A stretch of 64,000 nucleotides of DNA, taken from Dictyostelium discoideum (Eukaryota). The stretch covers positions 6,080,001 to 6,144,000 of the forward strand of contig CM000151.3 of the NCBI GenBank assembly GCA_000004695.1, in the 5' to 3' direction. Shown piece after piece: positions 1 to 64,000 of this stretch. Below the pieces are notes generated by a model that was not told the DNA's origin, did not search any database, and saw only the letters and a list, made by a program, of their open reading frames with translations. The position numbers were made by a program, and so were the translations under genes. The number at the start of each line of letters is the position of its first letter. Within the stretch, counting starts at the first letter, position 1.

Positions 1-39
1 AACATTTTTTAAAAGCTTTATAAAAAAATACAAAATAAA

Positions 40-307
40 ATGTTATTCAGTAAGTTTTTCTTTACTTGCTACTTTTTTTTTTTTTTTTTTTTCAAAACAC
101 AATATTGTAATTTATTTTTTTTTTTTTTTTTTTTTTTTAGAAACTTTAATTTCATCAATTAACAAATCAAATGAATTTTCAAAAATAAATATAAATAATA
201 GTATTGAAAATATAAACATAGAATTGAATAATCAAATTCATGATAAAACAGTTTCATTAAAAACCAAAAAAGTTTACTTTACAAGACCAAACTTTGTTTC
301 CTTTTAA
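40..307 (+). CDS. microgene encoding a ~58 aa small protein (exon1 40..49 MLF+a; GTAAGT intron 50..140; exon2 141..307). Protein: [58 protein letters not shown]. Member of a 4-copy family in this window, possibly related to the D. discoideum sigN-type small-gene families.
   Basis: ATG followed after 10 nt by GTAAGT. Poly-T...TAG acceptor. In-frame exon 2 ends in the conserved TRPNF motif shared with the copies at 1078, 2396 and 46263. Confidence 0.55.
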
Positions 308-1077
308 AAAAAAAAAAAAGAAAAAAAAAAAAAAAAAAAAAAAAAAAAACAAATATGTTTATTTCAATATGGAAAAAAAAAAAAAATGTTATCCGATATT
401 TTAAAAACATTTTTTAAAAAATAAATATTTCATTCCAATACTTTAAAGTTGTTATTTGTTTAACTTTTGATCTATTTTTAGGATTTTTATAAAATGAGGC
501 TTGTTTTATATTATACCAATGTTTCTAAAATTAGTGTATATAATCAGATTATACATTTTTACATTTATTTTTGAAAGATGGGATATTTTCAATTGATTTA
601 CTAACTGTTTTAAACAATTTTTTAAATTTAAATTAACAAGATAATATGAGACCCCATTATCAATTCCCAATGAGATTCTATGTGGTTATATAATTTTTAA
701 AAGTTTTCCGAAAATCAATCACCCCATTTTTTTTAATCCCCTAAATTAATAAAAAAAAATAAAAAAAAATAAAAAAATTATATTTTAAGATCGAGAGTAA
801 GTGAACAAATACTAAAAATATAACAGTAGACCATCTATTAATTAAAATTTTATTTTAAACTTGGTCAAATATTGTATTTAAAATGTATAACAACATCAAA
901 AATTAAATAAAATAAATAAAATTTTATTTTTTTAAAATTTTTCAAAATTTTAATAAATAAATTAATTAATATCCGTATAAATAGGTTTTCGAATTTTTTT
1001 CGTTTCATTTCAAAATTATAAATATTTTTTTTTTTTTTTTCAAATATCTAAAACAATAAAAACTATAAAACTTTAAA

Positions 1078-1314
1078 ATGTTATTTAGTATGTATAATAA
1101 TTTCATTTTTTTCTTTTAAAAGAAATAGTTTCTAATAAAAAAAAAAAAAAAAAAAAAAATAGAATCAATAATTTCATTACCATCAAACAATTTAGAATGT
1201 TCATCAAAAATTGAATGTGAAAATAAAACAATTAAAAATTCAGATATTAACACAAAAACATCAATGAGAAGAATAATTTCATTTTTTACCAGACCACACT
1301 TTATAACATATTGA
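1078..1314 (+). CDS. microgene paralog (exon1 1078..1087, GTATGT intron to 1162, exon2 1163..1314). Protein: MLFKSIISLPSNNLECSSKIECENKTIKNSDINTKTSMRRIISFFTRPHFITY.
   Basis: Same architecture as the 40..307 gene: phase-1 intron after codon 3 and a conserved C-terminal F(F/Y)TRP(N/H)F(I/V)xY. The minus-strand 68 aa ORF in the track is antisense to this gene. Confidence 0.5.
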
Positions 1315-1319
1315 AAATA

Positions 1320-1357
<38 letters not shown>

Positions 1358-1484
1358 ATCCGAAAAATAAATATAAATATTCGACAACAAGAAAAAAAAT
1401 AAAAACAATTATAGTTTTTATGTGAAAAAAAAAATAATAATAAAAAAAAAAATAAAAAAAAAAAAAAAGACTTATTTTCTCAAT

Positions 1485-1524
<40 letters not shown>

Positions 1525-2255
1525 TCTTGAGGAACCTTATATTTTATTTTTCAAAATTAGATTTTTCAAAGATTATCAATTCTGAAATTTAACAGTTAAA
1601 AATTACATATATTTAAAGATTAAAATTATAAAATAGACATTCTCCTTAATATATAATTTTTATTATTTTTTACATATTTCTTTCTATATTCTACCACATT
1701 CAAGTATCGAATTCAAACATTAAATTCCTTTTTTAGCAAAACCTTAAAAATGTTACATAAACAATTTTTAAAAAAAAAAAAAAAGAAAAAAAAAAAAAAA
1801 GAAGGGGAATTTACTTTATACAGCTTTAAAAAGTGTAATATTAATTTTGGACCCACCCATAAAATTTTAAATCATTAAATTTCAAAATAATACCATCAAT
1901 TTATTTTTTTTTTTTTTTTTTTTTTTCTCTTCTGTATTTAAAATTAAAAAATATTTTTCACATCAAAAATCCAAAATAATAATTTGATAATTTACTTTTA
2001 ATAGGTTGTTTTTATGAATGATATGGATAAGTATTGATCAATTTTTTTTCCATTTTTAAAATAAAATAAAAAAAAAAAAAATAAAAAAAATAAAAAAAAA
2101 AAACTAACAATTTTTAAATTATATTTTTTATTACCTTATATTTTCATTTATTATTAATATTCGTGTATGTCAACAACAATTGATTACAACATTTTAATAT
2201 TAGATTGAAATAATTATATTTTTATTTTTATTTTCACCCCATTTTAATTTAATAT

Positions 2256-2294
<39 letters not shown>

Positions 2295-2395
2295 ACAAAA
2301 AAAATTGATAAAGGATTTTTTTTTTTTTTTTTTAACTAAAGAATTTAAAAATAAAAAAATAAAAACTATAAGATCAATAATAACAATATAAAAAA

Positions 2396-2628
2396 ATGTT
2401 ATCAAGTATGTTTTTAAAAAAAAAAAAATCTTATCATAAATAAACCCTTGCTAATTTTCTTTTTTTTTTTTTTATATAGAATCAATTATTTCTTTCTCAT
2501 TAAAAATTTCAAATGATAATAATCCAATATCAAATACTATAACTCAAAATGTATCATTTGATAAAAATACAATTTCAATGAGAAGTAAATCAGCTTTCTA
2601 TACAAGACCAAATTTTATAAATTATTAA
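2396..2628 (+). CDS. microgene paralog (exon1 2396..2405, GTATGT intron to 2479, exon2 2480..2628). Protein: MLSKSIISFSLKISNDNNPISNTITQNVSFDKNTISMRSKSAFYTRPNFINY.
   Basis: Same two-exon structure and C-terminal motif as the other copies. Confidence 0.5.
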
Positions 2629-2631
2629 AAC

Positions 2632-2666
<35 letters not shown>

Positions 2667-2947
2667 AAAAAAATAAAATCAAATATTAAAAATGGGCCGA
2701 AAATCAAATTGATTACCTTTTTAATAATAATGAAAAATTAATTTTAAAAGAATAAAAAAATAATTTGTTTTATTTTATTTTATTTTATTTTTTGATTTAA
2801 TTTTTTTTTTTTTTTTTTTGATTGATCCCATAACCCTTTAAAATTATCATTTTTTAAAAATTTCATTTTCAAAAAAAAAATAAAAAATTTAATTATTTTT
2901 TTCTTTTTTTTTTTTTTTTTTAATTAATTTTAAACCCATTCATCACC

Positions 2948-6502
<3,555 letters not shown>

Positions 6503-6908
6503 AATTAAAAAAAAAAAAAATGGAAAAAAAAAACAAAAGATAATAAAAGAATTAATAAAAAACATTGTAAAATTTATTAAAAAATAAAATAAACCTAATC
6601 ATAGCTCGGAACAAAGATTTTTTTTTTTTTTATTAATATTTAATTTAAAATGATTAAATCGTTTATAATAATTAAATGTGGAGAAAATGATTTTATTTTA
6701 TTTTGTTTTATTTTATTTTATTTTTTTTTCTATAGATCTTCTCTAGATTTAAGTTAAATTTCTTAGAAATCGCATTTGGCACTTTTCTTGTAATTTCGAA
6801 AAACATTTTTGAAAAATCTTCAACTAAAAAAAAAATCTATAAATAAAACTGGTTTTTTTTTATATTAATCAATTTTAAATATAAACAATATAATCAATAT
6901 TATTTAAA

Positions 6909-7949
6909 ATGTCAAAATATTTCTTTTTATTTATTATTTCAATATTTTTATTTTCAATTTTTGAAACTACCAACTCCCAATCAAGTACTATCTATGTAAT
7001 TCAAACTACTCCAACCTTGTACTCAACCTCATGTTCTTTTAATGTAAAATTTATTTCAAATGTTATCTATACAAATATTTTTGGAACCAATCTTGAGGAT
7101 TGGAGCGTTTCAGATGGTCTTTATAATGTAAATATCTACACTGAACAAGGTCAACAAAATTTATATGTTTGGGGGATTGATTCAAATTCAATTCAATATA
7201 ATCTATTCTTGGGAAATGTAGTATGCTCATCTCCATGTCCAGGTTTAAATGGTCAATGTAATGGAAATGGTCAATGCATTAATGGAGAATGTAAATGTTT
7301 CACTCCATGGAGTGGTAGTGATTGTTTCTTAAATATCACTGAACAATTTGTTTGTAGTTCCGGATGTCAAGGTGATTGTGGTGGTAATGGGGTCTGTAAT
7401 TCCACCAGTATTCCACCAGTTTGTATTTGTAATACTGGTTATTCTGGTACAAATTGTGAAAACATAATTCCAACACCAAATGATAATTTCATCAACTCTT
7501 TAATATTCTTACAAGAAGTTTTACCAAATGGAAAACCATTCTCAAAAATAATTTTCAACGGGTGGGATAAAACCATTGAAACTGCCTACAATGGTATTTA
7601 CTATCACTATAATACAACTATACAAATTGGTCAATTCTCACCAACAATTGAAATCAAAGTAGTTGATTTTTATAATATGTACGACACATTCTCTGTAACT
7701 GGTGCTCTTCAAGTTGAAAGTAGTTTTAATTTTGAAATTAAAATTAGAAACTACCCATTAGAGAACCCATTAAACAATCTTCAATTATTTTTCAACACTC
7801 AAATTAAAGATGGTTGTATGGGTGTTAAAAAAGCAAATACTATTTCCTCTCAAACAATTTATGAAGAATCATTCTTAACTGTTAAAATTGAAAATAGTCA
7901 ATCATCTTTAATGTTTGCTCTTGTTGATTTACTTATTTTTAGTTGTTGA
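6909..7949 (+). CDS. secreted/cell-surface cysteine-rich glycoprotein with two EGF-like modules (CSSPCPGLNGQCNGNGQCINGECKC; CSSGCQGDCGGNGVCN...CICNTGYSGTNC), an N-terminal signal peptide and a hydrophobic C-terminus (possible GPI signal).
   Basis: 346 aa single ORF. Hydrophobic N-terminus MSKYFFLFIISIFLFSIF followed by TNSQS. Cys spacing matches the EGF consensus. Many N-x-S/T sites. Confidence 0.6.
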   Translation: MSKYFFLFIISIFLFSIFETTNSQSSTIYVIQTTPTLYSTSCSFNVKFISNVIYTNIFGTNLEDWSVSDGLYNVNIYTEQGQQNLYVWGIDSNSIQYNLFLGNVVCSSPCPGLNGQCNGNGQCINGECKCFTPWSGSDCFLNITEQFVCSSGCQGDCGGNGVCNSTSIPPVCICNTGYSGTNCENIIPTPNDNFINSLIFLQEVLPNGKPFSKIIFNGWDKTIETAYNGIYYHYNTTIQIGQFSPTIEIKVVDFYNMYDTFSVTGALQVESSFNFEIKIRNYPLENPLNNLQLFFNTQIKDGCMGVKKANTISSQTIYEESFLTVKIENSQSSLMFALVDLLIFSC

Positions 7950-8118
7950 AAAAAAAAAAAAAAAAAAAAAAACCATTATTCCCAATAATATGAAAAATAA
8001 TAAAACAAAATAAACGAATCCAGTTTTTTTTTTTTTTTAAATCAAAAAATAAAAACTGGACCACTTCTCCAAAAAAAAAAAAAATAATAATAATATCCTT
8101 TGGTTTCTTTTCTTTTTT

Positions 8119-8153
<35 letters not shown>

Positions 8154-8222
8154 CATTAAATGTTTTTTTTATTTATTTTATTTACACCACTTTAATTCTA
8201 ATATATATATTGAATCAAAACA

Positions 8223-9011
8223 CTATTGATTTAATAATTTTAAACCTTGAATTATGTCAGGATTTTTTAAAGTTCCTCTTTTATATTCTTCTAAGGATAT
8301 ATAACCATCACCATCATCATCCATTGAATCGAAAAATTCTTCTATTAAATCATGAGGATCAAACTTTTTACCAGAACATGTTACAAATGTTCCAACTAAT
8401 TTATACATGCTCTCTAAAATTGATTCCATCTCTGATCTTGTTATATATCCATTACCATCGATATCATATAATGAAAATGCAACTTTATAAAAAAAAAAAT
8501 AATAAAAAATAAAAAATAAAAAAGTGAGGGTATAATATTAATAAATGATAAATAAATATAATGATAATGATGATGATATTAATAAATAATTTACATTCTA
8601 TTTTCTCCTCTGGAGTACCTCTAGTTATTGAAGACAAACCACATACAAACTCTTGAAAGTTTATTGTTGAATCTTTATTTTTATCGAATACATTAAATAA
8701 TAAATCTTGTAGAAATTGATCACCTACACCCATTTGTGTCATTATCTCTTTAAATTCTTGTTTATTAATAGTTCCAGATGGTGAATCTTTTCTAAACTGT
8801 TTATATAATGCTCTTAATTCTCTAGAATCAACTAATTCATTCTTTTTTGGTTAATTAAATGTTATTGTTATTGTTATTGTTGTTGTTGTTGTTGTTGTTG
8901 TTTTTTTAATGGTCATAAAAACAAAAAAAAAAAAAAAAGACACTTACAATGTGATGAATTTTGAAGGAGCTCTACCTCTTCCTTTTTAAGAGTTCCTAAT
9001 TGATTTCCCAT
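8223..9011 (-). CDS. neuronal-calcium-sensor (NCS-1/frequenin/recoverin family) EF-hand protein, 4 exons. N-terminus MGNQLGT is a candidate N-myristoylation site. EF loops DKNKDSTINFQEF, DIDGNGYITRSEM, DDDGDGYISLEEY. Possibly the D. discoideum ncsA-type gene.
   Basis: Spliced translation ...FLQDLLFNVFDKNKDSTINFQEFVCGLSSITRGTPEEK...AFSLYDIDGNGYITRSEMESILESMYKLVG... aligns with NCS-1 ([47 protein letters not shown]). Confidence 0.7.
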
Positions 9012-9361
9012 TCTATTCTTTATATATTTAAAAAACATTATTTTTATTATTAATTATTAATTATTATTTTATTGTGGGCAAATTTATATATATATATGTT
9101 TGTATATGAATAATTTAAGAGGTGTTAATGATTTTTTGTTTTTTTGTTTTTATTTTATTTAAAAAAAAAAAAAAAAAACTATTGCAAAAAATGTTTTATG
9201 TAATTGAATTTGCAATGTGATAAGTTGTTAAGTATTTTTTTTATATGAACCCAAATTATAGTTTGTTAATTTATATTTTCACAATTATTTTAATTCATTT
9301 TACAAACTGTTTTGGTGTTTTCTTTTTTTTTTTTTTTTTTAAAAATAGAAACATACATTTT

Positions 9362-9395
<34 letters not shown>

Positions 9396-9718
9396 TTTTT
9401 TTATTTTTTTTTTATTTTATTTTATTTTATTTTTTTTTTATTTTGGGGGTGAACTTTTTAAATGATGATTACCAAATTTTATTGTGTGTGTTTGGAAAAA
9501 AAAAAAAAACAGTGTGGTGATAAAAATTTAAAAAAAAAAATAAAAAGAAAAAAAATAAATTAAAAAAAAAAAAATTTCGATGAAAAATGAAATGGCAACC
9601 AAACGATTGAGATTTTATTAAAAAACTATAAAGAAAAAAAACACAATTAAATAAAAATAAAAACACTTGATTTAAAATTTTTGTTTAAAGTAAAAATTAT
9701 TTATTATTACTAATAAGT

Positions 9719-10352
9719 TTATTTTTTGGCGGTTTTCTTGCCAGCTTTCTTTAAACGGTTCTTCTTTTCCTTTCTTTGTTTTCTTGAGGTTTGTGGTTTA
9801 GTGTATAAACCAGCCTATTATTTAATGAAAATAGAATGAAGTAGAAAGTAGAAAATAATAATAATACGAACATGGAAATAAAAAAAGATACAGTTTTAAT
9901 TATAATTTAATTTACATAGAAAATTAAAATTATAATAATTTGATTAGTTTAAATGGTTCATTAATGAAATGATCAGCAAGTGATACCCGCAACAACATCA
10001 CTGGTTATTGATGATCATATTGTATTATTGTTGTCGTTGAGAGTATAAAATGAAACGAATTACTTACACGTGCAAGACGGTATTTTGGTTCGTATTTCTT
10101 GGCAATTTCTAAGTTGTCATAGATTAAACCGAAACCAGTTGATTTACCACCACCGAAGTCAGTCTTGAAACCAAAGAGGAAGATGGTTTCTGGGTCAGCA
10201 ACTTTGTGGAGTTTAGCAATGGTGGTTTTTAAGTCTTTTTTGGAGACGTTGGCTTTACCTGGGTGAACAACTTCGACAACGAATTGCTTTCTTGAGAGGA
10301 GACGGTTGGTTAAGACCTTTCTGGTACGAACAACGACGGCAGCTTTATCCAT
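9719..10352 (-). CDS. rps24: 40S ribosomal protein S24 (exon1 10068..10352, GTAAGT intron, exon2 9719..9814)
   Basis: [95 protein letters not shown] + [31 protein letters not shown]. This matches eukaryotic S24 almost residue for residue. Confidence 0.9.
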
Positions 10353-10813
10353 TTTCTATTTAAAAATATTTAGTTAGTTATATTCCCTTTGATTTCATTC
10401 TATTGAATAGTTTAAATTTTGTGATGATTGATTGAAATAGGTATGATTGATGATAGATAATGAAAGATTGATATGGATTGATGATTTTAAAGAAGGATTG
10501 AAGATGAATTGAAATGCCTCAGGAAAATCAAATCAAATAAAATAAAATTATATGTATATTATGACTACATACGATTTTGACGTAAAAATAAAAGGATGAG
10601 TTAAAAAAAAAAATTTTAGTTTTGATGGTGGATTCGGTTTTTTTTTTTTTGAAAAAAAAAAAAAAAAAAACTGAAAATTTTGTTGACAAACAATAATAAG
10701 CGTTATGTTATTTTTTTTTTATTTCAAACCAAAAAAACTTTTTTTTTTTTTCTTTTTTTTTCATAATTTTCATTCCATATTAAAATAAATAAATAAATAA
10801 ATAAAAATATAAA

Positions 10814-11106
10814 ATGTCAAAACCAAGACAATCAACACTTGACCCAGAAGACAAAAAATATTTAGAAATTCCAGATTCAGAGGTAGTTTTACCAGCAGCA
10901 GTAGATAGTTATTTAAGACAAAAATTAAAAGATCAATCATTAAAAGAATGTTCAAGTCATGTTGCAGCATTTGCAGATTGTTCAAAAGATAAATATATTT
11001 CAGTTGTTTGGGAATGTAGAGAATTACAACAACTCATGAAAAATTGTTTAGTTGAATAGTAAGTTTTTTTTTAATTTAGAACAAAACTAATATAATTGGT
11101 TCTTTT

Positions 11107-11205
<99 letters not shown>

Positions 11206-11381
11206 GAACACTAAAACAATTATTTACTTTTTTTTTTTATTTAATTTTTTTTATTAATAGCACCACATCAGAAAGATTAATTGGTATGAAAAGAGAATGG
11301 GTTGATGCATCAAAGAAAAGAATTTATGAAAAAAGACTTCAAAAAGAATTAGAATCAAAAGAACCAACACCAAAAAAATAA
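10814..11381 (+). CDS. COX assembly mitochondrial protein, CMC1 family (twin Cx9C CHCH protein). Exon1 10814..11058, intron 11059..11260 containing a ~97-nt poly(dT) run, exon2 11261..11381.
   Basis: KECSSHVAAFADCSKDKYISVVWECRELQQLMKNCLVEY has C-x9-C...C-x9-C and aligns with human CMC1 (KERCSEQVQDFTKCCKNSGVLMVVKCRKENSALKECL). Donor GAATA|GTAAGT, acceptor TTAATAG. Confidence 0.7.
11108..11204. repeat. uninterrupted poly(dT) homopolymer of ~97 nt inside the CMC1 intron
   Basis: Direct reading of the sequence at 11108..11204. Confidence 0.95.
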
Positions 11382-11691
11382 AATTTAGAAAAGAAAAAAA
11401 AAAAAAATCCGCAACATAAATATAATTGTACATATAAACAAAATTTTAAAAATAAATACATATATATATAAAGATCGACCATCCAACCAAAAAAAAAAAA
11501 AAAAAAAGTTTTTTTTTTGAAACACCCTTTTATTTATTTATTTATTTTTTCTTTTTAGTTTTGTTATTTCGTGAGAGGATGAGTTTAAATTAAATTATAT
11601 ATGGATTTTGCCATTTTAACTTAAATACTAAAACAATTTTTAGAAATGAGTTTTCTTTCTTTTTCATTGTTTCTTTCCTTTCCTTTCCTTT

Positions 11692-11730
<39 letters not shown>

Positions 11731-12069
11731 CTTTTTCTTTTCTTCTCCTTTCCTTCATTTTGTTCTTATTATTTTGGTTTATTTATTTATTTATTTATTT
11801 ATTTTTATTTTTAGATTTTTTTTTTTTATTATTTTTTTTATTTATTTATTTTTTTTTTTTATTTTTTTATTTTTTTATAGATATATACAACAGAGCACTT
11901 CTGTTTATTACTATTATTGGTTTAGACGATTCTTGTGTATGTATGGTGATGATAATGATGATGGTTGATGATGATGGATGATGAATGGTAATTAAAGTGG
12001 TTTGATATTAATTATTGATATACGGTTACTTTTAAAAATGTGATTATTTGTTATTAATTGAATGATTAA

Positions 12070-12205
<136 letters not shown>

Positions 12206-12207
12206 AA

Positions 12208-13026
12208 TTATTGAGTAATTGCATTAACTTTTTTAAAGGCGGAAAGTACAGGATAAATATTTTCAAAAGCTTCATAAATCTCTTCACGAACTTTAGCACC
12301 AGTCAAGACGATTTTGCCAGAGACAAAAATCAATAAAACTACTTTAGGTTGAATCATTTTATAGATTAAACCAGGAAAGATTTCAGGTTCATAATTGGTG
12401 AAAGATGTATGTGCATTATGTAAGAGTTCTAATTTGATTGGGAATTTGACATCACAAGATCCAACGATATTTTGAATCTTAAAATCTGTAAATCTTGCAG
12501 GGAAATCCAATTTTTGAATGATTCTTGCATATTTTCTTGCAGCAAATCTACTTGCATCTTCAGATTTTGCTCCAGTGCAAACCATTTTACCACTCTTGAA
12601 AATTAATGCTGTTGTCTTTGGTTCTCTAATTCTCATAATAACTGCTGCAAAACGTTTTGGATTATATTCTGCATTTCTTGCTCCCAATGCAATTGCTTTT
12701 AAATCTAATTCTGTTGCCATATTTACTGTTGAAACTATATTTCTATTTTTTTTTTTTTTTTAAAAAAAAATGATAATAAAAAAAAAAAAAAAAAGGTAAA
12801 AAATCAAAGTAAAAAATTTTTTTTTTTTTTGATTAATAACTTCAATGGGTTGCAGTGATTGAAAAGAAGAAAGAAAAAAAAAAAAAAAAAAAAATTAAAA
12901 AATAAAAAAAAAAAAAAAAAATATAAAAACACACAACACTTACTGGAGGGTTGGAATAATACCAGATGGATGTTTTGAAAGATCAACATTTTGTGCTGGT
13001 GTAGATGTAGTGGTTGCGGTGCTCAT
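12208..13026 (-). CDS. tbpA: TATA-box-binding protein (exon1 12944..13026 [28 protein letters not shown]; intron; exon2 12208..12742 conserved TBP core)
   Basis: ...[68 protein letters not shown]...[30 protein letters not shown] matches the TBP core repeats. GTAAGT donor at 12943, AATAG acceptor at 12743. Confidence 0.9.
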
Positions 13027-13602
13027 TTTTTATTAAAAAAAAAGTTTTTTGATTTTTATTGAATTTTTGGTAAATAATTAACACAATTAAGTAAAATGAT
13101 TTCCTAAAAAAAGTAAAAAGTGTTTTTTTTTTTTTTTTTTTTTATTTGTCTTTATTTGTGATTTTTTTCTCAAAAATAAAATTTGTTGTATTATTATTAT
13201 TTTTATTTTTATTTTTTTTTTTTGTTTTTTTTTATTTGATATTTAAAAATAATAGAAGTTATATAAAAAAATAAAGAAAAAAAAAAAAAGGTACTATGAC
13301 AAAATTGAAATAAATGTAATATCTAAATTTTTAAATGATTGTTGTATGTTATTTTTTTTTTATTTATTATTAAAAATAATTTGATATGGTATGAGTGTGT
13401 TTAAATAAAAGCTGTGAGTGATTATATACAAAAAAAAATTAATATAAAATAAAACAATTATTTAATTTTAAGATTAGTAATAATTGTTGTTTTATGTGTT
13501 GTGAGAGTCGACAAAAAATTATTTATAAAGGAAAAAAAAAAAAAAAAAATGAAAAAAAAAAAAAAAAAAAAAAAAATATTTAAATGAAAAAAAAAAAAAA
13601 TG

Positions 13603-13634
<32 letters not shown>

Positions 13635-13731
13635 TAAAATGAAAAAAAAAAAAAAAAAAAAAAAAAATTTTTAACCACATTTTTGTGGTTTTTAACCGGC
13701 CTTGAAGGGAAAAATTGTTTTTTTCTTAAAA

Positions 13732-13774
<43 letters not shown>

Positions 13775-13910
13775 TTTTTTTATCCCGGAACCTTTTAAAG
13801 GGTCCGATTTATTCATTAAAAAAATAATTTCCAAAGATAAAAAAAAAACTATTTAATTTTTGGAGTCAATTTTTTTTCCTCTATAAAATTTTTTCAGAAA
13901 AATAATGGGA

Positions 13911-14040
13911 AAGAGCCGGGAAAAAAAATAAAAATAAAAATAAAATAAAATAAAATAAAAATAAAATAAAAATAAAAATAGAAATAAAAATAAAAATAAA
14001 AATAAAAATAGAATAAAAATAAAAATAAAAATAAAAATAA
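13911..14040. repeat. (AAAATA)/(AAAATAAAAT)-type tandem repeat
   Basis: Direct reading. Confidence 0.8.
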
Positions 14041-14204
14041 AATATTAAATTGTTCTATTTTTATACAATATATTCGATTACTTTTTTTATTTGTTATTAT
14101 TGATTTTTTTTTTTTTGATTTTTTTTTATATCTTTATTTTTTAATATAACATTCACAATTTATATTTTTTGGTACAAATTTGTTTTTTTTTTTTTTTTTT
14201 TTTT

Positions 14205-14411
14205 TTATGTCGATTTTTCTAAAAAGAGTACATAACTTGTTAAACTTCTAATTTGTTGATTTCCAGTTGGAAGTTCCGATGATTGTTTTTGAATTGGAAC
14301 TGGTTTTAAGGTGTTACTAGCTTTATCGTGTTCCCAACACTTGGATGTAGTAACTTTATTATATATAATTATTTTATTATTAATTTATAATTATTAATTT
14401 TTTTGTTAGTA

Positions 14412-14451
<40 letters not shown>

Positions 14452-14815
14452 TTTAAAAAATAAAAGGAAAAAAAAAAAAAAAAAAAAAAAATCACATACA
14501 TTTAATTGTATCCTCTGGTGAAATACCTAAATATGAACTACAATCATTAACAGTGATTGAAGAATATGCATTTGAAATGAGTTCAAAAGTACGTTGTTGG
14601 AAATTTTCTTTTAATGTTGTAATAAATGGTGTATAGTCATCACCAATATTAATTGAAAGTGAAGTATATGTTATTGTTGGATTGGTTTGGGAAATTGATT
14701 TAATAATTGTATAAATATTTTTTAATTGTTGATTTGATTGTTTGAAATCATTTGGTATTCTTTTCCAAAGGTGTTTTGCGTTTATCCTTTATTTATTTAT
14801 TATTTTTTATAAATT

Positions 14816-14858
<43 letters not shown>

Positions 14859-15171
14859 ATTATAATAATAATAATAATAATAAAAAGAAATAACCTACAG
14901 ATCATTATTAATTAAATATGAAAGGAGATAAACACCATAATAACTTTTAATTAAATCTATATTCTACATTAAATATTATGGGTTAATTTTAGGAAATTAA
15001 TAAGAAATTATTGAAAAAAAAAAATACAAAATAAAAAAAATAAAATAAAATAAAATAAAATAAAAAAAAAAAAAAATTTACCTTTGATTCAATCTCTTGT
15101 CTTTGACAATAATCTAAAATTGCTTTAAAATTTTTTGAACTAATTAGGTTTGCAATTTCTGTGAATGCCAT
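14205..15171 (-). CDS. csn8: COP9 signalosome subunit 8 (CSN8), 4 exons (approx 15082..15171, 14889..14958, 14503..14789, 14205..14340). An (AT)n-containing intron lies at 14411..14450.
   Basis: MAFTEIANLISSKNFKAILDYCQRQEIESK / NIDLIKSYYGVYLLSYLINND / LINAKHLWKRIPNDFKQSNQQL...FELISNAYSSITVNDCSSYLGISPEDTIK / ...QQIRSLTSYVLFLEKST aligns with human CSN8 ([33 protein letters not shown]...QLARLTDYVAFLEN). Confidence 0.75.
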
Positions 15172-15663
15172 TATGTATAATTTTCAACTTCTTTGTTTTT
15201 TAATTTATGATTCTCAACTAAAAATTAAAAAAAAAAAAAAAAAAAAATTAAAAATCAAAAAAAAAAATAAAAAAAAATTAAAAATCAAAAAAAAAAAAAA
15301 AAAATTAAAAAAAAAAAAATTAAAAAAAAAAAGAAAAATTAAATAAAAATCAAATTCTGAAATGGAAATTAGGTAATCTATTAAATAATTTTGGAATTTT
15401 TTTTTCTCTTTCCAGGAATTTCCTTTTTTTTTAGTTCCTTTTCCTTAATTAGTTCCCTATCCATAACTATTGATTATCTTTATTAAAATGATTATTAGTG
15501 TCACTAGTTGCCAACACGATTTTATTGGTAACGATCCAATTTAGTAATAACTCTCTTGGGATTGAATTTAAAAATTTATTCCTTGAACTTAACATTCTAT
15601 TTAAATCTAAAATTTCATTATCCCTTGATTCTAACTTTTCTCTATTTTTTTTTTATATAGGTA

Positions 15664-15696
<33 letters not shown>

Positions 15697-15732
15697 TTAA
15701 TAAAAAGTTCTTGACCAAAAATAATAATATCT

Positions 15733-15985
15733 TTATAATAATTTTAATAAATACTTTAATACATCTATTTCACTTTCAAGTTCTATTATTCTCTTTTCAA
15801 AGTGTATTAAGGCTTCGTTCTTTTCCAATTCGTCATTTGCTTTTTGTAAAAATGTTGATAGTTTATAATTTTTGTCAATAAATTTATTTGAAGTTTCACA
15901 ATCATCATTAATATTTTTATTACTATTTTCTTGGTCATTCTCATTATCATTCTTTTTCTCATTATCATTCTTTTTCTCATTATTA

Positions 15986-16039
<54 letters not shown>

Positions 16040-16386
16040 TGTATTTGTATTTTGGGTTGTTGTTGTTGTTGTTCATTTGACTTAATATTTACAGGTTTAT
16101 ATACAAAATTATTTTTTAAACTAAATAGTATTGCTTCAGATTCTTTAATACTTTCATCTTCATCATCATTATCTTCATTTTCATTTTCATTTTTATTTTT
16201 ATTATTATTATTATTATTAATTTCAATTGATTCTTCATTTTGAATTAATGTAAGTAATTGATCAAACCCATTAAAATTTAAAATATCATTCTCATTAATT
16301 TGTTGTTTTGATTCATATGGTTTTTCTTTATTTATTTCTTTTTCATTTTCAAGTATCTTTAATTTTTTAGGTGTCCTTTCTTCCAT
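15733..16386 (-). CDS. hypothetical protein, 217 aa, acidic/Asn-rich middle and C-terminal coiled-coil (ELEKNEALIHFEKRIIELESEIDVLKYLLKLL)
   Basis: Long ORF with polyN encoded by AAT repeats. No recognisable domain. Confidence 0.4.
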
Positions 16387-16696
16387 TTTTTTTTTATTTT
16401 TTTATTTTTATTTTATTTTTTTCTTTTCAAATAACAGATATATAACAGTTTTTTCAAACATATTATTATTAATTTAGCACTGTTTTGTTGTTGATATTTT
16501 TGAAAAATGAAAAAAAAAAAAAAAAAAAAGATTTTTAAAGTGAAAATTAAAATTAAAAAAAAAAATAAAAAAATAAATATAAAAATTTTGAAATAAATAA
16601 AAAAAAAAAAAAAAAGATGGGTTTGGAAGGACAGGAAAATAGTATGAAATTTCATTTTTTTTTTTATTTTTTAGTTTTTTTTTTTTATTTTTTAAA

Positions 16697-17868
16697 TTAT
16701 TTTGTTTCAAAATGTCTATAAAATGTTTTTATAAATACACGTGATAAATGATCAGCTTGGAAAGTTGGTTCAGGAATTGGACGATGGAATACTTGTTTAC
16801 CAATTTGAGTTGTTAAACATTTATGAACCAATTGTAAACTGGTATGAGCATCCATTTTATGACCTGGTGAAACGTAAATTATGTCACCATCATTATTACG
16901 AAAAGCATGGCCAATGATACGATTCTTATCATTTCTATCGATCATTTCAACAGTATTTGATTTACTTAAACCCTCTTCAATGAACTCTGGTGTTATACCC
17001 TTTGCAACCAACAAAGTCTTGGCGACACCAATTGTTGGTACATTAGCGATAATACCAAAATGGGTAGCAGCCCCAACTGAACGTTGATGATTGACACCGT
17101 TGCCGTCCAATATCATTATATCTGGTTTGAATTGCGGGAATTTCTTTATCATGGCATTCCATAAATCTAAAAAGTGGGGCACTTCTCTGAATGCTAAATA
17201 ACCTGCGACGTAGGGTTCAGTCAATTTCACCATTTTATAACTCTCATAAACCACTCTACAACTTGGGTACTCCAACACAACGATTGAGGCCACCGCATCA
17301 ACTTTACTCTCTTTTGGGAACGAAATATCGCAACCCCCCACCAACTTTATATTACAATTGTTTTCTGATGCATTCAATCCATTGACATTATCCCAAATCA
17401 AACGATTTCTTAAAATGTTTTGTTGTTTCATTTTCTGATATTTCCAATCATCAGTATTCACTGATGGCTCACTACGATTACCATAGGATTCTTTAGTCCA
17501 ACCTTTCAAATCAACATACACTTTCTTTGGGTTTGGACTTAGTGCTCGGAATTTAATATGTGATTGAGTTTCTCCACCTTCAACCTCTACAATTTTTAAA
17601 TCCATACTTTGTTCCATTGCTTTAATTAAAACATCTTCATCACTCTTTTTCTTTTCAAACATATCTGCAAATGCTGTTCTTCTTGGTTCTTCATTTTTTA
17701 TTTCTTTTGCATTTCTTTCATTTTCCGCTTTTTTTGCATATTCATCTTTAAGATTTGTTATAAACATATCTGCAAATGCTGTTTTTCTTGGTTCTTCATA
17801 TTTTATTTCTTTATTATTATTATTATTTCTATTATTATTATTATTATTATTATTTCTATTATTATTTC

Positions 17869-17929
<61 letters not shown>

Positions 17930-18313
17930 TCTATTATTATTATAATTATTATTATTTGTATATGAATAGGTTGGTGTATTGTTATTATTATTATAATTAT
18001 TATTATCATTATAATCATATGTGCTTTCACTATTTAAAATTGGAATTACTGGTACATCAACTTCCATATCACTTGTACTTAAACTGTATGATGTATTGGT
18101 TGTTGGAGTTGAATAATAATAGTTATTATTGTAAGTACTATTATAGTCATTTGTTGTTGTAGTTGTTGTTGAAACAGTTGGTGGATTTCCACTATTACCA
18201 GAAACACCTAAAATTTCATTTTTTCTTCTTTTAAATTCTTCTTCAGAGATATAACTATTTTCTAAAAGATTTTGAATCTTTCTTAATTCATCATCAATAT
18301 CATTATTAAACAT
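16697..18313 (-). CDS. endonuclease V (nfi/EndoV family) homolog with a ~250 aa N-terminal extension. The extension carries a polyN/Tyr-rich linker and an internal tandem peptide repeat (KEIKxEEPRxTAFADMF x2).
   Basis: C-terminal domain ...KLVGGCDISFPKES...YVAGYLAFREVPHFLDLW...DIMILDGNGVNHQRSVGAATHFGIIANVPTIGVAKTLL matches the EndoV motifs (GVDVSY, YIPGLLAFRE, DGNGxLHPRRFGLAxHLGV..PTIGVAKS). Confidence 0.75.
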
Positions 18314-18751
18314 TTTTAAAATTTATTTATTACTAATTAATATTTATTTAATTATTTATATATTATTTATATATATTTATTTATTTATTTTTATTTAAAT
18401 TAAAATATTGAGGGCAATTTTTTTTTTTTATTTTTTATACTTTTTTAATTTTTTTTTTTCTTAAAAAAAACTCAAAAAAAAAGTGCGAAAATCTTTGAAA
18501 ATTTTGGATTAAAATAAGAAATAATAAGGTATGTGGTCATCAAAAAAAAAAATAAAAAATAAAAAATAAAAAGTATATAAACTTTAATAAAAAAAACTTT
18601 AAAATATTTGAATTAGATAATTAAAAATTAAATCTATGTTTGTTGATAATTTAATTTAGTATGATAAAAAACTTTAAATCACTTTTTTTTTTTTTTTTTA
18701 ATATAATCTTCACATAAATGATCAAACATTTCTAATAACACAATTTCACCA

Positions 18752-18830
18752 AAATTTTAATAAATAAACCTCTTTAATTTAAACAAATAATTTTTATTTT
18801 AATAAATAAACCTCTTTAATTTAAACAAAT
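18752..18830. repeat. tandem direct repeat (2 copies of a ~44-bp unit TTAATAAATAAACCTCTTTAATTTAAACAAATA...) in the intergenic region upstream of the EndoV gene
   Basis: Direct reading at 18752..18830. Confidence 0.7.
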
Positions 18831-19075
18831 ATTTTATTTTATTATAAAAAACCACCAAAAAAAAAAAAAAAAAAAAAAAAAAATCTCAGTTTTTTGAGTG
18901 GAAAAAAAAAAATGATCAGATAAATAATAATGGCGTCATTGTGTAAAAATCATGATATTTTAAGTGGTTTTTGGAAATTTCGATCAATATTTCAAAGAAT
19001 TTTTTTTTTTATTCTAAACCACAACATTAATATAAAAAATTTTTTTTGATTTTTTTTTTTTTTTTTCAAAAACGA

Positions 19076-19114
<39 letters not shown>

Positions 19115-19174
19115 TATTGATATTTTAATAATAATAATAATATGATTTAAAAAACATATAAATATTTTTTCAAA

Positions 19175-22987
<3,813 letters not shown>

Positions 22988-23075
22988 TATTTATTTTATT
23001 CATTTTATTAAATTTTTATAAATTTAATAATAAAATAAATAAAAAAAAAATAATAAAAAATGAATAAAATAAATA

Positions 23076-23116
<41 letters not shown>

Positions 23117-23245
23117 TTGATTTGATTTGATTTGGTTGAATAGGTTTAATTTCTAATTTACTTTTATTTATTTGATTGCTTTATTAAAAAAGATAATTCA
23201 GTGGACAAAATTATAAATTTCAAAATATTTATTACCTTTGTTTTT

Positions 23246-23294
<49 letters not shown>

Positions 23295-23467
23295 TTTTCT
23301 AAATTAATTTATTTATTCAATATTTTCTTAATAATTGATTTTTTTTTTTTTCTTATTTTTAGCAAAAGAAATTAGCTACACATGTACATATTCTTAAAAA
23401 TATTTATAGTAATTTTTATTTCTATTATTTTTTTTTTGTTTTTATTTTTAATAAGAAAAATCAATTT

Positions 23468-23509
<42 letters not shown>

Positions 23510-23615
23510 TTTTCACTTTTTATTTTTGTTTTTTTAATTTTATTTTTAGCAAACACAAAACAGATGATTTTTTTTTTTTTTTATTTTTTCGTTGTGGAAA
23601 TTCTAATACTTTAAA

Positions 23616-26499
<2,884 letters not shown>

Positions 26500-26564
26500 A
26501 TAATAAACTATTTATGGATACAAAAAAATATTATTATTTTTTATTTTATAAATATTTATGTTTT

Positions 26565-26605
<41 letters not shown>

Positions 26606-26670
26606 AGAGAAGTTGGTTGTGTTGAGAATTGAGAGAAATATAGGTTTTGTTGTTGTTTTTGTTTGTGTTG

Positions 26671-26683
<13 letters not shown>

Positions 26684-26732
<49 letters not shown>
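26684..26732. repeat. (TTA)n microsatellite
   Basis: Direct reading. Confidence 0.85.
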
Positions 26733-26839
26733 GTTGAATTATGATTGATACTTTTTTTTGATTTTCTTTTTTTTTTTTTTTTTTTAAAAGTAATTGGTTG
26801 ACTTTAAAGTTTGACTGATATGTGTTGTGTGGTTGAGAT

Positions 26840-26870
<31 letters not shown>

Positions 26871-26885
26871 AGTAGTTATTTTAAT

Positions 26886-27851
26886 TTATTTTTTTGGTTT
26901 TTGTTGTTTATTTCTTGGAGGAGTTAATGGTCTACCATTACTATCGTTTGTAAGTTTTTTTTTATCGGCAGGTTTTAAAATTTGGAATGAACACATTAAA
27001 GTTTCATCGACACCCATCATAGCACCAGCGTTATCAAATTCACCAAAGTAATTTGGAGCGGAAAAGAGGGTTACCAATTGACGTTTAGCAAAGAATTCAT
27101 AACCATCTTCTACAACTTGATGAGCTCTACAAACTAAATCGAGATCGTGTTTCTTTAAGAATGATTCGACAACGTCGGCACCAAAAGTATAGGAGACACC
27201 ACGGTCATTATCTTCCCAACCTTGAATGTTTTTATCAGGATCAGCCCACAAGAGATCACATAAAAGACCAAAATCTGGAACAACGGTTGGTCTAGTGATT
27301 CTACGAATTTGATCCATATTCTTGAGATCTGGTGAGAGACCACCATGCATACAAAAGATTTTCTCGTCAATGATGGCTGCAACTGGGAGACAGTTGAAGC
27401 AATCTGTAAATGCTTTCCATAATTTGCTGTTGTATCTTCTCTTGCATTCATCGTAAAAACCATAGATACGATTGATGGATGCACATTCGTGATTTCCACG
27501 AAGAATGAAAAAGTTCTCTGGATATTTGATTTTATAGGCCAACAATAAACAAATGGTCTCTAAGGATTGCTTACCACGATCGACATAATCACCTAAAAAA
27601 AGATAATTACTTTGTGGTGGGAATCCTCCGTACTCAAAGAGACGAAGTAAATCGTAGTATTGTCCATGAATATCACCACAGATCTTGATTGGTGCTTCTA
27701 ATTCCAATAAAATTGGTTGATTTATAAAGATTTCAGTGGCTTGAACTGTTAAATATCTAATTTCCTCCTCTGCTAAATCAACTAATTTACCTGGTTTTGT
27801 AGTTCTTGGTTCCAATAATCTTGTAATGATTGAATCTAAATCAATTTCCAT
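26886..27851 (-). CDS. pppB: serine/threonine protein phosphatase PP1 catalytic subunit
   Basis: 321 aa intronless ORF with [61 protein letters not shown]. Near-identical to PP1 across its length. Confidence 0.9.
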
Positions 27852-28686
27852 TCTTTTTTATTTATATTATTTTATTTTATTTATTTTCTTCTCTTTTTAT
27901 TTTTTTTTGTTTTTGTTTTGTTTTGTTTTGTTTATTTTAAATATATTTTATATATTTAAATTTTCGTTATTGGTTGTTATTACTATTATTATTACTACCA
28001 CAAACTTCTCTTTCTAATCAAGTCTTTTCTTCTTTTTTTATTTTTTCTTCTTTAATTTATGAAAACTGAAAAACTATAATACAAAATTTAATTTTTAAAA
28101 AATAAATAACTTATTAATATAAATTTTTTTTTTTTTTTTTTTTTTTTTTATTATTTTTTTTTTTTATATAAAAAAAATAATAATGAAATAAGTGTATGTG
28201 TGGTTTGAGTTTGTGTTGTATAAATTTAATAAAAAAAAAAAATAATAATAATAATAATAATAAAAAAAGAAAATAATAAAAAAAACAACAAAAAATTGAG
28301 ATAATAAAGAGTGAGTGAGAGAGAATAATAAAAAAAGTGTAACAAAGAAAACCACAAAAAAAATAATAATTTAATAATTAAAAAAAAAAAAAAAATCCAT
28401 GGAAAAAAAAAAAAAAAAAAAAATAATAATTTGTGTGTTTTTTTAAAAAAAAAAAAAAAAAAAATTAAAAAAAAAAAAAAAAATTTAACTATCTCTTAAT
28501 TATAATTGTTGATTAAAACAAATATTGGTAATAAAATATTTAACTTATACATTTTATTTATTTATTTGTTAATTAATTTATTTTTATTTTTTAATTTTAT
28601 TTATCTATTGAATATTAAGGAAAAAAAAATAATAAATTATAATAAAAAATTATGAGGTGTGCACACCGATCTATTTTTGTTAAAAT

Positions 28687-28730
<44 letters not shown>

Positions 28731-29447
28731 GGCGCGATTTTTTGTTTGTGTGGGTTATTTTTAAAATAATAAATAAAAAAAAAAAAAAAATGGATAAAAA
28801 AAAAAAGAAATAGGAAAAAAAAAATAAAACAAATAAAAAATATATATTGTGTATATAGGAGAAACTAAAAGAAGTTAAATGATTGATTGTAACAATCTTT
28901 TTTTTTTTTTCTCTTTCTTTTTTTTTTTTAAAAATTTTCTCGAAGTTTTTTTTTTTTTTTTGTTCTTATCGAAAAAAATATTAAAATAAAAATAGATCAA
29001 AAAAAAAAAAAATAAAAATTTTATATTATTCTTTTCTTCATAAAACTATTAAAACTTACAAAATATTTTGTTAAATTCTGTTACAATTAATGGGTTTTTT
29101 TTTTTTTTTTGCGCGTCTGAATTTATGATTAAACAATTACAATAAAAAGGAATTATTTAAAAAAAAAAAAAACATTTAAAAGAAAAATAAAAAAAAAATA
29201 GTTTTTTTTTTCAAAAAAAAAAATTCAATTTTTTTTTTTTTTGAAAAAAAAAATAAAAATAAAAAAAAAATAAATTTAAATAGGTGTATTTATGATCGTT
29301 AAACTTCCAACTTTTGTGTTGATTCATAGTTGGAATTTATAAAGTGTTGTTAAAAAGGATATTGCAGATATAAAGTTAGCTCAGCGTTTTTTTTTTATTT
29401 TTTTTTATTTTTTTTTTATTTTTTTTTATTTTTTTCTTATTCCAAAT

Positions 29448-29487
<40 letters not shown>

Positions 29488-29500
29488 CAATTGTGTGTGG

Positions 29501-29545
<45 letters not shown>

Positions 29546-29735
29546 AAAATCAGGATAAAAAAAAGTAATTGGATGTGGAAAAAAAAAAAAAAAAAAAAAA
29601 AATTATAATAAAAAAGATTTGAACTTAAATTTTATTTTTGATTTTTGATTTTTTAATTGTTTTTATTTATTTATTTTTTAATTTTCCAGATCGAAGGACA
29701 TTAATTATAGCAGTGGTGATTGTGGGGGGTGGTAA

Positions 29736-29780
<45 letters not shown>

Positions 29781-30110
29781 TGAAAATTGTGCATGCACGA
29801 TCTTATAAAAAAAAAAAATAAAAAATAAAAAAAAAAAAAAAAAAAAAAAGCCAAACTTTAAAATAGACAAAGATAAATACAAATAAAATTATATTTAGAA
29901 AAATAAAAATAAATACAAATAAAATTATATTTTATTATTTAAATTTTTTTTATTTATTTTTTTTTATTTATTTTTTTTTATTTATTTTTTTTTTTTTTTT
30001 TTTGAGTTTGGAAATTGTTTGGAATTATACATTATAAAAGTGTTGTTAGGATATAGAGTTATAAAATATGATGATAAATAGGTCGCAAAATTGTATTTTA
30101 AAGTTTAAAT

Positions 30111-31847
30111 TTAATCCAAGTCAAGATTAGGGAAACCATTTTGACCACCTTTACCAGCACCACCTCCCATGCCTCCCATCATTTTGGCGAGGTCACCCAT
30201 ATTTGGCATACCACCACCTCCTCTACCGCCGCCACCCATACCTCCCATCATTTTGGCAAGGTCACCCATACTTGGCATACCACCGCCACCACCTCCACCA
30301 CCACCAAACATTTTTGCAAGATCACCCATTCCACCCATACCTTTAAGTGAATTCATTAAACCCTGCATACCACCATTAGCATTCATTTGTTTCATTGCTT
30401 GTTCCATATTCTTTGGACCACCTTTACCTGCCATCAAACTACCCAAACCACCACCTGGACCACCTTTACCAATAAGTTTTTCAAATGTTTTATGTTGTTC
30501 CAATAATTCTACAACCTCATTTGGATGTCTACCTGAACCTTGAGCAATTGTAATAATACGTTTTTGTGTGATTGGTTTCTTTCCATCCAATTCTTTTTCT
30601 GATAAACTATCCAATATATTAATATATGCTTTTAATTTCAAACCACCTTCATTACCTTGTAATTGTGGTAATTGATTCATACCAGGTATCATTTGTACAA
30701 CTAATTTATTATTTTTTTAAAAAAAATTAATAAAAAATATTATTTAAAATTAAATATATTTGTTTTTTCTTTTTCTTTTTTTTTTTTTTTTAAAAAAAAA
30801 AAACTTACGTTTATCAATTGGACCTAATTGCATAATTTGTTGAAATTGTTGTTGCATACTTCTAAGAGTGAATTTACCTTGAGCAATTTCTTTTAATGAA
30901 GTTGAATCCTCTGGAATGACTTCTTTAATTTTTTCCAACATACCTTTCATATCACCATAACCTAAAAGTTTACTAACAAATGTTGAAGGATCGAATAATT
31001 CTAAATCTGTTAAATGTTCACCAGTACCAATGAAAATGATAGGTGTATTAGTGGCGGCAACAGCAGAGATTGCACCACCACCCATTGAATTACCATCCAT
31101 TTTGGTGATAATGATTGAACCAACTTTAACTGAACTTCTAAATGCTGTTGCTTGTTCGTATGCAGCTTGACCAATTGAACTATCCATAACGAAAATACAA
31201 TTGTCAGGTTTGACTGCTGTTTCAATTTGTTTCATCTCTTCAAATAACTCACTATCTTGTTTATGTCTACCTGATGTATCGACGATGATGATCTCTGTTC
31301 CATCCTTTTTAAAGATATCAACACCAGTACGTGCTACTACGACTGGATCCTTCTCAGTCTCGCTACCATAGTAGTGGATCTTTGCCTTTGCGGCATTGTG
31401 ACGTACTTGGTCGAATGCACCAGCACGAAAAGTATCAGCACAAACGATTGCAGTTGAAAAACCTTTCTTCTTATAAAAATAGGCTAATTTAGTGACAGAT
31501 GTGGTTTTACCAGCACCTTGTAAACCTACAAACATTACTATATTTGATTTACCTTTGGTTGGTTTCCATAATGGTACACCTGGATCCAATAAACGAATGA
31601 GTTCATCGAATACAACTTGTTTGATTATCTTTCTCTTATTTAAACCTGCTGCCATTTGATCCAATTTAATCTTATCTTTTATATTCTTTCTCATTTGTAT
31701 GATTAAACTCATACTAACATCTGATTTACTTAATGCATTTCCAACCTCTTTTAATAATTGATTAATTGTATCTTCATTTACAATGGTTGTTTCATTTAAT
31801 GATCTTAATGCTGAAGATAATTGATTACCTAAATCTGCTAACACCAT
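30111..31847 (-). CDS. srp54: signal recognition particle 54 kDa subunit (exon1 30809..31847 N+G domain; exon2 30111..30700 M domain with Gly/Met-rich tail)
   Basis: GLQGAGKTT, DTSGRH, IITKMDG, GTGEH motifs. M-domain ...MGDLAKMMGGMGG repeats. GTAAGT donor at 30803..30808, TTAG acceptor at 30701. Confidence 0.9.
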
Positions 31848-32473
31848 TTTTTTTTATTATCTAAACCTATATTATATTTTTAAAATATAATATATAAATA
31901 AATAAAAAAAAAAAACAAAAAAATAAAATTTTTTTTTAAATTAGTTTTTAATAAGAAAAAAAAAAAAAAATGAAAAAAATAAAATTATTTTTTTTTTTTT
32001 TTAAAAAAAAATAATTGACTTTTTTTAATGTGTGTTGTGTCACTTCCACGCGTTTTGAAAAAATTTTAGAAATTAAATAAAAAAAAAAAAAATTTTAAAA
32101 ATTAAATAAAAAATAAAAGATAAAAGATAATATTATTATTATGCTTATTAAATATATATTTTTGTAAATACTATATAATTTAATTTATTGTTATTATTTT
32201 GGGTATTATATTTTTTTTTTAATAATAAAAATAAAAATAAAAAATTTAATTTTAATTTTTTTTTTTAAATTTTTTTTTTTTTTTTTTTTAATTTTATTTT
32301 TGAAATTTACTATTTAAGTAAAAAAAAAAGGGATCTAATAAAATGAAAAAATGAAAAAAAAAAACACATTAAAAAATGAATTTAATTTCTTTATTTTTTT
32401 TATTTTTTTTATTTTTTTTTTAAATTAATTTTTTAAAAAGATAAATTTTAAATATATAAATATATATATAAAT

Positions 32474-33253
32474 ATGTTTAAATTAAATAATTCATCAAAA
32501 TTAATAAATAATTTAATTAAAACTACAACTTGTTATAGTAGTTGTAGTAAATTGTTATTAATTAATAATTCTAAATCAAATAAAATTTTTTATGGTACAA
32601 AACAAGAAGGTAGTGGTAATAATAAAACTAGTGCTAAGGATAATTCAGATAATCTTTCAATAAAGAGTCAAATATATTTAAATTATGACACTGGTAAAGA
32701 AAAAGGTGGTTATATGAAGAAATCATTATATGACTATGACCCAATCGCAACCAAAGCAATTAAAGAATCGACGGAATACTTTGCATTTGGTGATACTCAA
32801 GTCGGAGATATCATAAAAGAAAAACAAGAAAAACAAATCATTTACGTCAAATCCAACAACACAATCTATGACGCAATTAAATTAATGAATAATCATGGTA
32901 TTGGTTGCTTATTGGTGGTTTCCGAAGTCGATGGTTCGTTGGTTGGAATTTTCACAGAACGTGATTATCTTGGAAAAGTGGCTTTAATGGGTAAAAGTTC
33001 AAAGGAAACCTTGGTTCAAGATGCAATGACTACAAAAGTTGTTACAATTAATTCAAAAGTTGGTGTTGTCGAAGCAATGAAATTAATGACTGAAAAACGT
33101 TTCCGTCATATTCCAGTAGTCGATGAAGATTGTATCAATGTTATCGGTCTAGTTTCAATAACTGACTTAATCAAAACCCTTCGTACAAATCAAAAAGAAA
33201 CTATTAAATATTTAAATAATTTCTTAAATGATCCAGGTCGTTACTCACTTTAA
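32474..33253 (+). CDS. CBS-pair domain protein with an N-terminal targeting-like extension (possibly mitochondrial)
   Basis: Two CBS motifs (IYDAIKLMNNHGIGCLLVV...GIFTERD; VVEAMKLMTEKRFRHIPVVDED...GLVSITDL). Confidence 0.65.
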   Translation: MFKLNNSSKLINNLIKTTTCYSSCSKLLLINNSKSNKIFYGTKQEGSGNNKTSAKDNSDNLSIKSQIYLNYDTGKEKGGYMKKSLYDYDPIATKAIKESTEYFAFGDTQVGDIIKEKQEKQIIYVKSNNTIYDAIKLMNNHGIGCLLVVSEVDGSLVGIFTERDYLGKVALMGKSSKETLVQDAMTTKVVTINSKVGVVEAMKLMTEKRFRHIPVVDEDCINVIGLVSITDLIKTLRTNQKETIKYLNNFLNDPGRYSL

Positions 33254-33523
33254 AAATTAAAAATAAAAAATAAAAATAAAAAAAATAAAATTAAAAATAA
33301 ATAAAATTAAATTGGAAATAATTTTTTTAAATATCTTTCAACGTCTTTCGTTTTTTTTTTTTTTTATAAAAATTGATTTAAATTTGAATTATTATTTTAT
33401 TTTTTTTTTTAAAAAAGTTTTTTTTTTTTTTTTTTTTTGGTAACTTTCCTCGTTTTTATAAAATTTTTTTTTTTTTTTTATTATTTCCTACACTCACACT
33501 CAAAGAGATACAGATATATAAAA

Positions 33524-34624
33524 ATGGCCAAAGGTAAAATTAATTTTATTTTATTCAAATAATAATAATAATAAAAATTTTATTTTATTTATTTATTAAT
33601 TTTTTTTATTTTTATTTTTTTATTTTTTTTAAAATTTAAAATTATTTTAGATCAAAAAGCTATCGAAAGTAAAAAAAGAAAGAAGGAAGAATCTGAATCA
33701 GAAACTGAGTCAAGTGAGGAAAACAATGCTTCATCATCTTCAGAATCAGAATCAGAAGATGAATTAAAAGTTGTTGGTGAAGGTTCATCCTCATCAAAGA
33801 GCACTTTTACCAAAAAGGAATCAGCTGCCAAAGATGAATCAAGCAATACCAAAACTGATGATGACTTAAAAGTATTTGTTGGTCAATTACCATCAGGTGT
33901 TACTGAATACGACTTAAAGGAATACTTCTCTGAATGTGGTGACATTTCAAACATTAAAATCTTAAATAGTAACCCACAAAGAGTTGCCGCTTTCATCACT
34001 TTTGCCGATGAAAAGGGTAGAGATACTGCCATCACATACAACGGTAAAGACTTCAACGGTCAAGGTAGTCTCAGAATCAATGGTGCCAATAGCAAGCCAT
34101 CCGACGGTGAAGGTGAACCAACCACAATCGTCTGTAGAAATATTGCATTCACTGTCGATGAAACCCTCGTTAAAGAATTCTTCTCTAAATGTGGTTCCAT
34201 CAGTCGTGTCTCCTTACCAGTCTATGAAGATTCTGGTAGATTAAAGGGTTTCGCCTTTGTCAGCTTCGACTCTGAAGATGCCGTTGAAAAAGCTATTGCA
34301 CTCACTGGTACTAAATTCGAAGGTCGTGAAATTCAAGTTGAAAGAAGTCAACGTGGTGGTGGTAGATCATCATCATTCGGTATGTATTTTTTTTTTAAAA
34401 AAAAAAATATTTTATTTTTAATTATTAAATTCTAATTTTTAAATTTCTTTATTAATTTATTAGGTCGTGGTGGCGGTCGTGGTGGTTTCGGCGGCGGTCG
34501 TGGTGGTCGTGGTGGTTTTGGTAACGGCGGTGGTCGTGGTGGTTTCGGTGGTGGTCGTGGAGGCGGTCGTGGTGGTAGCGGTGGTCGTGGTGGTTTCGGT
34601 AACAAACGTGGTAGATTCGAATAA
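33524..34624 (+). CDS. RNA-binding protein with two RRMs and a C-terminal RGG/GAR box (nucleolin/Gar2-like). Exons 33524..33533, 33651..34379, 34464..34624.
   Basis: RNP motifs (KVFVGQLPSGVTEYDLKEYF...VAAFITF; TIVCRNIAFTV...KGFAFVSF). GRGGGRGGFGGGRGG repeats. Codon usage is strongly biased (GGT/CGT/TTC/GTC/ACC), unlike the rest of the window, suggesting high expression. Confidence 0.75.
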
Positions 34625-35199
34625 ACAATCAACTGCCAAACCCTATCATATATACTTATAAATTACCAAAAAAAAAAAAAAACCAAAAACATCTAAAAAA
34701 AAAAAAATAACAAAAAAATACGAAAAAAAAAAATATAAAATAATAATTTTTTAAAAAAAAAAAAATATATAGTCAAAAAGGAGAAAGAGGGGTTTAATGT
34801 GTCATAAAGTGTTTATACAGGAGAGAGGGGATAGGTGTCTAAAAATATTTTTTTTTTAAAAAATTATTATTTTATAGTCCATCGTCGTCATCGATCATTA
34901 ATAATTACTATATCAACCATTTTTTATTCTTTTCTTTCTTTTCTTTCTTTTCTTTTTATCTTTTATCTTTTTTTTTTTTTTTCCAATTTTAAAATTTTTA
35001 ATTTCTAACTTTTTTTCTTACTTTTTAAATATTAACATTAATTTATAGTTTATATATCATTAAAAAAAAAGCGCATCAACATAATAAATTATTATGTACT
35101 TAAAAAAAAAATAAATAAATTTTTATCTATTAAAAAATAATTTCATTTAGTTTATTTTTATTATTTAAACATTTTTTTTTTTATTAATTTATTAGTAAT

Positions 35200-35998
35200 T
35201 TATTACTATTCATCAGTAACCCTAATATATTTTGAATAAAAGGAAGGATCTAAAGTATTTATAAACTAATATTATTTAAAGATAAATATATTGTTTCTAA
35301 TAATGGTAATTGATTTGGCTTGGAAATAAATTATTTTCAAAGTCTTTGGAAGAAGATTAATATTAATTGATTTCCTTTATGTCCACCCAAATTTAAAGTT
35401 GTTAAAGATTAAGAGTTGGGAAAATTATTATTTTCTAAATTTGGGTTATCACTTCTACCAAATTCTAAATTTGTTAAAGAATAACATTCATTGAAATCGG
35501 CATTATAAAGAAAGAAACCACTAACATTACTTGTAAGTTTAAATGTTTTTATAGTTGAAGGGACATCAAAAGGTGAATGAAATGATTTACCAAGTTCAAT
35601 ATATTCAATATTTGAAAGTAATCTACTATCATTTAAATTACTATTGAAATTATCATTAAATGAAATTGACCTAATTGGGGATGGAAGTGCCAATGGTTGT
35701 ATTGACTTTTGAATGAGTCACCAAATTCAATGTTTGTAACATTATACCAACTTTAATATCAACATTCACTCTTACTATAAGATTTGTAGTTGAAACTGGA
35801 ACTTTGGTTTCAATAAATAATTCCACAGTTTATCTTAAATTTAGAACTGAATTTGGTATTGAACCATAGATAATCGTACTTTGATAGGCATTCAAGATAT
35901 AAAAAAATTAATCCCTCTGGAAGTTTATTTGTTGAAATGATTCCCCCTAATCTTAAAACTTTAAGACCTTTTGGTAACCACTCGATAATGGTTTTCAT
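35200..35998 (-). pseudogene. decayed paralog of the FNIP-repeat gene at 37739..39131. Fragments MKTIIEWLPKGLKVLRLGG... and ...IELGKSFHSPFDVPSTIKTFKLT... have internal deletions and frame breaks.
   Basis: Nucleotide similarity of 35211..35330 to 37746..37860 and of 35400..35700 to 38100..38450. ORFs are broken into 62 and 94 aa pieces. Confidence 0.6.
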
Positions 35999-36000
35999 TT

Positions 36001-36125
36001 TTTTTTTTAACCGTTATTATTAATAAAGGAATTGCGAATGTGTATCGCTTTGTATATATCACAATTTTTTTAACCGTTATTAATAAAAGGAGTTGCGAAT
36101 GTATTACTTTGAAAAGAAAACAATT
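36001..36125. repeat. tandem ~62-bp direct repeat (TTTTTTTTAACCGTTATTATTAATAAAGGAATTGCGAATGTGTA... x2) at the breakpoint of the FNIP pseudogene
   Basis: Direct reading. Confidence 0.7.
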
Positions 36126-36743
36126 TTTTTATTTTTTTTATTTTTTTTTTAAATTATAGCCCAATTAAAAAGAAATAATAAATAAAATATTTTTTTTTAA
36201 TCTTTTTTTTTTTTTTAAATCTAATATTTTTTTTTCACCCACCATTTAAAAAATATCTGTATAATCTATAAATAAATATATATATATATTATTTTACTTT
36301 TTTTATTTTAAAACAACCAATGGAATTCATATATTATAAATATTATTTTAAAAAATGGGTATAAAATGTAAGTATTGGCAAGTTACCTTTTTATAATTAC
36401 ATTTTATACCCATTATCATAGTTATTTTTTTTTCTTTGTTCAGTTAACATAGGAGCTTAAAATTATTGGCATCATATTCATAACAATTATGGAAAAACAA
36501 ATCGAATCGCTCATCTTCTTTTGTTTTCAAGATGGGTGCACCTTTACTATTCAATTTTTTTTTTTTTTTTTTTTAAAAATTAATAACTTTATCCATTTTT
36601 AATTTTAATTTTTTTTTTTTTATTTTAATATAAATACTTTTTAAATTTTTTATTTTATTTTATTATTTAATTTAAACATTATACCAATTTCTATCATTCA
36701 ATTTTCTAATTAAAAAAAAAAAAAAAAAAAAAATAAAACAAAA

Positions 36744-36992
36744 ATGAATAAAATAATTCTCATTGTACTTTTATTATCAATTGCCACCTCGGGAGCATTT
36801 TGTTCAATTTTCAATACCAAATGTAAACAAGTTTGTAAAGAAAGTTACCAATTATGTGTTGCCGGTTTTGACTCACCAGATATCTCAGTGCAAATCGAAG
36901 CTTGTTCAGAAGTATTGGATAAATGTTTTTATAACTGTATCCATCCTTATATAGTTGTTTTCCCAAGTAAATCACCTGCAGCTCATAATTAA
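36744..36992 (+). CDS. small secreted cysteine-rich protein (82 aa; signal peptide MNKIILIVLLLSIATSGAF; 8 Cys)
   Basis: Intact ORF with a clean signal peptide, embedded between FNIP gene fragments. Confidence 0.45.
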   Translation: MNKIILIVLLLSIATSGAFCSIFNTKCKQVCKESYQLCVAGFDSPDISVQIEACSEVLDKCFYNCIHPYIVVFPSKSPAAHN

Positions 36993-37149
36993 ACATAGAA
37001 ATCAATTGATAATTGAATTTTAATTTATATCATCTTTCCGACTTAACTCAAAATTCAATTTTTCTAATTATCTAAATTATTACAATCAACAACCTCCCTT
37101 TTAATTTATTTATTTAATTATTAAACCCATTAACAATAAAATAAGTTTA

Positions 37150-37339
37150 TCATATAATTTAATTTTTTTAATTTATTTTTGTGTGTTTTCCCTAATAATT
37201 TTTTGAATAGTTATCTGATACTTAAATATTTACTATTATTATTATACAAATTAAATTAAGATAAAAAATAAAAAAAATAAAATTGAATGTATATTGCTCT
37301 CCTCCAAACTGATTTAATTACTTGATTTTCTTTTTCCAT
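37150..37339 (-). pseudogene. N-terminal fragment of an FNIP-repeat gene paralog (MEKENQVIKSVW... compared with MDKENQIIRSVWGNKYI in the copy at 39131)
   Basis: 37300..37345 aligns with 39095..39131. The ORF terminates after ~27 codons. Confidence 0.5.
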
Positions 37340-37367
37340 TATGTAATTAATTTAATTTTTTTAATAA

Positions 37368-37406
<39 letters not shown>

Positions 37407-37738
37407 TTTAATTTGTGTGAAAAAAAAAAAAAAAAAAAAAAACTATTTTCCCAACCTGTTTTGGAAAAAAAAAAAAAAAAAAAAATAAAATAAAATAAAA
37501 TAAAAATGTTTACCCAAGTTCTTTTTTATGAAATGAAACTGGTTTAATCTATAAAAAAAAAAAAATCAAAGATGATCGAAATCTTTTTTTTTTTTTTTTT
37601 AATTAAATCCACATGTGGGAGATAATTTCTGCTCGGTATCAAATAAATAAATTTTTTAACTATAAAATAATTATTTTTTAATTTTAAACATTTTTTTATT
37701 TATTTATTTAAATTTAAGGGAAGAACAATTAATTTTAA

Positions 37739-39131
37739 TTATTGTTCATCAGTAACCCTAATATATTTTGAATAAAAGGAAGTATCTAAAGTATTTATAA
37801 AACTAATATTTTTTGAAGATAAATATATTGTTTTTAATAATGGTAATTGATTTGGTAATTCATAAATATTTTGATTAAAAGTTGGACATTGGAAATAAAT
37901 TATTCTTAAAGTTTTTGGAAGTAGATTAGAATTAATTGGTTTATCAAAAGATTCACCAAAATTAAGTGATTTAAGATTTTTAGGTAAAGAATTCTCTTCA
38001 ATTGGAAAATTGTAATAATATCCTAAATTTAAATTTGTTACTGATGATGGTATTTTTGATAATTGATTCCCTTTATATCCACCCAAATTTAAAGTTGTTA
38101 AAGATAAAGAGTTGGGGAAAATAATTTTTTCTAGATTTGGGTTATCTCTTCTACCTAATTCCAAATTTGTTAAAGAATAACATTCATTTAAATTAGTTAC
38201 ATAAAAAAAGAAATGATATGGATCACCACTAAGAGGGGAACCAAAGTTGTCATTGTAATTAGTTGTAAGTTTAAGTGTTTTTACAGTTGAAGGGATATCG
38301 ATACGAGATTGAAATGATTTACCAAGTTTAATATATTCAATATTTGAAAGTAATATATTACCAACTAATTCTTTATTGAAACTATCACCAAATGAAATTG
38401 ATCTAATTGAGGGCGGAAGTGCAAATTGTTCAATTCTACAAATGAACGAATCACCAAATTTAATATTTGTAACATTATGAGGAATCATACCAACTTTAAT
38501 ATCAACATTGGCTCTTACTTCAAGATTTGTAGTTGAAACAGGAACTTTGGTTTTACTAAATGATTCCACAGTATATCTTAAATTTTGGACTGAATTTGGT
38601 ATTGAGCCATAGATAATGGTACTTTGATAAGTATTATCAAGATATAAAAATATTAATCCTTCTGGAAGTTGATTTGGTAAAATCGGTTGTTGAAAAGATT
38701 CTCCTAATTTTAAAACTTCAAGACTTTTTGGTAACCACCCCCCCCAATGACTGATTAAATATTCCAGTGAATTCAATGCTTTTTATACCATTTTTAATAA
38801 TTTTATTATTTAATTGTTGATTAAATCTCCTATTAAAAATTACACTAATCAACGAATCTGGTAAAGAATTTTCTTGTAAAATTGGATTATAACTACCAAA
38901 AAATTCCAAATATCTTATACTTGAAGGTAAATCACCAGCTTCTAAATGTGAACCACCTCTATTTAATGAAACATCGAATAAATAATTTTTATAAACATAA
39001 TTATTTAATTTTTCAATTGTAAAACTATAATAATTACTATTATTATTATACAAATTAAGATAAAAAAAAATTAAATCTCTTATATATTTATTTCCCCAAA
39101 CTGATCTAATTATTTGATTTTCTTTATCCAT
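37739..39131 (-). CDS. FNIP-repeat-containing protein (Dictyostelium FNIP repeat family) interrupted by a +1 frameshift in a C8 (G8 on the coding strand) homopolymer at 38741..38748. This is either a pseudogene or a sequencing error.
   Basis: ORFs 38718..39131 and 37739..38776 overlap in different frames. Removing one G restores ...FTGIFNQSLGGWLPKSLEVLKLGESFQQPI.... Repeats LP..L..L.FG..FNQ.L are present throughout. Confidence 0.65.
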
Positions 39132-39769
39132 TTTTTTTGCTAATTAGTAAAATAATTTAATTATTTTAATAAAAAAAGTTTCAAAAAAAAAAAATAAATA
39201 AAAAAATAAAAAAATTCAATCGAGAGGAATTTTTTTTGTGTGGAAAAAAAAAAAATTAAAAAATGGGGTTGTTAAAAAATTAAATCTTTTTTTTTTCAAA
39301 TTTTTTCATTTTTTATTTTTTTTTAATTTAATTTTTTTTTATTTTTTTTTAACATTTTTACAACACCATGATAATTATCCATGGATAATTACTACCATAC
39401 AAAATATTTTAATTTAATTGGTTACTCGTAATAAAATACAATCGTTGCATTTAAGATCTTTTATTGCATCTTTTGGATTTAGCCACTTCTGCATCATTCC
39501 TCGAAAAGTTCTCTTGGATATCTGTCATATGACTTGTGGGGGTATGTTTGCCAAATATATACCAAATGAAAAAAAAAAAAAAAAAAAAAAAAAAAATAAT
39601 ATTTCCAGATTTTCCTCCTGTTTGGAAAAAAAAAATAAAAAAAAATAAAAAAAAAATAAAATAAATAAATTAAATTTAAAAATATTTTTGTCCCAGGTCT
39701 TTATTTTTGTGAAATGACTGTAATAAATCTGGTTTAGATCTATAAAAAAAAAAATATCCAATATCTTGA

Positions 39770-39793
<24 letters not shown>

Positions 39794-39801
<8 letters not shown>

Positions 39802-40687
39802 ATTTGAATTCGTGTGGGAGATAATTTCTGCTCGGTATCAAACTGGCAGTTAATGGGTAAGAAATTAAATTTTCAATTTTTGAAGTATAAATATCGGCAT
39901 GTCTTTGAAGGGATGAAGCAAATATTGTTGCGTTTGTATGAGTTCTAAATAAACTACCAAAATTTGCATTGAATGGTTCTTTTAATGCTAAACGTTTTTT
40001 ATATCTTTCTGTTTTGAGTTGTTCTAAAAATAATTCTTTCTTTTCACCTGAAAAAAATTGACATTTTCTAATAACATCTTCAAGCTTTAAATTTTAAAAA
40101 AAAAAAAAAAAAAATTAATATAATGATTTAACATTAAATATAAAAAATAAAACAAAAATAAAAATAAAATAAATATTACTTGTAATAATTCAGCTAATTG
40201 TTCTCTATATTTTGGGGAATTTTGAATACCAACTTCAACTTCCAATTCTTTAATGATAACACCAGTTTTCCAACCTTCTTTTTGAGAAGGTTCAACTAAA
40301 TCTGAATAAAGATGATCACCAAAATACATTACACTTCTACCACGCCATTTACTGACATTTGTAAATTGTTTTAAACTTCCACCAACATAAACTTTCTTTG
40401 GTTCGAAATGATTAACTTCATTCCAATCATATCTATCTGAATCTGGATGATACATTCTAAATGGTCTACCTTTACCAAAGAATGATGGTTTATCACATTT
40501 TGTAATAATCACATCAAATACATCTGTCCAATCTTCATATTTTCCATTCAATTGATCATTTAATAAATATTTCATACCATGATTTGCATAAAAGTATGAA
40601 TTATTTGTTAATAAAAATAACTATAAAAAAAAAATAAAAAAAAAAATAAAATTATTAGTATATAAATTAAATTTAATAAATAATAAA

Positions 40688-40750
<63 letters not shown>

Positions 40751-41989
40751 TACTTTTTTACCATGTGATTTTAATTTTAATAAAAATTCACCTAATAATG
40801 GATGTTTGTTTAAATAAAGTGGAAAATCAGAGATGATTTTATTATGTAAACCACCACCTAAATGAACTTTACCAACAGCTGCAGTAACATCTTCATGAAT
40901 GATTCTTGGTTCAAATGCTAAATTATGATCTGTTAAATATTGAATAGTATTTGCAATTAAACAAGCTTCTGGTAAACAAAATATATCACTCATTGGTTTT
41001 AAAAAACTATCACAATAAAGTCTTTTCAATTGCATTGATCCATAAATTTGAATTACCTCTTCTTTTGTCAATGGTCTTCTTCCATGATAAATTGCACCTG
41101 CCTATTTGTGTTTCGTTTTTTTTTTTTTTTTTTTTATAAAATATTAATATTGCATACTATTATAATTATAATTATTATATATATACACACTTACTTGAAT
41201 ATTATTTAAATAATCTAATTTCATTAATAAACCATGATTTACATCAAAATGTAAACCTCTAATTGCAAATGTTGGATCATATTTAATCTCTTTTAAAGCC
41301 ATTGGATATTTTTGTTCATCAACTAAATGTGACATTGCTAAATCATAAATTAAATGTTGAACTTGATCACCATAGTTGGCTAATGTATAATCATAATCAA
41401 ATCCAAAAACATCAATTTCTTCTAATTTTAATTCACTATTTATAAATACATCTTGTGGATCTAATGTTGGTACATGACTAAGATCAACAACTTTTCTATT
41501 CTATTTATTATATATTTTAAATAAAAAAAAAAATTAATATTTGAACAATTATGAAAAATCTATTCAGAAAGAGAGAGAAAAAAAAAAAAAAAAACATACC
41601 TTATACATTTCAATTAGTTGATCTAATGACATATTTAAAACACTATGATGAGTTGGTAAATAATCAGGATCTTTATCATTTCTAAAGGGTTTATTTACAT
41701 TTTTAACCAATGATTGAAATGGTGTTGGGGTAAATAAATGTTTATTATCATTGTTCTGATGTTGTTGTGGTTGTTGTTGCTGATGTTGATCGATGGTATT
41801 GCTTTTACTAGTGTGAGTATCATTATTACTTCTATTATGTGTTGAATAGGATTTAATACCCGAGGTGGTGGTGGTAGAGGAGGTGGTGATGATAGTAGTA
41901 TTACTACTACAATTTATTTTAAAAACATTCTTTTTATTTGATGGTATAGGTAATACCTTTATTAAACTTATTCTTTTATTTGAAAGCAT
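39794..41989 (-). CDS. cytosolic 5'-nucleotidase (NT5C2-like, HAD superfamily, PF05761-type), multi-exon with an N-terminal Ser/Thr-rich extension
   Basis: DVFGFDYDYTLANY (HAD motif I DxDxT). ...VYVGGSLKQF...MYFGDHLYSDLVEPSQKEGWKTGVIIKELE.... C-terminal ...GSLFRTHTNATIFASSLQRHADIYTSKIENLISYPLTASLIPSRNYLPHE aligns with the human NT5C2 C-terminus. Confidence 0.75.
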
Positions 41990-42673
41990 ATTACAATTTT
42001 AAAAAGTCCAAAATAAAGAATAAAAAAAAAAAAAAAAAATAAAAAAAAAAAAGTAAAAAGTAAAAAGTAAAAAAAATAATAATAATAATAAAGATGGGTG
42101 AAAAAAATAATAATTGGTGGGATACTTTTTTATTATTATTATTTTTTTTATTTTTTATTATTATTATTATTATTACTATTATTATTATATTTGTGTAGTG
42201 TGACAATGAAAAATTATGTTATAAAATAAAAGAGAAAAAAAAAAATAAAAAAAAAAAAAAATAAAAAAAAATGAAAAAAATAAATTAAAAAAAAAATATC
42301 TTAACTGCTGCGGTATCAAATAAATAAATTTTTATTATATTATTATGGCATCAGAGTGTTAAAATAAAAAAAAAAATAAAAAATAAAAAAATTAATATTA
42401 ACAATTCTATATATTAAAAATTTATTAAATAGGCAATGTTTTAATTTTTTTTTTTAATTTTTTTTTTTTTTACACAATTACAGTACTGGTTGGAAAAAAA
42501 AAAAAAAAAAAAACTAAATTTAGAGAAAAAGATTTACTTAGTTGGTTAAAATAAAATAGTTTCAAAAAAAAAAAAAAGTGATCCCGTTACTATTAAAATT
42601 TTTTTTTTTTTTTTTTGAAAAAATTACTTTTTTTTTTTTTTTTTTTTTTTTTATCGTTTTTTTTTTCTTTCTA

Positions 42674-42710
<37 letters not shown>

Positions 42711-43588
42711 TCCAACCCAAACAACAAAGGTAAGCATAATTTTTATATGCCCAAAAAAAAAAAAAAAAAAAAAAAAAAAATAAAAGGTATCCAGGGGAAT
42801 TTAAATGATGATCAAAATATATTTGCTATTCTTAGTTATTTATCAATCATGCTGAATGGAAATTTCTGATTTAATCCTCCCTTCATACCTTTATTGGGCC
42901 AATATTTAAATATTCTTTAAATATAATAATACTAATATTTTTCTTTTGAATTATTTAGGTTTTTTTTTTCTCTGATAACAATCCTTGAAATATTTCACAC
43001 TGACAAATGAATTTATTAAATAAAAAAAAAATTTAGTTTTATAAAAAAAAAAAAAGGTTTTCGTGTTTATGATATTTTTTTATTTTTTTTATTTATTTTT
43101 TATTTTTGACTACTTTGTATAATAATTTATTTTATTTCATTTTTTTCTATTTTTAGATTTTTTAAATAATAATTTTTTTTTTTTTTTTTTTTTTTTATAG
43201 AAAAAGAAAATTATTTGATGACTGTATACATATGCAAACAGGCGATATTTAAAAAACAAGAATGGAATTTGGTATCATCACACTTTTTAATTTGTTTTTT
43301 TTTTAATTTTTTTTTAATTTCGACCATCGTTTTTATTTTTATTTTTTTTTTTTTATTTTTTTTTTTATTTTTTTGTGTTTTTCTTGTACAGTCATTCATA
43401 TTAAAAAAATAAAAAATAAAAAATAAAGAAAAACAAAACTATTATACAAATTCGAAACATATCGATAATACAACATAAAACAAATTACCTTTTTTAATTT
43501 TTTTTAATTTTTTTTAATTTTTTTTTTTTTTTTTTATTATTTTTGGAAACTTAAAAATAGTTTATTGCTAATAGTAAAAATATTAATA

Positions 43589-45076
43589 ATGGAGGCATTA
43601 AATAACCCTATGTCAGCACCATTTTTTTCATTTGTGGTTAAAGTAATAGGAATATGGATTATATTTTTTGGAATTTTAAAATTAATTTATGTAGGTATTA
43701 TTAATTATTTATTTTTTATTTATTATTATTTTTAATTAAAATTAATTTTAAAATGAAAATATATATATATATAAATAAATAGATAAAATATAAAGATCAA
43801 ATTGATATAGATGGATTTTTAGAAAGAACAAATTTAAGTGTTCAATTATTTTATATTGGTTTTTCAACGACTAGATTAAATTCAATGATTAAATCAATTT
43901 CGAATGGAAGATATGAAAGATTTTGGTATTATTGGTTTAAAATTGGAAGTTGGGTATCATTATCATTGTTACCACTTTCAATTGGATTATTGATTTATAA
44001 TCTTTTCATTATTTTCATTAAACCTACTGGTATTGAACCAGTTATTAGTCCAATTGTACCGGGTGTTAATGTGAAAGGTTCAGATTCTTGGTATCTAATA
44101 ATTTCAGTATTAATAAGTATGATCATTCATGAATTAGGTCATGCAATTGCATCCTATGTTTCAAAATGTGAAATTAATAGTATAGGTTTCTTCTTTTTAT
44201 TTATAATGCCTGGTGCTTCTGTAAATTTAGATTATGTAAGTAAAATTCATTATTATTTAAATAAAAATAAAAAAATAAAATAAATTAAAAACTAAAACTA
44301 AATAATTAAATAATTAAATAGATTGAATTAGATAAAATTAGTTTATGGCAAAAATTAAGAATTCAGTGTGGTGGTGTTTGGCATAATGTTGTTTTATGTA
44401 TTATTGGTTATTTATTATTATCTTCATCATCATTTTTATTATCACCATTATATAAAATTTCAAATGATAAATTATATATTACTGGTATACCGAATGTAAA
44501 TATTATAATTATTATTATTATTATTAATATTTTATTATTATTATTATTTTAATATATTTATTTTTTTTTTTTAATAGGGATCATTATTAGAAAGAAATTT
44601 AAATATTGGTGATCAAATTTTATCAATTAATGATTGTAAAATTAGTAATAGGAGTGATCTTGTAGAATGTATATATAAAGAATTGGATAAGACTAGATCA
44701 TATTGTATTTCACAAAATACTATAACATGTTTAGAGAATGTTTTTAATAATAATAATAATAATAACACAAATGTAAATTTAAGTAATGCAAATAATAAAA
44801 AAATTAATTTAATAAATCAAATTGATAATGATAAACGATTAAGAGAATGTTTTGGAATTAATGATGCGACAACTTTGGTTGAATGTGTACCTGTTAGTAT
44901 TGATTCCCCATCAGAGTGTGCAAAATCAAAAAAAGAGTGTATCAATTTCAATCAATTCAATTACCATATATTTCATCTTAATTTATTAAGTCAAGATTTT
45001 GATAATGTTGAACAATTATCATTTTTAGGTACTGCTCAACAATTATGGGATTCTTGTAAGTATAATTAAATTAAAC

Positions 45077-45111
<35 letters not shown>

Positions 45112-45435
45112 TATCTTAATATAATTTATTCATTAATTTATTATTTTTATAAAAAAAAAAAAAAAAAAGTTATTGTTAATAATTATCAAAGTAGATTTGT
45201 ATTTTTAAATGGTTGGGATTTACCATGGTATTTTAATCAATTCTTTAGTTATTTAATACCCGTTTCAGCTGGTTTAGCTGCATTTAATGCAATTGCGATA
45301 CCAAATATGGATGGTGAACATATTTTGGAAACAATATTATCAATTATATTTTTAAAGTTTGGTGGTAGTGCTTGTGGTAATGATAAAAAGAATTCACCAA
45401 ATAATAAAATTAATAAGACAAAAATTAATAATACC

Positions 45436-45503
<68 letters not shown>

Positions 45504-45651
45504 GGAATCATCATCGTCATCAGTTTTATCAAAAAAAGAAAAAAGAGAAAGATTAAAATTAATTATTTCAAAAGTTATTAAAGTTTCAACGATTCTATTG
45601 TTTGGTTTAACAGTTATTTTATCATTTTATAATTTAAAATATCAAAGATAA
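43589..45651 (+). CDS. site-2 protease (S2P/MBTPS2, peptidase M50) homolog. 5 exons: 43589..43690, 43783..44235, 44322..44495, 44578..45055, 45170..45651.
   Basis: HELGHA zinc-binding motif in a TM helix. QKLRIQCGGVWHNVVLCIIG aligns with the human MBTPS2 block. PDZ-like insert. Second motif AFNAIAIPNMDGEHIL corresponds to the S2P LDG motif. Phases are consistent across all junctions. Confidence 0.75.
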
Positions 45652-46075
45652 ATAAAAACAATTGTTCATAATTTCTTTTCTTTTATTTTATTTTTTATTT
45701 TCTGAAGTTCTAATTATCTTTTATTTATTTAAATTGGTTAAAATATTAAATTCATATTTAAATCTGCTTGTGGAGAATATTAATTATTTAAAATTAAATA
45801 AATGAAAAGAATCTAATTAATTAATTTTAATTTTTAAAAACTTTAAAAAAATTAAATTGTTGAGGCGATTAAATAAACAATGATGTTCGAATTTATTATT
45901 AGCAAAGTGTAAAAAAAAAAAAAAATATTATTATTTTTTTATAAAAGATTATAAAATCATTATCTTGTACTTGTTGATATCATACTCTTTGATCATAAAT
46001 TTATTTTAATATTGTATGTCAACATATTAATTTTACAAATATAATCTCTTGTTCCTAAGAATTAAGTAGTGGGGT

Positions 46076-46080
<5 letters not shown>

Positions 46081-46152
<72 letters not shown>
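46081..46152. repeat. poly(dA) homopolymer of ~72 nt
   Basis: Direct reading. Confidence 0.95.
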
Positions 46153-46155
<3 letters not shown>

Positions 46156-46262
46156 TATAAATAGATTTTTTTTTTTTGTAATTAAATCAATTATAAAATC
46201 AATTATTATTTAAATCTAAAAACAAAGAAAAATAAACTATATATATATATATATATATAAAA

Positions 46263-46516
46263 ATGTTATTCAGTAAGTGTCTAAAAAAAAAAAAAAAAAA
46301 AAAAATATAATAATTATAAAAAACAAAATTCTAATCATTATTTTTTTTTTTTTTATAGAATCAGTTATTTCCTTATCAAATAAATCATTAAATGTCACAT
46401 CTAGATCATTAGTTTCAAATGATTCTAATTTAAATACTTTAAATTTAACTTGTGATTCTGTTTCAAGTGTAACTTCAACAACTTTCTTTACAAGACCAAA
46501 CTTTATAAACTATTAA
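46263..46516 (+). CDS. fourth microgene paralog (exon1 46263..46272, GTAAGT intron to 46358, exon2 46359..46516). Protein: MLFKSVISLSNKSLNVTSRSLVSNDSNLNTLNLTCDSVSSVTSTTFFTRPNFINY.
   Basis: Same MLF + phase-1 intron + ...TRPNFINY architecture as the three genes at 40..2628. Confidence 0.55.
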
Positions 46517-47228
46517 AAAAAAGTAAAAAAAAAATTATATAATTGAAATAAAAAAAAATATAAAGGGCCGACCAAAAATTAAAAATAAAAAAAAAAATTG
46601 TATTTTATGTAATTTTAATCAGTCAAAGGATTGTTTCACATCTTTAATAGTATTTAATTTTTGAACTTTTCAAAATAATTTTATTTTTAATTTATTATAA
46701 TATGATAAAAGTTATTAAATCTCAGTACTAAACCATGGTAAGATTGAATTGATTTTTATTAATTTCTTTAATTTTTTTGAAAATATTCGTACGAGCTATT
46801 TTTTCAAAAAATGTAAAAATAGCGAACGAATAGCAACATTAATTATAGAATCATTATTATAAGTTTTTGTCCGAAGATCGATTTCCATATACAGTAACAA
46901 TCTATAACCGAAGTCAGTTATTCAGAATAACAAATTACCTTTAAATCCTTCCCAGGTTTCTTAGAATAATAATTCAGTATAAAAAGCCAAAATAAAATAA
47001 ATAAAAATCATTATTGTTTAAATCATAGTTAGTGTAAAGATATAATATTATTTAGTGTTAAAATATAAATATAAATATAAATAAAATTAATAAAGAATTA
47101 ATAATATTATTACTACTCATATTTGTGTGTAATTACAATAGTAATTAAGGGTTCACACATATGTCTTTATTTAGTATTGTTATTTTGGTAAATATAGGCA
47201 ATACAGTTTATTTCAAAAATATCGATTA

Positions 47229-47302
47229 GTTCGGATGGTGTAGTCGGTTATCACGAATCCTTAACACGGATTAGGTCGTGGGTTCGATTCCCGCTCTGAA
47301 TA
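47229..47302 (+). tRNA. tRNA-Val (anticodon AAC)
   Basis: Cloverleaf: acceptor GTTCGGA/TCTGAAT, D-arm GTGT..TCAC with GGTTA, anticodon stem AATCC/GGATT with loop TTAACAC, T-arm GTGGG TTCGATT CCCGC. Followed by a T-run. Close to the animal tRNA-Val-AAC consensus. Confidence 0.85.
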
Positions 47303-47352
47303 CAAACTAATGCTTTTATAAAAAAAAATTCTCAATTTGAGTGTGTTCGAGT

Positions 47353-47715
47353 AAAAAAGAAAAAATGAATTTTTTCGATAAACTTAAAGGGATGGGATCT
47401 CAATTCACTAGATATTAGCAAAACAAATAAAAAAGAAAGAATCTACCCAAATTTAATCGGCATAATTATACATCAACTATGGAGAATAATTTGTCACAAA
47501 CTATTCAATCAAGACGAATCTAAAACTCCACCCTCATTTGATCCAACATTAATTGAAAAAGAACTAACCAACTTAATTAAAATAGAGAAATTCATTTTAA
47601 TAAAGAAGATTGAAAGGAATGAAACAATATACAAATTAAATAACAGAGACCAATTAATAATCAACTTCAACACATCATGGCATAACCCGAACACTCCAAA
47701 CCCAATTCCACTATA

Positions 47716-47755
<40 letters not shown>

Positions 47756-50700
47756 AAGTAGTAGTAATCATAATATAACCAAAAATATCAACATATAACA
47801 ATATAAAAATTTAAAAATTTAAAAATCTAAAAATTTAAAAATGTAATAAAATATAACAATACACCGCTTTTAGGTAAAAAAAAAAAAAAAATAAACTTAA
47901 AGGTGAACTCAACTTAGGCGAAGAAGAGTTAATAAAAAAACTATTCAAATAAGGTTATTCTACCCACATACCTTGGAATTAAATAGTAATTAAACAAAAT
48001 TAATAGATAATTTCATAGTTAATGGTACTCTTAACATTGTCAGAAGACAAAAGGGTATAACAGTATTCGGTAGAATACTAAAAGAAAAATTCACATTATT
48101 ACACGAGTGTTACAGCACTTTCAAGTATGAAGATTTCCCACTGCAAAAATTCATACTTTACACCCCAGGATATCACTATGTCCACTTTTACACATTTACA
48201 AAAAACATAATAAAAAAAATAAACAATCAAATGGTAAAAGAAAACTGGGGATTGGAGCCATTACTAATAGATGAATGCAACATAGTAATGCTACCAGATG
48301 TGATTAGATATTCATGCATACTATAATTTAATAAAGAAGATGATATCTCAATCATTAAAACAAACATTGATGCTATAAAAGGTAGTAAGCATCCAATAAG
48401 AGCCTTCATCTCTGAATATAACAATAAAGAAATAAGAGATGTTAGAAAAAAAAAAAACACAAGTAATAAAAACCAACAACCAACAACTACAAATACAACT
48501 AAATCAATACCATCAACTCCACCAACAACTAATGCATCAACAACCACACCAATAACAACCACACCAATAACAACCACACAAACAACAACCACACCAACAA
48601 CAACCACACATCAATTACCAACAAGCAATACAACAATCTACAACCTAAACAAAACTACTACTACTACTACTACTACTACAAAACCTATCAATAAAATTAC
48701 TACAAGCAATGGTACCAAGTTTCCAATTGCCAGTAGTATTAGAAAATAATGGAACAATTAAAATTATTACTATGGAACTGCAGAGGTAATCAATCAACCA
48801 ACGCTAAGAATAAAACAGAAGAAACGATAAAAAGAATTGGCACTCAATTAGCACTCCTAACTGAAACTAATTTCAATGGATTCAACCACCACAAAACAAT
48901 GTTCAACTTTGAAAGAATAGATCATGGTTCAGGTAAAGGAACTGGCATAGCAATAGAAAATAGAGATACAAGAAAAGGCCACATATCAATAAACTTCAAA
49001 GACGATGATGGTAGAATACTATCAATTAAATACAATTCCTTTAATTCTATCAACATATTATTGATCTATGCTCCAGCGACTATATCTGAAAGAAACACCT
49101 TCATAATCAACTCAAAATCACTGTTTAAAAAATATAATTCAATCAACCATCAAATAATAGCAGGCGACTTCAATAACAACCACGATTGCAACAGCTTCTT
49201 CGGTACTGAATTACGTAAAATAATAGACCAAGACATGCTACTAGATACTGGTATTGAAGAAAACACTCCAACATTTCCAAGATCAATGAAGAGACTAGAT
49301 AGAATCTACTGTCATCCAACACTACTAAACCAAAATTCAAAACTGGTAGTCCACAACACAGTATTTAACAAATCAGATCACTTTCCCATCACAATCACAA
49401 TACAAACCAACAGAGAAACAGCAACAACAACAACAACCAAACTAGAAAGACTCCCTTGGACATTATGTAAAGAAATTCTCAACAACAAACATATACATGA
49501 TGGGTTATCAGAATTAATCAGTAAGAACAAAGATAAGATCAAATCAGTGGAGGAATGGACGAAATTTAAAAATAATGTCATCAGAGATTATTTAAAAAAA
49601 GAACAAAACAAAATAAAGAAAGAAAAGAACAAAAGAAAATACGTAATCCACAAATTACTTGGAAATAGTGATATCATTCCAAAGATGAGAAAAGAACTCA
49701 ATGAAGAAATAAGTAGAATATTAGAAGAAGAAAGAAAGGTAAAAGCATGGGATATCAAATTAAAACTCCACCTGCATCAAGAAACACCAAGCAAATACCT
49801 CACAAGTATCCTTAAATCCAGAGCCAAAGATAAATCAATATTCCAAATAAAAGATAAAGATAATAAGACCATATCAGATAAAGAGAACATAGCAAAAAGA
49901 TTTGTTGAATTCTATCAAGATCAATATGAAGAGAAAGAAGATAACGAAGAAACCCACAAGAAGTTATTAGAAAAATGGGAAGTAGACGTTGATTTAATCA
50001 AGAAACTCGAGATAGACAGACCGATAAGAATACATGAAGTGACCAAAGCAATCAAAACTTCAAGTATCCACAAATCTCCAGGTTTAGACGGTATCAATGC
50101 ACTATTCTACAAGTACCACATCAACTCAATAGCAAGAATATTGACTATAGCTTTCAACGACCTCCTCACAAATAAGAAAGAAATCCCCACAAAATTCAAA
50201 GAAGGAGTAATAACAACAATATTCAAAAAAGGAGATGAACTAAACATTTCAAATAGAAGACCAATCACCCTTCTCAATACAGATTACAAAATTTTAAGCA
50301 AAATTCTCAACAGTAGATTATTAGATATCACCAGTAAAATTATCAACAAATTTCAAAACGGCTTTGTTCCAAACAGGTTCATCCAAGACAATATTCAGAT
50401 CATGAAGGAAGTAATAGAAATAAGTAACAAAAGAAAGAACAATACACTCATTACCTTTTACGATTTTAACAAAGCATTCGATTCAATCAGCCACAAGAGT
50501 ATCACAAGAACATTAGAGCATATTGGTATCCCCCCAAAATTCACAGCGATCCTACTAAACCTACTCAAAGATACTAAAAACAAAATAAAGATCAACGAAT
50601 TTTTAGTCAATGGAATAACAATCAGAAGAGGAACAAAACAAGGAGACCCAATATCACCAACAATCTTTGCTCTAGTTTTAGAACCACTTCTAATATATAT

Positions 50701-51658
50701 CATCAATGATAATACAATCAAAGGCTTCACTTTACCAAATTCCAAATCATTAAAACTCACTGCATTTGCTGACGACATAGCAACATTTACAAACTCCACT
50801 GAAGAACTAATGAAAATTAATACTAAAATCCAAAAGTACTGCTCAGCAACATCATCATCGTTAAACAAAGAGAAAACAGTAATGATAGCAATAGGAGATA
50901 AACCACACGATCTACCATTCCAAGAGAGTACAGTCCCAGAAAGATATCTTGGCCTCAATTTCACCAAAACAGGTTTAAATTCAAAATACAACACTTTAAT
51001 CCAAGAAATGAAAAACAATCTAATCAAATGGAAATCACAAGCAATAACGATGAAGGCAAAGATGACAATTCTCAAAACATACGTTCTATCCAAATTAACA
51101 TACCATCAATACATGGATAATCTAAATGAAGAACAAATTGAGGAAATCAATAACATGACCAGATGGTTCTTATTCTCCTCAGTTAAGAATACATATACAG
51201 AAGAGAGAAAATACAAAACTATGATGAAAATAGACAGAGCATATGCAGATTGGAAAGAAGGAGGCATAAAATTATGGGATATAGAACTAAGACATATAGC
51301 ATTCAAAATCTGGTACATGAACAGGCTACTCCATAACAACTACAACAACAACAACAATACCTTACAAGAATGGTACATGGAGCAATTAAGTAGAAAAAAA
51401 GCCCCCACTTCAACCCTCAACGATATGTACAGACACTGGGGTGTATTCAGAGTCAAATTTTACCAAAACCATCCAAAGATAAATGAACATAGAAACAGAA
51501 TTACTAAATCTCATCGAAACTGAAAAATTCATCACACTAAAGAAAATCAAACACGACGAAGCAATACTAAAAAACACCAATCAAGATCTTCACAAATACA
51601 AATTCAACAAAGCCTGGCAAACCCCAGCAGCTCCGAACCCTCTTCCAATTTAAGTAGT

Positions 51659-51709
<51 letters not shown>

Positions 51710-51825
51710 GTTTAAAAAATTTAATACAATTGAATAATAAAAATAAAACCGTTTAACAAACACCGCCGAAAAGACACAAGGACATTCCTTGAAGGTCTGA
51801 TCACAGGTAAAAAAAAAAAAAAAAA
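47353..51825 (+). mobile_element. non-LTR (LINE-like) retrotransposon inserted ~50 bp downstream of tRNA-Val, TRE3-type (tRNA-gene-targeted retroelement). Flanked by the 14-bp target-site duplication GAGTGTGTTCGAGT (47339..47352 and 51826..51839). Ends in an oligo(A) tail. ORF1 region 47760..48745 is degenerate.
   Basis: The TSD is read directly. Intact ORF2 with APE endonuclease + RT. The 5' region 47400..47720 is similar to the element's own 3' end (B-module-like duplication). Position downstream of a tRNA gene. Confidence 0.75.
48749..51523 (+). CDS. retrotransposon ORF2: apurinic-type endonuclease + reverse transcriptase (924 aa). The C-terminal Cys-rich region has been lost by internal deletion relative to the fragment copy at 52440..53160.
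   Basis: LLWNCRGN... EEP endonuclease N-terminus. RT motifs NRRPITLLNTDYKILSKIL, FVPNRFIQDNI, ITFYDFNKAFDSISH, FADD. Confidence 0.8.
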   Translation: MEQLKLLLWNCRGNQSTNAKNKTEETIKRIGTQLALLTETNFNGFNHHKTMFNFERIDHGSGKGTGIAIENRDTRKGHISINFKDDDGRILSIKYNSFNSINILLIYAPATISERNTFIINSKSLFKKYNSINHQIIAGDFNNNHDCNSFFGTELRKIIDQDMLLDTGIEENTPTFPRSMKRLDRIYCHPTLLNQNSKLVVHNTVFNKSDHFPITITIQTNRETATTTTTKLERLPWTLCKEILNNKHIHDGLSELISKNKDKIKSVEEWTKFKNNVIRDYLKKEQNKIKKEKNKRKYVIHKLLGNSDIIPKMRKELNEEISRILEEERKVKAWDIKLKLHLHQETPSKYLTSILKSRAKDKSIFQIKDKDNKTISDKENIAKRFVEFYQDQYEEKEDNEETHKKLLEKWEVDVDLIKKLEIDRPIRIHEVTKAIKTSSIHKSPGLDGINALFYKYHINSIARILTIAFNDLLTNKKEIPTKFKEGVITTIFKKGDELNISNRRPITLLNTDYKILSKILNSRLLDITSKIINKFQNGFVPNRFIQDNIQIMKEVIEISNKRKNNTLITFYDFNKAFDSISHKSITRTLEHIGIPPKFTAILLNLLKDTKNKIKINEFLVNGITIRRGTKQGDPISPTIFALVLEPLLIYIINDNTIKGFTLPNSKSLKLTAFADDIATFTNSTEELMKINTKIQKYCSATSSSLNKEKTVMIAIGDKPHDLPFQESTVPERYLGLNFTKTGLNSKYNTLIQEMKNNLIKWKSQAITMKAKMTILKTYVLSKLTYHQYMDNLNEEQIEEINNMTRWFLFSSVKNTYTEERKYKTMMKIDRAYADWKEGGIKLWDIELRHIAFKIWYMNRLLHNNYNNNNNTLQEWYMEQLSRKKAPTSTLNDMYRHWGVFRVKFYQNHPKINEHRNRITKSHRN

Positions 51826-51847
51826 GAGTGTGTTCGAGTTTATTTGT

Positions 51848-51886
<39 letters not shown>

Positions 51887-52327
51887 AGTAGTTGGTGTAA
51901 AAAGCCTTAAATAAGGCTAAAAATTTTAGAATTGTAATGATTCACCATATTAAAACTAATATGGATTTATGTATTGACATAATTAATATGGAAATCATAA
52001 GAACCATAATATAATTCAGTTACTAGTCATAACCAACTTAAAAGGTTTGCCGTTAACAATAAATAATATTAAATAATAACTGACTTTAGAAGGCTAATCC
52101 TGTTACTCAAAATATTAATATAAATACTCTAAAAATATTAAATAAAAATCATTGTCTTTTCTTTACTATCTTAAATATACAAATAAACTATTAATCTCTT
52201 ATTTGTTTATCTTATCATTGTAATTATATATTAATTTTAATAAACCATTTTTTTTTTTTTTTTTTTTTTTTGAATTGGATTTTAATAAACCACTTCAGCT
52301 GATTTAAATTAGTATCCATAGAAATCG

Positions 52328-52399
52328 TCCTTGTTGGTCTAGTGGTGAGGATTTTCGCCTGTCACGCGAAAGGCCCGGGTTCAATTCCCGGACAGGGAG
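52328..52399 (+). tRNA. tRNA-Asp (anticodon GUC)
   Basis: TCCTTGTTGGTCTAGTGGTGAGGATTTTCGCCTGTCACGCGAAAGGCCCGGGTTCAATTCCCGGACAGGGAG is near-identical to the eukaryotic tRNA-Asp-GTC consensus. Followed by TTTTTT. Confidence 0.9.
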
Positions 52400-52439
52400 C
52401 TTTTTTGGAAGATTTCAAAATTCCTTGTTAAATTTTATA

Positions 52440-52998
52440 TTAACCAATTCCGCAGCATTTCTCACCAAAAAGGTAGAAACACCCTCTTCAGATTCTTCTC
52501 AAGATCACTTCCAGGTATCAACCACGAAAGAGACACCAGATGCAAGATCTGTGGCCACCTATTCAGAGACCCTTATTCTCACCTCTTCACTCTATGCCAA
52601 GATATCCTAGATATTGAAAAAACCATCATATCAACAGTTAACAAATTATCATTCATCAAAATCCACAGATGGTCAATGGATACCTTAGACATATCAAAAT
52701 ACAACAGAACTGAGAGAATCTTCCCCAATCTCATAGGAATAATAGCACACCAATTATGGAAGATAATCTGTCACAAATTGTTCAACACTGATGAAAGCAA
52801 ACCAGAGCCAAAATTCGAACAAAAGGTCATAGAAACAGAATTACTAAATCTCATCGAAACTGAAAAATTCATCACACTAAAGAAAATCAAACACGACGAA
52901 GCAATACTAAAAAATACAAATCAAGATCTTCACAAATACAAATTCAACAAAGCCTGGCAAACCCCAGCAGCTCCGAACCCTCTTCCAATTTAAGTAGT

Positions 52999-53047
<49 letters not shown>

Positions 53048-53160
53048 GTTTAAAAAATTTAATACAATTGAATAATAAAAATAAAACCGTTTAACAAACA
53101 CCGCCGAAAAGACACAAGGACATTCCTTGAAGGTCTGATCACAGGTAAAAAAAAAAAAAA
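52440..53160 (+). mobile_element. 5'-truncated copy of the same retroelement family as 47353..51825 (ORF2 C-terminal Zn-finger-like CKICGHLFRDPYSHLFTLCQD + 3' UTR + oligoA), located ~40 bp downstream of tRNA-Asp
   Basis: 52800..53160 is essentially identical to 51481..51825. It also carries a segment deleted from the full-length copy. Confidence 0.7.
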
Positions 53161-53964
53161 ATTAACCAATTCCGATTAATCATCTACACAACAAAGTTTG
53201 CCCCATTTGCAACAATGAAATGAATAATGATCCCTACGGTCATTTGTTTTTCAATTGTCAGCACACAATCAACTTCATTAACCACGACAAATTAAAATAT
53301 TTTATATATAAAAATTGCAATGGAAACAAAAACTGGTCACTAACAAAAAACCAAACAACAAAATTATACACACTCATCTATAAACCACAAACAAACAACA
53401 AAGCATTTAAACCAGATCCAACTATCAATATTAATTTTCATTTTGCAGAAAACGCACAATATAAAAAATACAGGTTCAACTGGAATTATATAAACACAAA
53501 TCTTGATCTAGTCAGAACACATGCATATTGGAACATAATCTCATTAGTTATTCACCAAATATGGATATGGTTATGCAAATCATTATTTGACATCAATATA
53601 ACTCAATCAATTGTTAATTGGAACAACCAAATTAACAACACAACACTAGATTATGATATATTAAAATCAAAATGGCACAAGCTAATAAGATTGGAATATT
53701 CAAGAACTTTATCAAACTTTAACCAATACTCAATTAAAAACAACCTCACAAAAACTCAAAAAGAAACCCAATGGTCCGAAACCATCAAAAAATTTAAAAA
53801 AGAATGGAGCATAAACACTAATGAACCAATTCCAACAATTACACCACCAATTAATTATTAATTACCTAATCTAAAATAACATACCATTTTAAATTCACAA
53901 AAACTAAAAAACCTAAAATAAATAAATAAAAATAACATACTAATTGTATACTACAATAGTTTAT

Positions 53965-53990
<26 letters not shown>
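53161..53990 (+). mobile_element. 3' fragment of a second retroelement family (ORF2 C-terminus ...CPICNNEMNNDPYGHLFFNCQHT... + 3' UTR + oligoA), abutting the preceding fragment
   Basis: Near-identical to 57763..58575 of the downstream full-length copy, but without that copy's premature TAG. Confidence 0.7.
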
Positions 53991-53996
<6 letters not shown>

Positions 53997-56900
53997 GAAA
54001 TAAACGAGAATTTATACATATAAAAAATAAATCACTGTTATATCTTCAGTATGTTGCGTTTAAAAGTTACATTATAACATATCATCTAATTGATCACACA
54101 CACAACATTGTTGATCAAAAGATCGAACAACCATCTGGTATCACAAGATATATCAAAGCTGCAACACGTAGTGTCACTAAACACAAAATTCAACATGCAA
54201 AAAATGCAGATATGGCAACAACTATAAAAAATGCTATCACAAACCCAAACATGAACAAAAACAATCAACCACCAAAAAACAACATTAACACCCCACCAAT
54301 CAACGAAATTGCAAATTCCAATCGCAATAATAACCCACTTCAAAATAGTGGTTCAAAAGCTACACTAAATGAATCACTTGATATTACCAATCAATCCCAA
54401 AACAATAATGAAATATCACACAAAAGTTATTCTCCAAATAATAATAACGGGAAAAACTCATTATCAATGAGCAATCCAACCGATCCAACAATTGTACCAC
54501 AAAAACCTCTACAATCTCAACCAAACAAACCAAGTGCATCAACCCCAAATACAATAAATACAAGAAGAAGCAGCAATGCCCTGACTACACAACCAGTCAA
54601 TACTGGTGCTACCAAACCTAGTAAGGTATGAGCTCAAAAATCAACTTTATAACATGGAATTGTAAAGGATTCACTGAAAACCCAAACAATCAACACAATT
54701 CCTACCAAAAAGCTGTTGACACACTACAACTACTTATATCAAAACTTCCACCTCGTCCAACAATCTCAATACTCACTGAACTCAATTCATCACCATTACA
54801 ACTTAAACATGATTTTCCCGATCACATCATCTCTGTCACCAAACGAGGAAATGGTGTAATCATCATTAACCATAACCCAAACTCACTCAAACTCAAACAC
54901 ATATCAACAATTGATGGTAGAGCTATTTTAGCAGACGTTATATTTCCAAATCAATTACCAATTGGTATTCTTGGAATTTACGCACCAGTATCAAATAATA
55001 CCATCAAAAAGAATTCATATGCAACTTCACTACAAACACTTCTCCACAACCACTCAACAAACCCAATACCAAACCAATCCCAACATGTATCTATTATCTC
55101 AGGAGATTTCAACTGTATCCACAACGACAATTCACTATTAGATGATATTATCCAATCCTACACATACCAACACCATCTAATTGATCAAGGTGAATTTAAA
55201 AACACTCCAACTCATACACATGGTAACAGATTAGATAGAATATATACTCAATACAATAGAATAGACCCTGAAAATATATATACTCAAGTCCACCAAATTC
55301 CATCTTCATTATCAGATCATAATCCAATATCAACAACAATTTCTTCACCTTTTCAAATAAATAAACATAAGAAAAGATGGATATTATCACCTGGTACTAT
55401 AAATGACCATGAAGCAATCAATATTATCAATCATTTAATAACTAATCACAATAACACATCAATCAATCAATTTACAAACTGGTCAAAAGTAAAATCAAAA
55501 ATTATTAAAACTCTAAAAAACTATCAATATAACAAAGACAAACAAACCCAACGTGCAAAACAAATACTATTAGAAAAAGCAGCAAAATTCAAACATCTTG
55601 AAGAACAATGCATCGCCGAATACAATATTATATGTAACAAAAACAAATTACATCAAAACCACACAAACATATTAAAAAAACATATAAATGGAGAAATACC
55701 TAGCAAGTATCTATCAGCAATACTAAACAAAAGATCAAAAGATGCAAAAATTGAATCAATCCAATATGGTAACATCATTACATCCGACCCCGACCAAATT
55801 GAAAATGCATTTGTTGAATTCTACACAAATCTATATAGCTTACAAATATGTTGTCCAATTACTCACCAGCTCATGCTAAACACATGGTCCATCATAAAAA
55901 ATGAATATTGGAATGGTTTAGACTCACCATTTATACAAGATGAAGTTGAAGCTGCAATTAAAACCTGTTACCCCAACAAATCACCCGGTCCAGATGGCGT
56001 TACAAATGCATTCTACATTAATCATTTAAACCAAGTTAAACCAATTCTCACTGCATTATTCAACGATATACTAGAAAATCCTCACCACATCACAACAGAA
56101 TTCACCGAAGGTCTTATACACACAATATACAAGAAAGGCAACCCCTTACTCATATCAAATCGTCGTCCCATTACACTTCTAAACACTGATTACAAGATCC
56201 TCTCAAAAGTAATCAATGCACGTCTTCTGAGAATACTTCCTTTCATCATCAATAACAACCAAACTGGTTTCGTACCCCACAGATTCATCATAGACAACAT
56301 CATCAACATCAATGAATTAATCAACTACCTCAAATCTAAAAACCTCCCTGGTATCATCACACTATTTGACTTCTTTAAAGCATTTGATTCTATCTCTCAC
56401 GATAGTATTAAAAGAACATTAATTCATATGGTATACCAATAAAATTAATAAATTTAATCCACAAGCTATTATCTGACTTACAAGCAAAAATTTCAATTAA
56501 TGGTAAAACAACCAGAAAATTCGATATTAAAATAGGTGTAAAACAAGGTGACCCAATCTCAGCCACTTTATTTGTAATTGTAATTGAAATATTAGCAAGA
56601 ACAATAAATGCAGACAATTCAATAATTGGTTTACCAATTTCACCCAATCCACAAATTAAAATCAAATTTACCCAATTTGCAGACGACTCTACAACATACA
56701 ACATCAACTACGAACAACAACAACAATCAATCAAACATTTCGATAATTTCTGCGCTTCAACATCATCATCATTAAATTTTGACAAAAGTGCAATAATAGA
56801 AATCAACCCCCACAAAATCACTGATAAACACATAATAAACAATATTCCACAATCAAAAAGAATACCAATAACCAAAAAAGATCAATCAGAAAGAGTCCTT

Positions 56901-58579
56901 GGCTATTTCTTTAATCATAATGGTTTACATAGGAAATTACCAGAAACAATGAAAACATTGAATAAATCATTAGTACTATGGAAAACTAGTGGCACAACAT
57001 TAAAAACAAAAACAACCATCATAAACACCTACTCACTATCACCAATAACATATTTATCATACCTTGAAGAATTTACAAAAGATGAAGAAATTCAAATTAA
57101 TAAATTAATCTCATGGTTTATGAATTCTCCCGCAAATTCTGAATCACCAACTCTCAATACCAATTCCATTGAAAATAACACATCAACCATCCATTCACGT
57201 GCAAAAATACCTTTGATGTGTTATGATAGATCATTAAAACCATTAAAAGAAGGTGGTTGGGGTATGTGGAATATACAATTACGACAAGTTGCTCAAAAGA
57301 TTTGGATATACAACAGATTTTTACAAATGCATAAATCTGCAAATAATTCAATATACATGATAAGTTGGATGGATCAAATCATCAACAAATCAATCTCTTC
57401 TCCATACCTTATAAAAATCAAAAAAGAATGGGAAAACTATGCAACTCAAATTGGACATCTAAAAGATAAAGTTCAAATCCTACAACCAATATTAATAAAA
57501 AATCAAACCTCTCAAACATTAAACACAAATAATATTCCACTACCACCAACACTCAAAGAAATCTACTCGACAATACTCAACAATCACCAATGTAAATCAA
57601 AAGACTATATTGGCAAGAAATATTCAGATCTACTTCTTACTTCGCACCAACCATCAATACAACTATTATGGAAATACACATACGACCAACTATTTGTCAA
57701 AATTCAAAAATTAAAAGATCCAAAAGGCCGTGATACAATGCAAAGATTCCATGCTAGATGTCTTCCGATTAATCATCTACACAACAAAGTTTGCCCCATT
57801 TGCAACAATGAAATGAATAATGATCCCTATGGTCATTTGTTTTTCAATTGTTAGCACACAATCAACTTCATAAACCACGACAAATTAAAATATTTTATAT
57901 ATAAAAATTGCAATGGAAACAAAAACTGGTCACTAACAAAAAACCAAACAACAAAATTATACACACTCATTTATAAACCACAAACAAACAACAAAGCATT
58001 TAAACCAGATCCAACTATCAATATTAATTTTCATTTTGCAGAAAACGCACAATATAAAAAATACAGGTTCAACTGGAATTATATAAACACAAATCTTGAT
58101 CTAGTCAGAACACATGCATATTGGAACATAATCTCATTAGTTATTCACCAAATATGGATATGGTTATGCAAATCATTATTTGACATCAATATAACTCAAT
58201 CAATTGACAATTGGAACAACCAAATAAACAACACAACACTAGATTATGATATATTAAAATCAAAATGGCACAAGCTAATAAGATTGGAATATTCAAGAAC
58301 ATTATCAAACTTTAACCAATACTCAATTAAAAACAACCTCACAAAAACTCAAAAAGAAACCCAATGGTCCGAAACCATCAAAAAATTTAAAAAAGAATGG
58401 AGCATAAACACAAATGAACCAATTCCAACAATTACACCACCAATTAATTATTAATTACCTAATCTAAAATAACATACCATTTTAAATTCACAAAAACTAA
58501 AAAACCTAAAATAAATAAATAAAAATAACATACTAATTGTATACTACAATAGTTTATTTATATCAAAAAAAAAAAAAAA
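53991..58579 (+). mobile_element. full-length but inactivated copy of the second retroelement family (ORF1 54212..54631; ORF2 from 54628, disrupted by a frameshift near 56435 and a CAG>TAG nonsense at ~57850; oligoA at 58565..58579)
   Basis: The ORF1 stop and ORF2 start overlap (ATGA). EN + RT motifs (NRRPITLLNTDYKILSKVINARLL, FVPHRFIIDNI, ITLFDFFKAFDSISH). The RT continues in another frame after 56442. Confidence 0.7.
54628..56442 (+). pseudogene. ORF2 (endonuclease-RT) of the second element, truncated by a frameshift. The remaining RT/C-terminal segments lie at 56443..57854 in another frame.
   Basis: Compare HMVYQ* at 56442 with the continuation YGIPIKLINL...GVKQGDPISATLF... in another frame. 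Confidence 0.65.
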
Positions 58580-59432
58580 GGGATCATTTGTAAAAAATTT
58601 GTTAAATTACAAATAAGAATAATTGGAATAATTAAAAAAAAAAAAAAAAAAAAAAAAAAGGGATTTGATTTAATATTCTTAAAAAAGAAAAAAAAAAAGT
58701 ATAAATTAAAATTTATTTTTAATTTTTTTTTTTTTCATTACACCATTAAATCTTGTTTATTTGTGAATATAAAAAATTATTTTAATTAATCCTTTCACCA
58801 GTAGTACTCTTATTTTTATTTATTTATTATTTTTATTATTATTTCTCAATCAAATAATTTATAAAAAAAAAAAAAAAAAACCTAAATATTTAATTAAGAA
58901 TTCTTTTTATTTATTATTTTTATTATTATTTCTCTATCAAATAATTTTAAAAAAAATACTCTTTAAATTAATAATTATGATTAAAAAAAGAATTTTTTTT
59001 CCCGCACCCCTTTACCATTTTCTTATTTTAGATATTTCCAGATTTGGAAATTTTCTTTTTGGTTATTGGATTTTACTTAAAATAGAAAATTATTTTTTTT
59101 ATTTCCAAATAATTCAAAAAAATTGAAAAATGATCGAGTATAAATAAGAGTTTTTTGAAAAAAAAAAAAAAATAATCATTTATACAAATGTAAAAAAAAA
59201 ATAATAAAGAGAATAAAAATCTAACTCTAACAATTTAAAAGGTTTAGATAATAGTTGATTGACAGTTAAAAATATAAAAAAAGGTAAAGCCATAAAAAAT
59301 GAAAAATAAATAAATAACAATTTAAATCTAACTTTTATATTATATTTTATAGTAATTTTAGACAATAAAAATGGTTAAAATTCAATTATAATCTAGATAA
59401 TATAATATATGAATCACTACCAATCGAATGAT

Positions 59433-59566
59433 AGAGAAAGGAAAGATTTATCTATGCACTATATCATAAAGAAAGGTTGATCATCATCTAAAAATTATTT
59501 CTAAACAAATAAAATGAATCAATTCAAATCAAATGTCAGAGAAAGGAAAGATTTATCTATGCACTA
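59433..59566. repeat. 29-bp perfect direct repeat AGAGAAAGGAAAGATTTATCTATGCACTA (59433..59461 and 59538..59566) in the 3' flank of the acyltransferase gene
   Basis: Direct reading. Confidence 0.8.
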
Positions 59567-59717
59567 AGGCATTTTGAAAAGAAGATGATATAAATAAAAA
59601 ATTAGAAATCAAAAAAAACTAAAAATAAATTAAAACCAATAATAAAATTAAAAAGGTTTAATATATTTTAAAATTAAATTTTTTTTAATAATTTAAATTA
59701 TAAGATAAGCTACTTTT

Positions 59718-60764
59718 TTATTTAATTTTTCCAAATGTTTTAATTAACAAATCATTAGACTTTAAAAAATTAGTTTTAAAATCTTGAGAAATTGCAGTGA
59801 AAAATTGATGATTACAATTGTCATTATTTTCTTTTGAAAGTTTTTTAATATCTTTTTCAACTGGTATTAATGAAAAAATAAAAGGTGATATTTCAACCAA
59901 AACAATTGGTCTATTTACATTTAAACAACTATTAGTTTCATAGATTTGATTTGTTACTTTACCTAGATTAACTGGAGAACGAGCAATATGAAAAAGAAAT
60001 TCTGCATTAAAATCTTGAGTTTTCTTATTATATAATTTTGCAGTTGAACATGATATATTTGGAATTTCAGGTTCAAATGATTGAAATGATAATTGTTTAA
60101 AATCATTTTCAACTGGATCGATATCTGATGTATGAAAATTAATTAAACCTTCAATACAATGAAATCGGATTTCATTTTTAGATAAATAACAAATTAATTG
60201 ATCGATTTCATTTTGATCACCAGCCACCAATATTAAATCATAGCATAAACAACCACAAATTTGAATTGATGGATAATTTGGTTTAATAAAATCCCAATAA
60301 TAATCTTCAGGTTTTTTAATGGATATTATTTTCTTTATTGTTTTATTTTCAAGTTTTGTCATTAAACATGCTCTTTTATGGGAAATGAAACAAGCGGTTT
60401 CCAAATCGATTAAACCTGAACAATAAGCTGAAGCAATCTCTCCTAAACTCATACCAACTATTTGATCTGGTTTTACACCATAATGTTTATAAAGTTTAAA
60501 AATTGAAACTTGAAACATAAATGATATACAATGAATAAAATGTTGTTCTAGAAATGAATCACTATCATTCTCTTTAAGATTTTTATATTTATCAAACATT
60601 GAATATCCATAATATTTTTCATTAAAAATATTATCAATTTCCATTATCGTTGATTTAAAATTATTTCCATTTTCAAATAATTCTAATGGTATTTTATTTT
60701 TAAATGAACCTTGACCAGAAAATATAAATACTAAATATGGTTTTGTTATTTTATTTTCTTCCAT
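59718..60764 (-). CDS. stand-alone acyltransferase (malonyl-CoA:ACP transacylase / PKS AT-domain-like) protein, 348 aa, intronless. Motifs FSGQGS, GMSLGE (His of GHSLGE replaced by Met) and FHTS.
   Basis: MEENKITKPYLVFIFSGQGSFKNK...IVGMSLGEIASAYCSGLIDLETACFISHKRA...LINFHTSDIDPV has AT-domain block order and spacing. Confidence 0.7.
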   Translation of the reverse strand: MEENKITKPYLVFIFSGQGSFKNKIPLELFENGNNFKSTIMEIDNIFNEKYYGYSMFDKYKNLKENDSDSFLEQHFIHCISFMFQVSIFKLYKHYGVKPDQIVGMSLGEIASAYCSGLIDLETACFISHKRACLMTKLENKTIKKIISIKKPEDYYWDFIKPNYPSIQICGCLCYDLILVAGDQNEIDQLICYLSKNEIRFHCIEGLINFHTSDIDPVENDFKQLSFQSFEPEIPNISCSTAKLYNKKTQDFNAEFLFHIARSPVNLGKVTNQIYETNSCLNVNRPIVLVEISPFIFSLIPVEKDIKKLSKENNDNCNHQFFTAISQDFKTNFLKSNDLLIKTFGKIK

Positions 60765-61359
60765 TTAAAATTTTAATTATTATTATATTTATATTAAGTA
60801 TGTCTGTGTGTTTATGTAAGTGAAAAAAAATAAAAAAAAAATAAAAAAAAATAAAAATAAAAATAAAAATAAAAATAAAAATAAAAAATAAAAATAATAA
60901 AAAATAAAAATAAACACAACGTAATGTAATAAAAAAAAAAAAAAATTACAAGTCAAAAGTAATAATTAAAATTAATAAAATTTAATTCATTATTTTAAAA
61001 ATAAAATAATTATAAAAATTAATGAATCTGTTTTAAAAAATATCTAGATATCTTATTATTATTTACTTATTATTGTTTTTCCCAATGGGAATTTCTTTAG
61101 GTTAATAGAAGAAATTCTATTTAAATATAATAAAAATAGAACAAAACTGTTTTTTAAAAAAAAAAAAAAAAAAGAGATGATTTTCTAAAGATTTTTTTAT
61201 TTTCTTTTTGCTTCATAAAAAAAACAAAAAAATTCTTTTTAAGATATTTTTCTCATTTTCTTTTTTTATTTTTATTTTTTTTTTTTACTTTTTGATTAAT
61301 TTTTTTTTTTTTTTCCTAAACCGTAATTTTATTTGAAAGTGAAAAAAAAAAAAAAAAAA

Positions 61360-62516
61360 ATGATTTCAGGTATTGAAGAAGATATAAAAGAAAAACCATT
61401 TGTTGTGTTTTTTTTTTCAGGTCAAGGTGGAATTCATAATAAATTAGCAGTCGAATTATATGAAAAAGAACCAGTTTTTAAGAAATGGACTGATGATATT
61501 GATAATATTTTAAAAGAGAAATATTATGGATATTCGATGATTGAAAAATTAAAATCAATAAACGATGATGATAGAGAAGCATTATATGATCAACATCTTG
61601 CTCATTCAATTTTATTTATATTACAAATTTCATTATTTAAATTATATAAACATTATGATGTAACTCCTGATATAATTTATGGTTTAAGGTATTATTTAAT
61701 TTGAAAAAATATAATAAAAATAATAATACTTTTTTTTTTATTTTAAATTTTATATTAATTAATATAATATTTAATAATTATTATTTTAGTTTAGGTGAGA
61801 TTGCATCATCATATTGTTCTGGAATGATTGATTTAGAAACAGCATGTTTTGTTTTATATTCAAGAGCAGTATCAATTAATAAAACATTTAAAGAATATGA
61901 TAGAACATTGGTATCAGTTGATATTTCAGAAGAAAATTTCAATTCAAAATATAGTTTAAAATTCCCATCAATTGAAATTGCTTGTAAAATTCATGCTCAT
62001 ACCATTACATTGGGTGGGAAAATTACAGATATTAATCAACTATTTGAATTGTTTGATATTGATAATGTCAGTTATAAAAGATTACCAATTGCATCAAGTT
62101 TTCACACTTCTTCTATGGAATCTATTAGGGAAGAAATTCTTAATTTATCATTCGATTATTCTCAACCTACTATTACTCATTTTTCAACAGTAACTTGTAA
62201 ACCATTTGATATCAAAACCCAACCATTTAATTCATTTTATCTTTATAATAATATTCGTGAGCCATGTCTATTGGAAGAATCAACAAAAAATATTTATTTA
62301 TTTCATTTAAATAATAATAATTTAAATTATGATAATAATAACAATAATTATAAAAATAATGAATATAATTATGACAATATTGATAAATTAACAAATCAAA
62401 AAAAATATAACCAATCAAAAAAACCAATATTTATAATAGAAATATCTGCGCAATACTCTTTAATTTATTTTATTGAGAAAACAATATATGAATTATCAAT
62501 CAAATATAATGATAAA

Positions 62517-62559
<43 letters not shown>

Positions 62560-62663
62560 TTAATAATAATAAATTTTTATCTACCTTGTATAGAGACAAA
62601 AATGGAGATTTAAATACATTTAAAAATGTAATATCAAATATTAAAGAGGTTTACAAAAACTAA
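61360..62663 (+). CDS. paralogous stand-alone AT-domain-like protein (exon1 61360..61688, intron GTATTA...TTTTAG, exon2 61790..62663). The intron splits the G-L|S-LGE active-site motif. C-terminal Asn/Tyr-rich tail.
   Basis: FFFSGQGGIHNK...IIYGL/SLGEIASSYCSGMIDLETACFVLYSRA...ASSFHTSSMESI. Divergently oriented to the 59718..60764 gene. Confidence 0.65.
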
Positions 62664-63297
62664 TAATTATATTAAGTTTTGACAACAGCCACACAGAAGG
62701 AGAGATAGGCAGATACAGAAGCAGAGAGAGAGAAGATTATGGGTTATTTTGGGTAGAAGGGATAGAGGGGGTAGAAATTTTAATATTACTGGGCTATTCA
62801 TTAATAAAAAAAAAAAAATAAAAAATTTGTTATGTTTTAAAAATTATTTTTAATTTGTCAGTGTTTTTAAACAGATTTTTTAAAAAATAAAAACAATATC
62901 ACTGATATCAGTGGTTCATTAAAAAAAAAAAAAAAATTTTTTTTTTTTTTTAATTTTTAATCTAAAAAGATTAAATAGTGGGAATTTATTGTATTTTTTG
63001 ATTTTTTTATTTAAATTTATTATTTTAAAAATATATTTAATAAATCTTTTTTTTAAAATTTTAAATTATCATTTTTTATTTTTATTTTTTTTTTTTTTTT
63101 TTTAATTTTTATACTTGCACATAAAAAAAACAAAATAAAATAAAATTAAATTTAATCTTCATTAATTAATTTATTTAATTAACAAGTAAAGAAATAAAAA
63201 AAATAACAAGTAAGAAAAAAAAAAAAATTCAATCATCATATAAAAAAAAAAAAATTCTAACATATCAAAAATAATTATAATAAATTTTAAAAAAATT

Positions 63298-64000
63298 ATG
63301 GAAGAAATTTTATTTCCAACCAAATCACCACATATTACATTTATGTTTACTGGTCAAGGATGTTGTTTTCCAAAAATGGGTCTTGGTTTATATAATAGTG
63401 AACCAATATTTAAAGAATGGATTGATAGAATTGATGAAATTTTAAAATCAAAATATTATGGTTATTCAATGTTTGAAAAAATTAATTCAATTGATGAAAA
63501 AGATCAAGATGGATTAAACAATCAACATTTATCACATTCTGCTTTATTCATGTTTGAAGTTTCTCTATGTAAATTATTAAATTATTATGGTTTACATCCA
63601 AATTTAATAATTGGTATAAGTTTGGGTGAAATCGCATCAGCATTTTGTTCTGGTATGATTGATTTAGAGACATCATGTTTTTTAACCTATAAAAGGGCAT
63701 TCTCAATTGAAAAAACCATTAATGGTGATAGTACATTAATTATAGTTGCAATTTCTGAAAATGAATTTTTAAATAATTATTCATTGAAATATACAAATAT
63801 TGAAATTGCAAGTAACCTTACATCATCATCATTATTAGTGGGTGGTAAAAAAAATGATTTACTTTCATTTTGTCAAGAATTAAAAGAAAAGAAAATATTT
63901 TTCGCTCAAACCTCATTACCAACTTCATTTCATACATCAAGTATGGAACCAATTAAAAATGATATAATTCAATTAACAATTAATAATCAGTCACCTAAAA
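63298..64000 (+). CDS. third paralogous AT-domain-like protein, truncated by the window end (MEEILFPTKSPHITFMFTGQGCCF...IIGISLGEIASAFCSGMIDLETSCF...PTSFHTSSMEPI)
   Basis: Same motif set (TGQG, GISLGE, FHTS) as the two preceding genes. Confidence 0.65.
   Translation, partial: MEEILFPTKSPHITFMFTGQGCCFPKMGLGLYNSEPIFKEWIDRIDEILKSKYYGYSMFEKINSIDEKDQDGLNNQHLSHSALFMFEVSLCKLLNYYGLHPNLIIGISLGEIASAFCSGMIDLETSCFLTYKRAFSIEKTINGDSTLIIVAISENEFLNNYSLKYTNIEIASNLTSSSLLVGGKKNDLLSFCQELKEKKIFFAQTSLPTSFHTSSMEPIKNDIIQLTINNQSPK

Follow-up and report, generated by a model that had tools for sequence, protein, structure and literature searches.

The window analyzed here, a 64-kb stretch of chromosome 2 of Dictyostelium discoideum AX4, contains exactly four small two-exon units on the forward strand, with ATGs at 40, 1078, 2396 and 46263 (hereafter c1 to c4). 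Every unit comprises a 10-nt first-exon ORF, a GT..AG phase-1 intron of 74-91 nt, and a second exon that terminates in (F/Y)(F/Y)TRP(N/H)F-x-x-(Y/F)-stop. In c1 the first-exon ORF (40..49, ATGTTATTCA, encoding M-L-F and the first base of the K codon) is followed by a 91-nt intron (50..140, GTAAGT...T-run...TAG) and by an exon 2 that, here as in the other units, is given with its stop codon (141..307; product 58 aa). The corresponding exon 1, intron and exon 2 of c2 lie at 1078..1087, 1088..1162 (GTATGT...TAG, 75 nt) and 1163..1314 (53 aa, C-terminus FFTRPHFITY); those of c3 at 2396..2405 (ATGTTATCAA), 2406..2479 (GTATGT...TAG, 74 nt) and 2480..2628 (52 aa, C-terminus FYTRPNFINY); and those of c4 at 46263..46272, 46273..46358 (GTAAGT...TAG, 86 nt) and 46359..46516 (55 aa, C-terminus FFTRPNFINY). 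Letter for letter, the spliced products are the annotated AX4 proteins DDB_G0275639, DDB_G0275477, DDB_G0275641 and DDB_G0275705, respectively, each of which carries the name 'hypothetical protein'.

The start pattern ATGTTATYNAGTAWGT and the end pattern ACMAGACCAMAYTTT (T-R-P-N/H-F) occur four times each in the 64 kb, against an expectation of 0.00, and starts and ends pair one-to-one on the same strand in all four units; this pattern is beyond chance. No degenerate relic copies of the unit were found in the window, and the intergenic spacers between the tandem units have no common sequence beyond homopolymer runs. A preliminary description of this DNA had reported a tandem of three copies with a distant fourth at 46263..46516, all with one two-exon layout (10-nt exon 1, intron, exon 2), and the positions and layout of all four were recovered as described. 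In minor respects, its protein lengths of 50-58 aa are corrected to 52-58 aa, and its tandem spacing of ~1.1-1.3 kb to 1038 nt (c1 to c2) and 1318 nt (c2 to c3). It had also dismissed an ORF at 1116..1322 on the minus strand as an artefact, rightly, as this is an ORF called mechanically from a TTG start on the strand opposite c2 exon 2, but the genes it took to have been missed are all four annotated in the reference genome.

We refer to the family of these four genes as FTRPNF, and define it by a 10-nt exon 1, an N-terminal M-L-x-K-S, a C-terminal T-R-P-(N/H/S)-F-x-x-(Y/F)-stop and a length of 51-60 aa, a definition that describes the window genes and 25 further copies read at the DNA level. 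The preliminary description had suggested counting the family; a profile search, in which the window proteins score E-values of 1e-17 to 7.5e-22, recovers 17 annotated members in AX4, and further members in D. citrinum, D. firmibasis, D. cf. discoideum and D. purpureum. When 1.84 billion representatives were scanned exhaustively with HMMER, only 19 cluster representatives were returned, all from Dictyostelium. The 29 copies come from five Dictyostelium genomes, a second AX4 cluster being represented by the corresponding loci of D. firmibasis and D. citrinum, and their architecture is uniform in 29/29: a 10-nt coding exon 1, a phase-1 intron of 66-113 nt with consensus GT(A/T)(A/T/G)GT...AG, and a second exon of ~150 nt. 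ORFs of 51-60 codons are retained throughout (29/29), in DNA of 22% GC. The shared protein frame, proposed earlier from the window copies, recurs in all the additional copies examined, and the proposed family is borne out. We consider it likely that the four units represent distinct, spliced protein-coding genes belonging to one small family confined to Dictyostelium. That family is genuine, ordinary and uncharacterised, and its genes are already annotated in the reference genome.

The units are accompanied by recurring flanking elements, all on the forward strand. Each has a promoter-like upstream region with a TATAAATA box ~100 nt before the ATG, often with TGTATGTCAACA at about -230 and a G-rich box. 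The putative TATA box of c2 (976..983, CCGTATAAATAGG) lies at -105 from the ATG and is kept in its D. firmibasis ortholog, and that of c4 (46156..46163, TACTATAAATAGA) lies at -110. The TGTATGTCAACA element is found at -232 in c3 (2164..2175) and at -250 in c4 (46013..46024), and G-box-like sequences at -160 in c3 (CACCCCA, 2235..2241) and at -192 in c4 (GTGGGGT, 46069..46075). Across the family, TATA boxes and TGTATGTCAACA are enriched near the copies, and G-rich boxes are present upstream in 9/17. A putative G-quadruplex has been noted in the literature in the promoter of DDB_G0276707. Downstream of the stop codon the order is an A-run, a sense-strand CCGA, and AATAAA. The CCGA element occurs at 393..396 in c1, where it precedes AATAAA and occupies the loop of a weak hairpin (381-415), at 1360..1363 in c2, and in extended form as GGCCGA at 2695..2700 in c3 (+67 past the stop) and 46566..46571 in c4 (+50). 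Both GGCCGA and TGTATGTCAACA have exactly two copies in the window, in each case flanking c3 and c4. Within 110 nt past the stop, CCGA is present in 24/29 copies and its complement TCGG in 0/29 (binomial p about 1e-25, the copies not being independent); because paralogs share descent, such motif-enrichment p-values overstate independence. A 3'-UTR hairpin at CCGA (stems CATG/CATG vs CAAG/CTTG) was considered as a candidate structure, but it is not thermodynamically significant and RNAalifold recovers none, and we retain the sequence motif alone.

FTRPNF products are ~53 aa, basic and rich in Ser, Asn and Thr, with two conserved modules, an N-terminal MLFKS(L/I)IS(L)SNK and a C-terminal (S/T)xx(F/Y)FTRPNF(V/I)N(Y/F)-COOH, separated by a fast-evolving spacer. 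The C-terminal motif keeps an unvarying distance to the free carboxy end. The peptides are predicted to be disordered (AlphaFold2 pLDDT 61, pTM 0.15, without secondary structure). Sequence searches of Pfam, NCBIfam and PDB gave nothing meaningful, and there is no Pfam model for the family.

The preliminary description had likened these genes to sigN, and the resemblance in gene structure is real. The sigN/hssA/2C/7E genes (Vicente et al. 2008, PMC2257962; Kin et al. 2018, PMC6198379) are likewise clustered and lineage-restricted, with many on chromosome 2, and FTRPNF genes share with sigN the arrangement of two exons with one short intron just past the start codon: a micro first exon that holds only the first 3-4 codons, then a phase-1 intron of like size (66-128 nt in published sigN genes, PMC2257962; 66-113 nt here). 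Both sets have upstream G-rich boxes, lack a classical signal peptide, and begin with an N-terminus of the form M-x-(I/L)-(L/F/M)-x-S-I-(S/I)-S-(I/L)-(G/S)-N. The resemblance ends there. The exon 1 ORF is 13 nt in 89/96 published sigN/hssA genes, whose proteins are mostly 75-100 aa (87-89 aa in the core Group 1 and 2 sigN), Ser/Gly/Cys-rich, with four conserved Cys and a predicted hydrophobic segment (PMC2257962). In FTRPNF the exon 1 ORF is 10 nt in 29/29 copies, the products are 51-60 aa, no Gly/Cys-rich body or predicted hydrophobic segment is present (the window proteins have 0 Gly and 0-2 Cys), and the invariant C-terminal FTRPNF(V/I)N(Y/F) is unique to them. Nor does the 96-gene sigN list contain a chromosome-2 entry with 52/53/55/58 aa, a 10-nt exon 1 and introns of 91/75/74/86 nt, a comparison that relied on gene structure, since genes are listed there under old DDB0 identifiers.

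It may nonetheless be that FTRPNF is a divergent branch of sigN/hssA/2C/7E (PF05710, 'Coiled'), one that kept the micro-exon, intron and N-terminal module while the Gly/Cys-rich body was swapped for an Asn/Ser spacer and the FTRPNF tail. The common layout would fit such an origin, as would the G-rich boxes, and a 10-nt exon 1 is also found in 4/96 published sigN-like genes (PMC2257962). The PF05710 genes read here start with MTIM|ASISSIGN (13-nt exon 1), which aligns with M-LFK|SIISLSN if a one-codon gap is allowed, and the introns are therefore at equivalent positions; the same one-residue offset is kept in sub-threshold PF05710 matches, in which residues 2-36 of one member (P0025) align to profile positions 3-37, and in a second member (P0023). 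However, the gathering score of 21.4 bits is reached by no member: the four window proteins have no PF05710 match at E <= 10, and among eight further members P0025 scores 13.7 bits (E = 0.11), P0023 scores 7.9 bits and six have no match, as against 68 and 56 bits for the D. dimigraforme positive controls. Homology searches aimed at sigN/hssA sequences yielded one D. dimigraforme protein; comparison of the family profile with two PF05710 sequences by hhalign, a thin template, gives a probability of 0.5%, and the exhaustive profile search returned no PF05710-type protein. The common N-terminus is, moreover, short and of a composition usual in Dictyostelium. Considering these results together with the differences in exon 1, size and composition, we find common descent with sigN unlikely, and the sigN-like assignment is not upheld. 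FTRPNF genes are built like sigN/hssA but are not demonstrably members, all that the two have in common being the way the genes are laid out and a brief N-terminal similarity.

The tandem array is not a recent product. The c1-c2-c3 genes match three D. firmibasis genes (f1-f2-f3) 1:1 in the same synteny, where the order is PDS5, f1-f2-f3, and then orthologs of the window's downstream genes (87-96% amino acid identity), and the array is older than the split of D. discoideum and D. firmibasis. Exon 2 of these ortholog pairs is 67-70% identical with gaps of 3 nt only, while introns and flanks have many gaps. In the C-terminal 10 codons pS is 0.57 vs a pN of 0.15, and in the N-terminal 8 codons 0.38 vs 0.14; selection targets the protein, not the DNA alone. 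Whole-gene dN/dS is 0.12-0.98 (about 1 for the c1/f1 pair) vs 0.03-0.07 in neighbouring genes (dS about 0.56), the middle of the protein evolves ~10x faster than neighbouring genes, and sequence outside the termini is nearly unconstrained.

Conserved ends around a hypervariable middle, in an expanded and rapidly evolving family with an invariant short C-terminal motif, recall by analogy only the precursors of peptide hormones and RiPPs, such as plant CLE/CEP and Amanita MSDIN. FTRPNF proteins could likewise be precursors of processed or secreted signalling peptides, either with the C-terminal ~14 residues (often preceded by K/R) released, or with the conserved ends serving as recognition sequences around a variable core. 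Consistent with this, (M/L/I)-(K/R)-S is frequent 12-15 residues from the C-terminus, and the family is fast-evolving, clustered and lineage-restricted. Unlike CLE/CEP and MSDIN, however, FTRPNF comes without a signal peptide, associated processing genes or evidence of cleavage. The preliminary description had noted weakly hydrophobic N-termini, correctly: the maximum 9-residue Kyte-Doolittle value of the window proteins is 1.5-1.8, whereas a classical signal peptide from this window reaches 3.2, and strictly hydrophobic runs extend to 2-3 residues at most, where a signal peptide, judged by hydropathy, would have a core of at least 7. No processing enzyme genes adjoin any of the loci, the gene IDs are absent from the supplements examined of a life-cycle proteome, and the basic residue is not invariant, being absent from c4. 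Overall, a precursor role seems improbable. Slightly more so is the fuller proposal, which we offer as speculation, that FTRPNF genes encode precursors of new dictyostelid peptide signals or effectors, in which the active part would be the C-terminal decapeptide or an excised variable core, diversifying copies would give specificity, and the CCGA 3'-UTR element would coordinate expression. If this were true, the specificity of individual copies might serve, for example, cell-cell communication or interactions with microbes.

For the family as a set of ordinary protein-coding genes, several more limited suggestions can be made, all with low confidence. The invariant C-terminal decapeptide may be the active part, and its fixed distance to the free carboxy terminus could point to a short linear motif used in docking or as a ligand. 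The hssA/sigN-like N-terminal module, interrupted by an intron at the corresponding point, may be a common sorting or processing tag. The G-rich boxes would be compatible with GBF-type post-aggregative regulation, as proposed for sigN, and the CCGA element with control at the mRNA level; sigN/hssA genes are characterised by GBF/SrfA-dependent, post-aggregative expression in prestalk or cup cells. The docking motif, the sorting tag, GBF control and the mRNA element are each drawn from sequence pattern.

Alternatively, the transcripts might act as RNAs, as has been argued for hssA, with translation incidental. According to the passage of PMC6198379 in which the experiment is cited, a frame-shifted hssA copy still suppressed a mutant, a precedent for an RNA function. 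The conserved, strand-specific CCGA in the 3' UTR and the weak hairpin around it in 6/12 folded 3' segments could be taken in the same sense. Against this, none of the hairpins reaches significance (z -0.3 to -2.6), nor does RNAalifold recover any; in Rfam 15 no family overlaps the units at gathering score, the window matches being DdR17 and two tRNAs, all elsewhere. Synonymous change greatly exceeds non-synonymous change in the conserved motifs, indels are in-frame only, and ORFs of this length persist in every copy despite the low GC content, all of which makes an RNA function very unlikely.

A search of papers and their supplements for transcript, ribosome or peptide evidence on the four window genes found none, and the four gene IDs do not occur in the supplements examined of a cell-type RNA-seq paper or of the life-cycle proteome. 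The D. purpureum member was named 'expressed protein' by its annotators, a label that conventionally denotes transcript support. Two small D. purpureum gene models adjoining this homolog are unrelated to the family.

Least probable of all, and already largely refuted, is that the units are spurious predictions or decaying pseudogenes that look alike through recent duplication, for which the 'hypothetical protein' names, the absence of literature, the low-complexity middle and the c1/f1 dN/dS might be cited, but the paralogs are old, with spacers alike in homopolymer runs only, and start, splice sites, frame, stop position and end motifs are kept in D. purpureum and in orthologs at dS about 0.56.

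No paper on the family or the four genes was found in the searchable literature. Other clustered families of small proteins are known from D. discoideum, including 57-59 aa prestalk genes (DDB_G02835xx) and 69-72 aa prespore genes (PMC3640940). They are similar in that tiny proteins from clustered genes have no similarity outside dictyostelids and no assigned function, but they differ in gene IDs and chromosomes, and are set apart from FTRPNF by description rather than by sequence. Dictyostelium has several expanded, lineage-specific families of tiny proteins, none functionally understood, to which FTRPNF adds one more that is cleanly defined and that all available sequence tests set apart from PF05710. 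The present work supplies the architecture, diagnostic motifs, flanking elements and syntenic orthologs of its genes, and the strict C-terminal motif and strand-specific 3' CCGA are concrete experimental handles. Newer Dictyostelium assemblies heavily under-call the family, with 1/8 copies called in a D. citrinum locus, and a simple pattern model would repair annotations where gene callers miss most copies.

Four two-exon microgenes (c1 to c4) lie on the forward strand of the window, a part of D. discoideum AX4 chromosome 2 with a GC content of 22%. Positions 1-3600 and 45900-46900 were read directly and the splice products reconstructed, giving c1 (exon 1 40-49, intron 50-140, exon 2 141-307; 58 aa), c2 (exon 1 1078-1087, intron 1088-1162, exon 2 1163-1314; MLFKSIISLPSNNLECSSKIECENKTIKNSDINTKTSMRRIISFFTRPHFITY, 53 aa), c3 (exon 1 2396-2405, intron 2406-2479, exon 2 2480-2628; MLSKSIISFSLKISNDNNPISNTITQNVSFDKNTISMRSKSAFYTRPNFINY, 52 aa) and c4 (exon 1 46263-46272, intron 46273-46358, exon 2 46359-46516; MLFKSVISLSNKSLNVTSRSLVSNDSNLNTLNLTCDSVSSVTSTTFFTRPNFINY, 55 aa). 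All four begin with ATG TTA Tnn A / GT(A/T)(A/T)GT, have homopolymer-rich introns ending in TAG, and join their exons in phase 1. Counting both strands of the 64 kb, there are exactly four instances of this start pattern and exactly four of a TRP(N/H)F pattern, whereas shuffles predict 0.00 of each, and every start is paired with one TRP(N/H)F; a search of the window for decayed extra copies found none. The read, the splice products and the pattern counts uphold the three clustered copies and the one at 46263 of the preliminary description, which was also right to regard the minus-strand ORF at 1116-1322 as an artefact; it is a mechanical antisense reading. Its proposal that annotation had missed these genes fails for the AX4 reference, in which the spliced peptides are identical over their full length to DDB_G0275639 (XP_643625, c1), DDB_G0275477 (XP_643626, c2), DDB_G0275641 (XP_643627, c3) and DDB_G0275705 (XP_643648, c4), so that the reference holds precisely these two-exon models, all named 'hypothetical protein'. 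The four genes are real, were described correctly and are already in the annotation.

They belong, as had been supposed, to a larger family, which we call FTRPNF. A profile of the four proteins retrieved more ~53-residue proteins from AX4 chromosome 2 (DDB_G0276001, DDB_G0276621, DDB_G0276639, DDB_G0276641, DDB_G0276651, DDB_G0276655, DDB_G0276699, DDB_G0276707 and DDB_G0276741), D. citrinum, D. firmibasis and D. cf. discoideum. When 1.84 billion representatives were scanned exhaustively with HMMER (E <= 0.001), only 19 matched, all Dictyostelium; they add DDB_G0276649, DDB_G0276467, DDB_G0276643, DDB_G0286475 (on chromosome 4), further genes of D. firmibasis and one D. purpureum gene that its annotators labelled 'expressed protein'; annotated AX4 members now total 17. 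In the consensus, ~28 variable residues rich in Ser, Asn and Thr separate an initial MLFKSLISLSNK from a terminal (S/T)xxFFTRPNF(V/I)NY. Searches of Pfam, NCBIfam and PDB with these proteins gave no match, and AlphaFold2 did not predict a structure (pLDDT 61, pTM 0.15). A literature search found no paper naming any member apart from DDB_G0276707, for which one paper notes a putative promoter G-quadruplex. FTRPNF is an uncharacterised, Dictyostelium-restricted microprotein family whose architecture is that of known small-gene families.

The closest such comparison is with sigN, defined through similarity to SigN1 and comprising 96 genes, 89 of them with a 13-nt exon-1 ORF, whose core members (Groups 1 and 2) encode Ser-, Gly- and Cys-rich proteins of 87-89 aa (Vicente et al., PMC2257962). 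hssA/7E/2C is the same family, with ~100 genes and a 13-bp first exon (Kin et al., PMC6198379). FTRPNF shares with it the gene layout and a loosely similar N-terminus. Genes of its Pfam family, PF05710, that we read from D. dimigraforme begin MTIM/ASISSIGN, and the FTRPNF intron falls at the equivalent place if one codon is missing from FTRPNF; sub-threshold PF05710 matches in two members keep that one-residue offset exactly. That FTRPNF is a distant sigN branch, close to what was first suggested, is nevertheless unlikely: none of the four window proteins or of eight further members reached threshold in the PF05710 search, hhalign of the family profile against a two-sequence PF05710 template gave a probability of 0.5%, the exhaustive scan returned no PF05710 protein, the Gly/Cys-rich body is lacking, and c1-c4 fit none of the 96 listed sigN genes. 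On present evidence, FTRPNF genes stand outside sigN/hssA; in our reading they work like those genes and may share a distant ancestor with them.

We suggest that the invariant C-terminal decapeptide, whose spacing from the free C-terminus does not vary, is probably the functional part of a disordered, basic peptide, on which it would serve as a short linear motif of the docking or ligand type, and that the N-terminal module might serve a second conserved function. Alternatively, these small proteins could be processed peptide precursors, an improbable reading given N-termini that, as first noted, are weakly hydrophobic and too low in hydrophobicity for a classical signal peptide.

At D. firmibasis locus L002, PDS5 is followed by three tandem copies (10001, 10944, 11916), two of them absent from the annotation, and then by orthologs of the window's downstream genes (87-96% aa identity). 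The three correspond 1:1, as orthologs, to c1, c2 and c3 (IISFFTRPHFITY vs IISVFTRPHFITF; FDKNTISMRSKSAFYTRPNFINY vs FDKNSISMKSTSTFYTRPNFINY, for example); exon 2 is 67-70% identical in each pair with one codon-sized gap, and introns and flanks carry 4-88 gap columns. Across 17 DNA copies, pS is 0.57 against a pN of 0.15 over the C-terminal 10 codons, and 0.38 against 0.14 over the first 8, with TTT/TTC, AAC/AAT, ACA/ACC and TAT/TAC alternating freely while residues stay unchanged. Over whole genes dN/dS is 0.12-0.98, against 0.03-0.07 in neighbouring genes (dS ~0.56); the protein's central part evolves almost neutrally, at ~10x the neighbours' rate, with both ends constrained. A function at the RNA level, with translation incidental, is very unlikely in view of this pattern, and no Rfam family was found overlapping c1-c4. 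Loss of the frame in further copies had been set beforehand as a refuting outcome; in all 29 DNA copies read (window 4, D. firmibasis 12, D. purpureum 1, D. cf. discoideum 4, D. citrinum 8), exon 1 is 10 nt, the intron is in phase 1 and 66-113 nt long, and the ORF spans 51-60 codons, and an artefact is scarcely credible. Judged from sequence comparison, c1-c4 are real coding genes. Their gene IDs were absent from the cell-type RNA-seq and life-cycle proteome supplements searched.

The genes also share flanking elements, at matching positions in both partners of ortholog pairs. Most copies have a TATAAATA box 82-112 nt upstream of the ATG, 13 of 29 copies read have TGTATGTCAAC(A) at -207 to -268, and a G-rich box (GTGGGGT or ACCCCA) is present in 9/17. 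CCGA, often as GGCCGA or GGACCGAC, lies 16-102 nt past the stop in 24/29 copies and is strictly sense-strand (complement 0/29). In the window, TGTATGTCAACA (2164-2175, 46013-46024; ~-240 from the ATG) and GGCCGA (2695-2700, 46566-46571; ~+60 past the stop) each occur only twice, flanking c3 and c4, and both are found again beside family genes of four other genomes. The promoter boxes and CCGA element would point to coordinated regulation. Of 12 copies folded, 6 form a hairpin that places CCGA in the loop; the folding is not significant, RNAalifold recovers none, and a conserved hairpin was rejected.

In recent assemblies the family is strongly under-annotated (L006 1205-13137; L005 6001-11062; L001 3070-13503; L002 10001-12141), with 1/8 copies called at the D. 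citrinum locus, 2/4 at the D. cf. discoideum locus and 6/12 at the D. firmibasis loci. Two of those six are mis-modelled: a 101-aa model (P0017) runs beyond the true stop, and a 65-aa model omits the micro-exon and begins within the intron. The 5' end of AX4 DDB_G0276001 (75 aa) also appears mis-modelled. At the D. dimigraforme locus L004, two hssA-type (PF05710) genes are divergently oriented (10397-10727, plus; 9780, minus). One has a 14-nt exon 1, where an extra T within a T-run, due to a frameshift or to a homopolymer mistake in the assembly, breaks the frame and so yields the annotator's aberrant 105-aa model.

Elsewhere in the window, c4 lies ~700 nt upstream of a tRNA-Val (47229-47303), followed by a non-LTR retrotransposon ORF (48749-51523); a tRNA-Asp (52328-52400) is followed by another (54628-56442), both ORFs with endonuclease and reverse-transcriptase domains. 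With near-identical (96-100%) repeat pairs at 51481-51823/52821-53161 and 53170-53469/57763-58062, this arrangement matches that of Dictyostelium tRNA-gene-targeted retroelements (TRE). The C/D-box snoRNA DdR17 lies at 42802-42871 on the plus strand (Rfam RF01567, 101 bits vs a gathering score of 80). The product of a plus-strand 346-aa ORF (6909-7949) has a classical signal peptide and is rich in Cys in places; in the syntenic part of D. firmibasis (L002 15888-16150), the two genes that border this ORF are immediate neighbours with 262 nt between them. It is a lineage-specific gain or loss. Three collinear direct-repeat segments of 83-88% identity, ~2.7 kb apart (35364-35908 and 38060-38651), suggest local tandem gene duplication. 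ORFs at 59718-60764 (minus) and 61701-62663 (plus), both with acyl-transferase domains (PF00698) and sharing an inverted repeat (60448-60641/61495-61688, 74% complementary), could be two paralogs, of the malonyl-transferase or PKS type, arranged head to head.

Follow-up and report, generated by a model that had tools for sequence, protein, structure and literature searches.

How did three pieces of FNIP-repeat gene and a second copy of the end of a neighbouring 5'-nucleotidase gene come to lie side by side on a Dictyostelium chromosome? The window (the whole 64,000-nucleotide stretch that was analysed) is part of chromosome 2 of Dictyostelium discoideum AX4, and the genes concerned are DDB_G0275463, DDB_G0275465 and DDB_G0275467. 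A sequence-only reading had proposed a rearranged tandem duplication of the FNIP gene, with a unit reaching the 3' end of the 5'-nucleotidase gene (nt5), and had regarded similarity of low complexity alone as evidence against it. We aligned the region to itself using blastn with the low-complexity filter on, the unfiltered run being swamped by A/T-run matches, and compared it with eight orthologous loci (L001–L008). Four collinear blocks persisted in the filtered alignment, so the similarity is not of low complexity only: 35109–35373 with 37641–37942 (73% identity, E = 1e-54), 35364–35981 with 38060–38738 (79%, E = 1e-174), 37225–37440 with 39029–39263 (72%, E = 1e-34) and 37420–37643 with 39574–39842 (72%, E = 1e-34). 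Each block pairs sequence of the same strand, and the order is preserved in all four.

These blocks, together with the single-copy locus L008, which aligns to window positions 44000..37641 in one block, delimit a proximal (right) unit of 2,199 bp at 37644..39842 on the minus strand. This unit holds the last 15 codons of nt5 with the stop codon and 3' flank, then the nt5–FNIP intergenic region, and then the FNIP gene with ∼95 nt of its own 3' flank. In the distal (left) unit of 2,535 bp (35109..37643, minus strand), defined by blastn and by the passage of L008 from 37641 into 35369..32005, the parts are ordered as in the proximal unit, broken by an insertion. The units meet at a junction, 37641..37643, where AAA (TTT on the gene strand) is common to both breakpoints; it joins FNIP 3' flank to nt5 codons and was also found in L001, L003 and L004. 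With adjacent copies in the same orientation, a novel junction and a single-copy state in relatives, the locus is a tandem segmental duplication. Both the self-alignment and the single-copy orthologous loci thus bear out a duplicated FNIP gene whose unit reaches the nt5 3' end, but the proposed rearrangement fell away, as the self-alignment shows two head-to-tail units. A 310-bp intergenic segment flanked by A-runs (39264..39573) is present in the proximal and not in the distal unit, as seen by self-blastn and locus comparison; because part of it occurs in single-copy L008, it must be ancestral and have been deleted from the distal unit. A retrocopy or processed pseudogene was rejected as the nature of the distal FNIP copy, which takes in both the intergenic region upstream and a piece of the gene next door, and adjoins its parent.

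The nt5 gene itself (DDB_G0275467; 39794..41989, minus strand) is intact, and its five exons (41989–41600, 41500–41195, 41101–40754, 40620–40180 and 40084–39794) translate exactly to the annotated 591-aa protein. It shares with the cytosolic 5'-nucleotidase family (PF05761, HAD superfamily) a full-length match (E = 1.3e-153, 512.7 bits, profile positions 1–459 of 460) and the HAD motif I DxDxT, which reads FDYDYT in the translated model; only the last 49 nt of the gene belong to the duplication. At all eight loci nt5 is conserved and single-copy. There are exactly two copies of the 29-mer GTGGGAGATAATTTCTGCTCGGTATCAAA, one at 37615..37643 and one at 39814..39842, and a search of 100 shuffles gave no match. 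The copy in nt5 (39814..39842, minus strand), conserved in nt5 of all eight loci, serves as a marker of the unit's outer breakpoint; it codes for LIPSRNYLPH and lies five codons ahead of the stop. The second copy of this segment had been recognised from the letters alone, with coordinates 1–3 nt off; the segment is not the last coding exon, as was then thought, but lies inside a last exon of 291 nt (40084..39794). The second copy is an orphan nt5 3' end (37615..37643, minus strand) at the junction, ∼95 nt past the stop codon of the proximal FNIP gene, and beyond it ∼70% identity runs for another 200 nt into the nt5 3' flank. As with other partial-gene duplicates at breakpoints (orphan exon relics), a breakpoint inside a neighbour carried along a truncated 3' end and left the parent intact. 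In contrast to such relics, the segment here comprises merely 15 codons plus 3' flank, and chimeric transcripts or exon capture are not evidenced.

Related genomes differ in their number of copies. D. firmibasis (L002) has no FNIP gene, and ∼510 bp separates nt5 from the RRM gene. A single FNIP copy is present in D. dimigraforme and in D. cf. discoideum ACTFIY; L007 and L008 show the order nt5–FNIP–RRM, a single 29-mer and an undisturbed flank, '...tttatttatttattttttaagtac'. The AX4 architecture was found in all D. discoideum strains compared, with L001, L003 and L004 reproducing the structure independently. ACTFIZ (L005) carries an array of three units, with a bare C-terminal fragment among them, and lacks the insertion; its distal copy is near-full-length and uninterrupted. 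The L005 junction differs (...ttttttaagta|aaaaaattatct...), and its two long copies group together. One event is therefore insufficient for all lineages, which points to recurrent duplication or array remodelling. The proximal copies of AX4, L003 and L004 form one cluster and their distal copies another, indicating that the duplication is older than the split of these strains; proximal–distal divergence in AX4 is 0.22, above that of either copy from the L005 and L008 copies (0.16–0.18).

The insertion in the distal unit (∼1.2 kb, 35999..37216) has no counterpart in the proximal unit by self-blastn and replaced about 95 codons (about 240–290 bp of coding sequence) of the distal FNIP copy. It is confined to D. 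discoideum sensu stricto, being present in L001, L003 and L004 (90–100% identity) and absent from L002 and L005–L008. A tandem repeat and a small Cys-rich ORF, previously placed at the rearrangement junction, do exist, but both lie inside the insertion. The repeat (36002..36131; period 59–63 bp, 2.1 copies, 81% matches) is at one insertion edge, and a hairpin with a perfect 18-bp stem is found within the insertion at 36354..36414. The ORF (36744..36992, plus strand), correctly called intact, is the annotated gene DDB_G0275463 (exact match to XP_643644), whose 82-aa product is predicted to be secreted and has seven family-invariant cysteines. It is also intact in L003 and L004, and its dN/dS rests on just 8–9 differences. 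Three AX4 paralogues (DDB_G0275489, DDB_G0275491 and DDB_G0275903; 65–80% identity) make this a four-member family, a profile of which, run against 1.84 billion proteins, brought in no more than one D. firmibasis protein and two marginal matches. The 82-aa protein gave no Pfam match, and tblastn with it detected no paralogue either in the window or at the eight loci. A transposable element was rejected as the identity of the insertion: it has only A/T-run inverted repeats and no further copy elsewhere in the window or at the loci, its sole ORF is the 82-aa secreted-type one, and FNIP sequence was replaced with no target-site duplication. Rfam searches of the whole window at the gathering threshold gave no match in the duplicated region; at E ≤ 1, positions 34500..43000 yielded only the snoRNA DdR17 (42802..42871), the orphan, hairpin and 310-bp segment being unmatched.

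The proximal FNIP gene, DDB_G0275465 (37739..39131, minus strand), encodes 463 aa with nine FNIP repeats once one G is removed. Its FNIP identity, surmised earlier, was confirmed by PF05725 matches in the frameshift-corrected copy (E = 1.6e-58, 195 bits against a cutoff of 21, nine stretches) and in one distal ORF (2e-6). Dictyostelium has hundreds of FNIP-type genes, and structures have been described (PMC9525666). Like the FNIP/FGxxFN leucine-rich-repeat proteins in general, the protein has repeats above the Pfam threshold, nine here, with FG..FN/LP motifs; unlike other FNIP genes, it belongs to a small subfamily confined to this locus, with orthologues 68–83% identical. Outside the locus, the closest FNIP paralogues share only ∼33% identity, which argues for a local origin of the duplicate. 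Constraint on the gene is weak (dN/dS 0.34–0.72). A run of eight G (C8 on the plus strand) at 38738..38745 causes the +1 frameshift on the minus strand. This G8 is also found in the independent AX4-like assembly L001; wild strains have TTAGGAGGATGG at the site, and the L003 and L004 orthologues are intact at 463 aa. The annotation skips the frameshift with an 85-nt GT..AG 'intron' (38704..38788, minus strand), the excision of which yields the annotated 435-aa protein P0008. At 33% GC compared with 2–13% in the four nt5 introns, and with an FNIP repeat encoded in its place in wild strains, this segment is probably not a real intron. AX4 and AX2-type strains are probably left with no working copy of the FNIP gene at this locus.

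The three FNIP pieces seen earlier are present, but blastn and tblastn show that they amount to two copies, two of the pieces being halves of one distal copy. The N-terminal fragment (37217..37339, minus strand) covers residues 1–37 in tblastn (37339..37217) and has an in-frame stop, and the decayed body (35206..35998, minus strand) covers residues 132–462 (35980..35209) with several frameshifts and stops and one repeat deleted; the tblastn pieces fall in three frames, with in-frame stops. Neither FNIP copy in AX4 has an open reading frame. In L003 and L004 a further ∼375-bp deletion has removed the N-terminal fragment. Two or more rounds of duplication with rearrangement might also give three pieces, the N-terminal fragment then being the remnant of a third copy, and in L005 this locus has indeed given rise to a three-unit array with a bare C-terminal fragment. 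However, the distal pieces in AX4 are complementary, in the right order and orientation and within one shared set of flanks, AX4 has only one junction and one orphan nt5 end, and in L003 and L004 the same insertion directly abuts the junction region; we regard several rounds as very improbable. Still less weight falls on chance or low-complexity similarity, or on an AX4 assembly artefact. The region is extremely AT-rich and gave hundreds of A/T-run matches in unfiltered blastn, but this reading is already refuted by filtered blocks that stay at E values of 1e-34 to 1e-174, by Pfam-family homology at the protein level and by three independent long-read assemblies that share the structure.

A further alternative concerns the orphan 29-mer, which could have been kept identical by gene conversion or by a function, for example as an FNIP 3'-end or regulatory element. 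In AX4 orphan and nt5 are identical at 30 of 30 positions amid a block of ∼70% identity overall, and a synonymous C/T variant at base 25 of the 29-mer agrees between orphan and nt5 within strains (C/C in AX4, T/T in L003 and L004); a copy of the junction also lies upstream of nt5. Against such maintenance, exact runs of 25–38 nt occur elsewhere between the units and the orphan run was no outlier among them, the orphan is altered in L004 by a C>T change and in L003 by an internal 24-nt duplication, no recognisable orphan was found in L005, and the orphan overlaps with no ORF, splice site or Rfam match. On balance, conversion or function seems unlikely.

The junction copy upstream of nt5 had been noted as a third partial match near 42301. 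The match is genuine (42305–42333 with 37629–37656, 96.6% identical in filtered self-blastn), but because it crosses the junction, its identity as a third nt5 end was rejected. Located at 42301..42333 on the minus strand, ∼320 bp upstream of the nt5 start codon, it is exact over 23 nt, AAAAATTTATTTATTTGATACCG (42311..42333), followed by AGCAG after one extra base, and was found only in lineages carrying the AX4-type junction. As it spans both FNIP 3' flank and nt5 end, it was either copied secondarily from the junction or arose by chance. A 13-mer match at 54986..54998, in coding sequence and with no extended similarity, was rejected as chance. The 23-nt copy sits in the nt5 promoter region, 4.7 kb from the junction, between microhomologies (AAAAA and AGCAG) that were already there, and looks like the footprint of short templated repair synthesis. 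The array junctions in D. discoideum sensu stricto and in ACTFIZ, a cryptic species, differ by only ∼13–15 nt per side. From these two observations the nt5–FNIP interval may be a site of recurrent breakage and repair, a tentative suggestion that we hold to be rather doubtful; if true, independent duplications would have occurred at nearly the same two points.

Overall, the locus very probably arose by local tandem duplication, head to tail, after which both FNIP copies decayed. A ∼2.2-kb segment would have been duplicated in place in an ancestor of D. discoideum sensu stricto, with one breakpoint in the last exon of nt5, 15 codons before the stop, and the other ∼95 nt past the FNIP stop. As the junction has merely 3 nt of microhomology, the ends were presumably joined by a non-homologous or replication-based route rather than by unequal crossing-over between long repeats. 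The nt5 gene is still whole because the copy is tandem; its truncated 3' end would have been left between the FNIP genes as a putatively non-coding orphan, and the new FNIP copy would have arisen with its entire upstream intergenic region. A ∼1.2-kb segment with DDB_G0275463, which belongs to the small secreted Cys-rich family, later replaced the distal codons, after which frameshifts and stops would have accumulated in the distal copy. The 310-bp segment was lost from the distal unit, and another ∼375 bp in CR116C/OT3A-type strains; the proximal copy gained its G8 frameshift in the laboratory lineage (AX4 and the AX4-like assembly).

The locus is an ordinary case of birth-and-death tandem duplication, that is, gene-family turnover in annotated genes with no new element or mechanism; searching the literature for the IDs of the three genes and of two paralogues gave no relevant result. 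Birth and death by tandem duplication is described for the tgr genes among lineage-specific Dictyostelium families (PMC12745789). With such families the locus shares head-to-tail local copies, copy-number variation among strains and species, rapid divergence and frequent pseudogenes. It differs in being a two-unit array with no AX4 copy that has an open reading frame, and there is no hint that the locus is hypermutable or under selection; the co-duplicated nt5 end does no more than mark the breakpoint. In practical terms, the 435-aa annotation of DDB_G0275465 conceals a frameshift with an 85-nt 'intron' in a gene that is intact in wild strains. With zero, one, two and three copies across the D. 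discoideum species complex and breakpoints resolved to the base pair, the locus offers a teaching example, and the copy series could illustrate the turnover of FNIP and other large Dictyostelium families.

There are exactly two occurrences of the 29-mer from the 3' end of the 5'-nucleotidase gene nt5 (DDB_G0275467), one at 37615..37643 and one at 39814..39842; none would be expected by chance. Self-comparison without filtering was dominated by A/T runs. Filtering out low-complexity sequence left four strong blocks, pairing 35109-35373 with 37641-37942 (73%, E 1e-54), 35364-35981 with 38060-38738 (79%, E 1e-174), 37225-37440 with 39029-39263 (72%, E 1e-34) and 37420-37643 with 39574-39842 (72%, E 1e-34). 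As all four are on the same strand and keep their order, the similarity is a collinear duplication and not low-complexity sequence alone. The sequence-only reading was therefore essentially right in proposing a tandem duplication of the FNIP gene (DDB_G0275465) that reaches into the nt5 end. Some of its details have to be revised. The 29-mer is not itself the last coding exon of nt5; that exon is 291 nt long (40084..39794) and includes the 29-mer, which encodes LIPSRNYLPH, followed by EFKLN and the stop. Furthermore, the three FNIP pieces are really two copies, as the distal copy is split into two parts covering residues 1-37 and 132-462.

From the four blocks, two minus-strand units can be delimited that lie head to tail, a proximal one at 37644..39842 and a distal one at 35109..37643. 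In gene orientation, each of them begins 15 codons ahead of the nt5 stop, continues through the nt5 3' flank and the FNIP upstream region into the FNIP gene, and extends ~95 nt past the FNIP stop. The junction, which carries an orphan nt5 end, reads ...aaaaatttattta|TTTGATACCGAGCAG... and has 3 nt of microhomology, the TTT that the two parental sequences share. The duplication is purely local, because the nearest paralogues of the FNIP gene elsewhere are only ~33% identical.

The window belongs to chromosome 2 of D. discoideum AX4, and the affected genes are annotated. The five-exon model of nt5 (39794..41989, minus strand, '5'-nucleotidase domain-containing protein') translates exactly to the annotated protein, which matches PF05761 (Pfam, 1.3e-153). 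Its intron 3 is mostly a long (ATT)n microsatellite (40680..40750) that would give a poly-Asn run if read through. DDB_G0275465 sits between DDB_G0275463 and nt5; this proximal FNIP gene has 9 PF05725 repeats (1.6e-58), and a distal ORF also matches PF05725 (2e-6). Between nt5 and the next gene lies the D. discoideum C/D-box snoRNA DdR17 (42802..42871, plus strand; 101 bits, full length), in line with the assignment to this species. It is 100% conserved among the D. discoideum strains, and sister species show 87-94% conservation. Elsewhere in the window, tRNA-Val(AAC) (47229..47303) and tRNA-Asp(GTC) (52328..52400) flank a 924-aa ORF (48749..51523) with AP-endonuclease and reverse-transcriptase domains. 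This element looks like a tRNA-gene-associated non-LTR retrotransposon; a matching one is present in an AX4-like assembly (L001) and absent from the corresponding position in the gene tables of three other D. discoideum or D. cf. discoideum loci (L003-L005).

Using the proximal protein as a tblastn query, we placed the distal pieces at 37339..37217 (residues 1-37) and 35980..35209 (residues 132-462). They fall into three different reading frames, contain in-frame stops and lack one repeat. Between them lies an insertion of ~1.2 kb (35999..37216) that the proximal unit does not have and that takes the place of about 95 codons. Within it are a tandem repeat, a hairpin and, on the strand opposite the FNIP copy, DDB_G0275463. 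The tandem repeat, already noted in the sequence-only reading, was found at 36002..36131 with a period of 59-63 and 2.1 copies. The hairpin (36354..36414) lies ~330 bp upstream of DDB_G0275463; its 18-bp stem is perfect and closes a loop of 25 nt. A search for an Rfam match returned none. The stem is identical in the wild D. discoideum strains ACTFIW and ACTFIR (L003, L004), with 4 substitutions in the loop. Conversely, a 310-bp segment with A-runs at its edges (39264..39573) is in the proximal unit and missing from the distal one. Since a single-copy relative partly has this segment, the loss took place in the distal unit.

The small Cys-rich ORF in the insertion (DDB_G0275463) is intact, as the sequence-only reading had it: its 82-aa product (36744..36992) matches XP_643644 exactly, and ACTFIW and ACTFIR also carry it intact, with 96.5% nucleotide identity and 6 amino-acid changes. 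Three AX4 paralogues lie on the same chromosome, DDB_G0275489 (80%), DDB_G0275491 (74%) and DDB_G0275903 (65%), and all four proteins share a near-identical hydrophobic N-terminus and 7 invariant cysteines. A profile search added one D. firmibasis protein, RB653_002514, encoded on the same chromosome as the D. firmibasis nt5 orthologue. DDB_G0275463 had no Pfam match, no further copy was found in the window or in the loci without this insertion, and none of the papers searched mentions these genes.

Eight nt5-RRM loci, obtained by looking up nucleotidase and FNIP orthologues (apparently from the assemblies of PMC12745789), were each mapped against the window. The D. firmibasis locus lacks an FNIP gene and has an nt5-RRM gap of ~510 bp. 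In D. citrinum, the FNIP sequence is reduced to a relic of ~360 bp, which is separated from nt5 by about 3 kb of unrelated DNA (L006 12465..15572) where three small genes are called and Pfam gives no hits. One FNIP gene and one 29-mer are found in D. dimigraforme and in D. cf. discoideum ACTFIY. The ACTFIY locus aligns in one block over 44000..37641 and then goes straight on at 35369..32005, as a pre-duplication or collapsed state would predict; its FNIP 3' flank runs straight into '...ttttttaagtacataataa', which in AX4 lies outside the array. This single-copy gene shifts frame near residue 338 (L008 ~8981..8987; tblastn frames 3 then 2), and may be a pseudogene too or contain an assembly error there.

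The AX4 architecture is present in the AX4-like assembly (99.8% identical) and in ACTFIW and ACTFIR. The latter two have the AX4-type junction with the orphan nt5 end, the same 1.2-kb insertion, the same decayed distal copy and an intact proximal gene (463 aa); an additional ~375-bp deletion took out the N-terminal FNIP fragment. In ACTFIW, the orphan nt5 end has its own internal 24-nt tandem duplication, with tttgatactgagcagaaaa twice (L003 14190..14250). In a neighbour-joining tree of ~650 shared nt, the proximal copies of AX4, ACTFIW and ACTFIR grouped together, as did their distal copies, so duplication and insertion are older than the split of these strains. An origin of the structure as an assembly artefact is excluded by three independent assemblies.

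D. cf. discoideum ACTFIZ carries a three-unit array without the 1.2-kb insertion (L005 12344..16440). One unit is a full copy of 452 aa, another is a bare fragment of 55 C-terminal residues, and the remaining one is a near-full copy with residues 38-462 in one frame. The ACTFIZ junction, '...tttatttatttattttttaagta|aaaaaattatct...', has 13 nt of outer flank absent from the AX4 junction and lacks TTTGATACCGAGC; the two junctions are ~13-15 nt apart on each side. The ACTFIZ copies cluster with one another in the tree. This array is either an independent duplication at nearly the same points or a remodelled one.

The third partial match was also recovered, ~320 bp upstream of the nt5 start: 42301..42333 holds AAAAATTTATTTATTTGATACCG (23 nt exact), one extra base and then AGCAG. 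In sequence, this patch corresponds to the duplication junction itself, FNIP flank plus nt5 end. The motif is exact in the AX4-like assembly, ACTFIW and ACTFIR, and the orthologous site differs in D. citrinum ('...ataaaaa gaattctgagcagttgagatat'), D. firmibasis and ACTFIZ, so the patch is limited to lineages with the AX4-type junction. It is placed between pre-existing AAAAA and AGCAG, and a short templated (repair) copy fits and may account for it. A chance origin keeps a small probability, but the expectation for the 13-mer core is 0.09 with one mismatch permitted.

The proximal gene has a G8 run (38738..38745) in AX4, identical in the AX4-like assembly, where wild strains read TTAGGAGGATGG; this difference produces a +1 frameshift. 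The annotated 435-aa DDB_G0275465 protein is reproduced by deleting an 85-nt GT..AG stretch (38788..38704), whose GC content is 33%, compared with 2-13% in the four nt5 introns, and which in wild strains encodes an in-frame FNIP repeat. We take this 'intron' to be an annotation device masking the frameshift; in the AX4/AX2 lineage, DDB_G0275465 has probably become a pseudogene. With dN/dS of 0.34-0.38 against D. dimigraforme and 0.5-0.7 inside the discoideum clade, constraint on the proximal gene is weak. Overall, the tandem duplication at this locus is real but of an ordinary kind; it affects annotated genes and was followed by pseudogenisation. Two side results are useful: DDB_G0275465 is probably mis-annotated, and the species complex offers a copy-number series that is well resolved.

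Follow-up and report, generated by a model that had tools for sequence, protein, structure and literature searches.

The region at positions 47229–58579 of a 64-kb window of the Dictyostelium discoideum genome (all positions refer to the whole window) is almost certainly a graveyard of TRE3-type non-LTR retrotransposons, laid down by at least five separate events of target-primed reverse transcription at two neighbouring tRNA genes. None of the copies in the array is intact. Five TRE3-type pieces, which belong to three families, are all oriented in the same direction as the + strand tRNA genes, and all the TRE3-type sequence of the 64 kb sits behind its only two tRNA genes, which lie 5.1 kb apart (Table 1). 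Moreover, two of the target-site duplications (TSDs) lie within or across earlier insertions, so that the order of the events can be read and the tRNA gene, not the local sequence, is identified as the landmark. The original prediction, which was made from the sequence of this window, had described two tRNA genes about 5 kb apart on the same strand, and this is borne out by ARAGORN and Rfam. It had recognized two families of elements, but there are three, because a Family 3 fragment nested in the first element was missed.

Table 1. Features of the tRNA genes and the associated retroelement pieces (positions in the 64-kb window)
Feature	Position	Strand	Evidence or remark
tRNA-Val(AAC) gene	47229..47303	+	ARAGORN; Rfam tRNA 57.9 bits; B-box scan
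Internal B box of tRNA-Val, GGTTCGATTCC	start 47281		B-box scan
Left TSD copy of element 1, GAGTGTGTTCGAGT, 14 bp	47339..47352		35 nt after tRNA-Val 3' end; 58 nt after B-box start
Element 1 (Family 1, TRE3-type)	47353..51825	+	Homology, Pfam, TSD, tail
Left TSD copy of Family 3, ATAAACTTAAAGG, 13 bp	47378..47390		Exact 13-mer
Nested Family 3 3' fragment, 5'-truncated, 500 bp	47391..47890	+	tblastn, translation
Right TSD copy of Family 3, 13 bp	47891..47903		Exact 13-mer
Right TSD copy of element 1, 14 bp	51826..51839		Exact match
Candidate minimal poly(A) retroelement remnant	52234..52292	-	T24 + GAATTGG between 14-bp repeats
tRNA-Asp(GUC) gene (anticodon GTC in DNA)	52328..52400	+	ARAGORN; Rfam; B-box scan
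Internal B box of tRNA-Asp, GGTTCAATTCC	start 52378
Left TSD copy of truncated Family 1, ATTAACCAATTCCG, 14 bp	52439..52452		Exact 14-mer
Family 1 copy, 5'-truncated	52453..53160	+	tblastn vs P0001 97%
Right TSD copy of truncated Family 1, 14 bp	53161..53174		Exact 14-mer
Family 2 3' fragment, 5'-truncated	53170..53996	+	99% aa identity to P0007
Long Family 2 copy	53997..58579	+	Homology, Pfam

Host and general features of the elements

The host is D. discoideum, as indicated by a GC content of about 20% and by the D. discoideum snoRNA DdR17 found in the window, and the best protein matches are all from Dictyostelium. The region is 99.8% identical at the nucleotide level over 14.3 kb to a separate D. 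discoideum assembly (GCA_054883475.1, locus L002), in which the array is present with identical junctions. Repeats that are 98–99% identical are hard to assemble, and a nested and tandem layout could in principle arise from repeat collapse or chimeric joining; given the second assembly, and the fact that a TSD or unique flank borders every junction, as biology rather than misassembly predicts, we regard such an artefact as highly improbable.

All five pieces carry poly(A) tails and have no LTRs, three of them are 5'-truncated, and three exact TSD pairs of 13–14 bp were found, each with just two occurrences in the window, located precisely at the homology boundaries. ORF2 overlaps ORF1 in the -1 frame (TAATG, ATGA) and encodes an APE endonuclease and a reverse transcriptase, in agreement with the prediction, since the Pfam domains Exo_endo_phos and RVT_1 are present in both long ORFs. 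In addition, a knuckle motif, C-x2-C...H-x4-C (CCHC-like, C-x2-C...DPY-HLF..C), occurs in the intact relatives as well as in the pieces at 52453–53160 and 53170–53996. Together with the dictyostelid host and the downstream position, these features support the earlier assignment of the elements to the TRE3 type.

A nested insertion behind tRNA-Val

Element 1 begins 12 nt ahead of the ATG of its ORF1 (47365) and is enclosed by GAGTGTGTTCGAGT, a 14-mer which starts at 47339 and 51826 and nowhere else in the 64 kb, just as the perfect 14-bp TSD (47339–47352/51826–51839) had been proposed; for any one pair of positions, 14 bases would be identical by chance with a probability of about 2e-7. Its ORF1 is broken by one frameshift and two stops. 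ORF2 (48749–51523) is 99% identical over aa 1–913 to the intact 1147-aa ORF2 P0001, and a 539-bp deletion at 51487/51488 has removed aa 914–1093, zinc knuckle included, with a C-terminal remnant left at 51489–51650. An A-tract is present within the 3' UTR, and 51825 is the last position of the poly(A) tail.

Inside element 1, 87 nt past the 3' end of tRNA-Val, begins the Family 3 fragment, which comprises the last ~107 codons of an ORF2, a 3' UTR and a poly(A) tail. By tblastn it is 96% identical to P0005 (aa 990–1099) versus 56% to Family 1. Its exact 13-bp TSD, ATAAACTTAAAGG, occurs in the window only at 47378 and 47891 and consists of ORF1 sequence of element 1. Thus, Family 1 was inserted first at tRNA-Val and Family 3 later.

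A stack of elements behind tRNA-Asp

The tRNA-Asp gene is followed directly at its 3' side by a T6 terminator and then by three pieces, in the order that had been predicted: a truncated Family 1 copy, a Family 2 3' fragment and a long Family 2 copy. The first begins 52 nt past the 3' end of the tRNA gene and retains the part of ORF2 that runs from roughly aa 970 to aa 1147, zinc knuckle included, along with 3' UTR and poly(A); 52828–53161 of this copy and 51488–51823 of element 1 are 98.8% identical. The Family 2 fragment, whose 5' junction originally lay 47 nt past tRNA-Asp, contains ORF2 aa 1046–1275 together with 3' UTR and poly(A), and 53170–53986 matches 57763–58579 of the long Family 2 copy with 98.65% nucleotide identity. 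The truncated Family 1 copy is flanked by the TSD ATTAACCAATTCCG, which is found in the window only at 52439 and 53161 and is composed of 9 nt of tRNA flank and TTCCG, the first 5 nt of the Family 2 fragment. Because this TSD bridges the boundary of flank and Family 2, the Family 1 copy is younger than the Family 2 fragment and is the most recent piece at tRNA-Asp.

The long Family 2 copy had been described as full-length, which does not hold. Its authentic 5' segment (53997–54048) lacks about 20 nt of the 5' tip, and an internal deletion of about 0.7 kb has removed the start of ORF1, leaving a remnant at 54212–54631. ORF2 starts at 54628 in the -1 frame relative to ORF1, with which it shares ATGA; the deletion of 1 nt near 56428 shifts its reading frame, a TAG stop interrupts it at 57852, and the poly(A) tail of the copy extends to 58579. 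For neither Family 2 piece could a TSD be recognized at the locus, and the poly(A) of the fragment runs straight into the 5' sequence of the long copy. This direct abutment requires an extra assumption, for example a target-site deletion. It could be assumed instead that the two Family 2 pieces derive from one rearrangement, either unequal recombination of tandems or a local duplication/deletion in a former tandem of two complete elements, in line with the missing TSDs, with the loss of the canonical 5' tip at the junction and with the head-to-tail Family 2 tandems at the loci L005 and L006, which are possible substrates for recombination. However, the 790–817 bp shared by the two pieces differ at about 11 positions, and they carry 4 and 5 private differences, respectively, from a six-copy consensus, which fits independent copies or at least excludes a recent duplication. 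Furthermore, members of the tandems in L005 and L006 have their own TSDs, which means that sequential insertion does yield such tandems, and a 5'-truncated insertion with target-site deletion accounts for the junction no less well. A single rearrangement therefore seems rather unlikely to us, and two sequential insertions are preferred, of which the long copy was probably the first.

On the upstream side of tRNA-Asp there is a possible minimal retroelement remnant of 31 nt (T24 + GAATTGG, 52248–52278), flanked by a perfect 14-bp repeat, ATTTTAATAAACCA, which is present in the window only at 52234 and 52279. Its target at -49 to -36 from tRNA-Asp corresponds to the position and orientation of TRE5, but 7 nt make a family assignment impossible.

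Targeting geometry

The first element nucleotides are found 49 and 87 nt after the 3' end of tRNA-Val and 52 and 47 nt after that of tRNA-Asp. The prediction that each tRNA gene is followed by LINE-like elements about 40–50 bp downstream in the same orientation thus holds, with element starts at 49 nt (tRNA-Val) and 47–52 nt (tRNA-Asp); with the nested Family 3 fragment included, the distances extend over 47–87 nt. Measured from the 3' ends of the tRNA genes, the targets begin at 35, 38 and 74 nt, with the fourth junction at 47 nt; counted from the start of the internal B box, as had been proposed, these targets begin at 58, 61 and 97 nt. TRE3 insertions have been reported 40–150 bp downstream (PMC5911963) and 14–305 bp downstream of tRNA genes (PMC5006619 Table 1), so the junctions at 47–87 nt fall inside the published ranges. 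No canonical external B box (≤2 mismatches) was detected in the window downstream of tRNA-Val or tRNA-Asp, so the ex-B route known from the literature is not evident at this locus; such a box is present behind the tRNA genes of L001 and L005.

Generic LINE-like elements without targeting might have come to lie near tRNA genes by chance or in tolerant AT-rich intergenic DNA. The intergenic DNA of D. discoideum is very AT-rich and would be a plausible sink, and one Family 2 copy, that of L007, lacks a tRNA gene within 11 kb, an exception to the downstream position observed in the window, L001 and L005. In contrast, the window has four independent junctions 35–87 nt downstream of its only two tRNA genes, all in tRNA orientation, and as only about 200 bp of the 64 kb is eligible target, four chance hits would have p ~1e-11. 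Other copies are likewise found behind tRNA-Phe and tRNA-Lys, and published censuses list tens of copies per TRE3 family 14–305 bp behind tRNA genes (PMC5006619 Table 1). Untargeted insertion can hardly account for these data, and insertion targeted to the tRNA genes is preferred.

Copies elsewhere and orthologous loci

In L001, a Family 1 copy lies 89 nt behind tRNA-Phe with its own 18-bp TSD. In L005, a Family 2 tandem with a 17-bp TSD lies 48–70 nt after tRNA-Lys, and a 16-nt Family 3 tail is found between the two Family 2 copies. TSDs are also present at L006, L007 and L008, their length among the copies elsewhere being 10–18 bp. The original prediction would have been called into question if the TSD were not reproduced in other copies; these copies do have TSDs of their own.

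Two related genomes (L009 and L010) have kept tRNA-Val and the flanking genes, and in L009 tRNA-Asp as well, and there is no TRE at either orthologous locus. The spacing between tRNA-Val and tRNA-Asp is 1.1 kb in L009, as compared with 5.1 kb here. In these TRE-free relatives the flanks are too diverged for the exact empty-site sequence to be recovered. The array is absent from a ‘D. discoideum’ lineage of about 10% divergence.

Family identity

Family 2 is probably TRE3-B. Its ORF2 cluster includes ‘pol’ [D. discoideum] of GenBank (AAD43057.1), a sequence with 100% identity to DDB_G0291958, a full-length Family 2 copy has 5294 bp versus 5279 bp published for TRE3-B, and the Family 2 gene DDB_G0291688 is adjacent in number to DDB_G0291686, annotated as ‘TRE3-B ORF2’. 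For the letters of the other two families, elimination, abundance and length are the only guides. Family 1, reconstructed to about 4.5 kb versus the published 4734 bp of TRE3-C, is probably TRE3-C. Family 3, the lineage of DDB_G0269266 and sister to Family 1 (59% identity in ORF2), is possibly TRE3-D, for which the literature offers just a 1559-bp partial consensus and no intact copy. In public data, Family 3 ORF2s are near-complete in AX4 (1099 aa, DDB_G0269266) and apparently intact in read-derived assemblies (1147–1149 aa). If Family 3 is the published TRE3-D, which on these sequences we consider possible but doubtful, a complete and possibly still active TRE3-D would exist in some strains.

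Proposed history and relation to known systems

We assume that at each event nicked DNA would prime the reverse transcription of polyadenylated element RNA, a staggered second nick would give rise to the 13–14-bp TSD, and incomplete reverse transcription would leave 5'-truncated copies. With the tRNA gene serving as landmark in place of the local sequence, later insertions would fall at an equal distance, so that newer copies would land inside or ahead of older ones and push them downstream. In this way, Family 3 would have nested in the 5' end of Family 1 at tRNA-Val, and at tRNA-Asp the long Family 2 copy would have been followed by the Family 2 fragment and then by the Family 1 fragment. 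The two TSDs within or across earlier insertions substantiate the repeated re-targeting proposed earlier, and TRE tandems at the same tRNA gene have been described (PMC5006619 Additional file 1, note to Table S2).

The elements do not differ in kind from TRE3 (TRE3-A/Tdd-3, TRE3-B, TRE3-C and TRE3-D), with which they share the host, the poly(A) non-LTR structure, the overlapping ORFs, the APE, RT and knuckle domains and the tandems formed by sequential targeting; all copies here are defective. TRE5 (TRE5-A/DRE) is a related non-LTR lineage with equal domain order that also targets tRNA genes, but it inserts about 50 bp (37–95 bp) upstream and in opposite orientation, whereas the five main pieces here follow the tRNA genes downstream in the same orientation. 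This position rules out TRE5 membership of the five APE/RT pieces, and only the 31-nt remnant fits it. The ORF2 identity to the candidate TRE5-type P0008 is 31–35%, and the P0008 element in L001 lies upstream of and opposite to tRNA-Phe. The targeting of TRE5-A depends on the B box and on TFIIIC/TFIIIB (PMC5911963); a TFIIIC/B-box route may also operate for the elements studied here. Skipper-2 (DGLT-P) has convergently come to target a similar range on the downstream side of tRNA genes (PMC5006619), but it is a Ty3/gypsy LTR element with integrase and chromodomain, and there are no LTRs or integrase here. The yeast retrotransposons Ty3 and Ty1 likewise rely on Pol III-transcribed genes for safe insertion into a compact genome, yet they are LTR elements which insert upstream of tRNA genes via integrase contacts with TFIIIB or Pol III, and not downstream by target-primed reverse transcription.

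TRE3, its downstream preference and its tandems by sequential targeting are already documented in D. discoideum, and the locus is a tidy illustration of them with little significance beyond annotation. It could be used for teaching and, since two related genomes do not have the array, to tell D. discoideum lineages apart as a presence/absence marker. Considering its absence from the lineage of about 10% divergence, the locus may serve as a datable marker of TRE3 activity.

Anatomy of the arrays

All TRE3-type sequence in the window lies directly behind its only two tRNA genes (exactly two are found in the 64 kb by ARAGORN and Rfam) and in the same orientation, and chance placement next to tRNA genes is not credible. 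The facts of the original prediction all hold, while its anatomy has to be corrected to three families and five pieces, all defective, with three pairs of target-site duplications (TSDs). Protein searches recovered intact or near-intact ORF2 references for the three families, namely P0001 (Family 1, 1147 aa, 99% identity to element 1), P0005 (Family 3, DDB_G0269266, 59% identity to P0001) and P0007 (Family 2, DDB_G0291958, 1275 aa, 33–34% identity to both others), and the anatomy was obtained by mapping them back onto the window and reading the junctions. Exact-protein look-ups of the 924-aa ORF2 of the window, P0007, P0005 and the Family 2 ORF1 remnant gave zero recorded entries. The expected coding capacity was confirmed by Exo_endo_phos (APE) and RVT_1 domains in the ORFs at 48749-51523 and 54628-56442. 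Elements of this superfamily insert by target-primed reverse transcription from a nick made by the APE. The GC content of the window is about 20%, and the strand is A- and C-rich with about 30% GC only between 48 and 58 kb, which coincides with the stretch held by the elements. The right-hand 14.3 kb (49694-64000), which takes in the greater part of the array, matches the corresponding locus (L002) of D. discoideum GCA_054883475.1 at 99.8% identity.

Features in and around the two arrays
Feature	Position	Strand	Basis, duplication or content
DdR17, D. discoideum C/D-box snoRNA	42802-42871	+	Rfam, 101 bits, full length
tRNA-Val(AAC)	47229-47303	+	ARAGORN, Rfam
Element 1 (Family 1)	47353-51825	+	Reference mapping, junctions; TSD GAGTGTGTTCGAGT at 47339-47352 and 51826-51839
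Family 3 intruder	47391-47890	+	TSD ATAAACTTAAAGG at 47378-47390 and 47891-47903
T34 tract	51850-51883		Uninterrupted
T24 + GAATTGG, possible remnant	52248-52278	-	Between perfect 14-bp direct repeats ATTTTAATAAACCA (52234-52292)
tRNA-Asp(GUC)	52328-52400	+	ARAGORN, Rfam
5'-truncated Family 1 copy	52453-53160		14-bp TSD ATTAACCAATTCCG at 52439-52452 and 53161-53174
Family 2 fragment	53170-53996		ORF2 aa 1046-1275
Long Family 2 copy	53997-58579
Stretch past Family 2 poly(A)	58580-58664		GGGAT, 49 nt (CATTTGTAAAAAATTTGTTAAATTACAAATAAGAATAATTGGAATAATT), A26, GGGAT

Behind tRNA-Val, element 1 is bracketed exactly by the perfect 14-bp TSD originally described, which occurs nowhere else in the window; the chance of a 14-nt match at fixed positions, given the base composition, is about 2e-7. 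Its ORF1 starts at 47365 (MNFFDKLKG...) and after 26 nt is interrupted by Family 3 sequence, beyond which the Family 1 ORF1 resumes. The intruder carries the final ~107 codons together with the 3' UTR and poly(A) of Family 3, and shows 96% identity to P0005 and only 56% to Family 1. As it is bracketed within the Family 1 ORF1 by its own TSD, found at no third place in the window, it is a later, 5'-truncated insertion into element 1, situated 87 nt behind tRNA-Val. Compared with the Family 1 copy at another locus (L001), the ORF1 of element 1 also has 1 nt deleted and two codons turned into stops, and its ORF2 is without aa 914-1093 owing to a 539-bp deletion at 51487/51488, with the frame shifted and the zinc knuckle gone. 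Element 1 is defunct. The T34 tract begins 10 nt past the right TSD of element 1, and no direct repeat flanking it was found. Families 1 and 3 share an unusual 3' end (51654-51825, 52994-53160 and 47717-47890), in which an internal A-tract of about 36–40 nt, starting within about 10 nt of the ORF2 stop, precedes a terminal module of about 110–120 nt with ACACCGC, ending in AGGT and the true poly(A) tail.

Downstream of tRNA-Asp, self-comparison bears out both the truncated Family 1 copy (51488-51823 against 52828-53161, 98.8%) and the Family 2 3' fragment followed by a longer copy (53170-53986 against 57763-58579, 98.65%). The TSD of the truncated Family 1 copy is confined to its two positions in the window. 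It ends in TTCCG, the same 5 nt with which the Family 2 fragment opens, as seen against ...CTTCCGATTAATC from 57763 on; since the TSD thus contains Family 2 sequence, the Family 1 copy is younger and was inserted across the junction of flank and fragment. The longer Family 2 copy had been taken to be full-length, but it is not intact in comparison with Family 2 copies from three other loci (L005, L006 and L007). It retains 52 nt of authentic 5' region (GAAATAAACGAG...CTTCA), the canonical tip (AAAAAAACCGAAAAAACAAA) is some 20 nt short, about 0.7 kb including the ORF1 start is missing (L005 3922 to about 4625), and its ORF2 is damaged by the loss of 1 nt near 56428 and by a TAG stop in place of CAG at 57852.

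Two further small structures were observed around this array. The T24 + GAATTGG stretch, whose flanking repeat occurs only there in the window, resembles a minus-strand poly(A) retroelement with an extreme 5' truncation, and its target at -49 to -36 of tRNA-Asp corresponds to the position and orientation of TRE5; from this placement tRNA-Asp may have been targeted from both sides. The stretch directly past the Family 2 poly(A) may be what is left of another very small poly(A) insertion, with a short TSD, and fits no family seen.

Assignment to TRE3 and copies at other loci

The TRE3 interpretation is supported: the elements are of the non-LTR type, with poly(A) tails and TSDs, and have inserted repeatedly with nearly the same spacing from tRNA genes. 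Such behaviour has been documented before: TRE3 elements insert co-oriented 40–150 bp downstream, relative to an internal or external B box, and among the TREs dependence on TFIIIC and the B box has been shown experimentally for TRE5-A only (PMC5911963). Four subfamilies are described, with distances downstream of tRNA genes of 14–228 bp for Dd_TRE3-A (5229 bp, 67 copies), 34–188 bp for Dd_TRE3-B (5279 bp, 43 copies), 14–305 bp for Dd_TRE3-C (4734 bp, 29 copies) and 49–285 bp for Dd_TRE3-D (1559 bp as a partial consensus, 11 copies) (Spaller et al. 2016, PMC5006619). We infer the subfamily letters for all families. Family 2 is regarded as probable TRE3-B, because a complete copy measures 5294 bp (5279 bp published) and because 'TRE3-B ORF2' is the annotation of DDB_G0291686 (PMC12405889), the neighbour of the Family 2 member DDB_G0291688. 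GenBank AAD43057.1, 'pol', likewise belongs to the Family 2 ORF2 cluster, in which nearly all other names read 'hypothetical protein'. A fourth family, P0088, is probably TRE3-A as judged from its length (5231 bp against 5229 bp), and by elimination and abundance Family 1, with a reconstructed length of about 4.5 kb, would correspond to TRE3-C and Family 3 to TRE3-D.

TSDs are reproduced in copies at other loci. At L001, a Family 1 copy with an 18-bp TSD lies 89 nt behind tRNA-Phe(GAA), and a good external B box precedes it. The same locus (1-4612 and 5838-8603) holds a second element, P0008, about 1.2 kb upstream of tRNA-Phe in the opposite orientation; with an ORF2 identity of 31–35% it belongs to a different family, and by its arrangement it is a candidate TRE5-type element. 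The tRNA-Lys(UUU) gene at L005 is followed by a tandem of two Family 2 copies. The proximal copy has a 17-bp TSD, and a Family 3 tail of 16 nt, itself with a 12–13-bp TSD, is placed between the two; a complete Family 2 element there measures 5294 bp, not counting the poly(A) tail. In side observations at this locus (3811-3870 and 9158-9250), 22 extra nt separate the canonical 5' tip of the proximal copy from its left TSD. They include a perfect B box, GGTTCAAATCC, and could stem from 5' transduction, the source copy having been behind an external B box, or could instead reflect a more complex history. L006 holds another Family 2 tandem, with a 12-bp TSD on the distal copy. The exception is L007, where a Family 2 copy (1044-7460) with an 11-bp TSD, ATCATCATTTC, has no tRNA gene near it within the 11-kb locus; this copy adjoins a ketoacyl-synthase gene model, and some 70 bp upstream of its insertion point there is a B-box-like GATCGATTCT. 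Tandem copies of the P0088 family, which is not present in the window, occur at L008 (1542-6815), one with a 10-bp TSD, TAATGCATAA, and a length of 5231 bp minus the poly(A) tail; no tRNA gene adjoins the visible copies at this locus. P0088 has 40% identity to Family 2 and the same DPYGHLF zinc-knuckle signature.

Related genomes without the array

Orthologous loci were fetched via the flanking acyltransferase gene (59718-60764, minus strand) from L009, a D. discoideum assembly that has diverged to about 90% nucleotide identity in the flanks, and from D. cf. discoideum (L010). tRNA-Val and the neighbouring genes are kept in both, and tRNA-Asp also in L009, where the spacing of the two tRNA genes is 1.1 kb against 5.1 kb in the window, whereas no sequence of Families 1, 2 or 3 is found in either locus. 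The array is therefore a lineage-specific addition. In the empty-site check, GAGTGTGTTCGAGT, TTAACCAATTCCG and the flank strings were missing from L009 and L010. The empty sites cannot be read base by base because the flanks are too diverged, and the reconstructed flanks, aligned globally, agree too poorly for junction placement, so that the comparison holds at the level of presence and absence; the empty site is expected to be ...CAATTTGAGTGTGTTCGAGTTTATTTG... behind tRNA-Val and ...GATAAACTTAAAGGTGAACTC... in the uninterrupted Family 1 ORF1. The tRNA-Val/tRNA-Asp spacer of L009 (reverse complement, about 7900-8420) has terminal inverted repeats of about 70 bp, a MITE- or DNA-transposon-like structure absent from the window.

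Distances and order of the insertions

The targets in the window start 35, 38 and 74 nt beyond the 3' ends of the tRNA genes, and a fourth junction, the original start of the Family 2 fragment, is at 47 nt behind tRNA-Asp. Measured from base 1 of the internal B box, as the original prediction proposed, the two Family 1 targets start at 58 and 61 nt and the Family 3 target at 97 nt. With up to 2 mismatches allowed, the sequence downstream of either tRNA gene of the window shows no canonical external B box. GTTCGAG in TSD1 was considered as an external B box and rejected, having 3 mismatches to GGTTCRANYCC.

Two of the four relative orders are demonstrated by the TSD content. For the two Family 2 pieces, neither of which has a TSD, we infer the order; they differ from a six-copy consensus at 4 and 5 positions, which is uninformative for their relative age. 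The differences are private only, which argues against a recent duplication, and the junction between fragment and long copy may reflect a target-site deletion at the insertion of the fragment or recombination within a former tandem. As for how such arrays grow, the tRNA gene serves as the landmark, so that new copies land in or ahead of earlier ones and the proximal copies are the younger ones.

Follow-up and report, generated by a model that had tools for sequence, protein, structure and literature searches.

On chromosome 2 of Dictyostelium discoideum AX4, three intact genes that each encode a single acyltransferase (AT) domain (AT1, AT2 and AT3) lie side by side at the end of the 64,000-nucleotide stretch of DNA analysed here (the window). 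Profile searches, structural matches and trees support their recruitment from the AT lineage of Dictyostelium polyketide synthases (PKSs), and, by a narrow balance of probability drawn from sequence, they would be competent, cytosolic stand-alone AT enzymes excised from a Dictyostelium cis-AT. Their likely role would be that of a trans-acting Ser-His transacylase or hydrolase of carboxy-acyl thioesters. Of the roughly 40 iterative PKSs of D. discoideum, about half show no recognisable release domain, and a lineage-specific AT family that is expanding in tandem is an obvious candidate for their trans partner (loader, editor or off-loader). The searchable literature contains no mention of the AT1-3 identifiers and apparently no study of the family.

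One gene is encoded on the minus strand and two on the plus strand, as the first-pass annotation of this DNA had described, and the region between the divergent AT1 and AT2, which it had put at ~600 bp, presumably serves as a promoter region common to both (Table 1). AT1 is a single exon of 348 aa. The spliced AT2 product is 400 aa long, with Asn-rich low-complexity inserts in exon 2; an AX4-like assembly annotates a product of the same length, and the same exon-intron model applied to a locus of another strain (L001) reproduced the annotated 411-aa protein (P0007) exactly. For AT3, 234 of 350 codons lie inside the window, and the sequence past its end was followed through the 350-aa AX4 protein, which falls in the cluster of P0017, the ortholog from another D. 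discoideum strain (98.7% identity over the 234 aa seen), and through the orthologous locus, where the 350-aa gene is followed 3' by a convergent mitochondrial-carrier (Mito_carr) gene. A second D. discoideum strain and the AX4-like assembly both show the three genes in collinear order, and the composition of the genes is Dictyostelium-like (GC about 20-25%). All three are already present in the AX4 annotation as hypothetical proteins, with AT3 mis-named 'beta-ketoacyl synthase family protein'.

Table 1 Features of the AT1-3 cluster (positions in the window)
Feature	Position	Strand	Basis or remark
AT1 = DDB_G0275991 (XP_643360, Q552M2)	59718-60764	-	ORF and exact match to AX4 protein
AT1-AT2 intergenic region, AT-rich, 595 bp	60765-61359	.	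Coordinates of both start codons; GC 14-17%
AT2 exon 1: codons 1-109 and first two bases (AG) of the Ser110 codon	61360-61688	+	Sequence reading, translation
AT2 intron, 101 nt, GT..AG, phase 2	61689-61789	+	Splits the catalytic Ser codon AG/T
AT2 exon 2, including stop codon	61790-62663	+	Completes GLS/LGE; carries Arg (+25) and SFHTS
AT3 = AX4 XP_643362 / Q552M0	63298 to beyond 64000	+	Gene cut by window end

Neither the window nor the sequence flanking the orthologous locus showed homology to KS, DH, KR or ACP. When three whole Dictyostelium PKSs were compared with the window by tblastn, matches fell only in their AT residues (about 540-890), and Pks21 searched against six related loci (L001-L006) again matched through its AT residues alone. 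Each of the three genes has its own start and stop codons rather than lying between KS and DH in one polypeptide, the neighboring genes are unrelated, and no PKS gene was present within about 10 kb at the four clusters inspected. The AT-only matches and unrelated neighbors bear out the earlier proposal that these are free-standing AT genes and not exons of a PKS.

Membership in the AT family, also proposed earlier, was confirmed by a Pfam search, in which AT1, AT2 and AT3 scored 77.5, 81.6 and 78.3 bits against PF00698 (Acyl_transf_1; gathering cut-off of 32.7 bits). Structure prediction likewise recovered an AT fold: the AF2 model of P0017, built on only 10 sequences, had a pLDDT of 81.4 and a pTM of 0.85, and its top 50 PDB matches in Foldseek were all AT-fold domains (query-normalised TM 0.73-0.85), with a TM of 0.85 on the AT of Pks16. 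The D. discoideum Pks16 AT was also the best PDB sequence match of the family profile (204 bits, over the whole profile), followed by the bacterial acyl hydrolase (AH) PksD at 125 bits. Both profile and model span all 350 residues, including a C-terminal extension as in PksD and the cis-ATs.

The motifs expected of an AT occur in AT1 (FSGQG, GMSLGE, NFHTS), AT2 (FSGQG, GLSLGE, SFHTS) and AT3 (FTGQG, GISLGE, SFHTS), with the catalytic Ser at residue 106 of AT1 (codon AGT at 60447-60449) and 108 of AT3 (AGT at 63619-63621). The first-pass annotation was correct on the order of FxGQG and GxSLGE and on the replacement of the GHS His by Met, Leu or Ile (AT1, AT2 and AT3, respectively), but its (A/S)FHTS consensus does not hold for AT1, which has Asn at the first position. 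Using the residue numbering of E. coli FabD (sequence verified as identical to 1MLA), Gln11, Ser92, Arg117 (at +25 from the Ser), Phe200 and His201 show no variation across the family members that were aligned to FabD. His91 is replaced by M/L/I/V/C/A/T, usually an aliphatic residue, Gln14 is usually missing, and Gln63 is His in every member, so that loss of His91 is coupled family-wide to a Gln63-to-His change, a pairing missed in the first-pass annotation. Among 447 PKS-embedded ATs examined, about 95% keep the His before the nucleophile and none combines H63, a non-His residue at 91 and R117; judged from these alignments, the loss of the GHS His is well beyond chance. The alignments also support an intact catalytic Ser-His dyad, oxyanion Gln and malonyl-binding Arg in AT1-3.

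Compared with Dictyostelium cis-ATs (Pks16, PDB 9NJU; Pks21), the family shares the domain boundaries, the post-AT extension and Q11/S92/R117/F200/H201, whereas it is free-standing (348-400 aa), without KS, DH, MT, ER, KR or ACP, and differs at positions 91, 63 and usually 14. The resulting signature is intermediate between canonical ATs and bacterial AHs. It amounts to a natural experiment on the His of GHSxG, which is strict in transferases and has no assigned role (PMC11775670). In PksD, the residue in the FabD 63 column (numbering verified) is His71, which lines the acyl pocket and hydrogen-bonds Gln12 and Gln124, and the H71A exchange kills activity. We read the likeness to PksD at positions 63 and 91 as probable convergence, because AHs are without Arg117 and fall in a separate clade.

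Several lines of evidence agree on the origin of the family. Per-domain HMM ranking placed Dictyostelium cis-ATs (245-300 bits) above bacterial modular ATs (at most 144 bits) and bacterial AHs (at most 124 bits), in agreement with Pks16 as best PDB match. In neighbor-joining (NJ) trees, the sequences without the GHS His form a monophyletic clade (93% bootstrap) that comprises 22 or more sequences, drawn from five Dictyostelium species or lineages, and adjoins the Dictyostelium PKS cis-AT domains, while the AHs form a clade of their own (96% support) and no sequence in the tree is more distant than E. coli FabD. The proposed recruitment from a PKS is thus upheld by ranking, structural match and phylogeny alike. 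The family is limited to the D. discoideum species group. The search for further copies also located a second AX4 triplet on another chromosome (DDB_G0284373/453/375); because D. discoideum is genetically tractable, these six AX4 genes make the family directly testable.

Pairwise identities of 37-47% indicate that AT1-3 are old paralogs, in keeping with the earlier view that they have diverged and are not recent duplicates. An intron inside the active-site motif of AT2 had been offered as a peculiarity of this copy; the intron is there, but it is common to the paralogs of the second triplet, whose introns are identical to it in position and phase. Because it is shared in this way, the Ser-codon intron is ancestral to the family, and AT1 and AT3 have lost it. 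The sequence runs through the site uninterrupted in an intron-less Logan contig from a paralog, and the Pks21 gene is without this intron. Comparison with other strains showed AT1-3 to be under purifying selection, with dN/dS values of 0.13 for AT2, 0.05 for AT3 and 0.42 for AT1 (wild strain), the last evolving fast under relaxed constraint. AT1 is truncated to 209 aa in one strain and an AT4-type copy carries an in-frame stop, and part of the family is dispensable.

Free-standing, PKS-derived AT genes also occur in D. purpureum (DICPUDRAFT_27499) and D. dimigraforme (ACTA71_011812). These are sister to the clade without the GHS His (79% support) and are canonical at Q63/H91 and at Gln14, and their intron differs, lying in phase 0 at aa 128. 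In one of them, KS-AT-linker sequence occurs at the N-terminus or upstream of it. From their sequences, these GHS-type ATs seem to represent domain excision at an earlier stage or as an independent event.

Following the favored reading of AT1-3 as excised, competent ATs, the cis-AT of an iterative type I PKS of Dictyostelium would have become a gene of its own by excision, and tandem duplications within the D. discoideum species group would later have multiplied it. Judging from the conserved residues, the His of FH(T/S)S would activate the Ser of G-Phi-S-L-G-E for attack on an acyl thioester, producing an acyl-O-Ser enzyme stabilised by the backbone at Gln11 and at the residue after the Ser. 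Retention of Arg117 and Phe200 would suit an unbranched acyl group with a carboxylate (i.e., malonyl-type), which could be passed either to a phosphopantetheine thiol (on CoA, or on an ACP belonging to one of the 40 PKSs of D. discoideum) or to water. With His91 replaced and Gln63 changed to His, an imidazole would face the acyl pocket in the manner of PksD, and this paired change would imply that donor or acceptor choice, or the balance of transfer versus hydrolysis, has moved away from that of the parental cis-AT. Catalysis, substrate class and trans action on PKS carrier proteins are features we infer.

The alternative that competes best, although it is still on the unlikely side, is that AT1-3 are editing or off-loading hydrolases, convergent with the AHs of bacterial trans-AT systems, that cleave stalled or completed acyl chains from the ACPs of iterative PKSs. 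Bacterial AHs (PksD, PDB 8AVZ; PedC; the Profftella homolog) likewise stand alone, at about 320-355 aa, and have a C-terminal extension and a Ser-His dyad; in them, as in the Dictyostelium family, the nucleophile is preceded by a residue other than His (AH motif G(A/S/V)SL) and the Gln63 position holds a His. The rank of PksD as second-best PDB match, the retained extension and a word-indexed search, in which AH-like bacterial proteins were the best matches outside Dictyostelium, point the same way. Just 21 of the 40 PKSs in D. discoideum have a downstream off-loading domain, leaving ~19, including the FAS-like Pks16, without a C-terminal release domain, and a role in release or editing would, if true, explain how products are discharged from these synthases (including the fatty-acid-making Pks16). 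Against this, AHs carry Gln or His in place of Arg117, an absence described as diagnostic (PMC11775670), whereas this Arg is invariant in the Dictyostelium family; on this feature the family does not match proofreading AHs. The AHs also stand apart in the tree and are encoded in trans-AT PKS clusters, whereas the Dictyostelium genes are not grouped with PKS genes and the host PKSs are cis-AT. Exchange of Arg for Gln alone produced no hydrolysis in PedD (PMC11775670), which means that hydrolase activity needs further features. That stand-alone ATs with H63, a non-His residue at 91 and R117 might constitute an unrecognised eukaryotic class of trans-acting PKS accessory enzymes, evolved from the amoeba's own cis-AT in convergence with bacterial AHs, that release or edit chains on these ~19 PKSs is a speculative and rather improbable proposal.

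Slightly less probable than the hydrolase alternative is that AT1-3 are classical trans malonyl-CoA:ACP transacylases that deliver starter or extender units to particular PKS ACPs, for instance in synthases with an impaired cis-AT, or to a different carrier protein such as the mitochondrial ACP. Save for His91, the residues of a malonyl-AT are kept (Q11, S92, R117, F200, H201), D. discoideum has a stand-alone ACP, and some Dictyostelium cis-ATs (two of those sampled) have Cys in place of the nucleophilic Ser. Like the trans-malonyl transferases PksC, DisD and PedD and like FabD/MCAT, the family consists of discrete ATs with Q11, S92, R117, an xFHS-type motif and H201. However, those enzymes strictly keep GHSxGE, whose His is strict in trans-ATs (PMC11775670), as well as Gln63, both of which the Dictyostelium family has lost, and their partners are type II systems or synthases without an AT. 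The PKSs of D. discoideum have been described as carrying their own AT domain (Pks21, for example, carries PF00698), and the sampled cis-ATs are otherwise intact in their catalytic residues, which leaves no obvious client for a trans malonyl loader. The known stand-alone ACP is mitochondrial, whereas the N-termini of AT1-3, as read from the sequences, are acidic, run for ~10 residues ahead of strand beta-1 and show no presequence-like extension. Confinement to the D. discoideum species group is also unlike a universal housekeeping MCAT, and FabD lies farthest away in the tree.

Much less probable than either alternative, and already largely refuted, is that the genes are decaying debris of PKS genes with residual open reading frames. 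The 209-aa AT1, the in-frame stop of the AT4-type copy and the dN/dS of AT1 would fit decay, as would the KS-AT-linker homology retained upstream of the annotated start of the D. purpureum GHS-type copy. Domain-sized ORFs with their own start and stop codons nevertheless persist in five species or lineages, the catalytic residues are invariant across more than 20 members, and AT2 and AT3 have low dN/dS. The conserved intron and the intron-less contig of a paralog also speak against debris, and the H63/non-His91 signature is derived and fixed, unlike the outcome of random decay.

Horizontal acquisition of bacterial AH or trans-AT genes, which would fit the finding of only bacterial stand-alone AT/AH-like proteins outside Dictyostelium in the word-indexed search, has a negligible probability and was ruled out by exhaustive HMM searches with per-domain ranking (245-300 bits for Dictyostelium cis-ATs versus at most 124) and by the tree position beside Dictyostelium PKS ATs, in addition to the Dictyostelium composition and spliceosomal intron of the genes. 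Matches of the word-indexed search such as those from Profftella and a 'bacillaene synthase trans-acting acyltransferase' carry G(Y/A)SLGE motifs.

The three single-domain acyltransferase (AT) genes in the final 4.3 kb of the window, AT1, AT2 and AT3, were recovered as ORFs in the arrangement proposed by the first-pass annotation, one on the minus and two on the plus strand, with two of them divergent across a short spacer. All three also belong to the AT family, as proposed, scoring 77-82 bits with PF00698 against the Pfam cut-off of 32.7, and their pairwise identities are 37-47%. Of the motifs previously listed, FxGQG and GxSLGE were found in every gene, but the third, given as (A/S)FHTS, is NFHTS in AT1. 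The AT2 frame is interrupted past '...IIYGL', and because the DNA at this break reads GGT TTA AG/GTATT...TTTTAG/T TTA GGT GAG (slashes mark splice sites), an intron was placed within the codon of the active-site Ser. With the same splice pattern, the ortholog in a different D. discoideum strain yields its annotated 411-aa protein exactly. In an AX4-like assembly, a 400-aa product is annotated at the AT2 position; no entry for the exact 400-aa AX4 protein was found in the protein collection searched. Orthologs of AT2 were found in D. discoideum strains only. Asn-rich low-complexity insertions were observed at two places in AT2 exon 2, near the AT-domain C-terminus, with none in AT1 or AT3, and their length varies between AX4 (400 aa) and the wild strain (411 aa).

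AT1 is identical to AX4 DDB_G0275991 (XP_643360, Q552M2), named 'hypothetical protein'. Across its 234 residues in the window, AT3 is 98.7% identical to P0017, its ortholog from another D. discoideum strain, and the 350-aa AX4 protein XP_643362 (Q552M0) is a member of the P0017 cluster. NCBI and UniProt both label this AT3 protein 'beta-ketoacyl synthase family protein', although it contains an AT domain only, and automated polyketide synthase (PKS) counts could be misled by the wrong name.

The stand-alone status originally assigned to these genes was upheld. When three complete Dictyostelium PKSs were searched against the window using tblastn, only their AT residues (~540-890) matched, and matches of Pks21 to six related loci were limited to AT residues as well. 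A separate tblastn search of the window for AT copies found AT1-AT3 and no others. The wild D. discoideum strain locus is collinear (Peptidase_M50, AT1(-), AT2(+), AT3(+), Mito_carr(-), Cdc6/ORC-like ATPase), with the same gene order in the AX4-like assembly. The restricted PKS matches and the annotated flanks in these two other assemblies therefore rule out AT1-AT3 as exons of a large PKS, AT3 being complete at 350 aa.

Features of the AT genes, related arrays and neighbouring elements
Feature	Sequence	Position	Strand	Description
tRNA-Val(AAC) gene	window	47229-47303		
ORF	window	48749-51523		924 aa
tRNA-Asp	window	52328-52400		
Non-LTR retrotransposon sequence	window	52425-59642		~7 kb; ORFs 54628-56442, 56949-57854, others
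ORF	window	53220-53861		213 aa
AT1	window	59718-60764	minus	unbroken ORF, 348 codons; FSGQG, GMSLGE, NFHTS
AT1-AT2 spacer	window			595 bp, AT-rich; genes divergent
AT2	window	61360-61688 + 61790-62663	plus	400 aa after splicing; FSGQG, GLSLGE, SFHTS
AT2 intron	window	61689-61789	plus	101 nt, GT..AG, phase 2, within AGT of active-site Ser
AT3	window	63298 to window end (64000)	plus	234 codons seen, remainder outside window; FTGQG, GISLGE, SFHTS
Second AX4 triplet	L007 (AX4-like assembly)	6359-11174	single strand	tandem; G(T/V/I)SCGE; CGQA replaces GQG
Third array, three AT4-type copies	L002 (D. discoideum strain, GCA_054859385.1)	8246-12879		tandem; G(I/V)SCGE
D. purpureum stand-alone AT	L003 (GL870963.1)	9779-11100		canonical GHSFGE, Gln63 kept

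A family search with a profile built from 12 stand-alone sequences recovered many additional members. Further copies, which the first-pass annotation had suggested looking for, form two arrays outside the window. One is a second tandem triplet on another AX4 chromosome (DDB_G0284375, DDB_G0284453, DDB_G0284373), neighboured by MFS transporter, exportin and Yae1_N genes and no PKS. The other, in a wild D. discoideum strain, consists of three tandem AT4-type genes; its last copy has an in-frame stop, and in two copies GQG is replaced by GQC. The 90% cluster of protein P0018 contained no AX4 member, so AX4 may lack the AT4-type array, carry it in decayed form or have it unannotated. No PKS gene was found within ~10 kb at any of the four AT clusters inspected. 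Family genes are named as hypothetical or 'MAT domain-containing' proteins in databases; in the library searched, literature searches on gene, protein and UniProt identifiers returned no paper mentioning them, and a search on Dictyostelium transacylases or stand-alone ATs found none described.

Members lacking the His of the GHS motif (the His-less family) were aligned with E. coli FabD (identical to PDB 1MLA) and with PksD, an acyl hydrolase (AH) of bacterial trans-AT PKSs, in numbering that reproduced the published Q12, H71, S99, Q124 and H201. FabD positions 11, 63, 90-94, 117, 200, 201, 231, 250 and 255, published as active-site positions, were inspected. Dictyostelium AT domains embedded in PKSs (cis-ATs) and GHS-type stand-alone ATs carry Q11, Q14, Q63, H91, S92, R117, F200 and H201 (FabD numbering), with a few cis-ATs differing at 14, 92 or 200. 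Every member of the His-less family retains Q11, S92, R117, F200 and H201, while H91 is replaced by M, L, I, V, C, A or T and Q63 by H; Q14 is mostly lost. Among the 447 PKS-embedded AT domains retrieved, 407 have Q63/H91/S92/R117 and none combines H63, a non-His91 and R117. PksD and a Profftella AH homolog have H63, S/A91 and Q117. AHs carry G(A/S/V)SL in place of GHSL, whose His has no known role in ATs, and absence of Arg117 is diagnostic of them (PMC11775670). His71 is the PksD equivalent of Gln63; it borders the acyl pocket, forms hydrogen bonds with Gln12 and Gln124 and is required for activity, H71A being inactive (PMC11775670). Searching the literature for what FabD His91 does gave nothing usable. 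The 63/91 pair of the His-less family thus resembles that of AHs, but the family retains the AT-like carboxylate-binding Arg117 as well as Phe200, and by these residues it is a hybrid of AH-like and AT-like features. Two Dictyostelium-like PKSs retrieved by the exhaustive profile search, P0102 (2062 aa) and P0155 (1272 aa), have a cis-AT in which Cys replaces the nucleophilic Ser (GHCFGE, GHCIGE), reminiscent of fungal SAT domains, which use a Cys nucleophile.

On balance, AT1-AT3 are probably active enzymes of the AT fold, derived from PKSs and acting in trans. Their residues suggest a Ser-His acyl-enzyme mechanism, and as Arg117 binds carboxylate and Phe200 excludes alpha-branched units, the substrate may be an unbranched carboxylate-bearing (malonyl-type) acyl thioester; the acceptor of its acyl group would be either a phosphopantetheine thiol or water. 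An AH-like hydrolase acting in editing or off-loading is a tentative alternative, attractive because a release domain lies downstream in only 21 of the 40 PKSs of D. discoideum, but the retained Arg117 fails the AH diagnosis. It is rather unlikely that the proteins are conventional loaders, given the presence of the His in canonical trans-ATs, the intact state of the cis-ATs sampled and the restriction of the family to one lineage.

Selection was assessed by dN/dS (Nei-Gojobori, AX4 versus wild strain), giving 0.42 for AT1 (24 non-synonymous, 13 synonymous), 0.13 for AT2 (9 and 15) and 0.05 for AT3 (3 and 15). Purifying selection on AT2 and AT3 is clear, and AT1 is relaxed with a ratio still below 1. 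These values rule out AT2 and AT3 as pseudogenes. It is very improbable that the genes are relics. Truncated or interrupted AT copies do occur in some strains and point to birth-and-death evolution of the family.

By origin, the family goes back to AT domains of Dictyostelium PKSs. A first word-indexed search found orthologs only in the D. discoideum species group (D. discoideum, D. cf. discoideum, D. citrinum, D. dimigraforme and D. firmibasis) and, outside Dictyostelium, bacterial stand-alone AT/AH-like proteins, a hint of horizontal transfer that was corrected by an exhaustive profile search. Matches were ranked by bits per domain, as whole-protein scores are inflated in bacterial synthases with several ATs. 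Among the best 150 representatives, family members scored 372-598 bits and Dictyostelium cis-ATs, together with the D. purpureum stand-alone AT, 245-305; the highest scores were 144 for bacterial modular ATs and 124 for AH-like proteins. Among solved structures, D. discoideum Pks16 matched best in sequence (9NJU; 204 bits over the whole profile), followed by PksD (8AVZ; 125 bits). An AlphaFold 2 model of P0017 (99% identical to AX4 AT3), built on a shallow 10-sequence alignment, had a pLDDT of 81 and a pTM of 0.85 and superposed on the Pks16 AT with a TM of 0.85; the top 50 matches listed were all AT-fold domains. It is these domain scores, the Pks16 match and the superposition that argue for descent from Dictyostelium PKSs.

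The phylogeny suggested by the first-pass annotation agreed. Neighbor-joining of 49 AT sequences (200 bootstraps) placed all 22 stand-alone proteins of the His-less type in one monophyletic clade (93%), the GHS-keeping DICPUDRAFT_27499 (D. purpureum) and ACTA71_011812 (D. dimigraforme) joined them (79%), and all were placed beside Dictyostelium cis-ATs; an earlier tree of 35 taxa, before newly found paralogs were added, supported the His-less clade at 70%. Bacterial AHs formed a separate clade (96%), and since the tree separates the two groups, we read the AH resemblance as convergent. Exhaustive search, per-domain ranking and trees together rule out a bacterial origin by transfer of AH or trans-AT genes for practical purposes. 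The D. purpureum stand-alone AT sits between discoidin-like lectin genes (F5_F8_type_C + H_lectin), and homology to the PKS KS-AT linker (Pks21 residues 464-540) reaches ~220 nt upstream of its annotated start codon, which suggests that it was excised from a PKS more recently or incompletely.

The intron reported within the AT2 active-site motif is present but not private to AT2, as DDB_G0284375, DDB_G0284453 and DDB_G0284373 all carry one at the same site and phase (AG/T of the catalytic Ser). The AGT is unbroken in AT1, AT3 and AT4, the AT region of the Pks21 gene lacks an intron, and the GHS-type gene of D. purpureum is interrupted at another site (phase 0, residue 128). Read most simply, an ancestor of the His-less family acquired the intron, and AT1, AT3 and AT4 later lost it precisely. 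A 1034-nt Logan contig of a DDB_G0284375-type paralog is coding across the Ser codon without the intron; we read it as a spliced transcript, and this paralog as transcribed and spliced as modelled. Logan contigs L005 and L006 carry AT1, which is itself intron-less, and their homopolymeric ends make them possibly genomic. What appears to be new is the recognition of these PKS-derived stand-alone ATs as one monophyletic family that expanded in tandem, together with its fixed H63/non-His91/R117 signature and the ancestral intron in the catalytic codon.

Directly downstream of the tRNA-Asp, retrotransposon sequence extends to the AT1 3' end, and a 1307-aa product (Exo_endo_phos + RVT_1) is annotated there in the AX4-like assembly. 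In the wild strain, the orthologous locus lacks the element, and its two flanks lie ~165 bp apart. Its position and this absence fit a TRE-type element that targets tRNA genes and whose insertion differs between strains. Near the tRNA-Val(AAC) gene, the 924-aa and 213-aa ORFs may belong to further retroelements.
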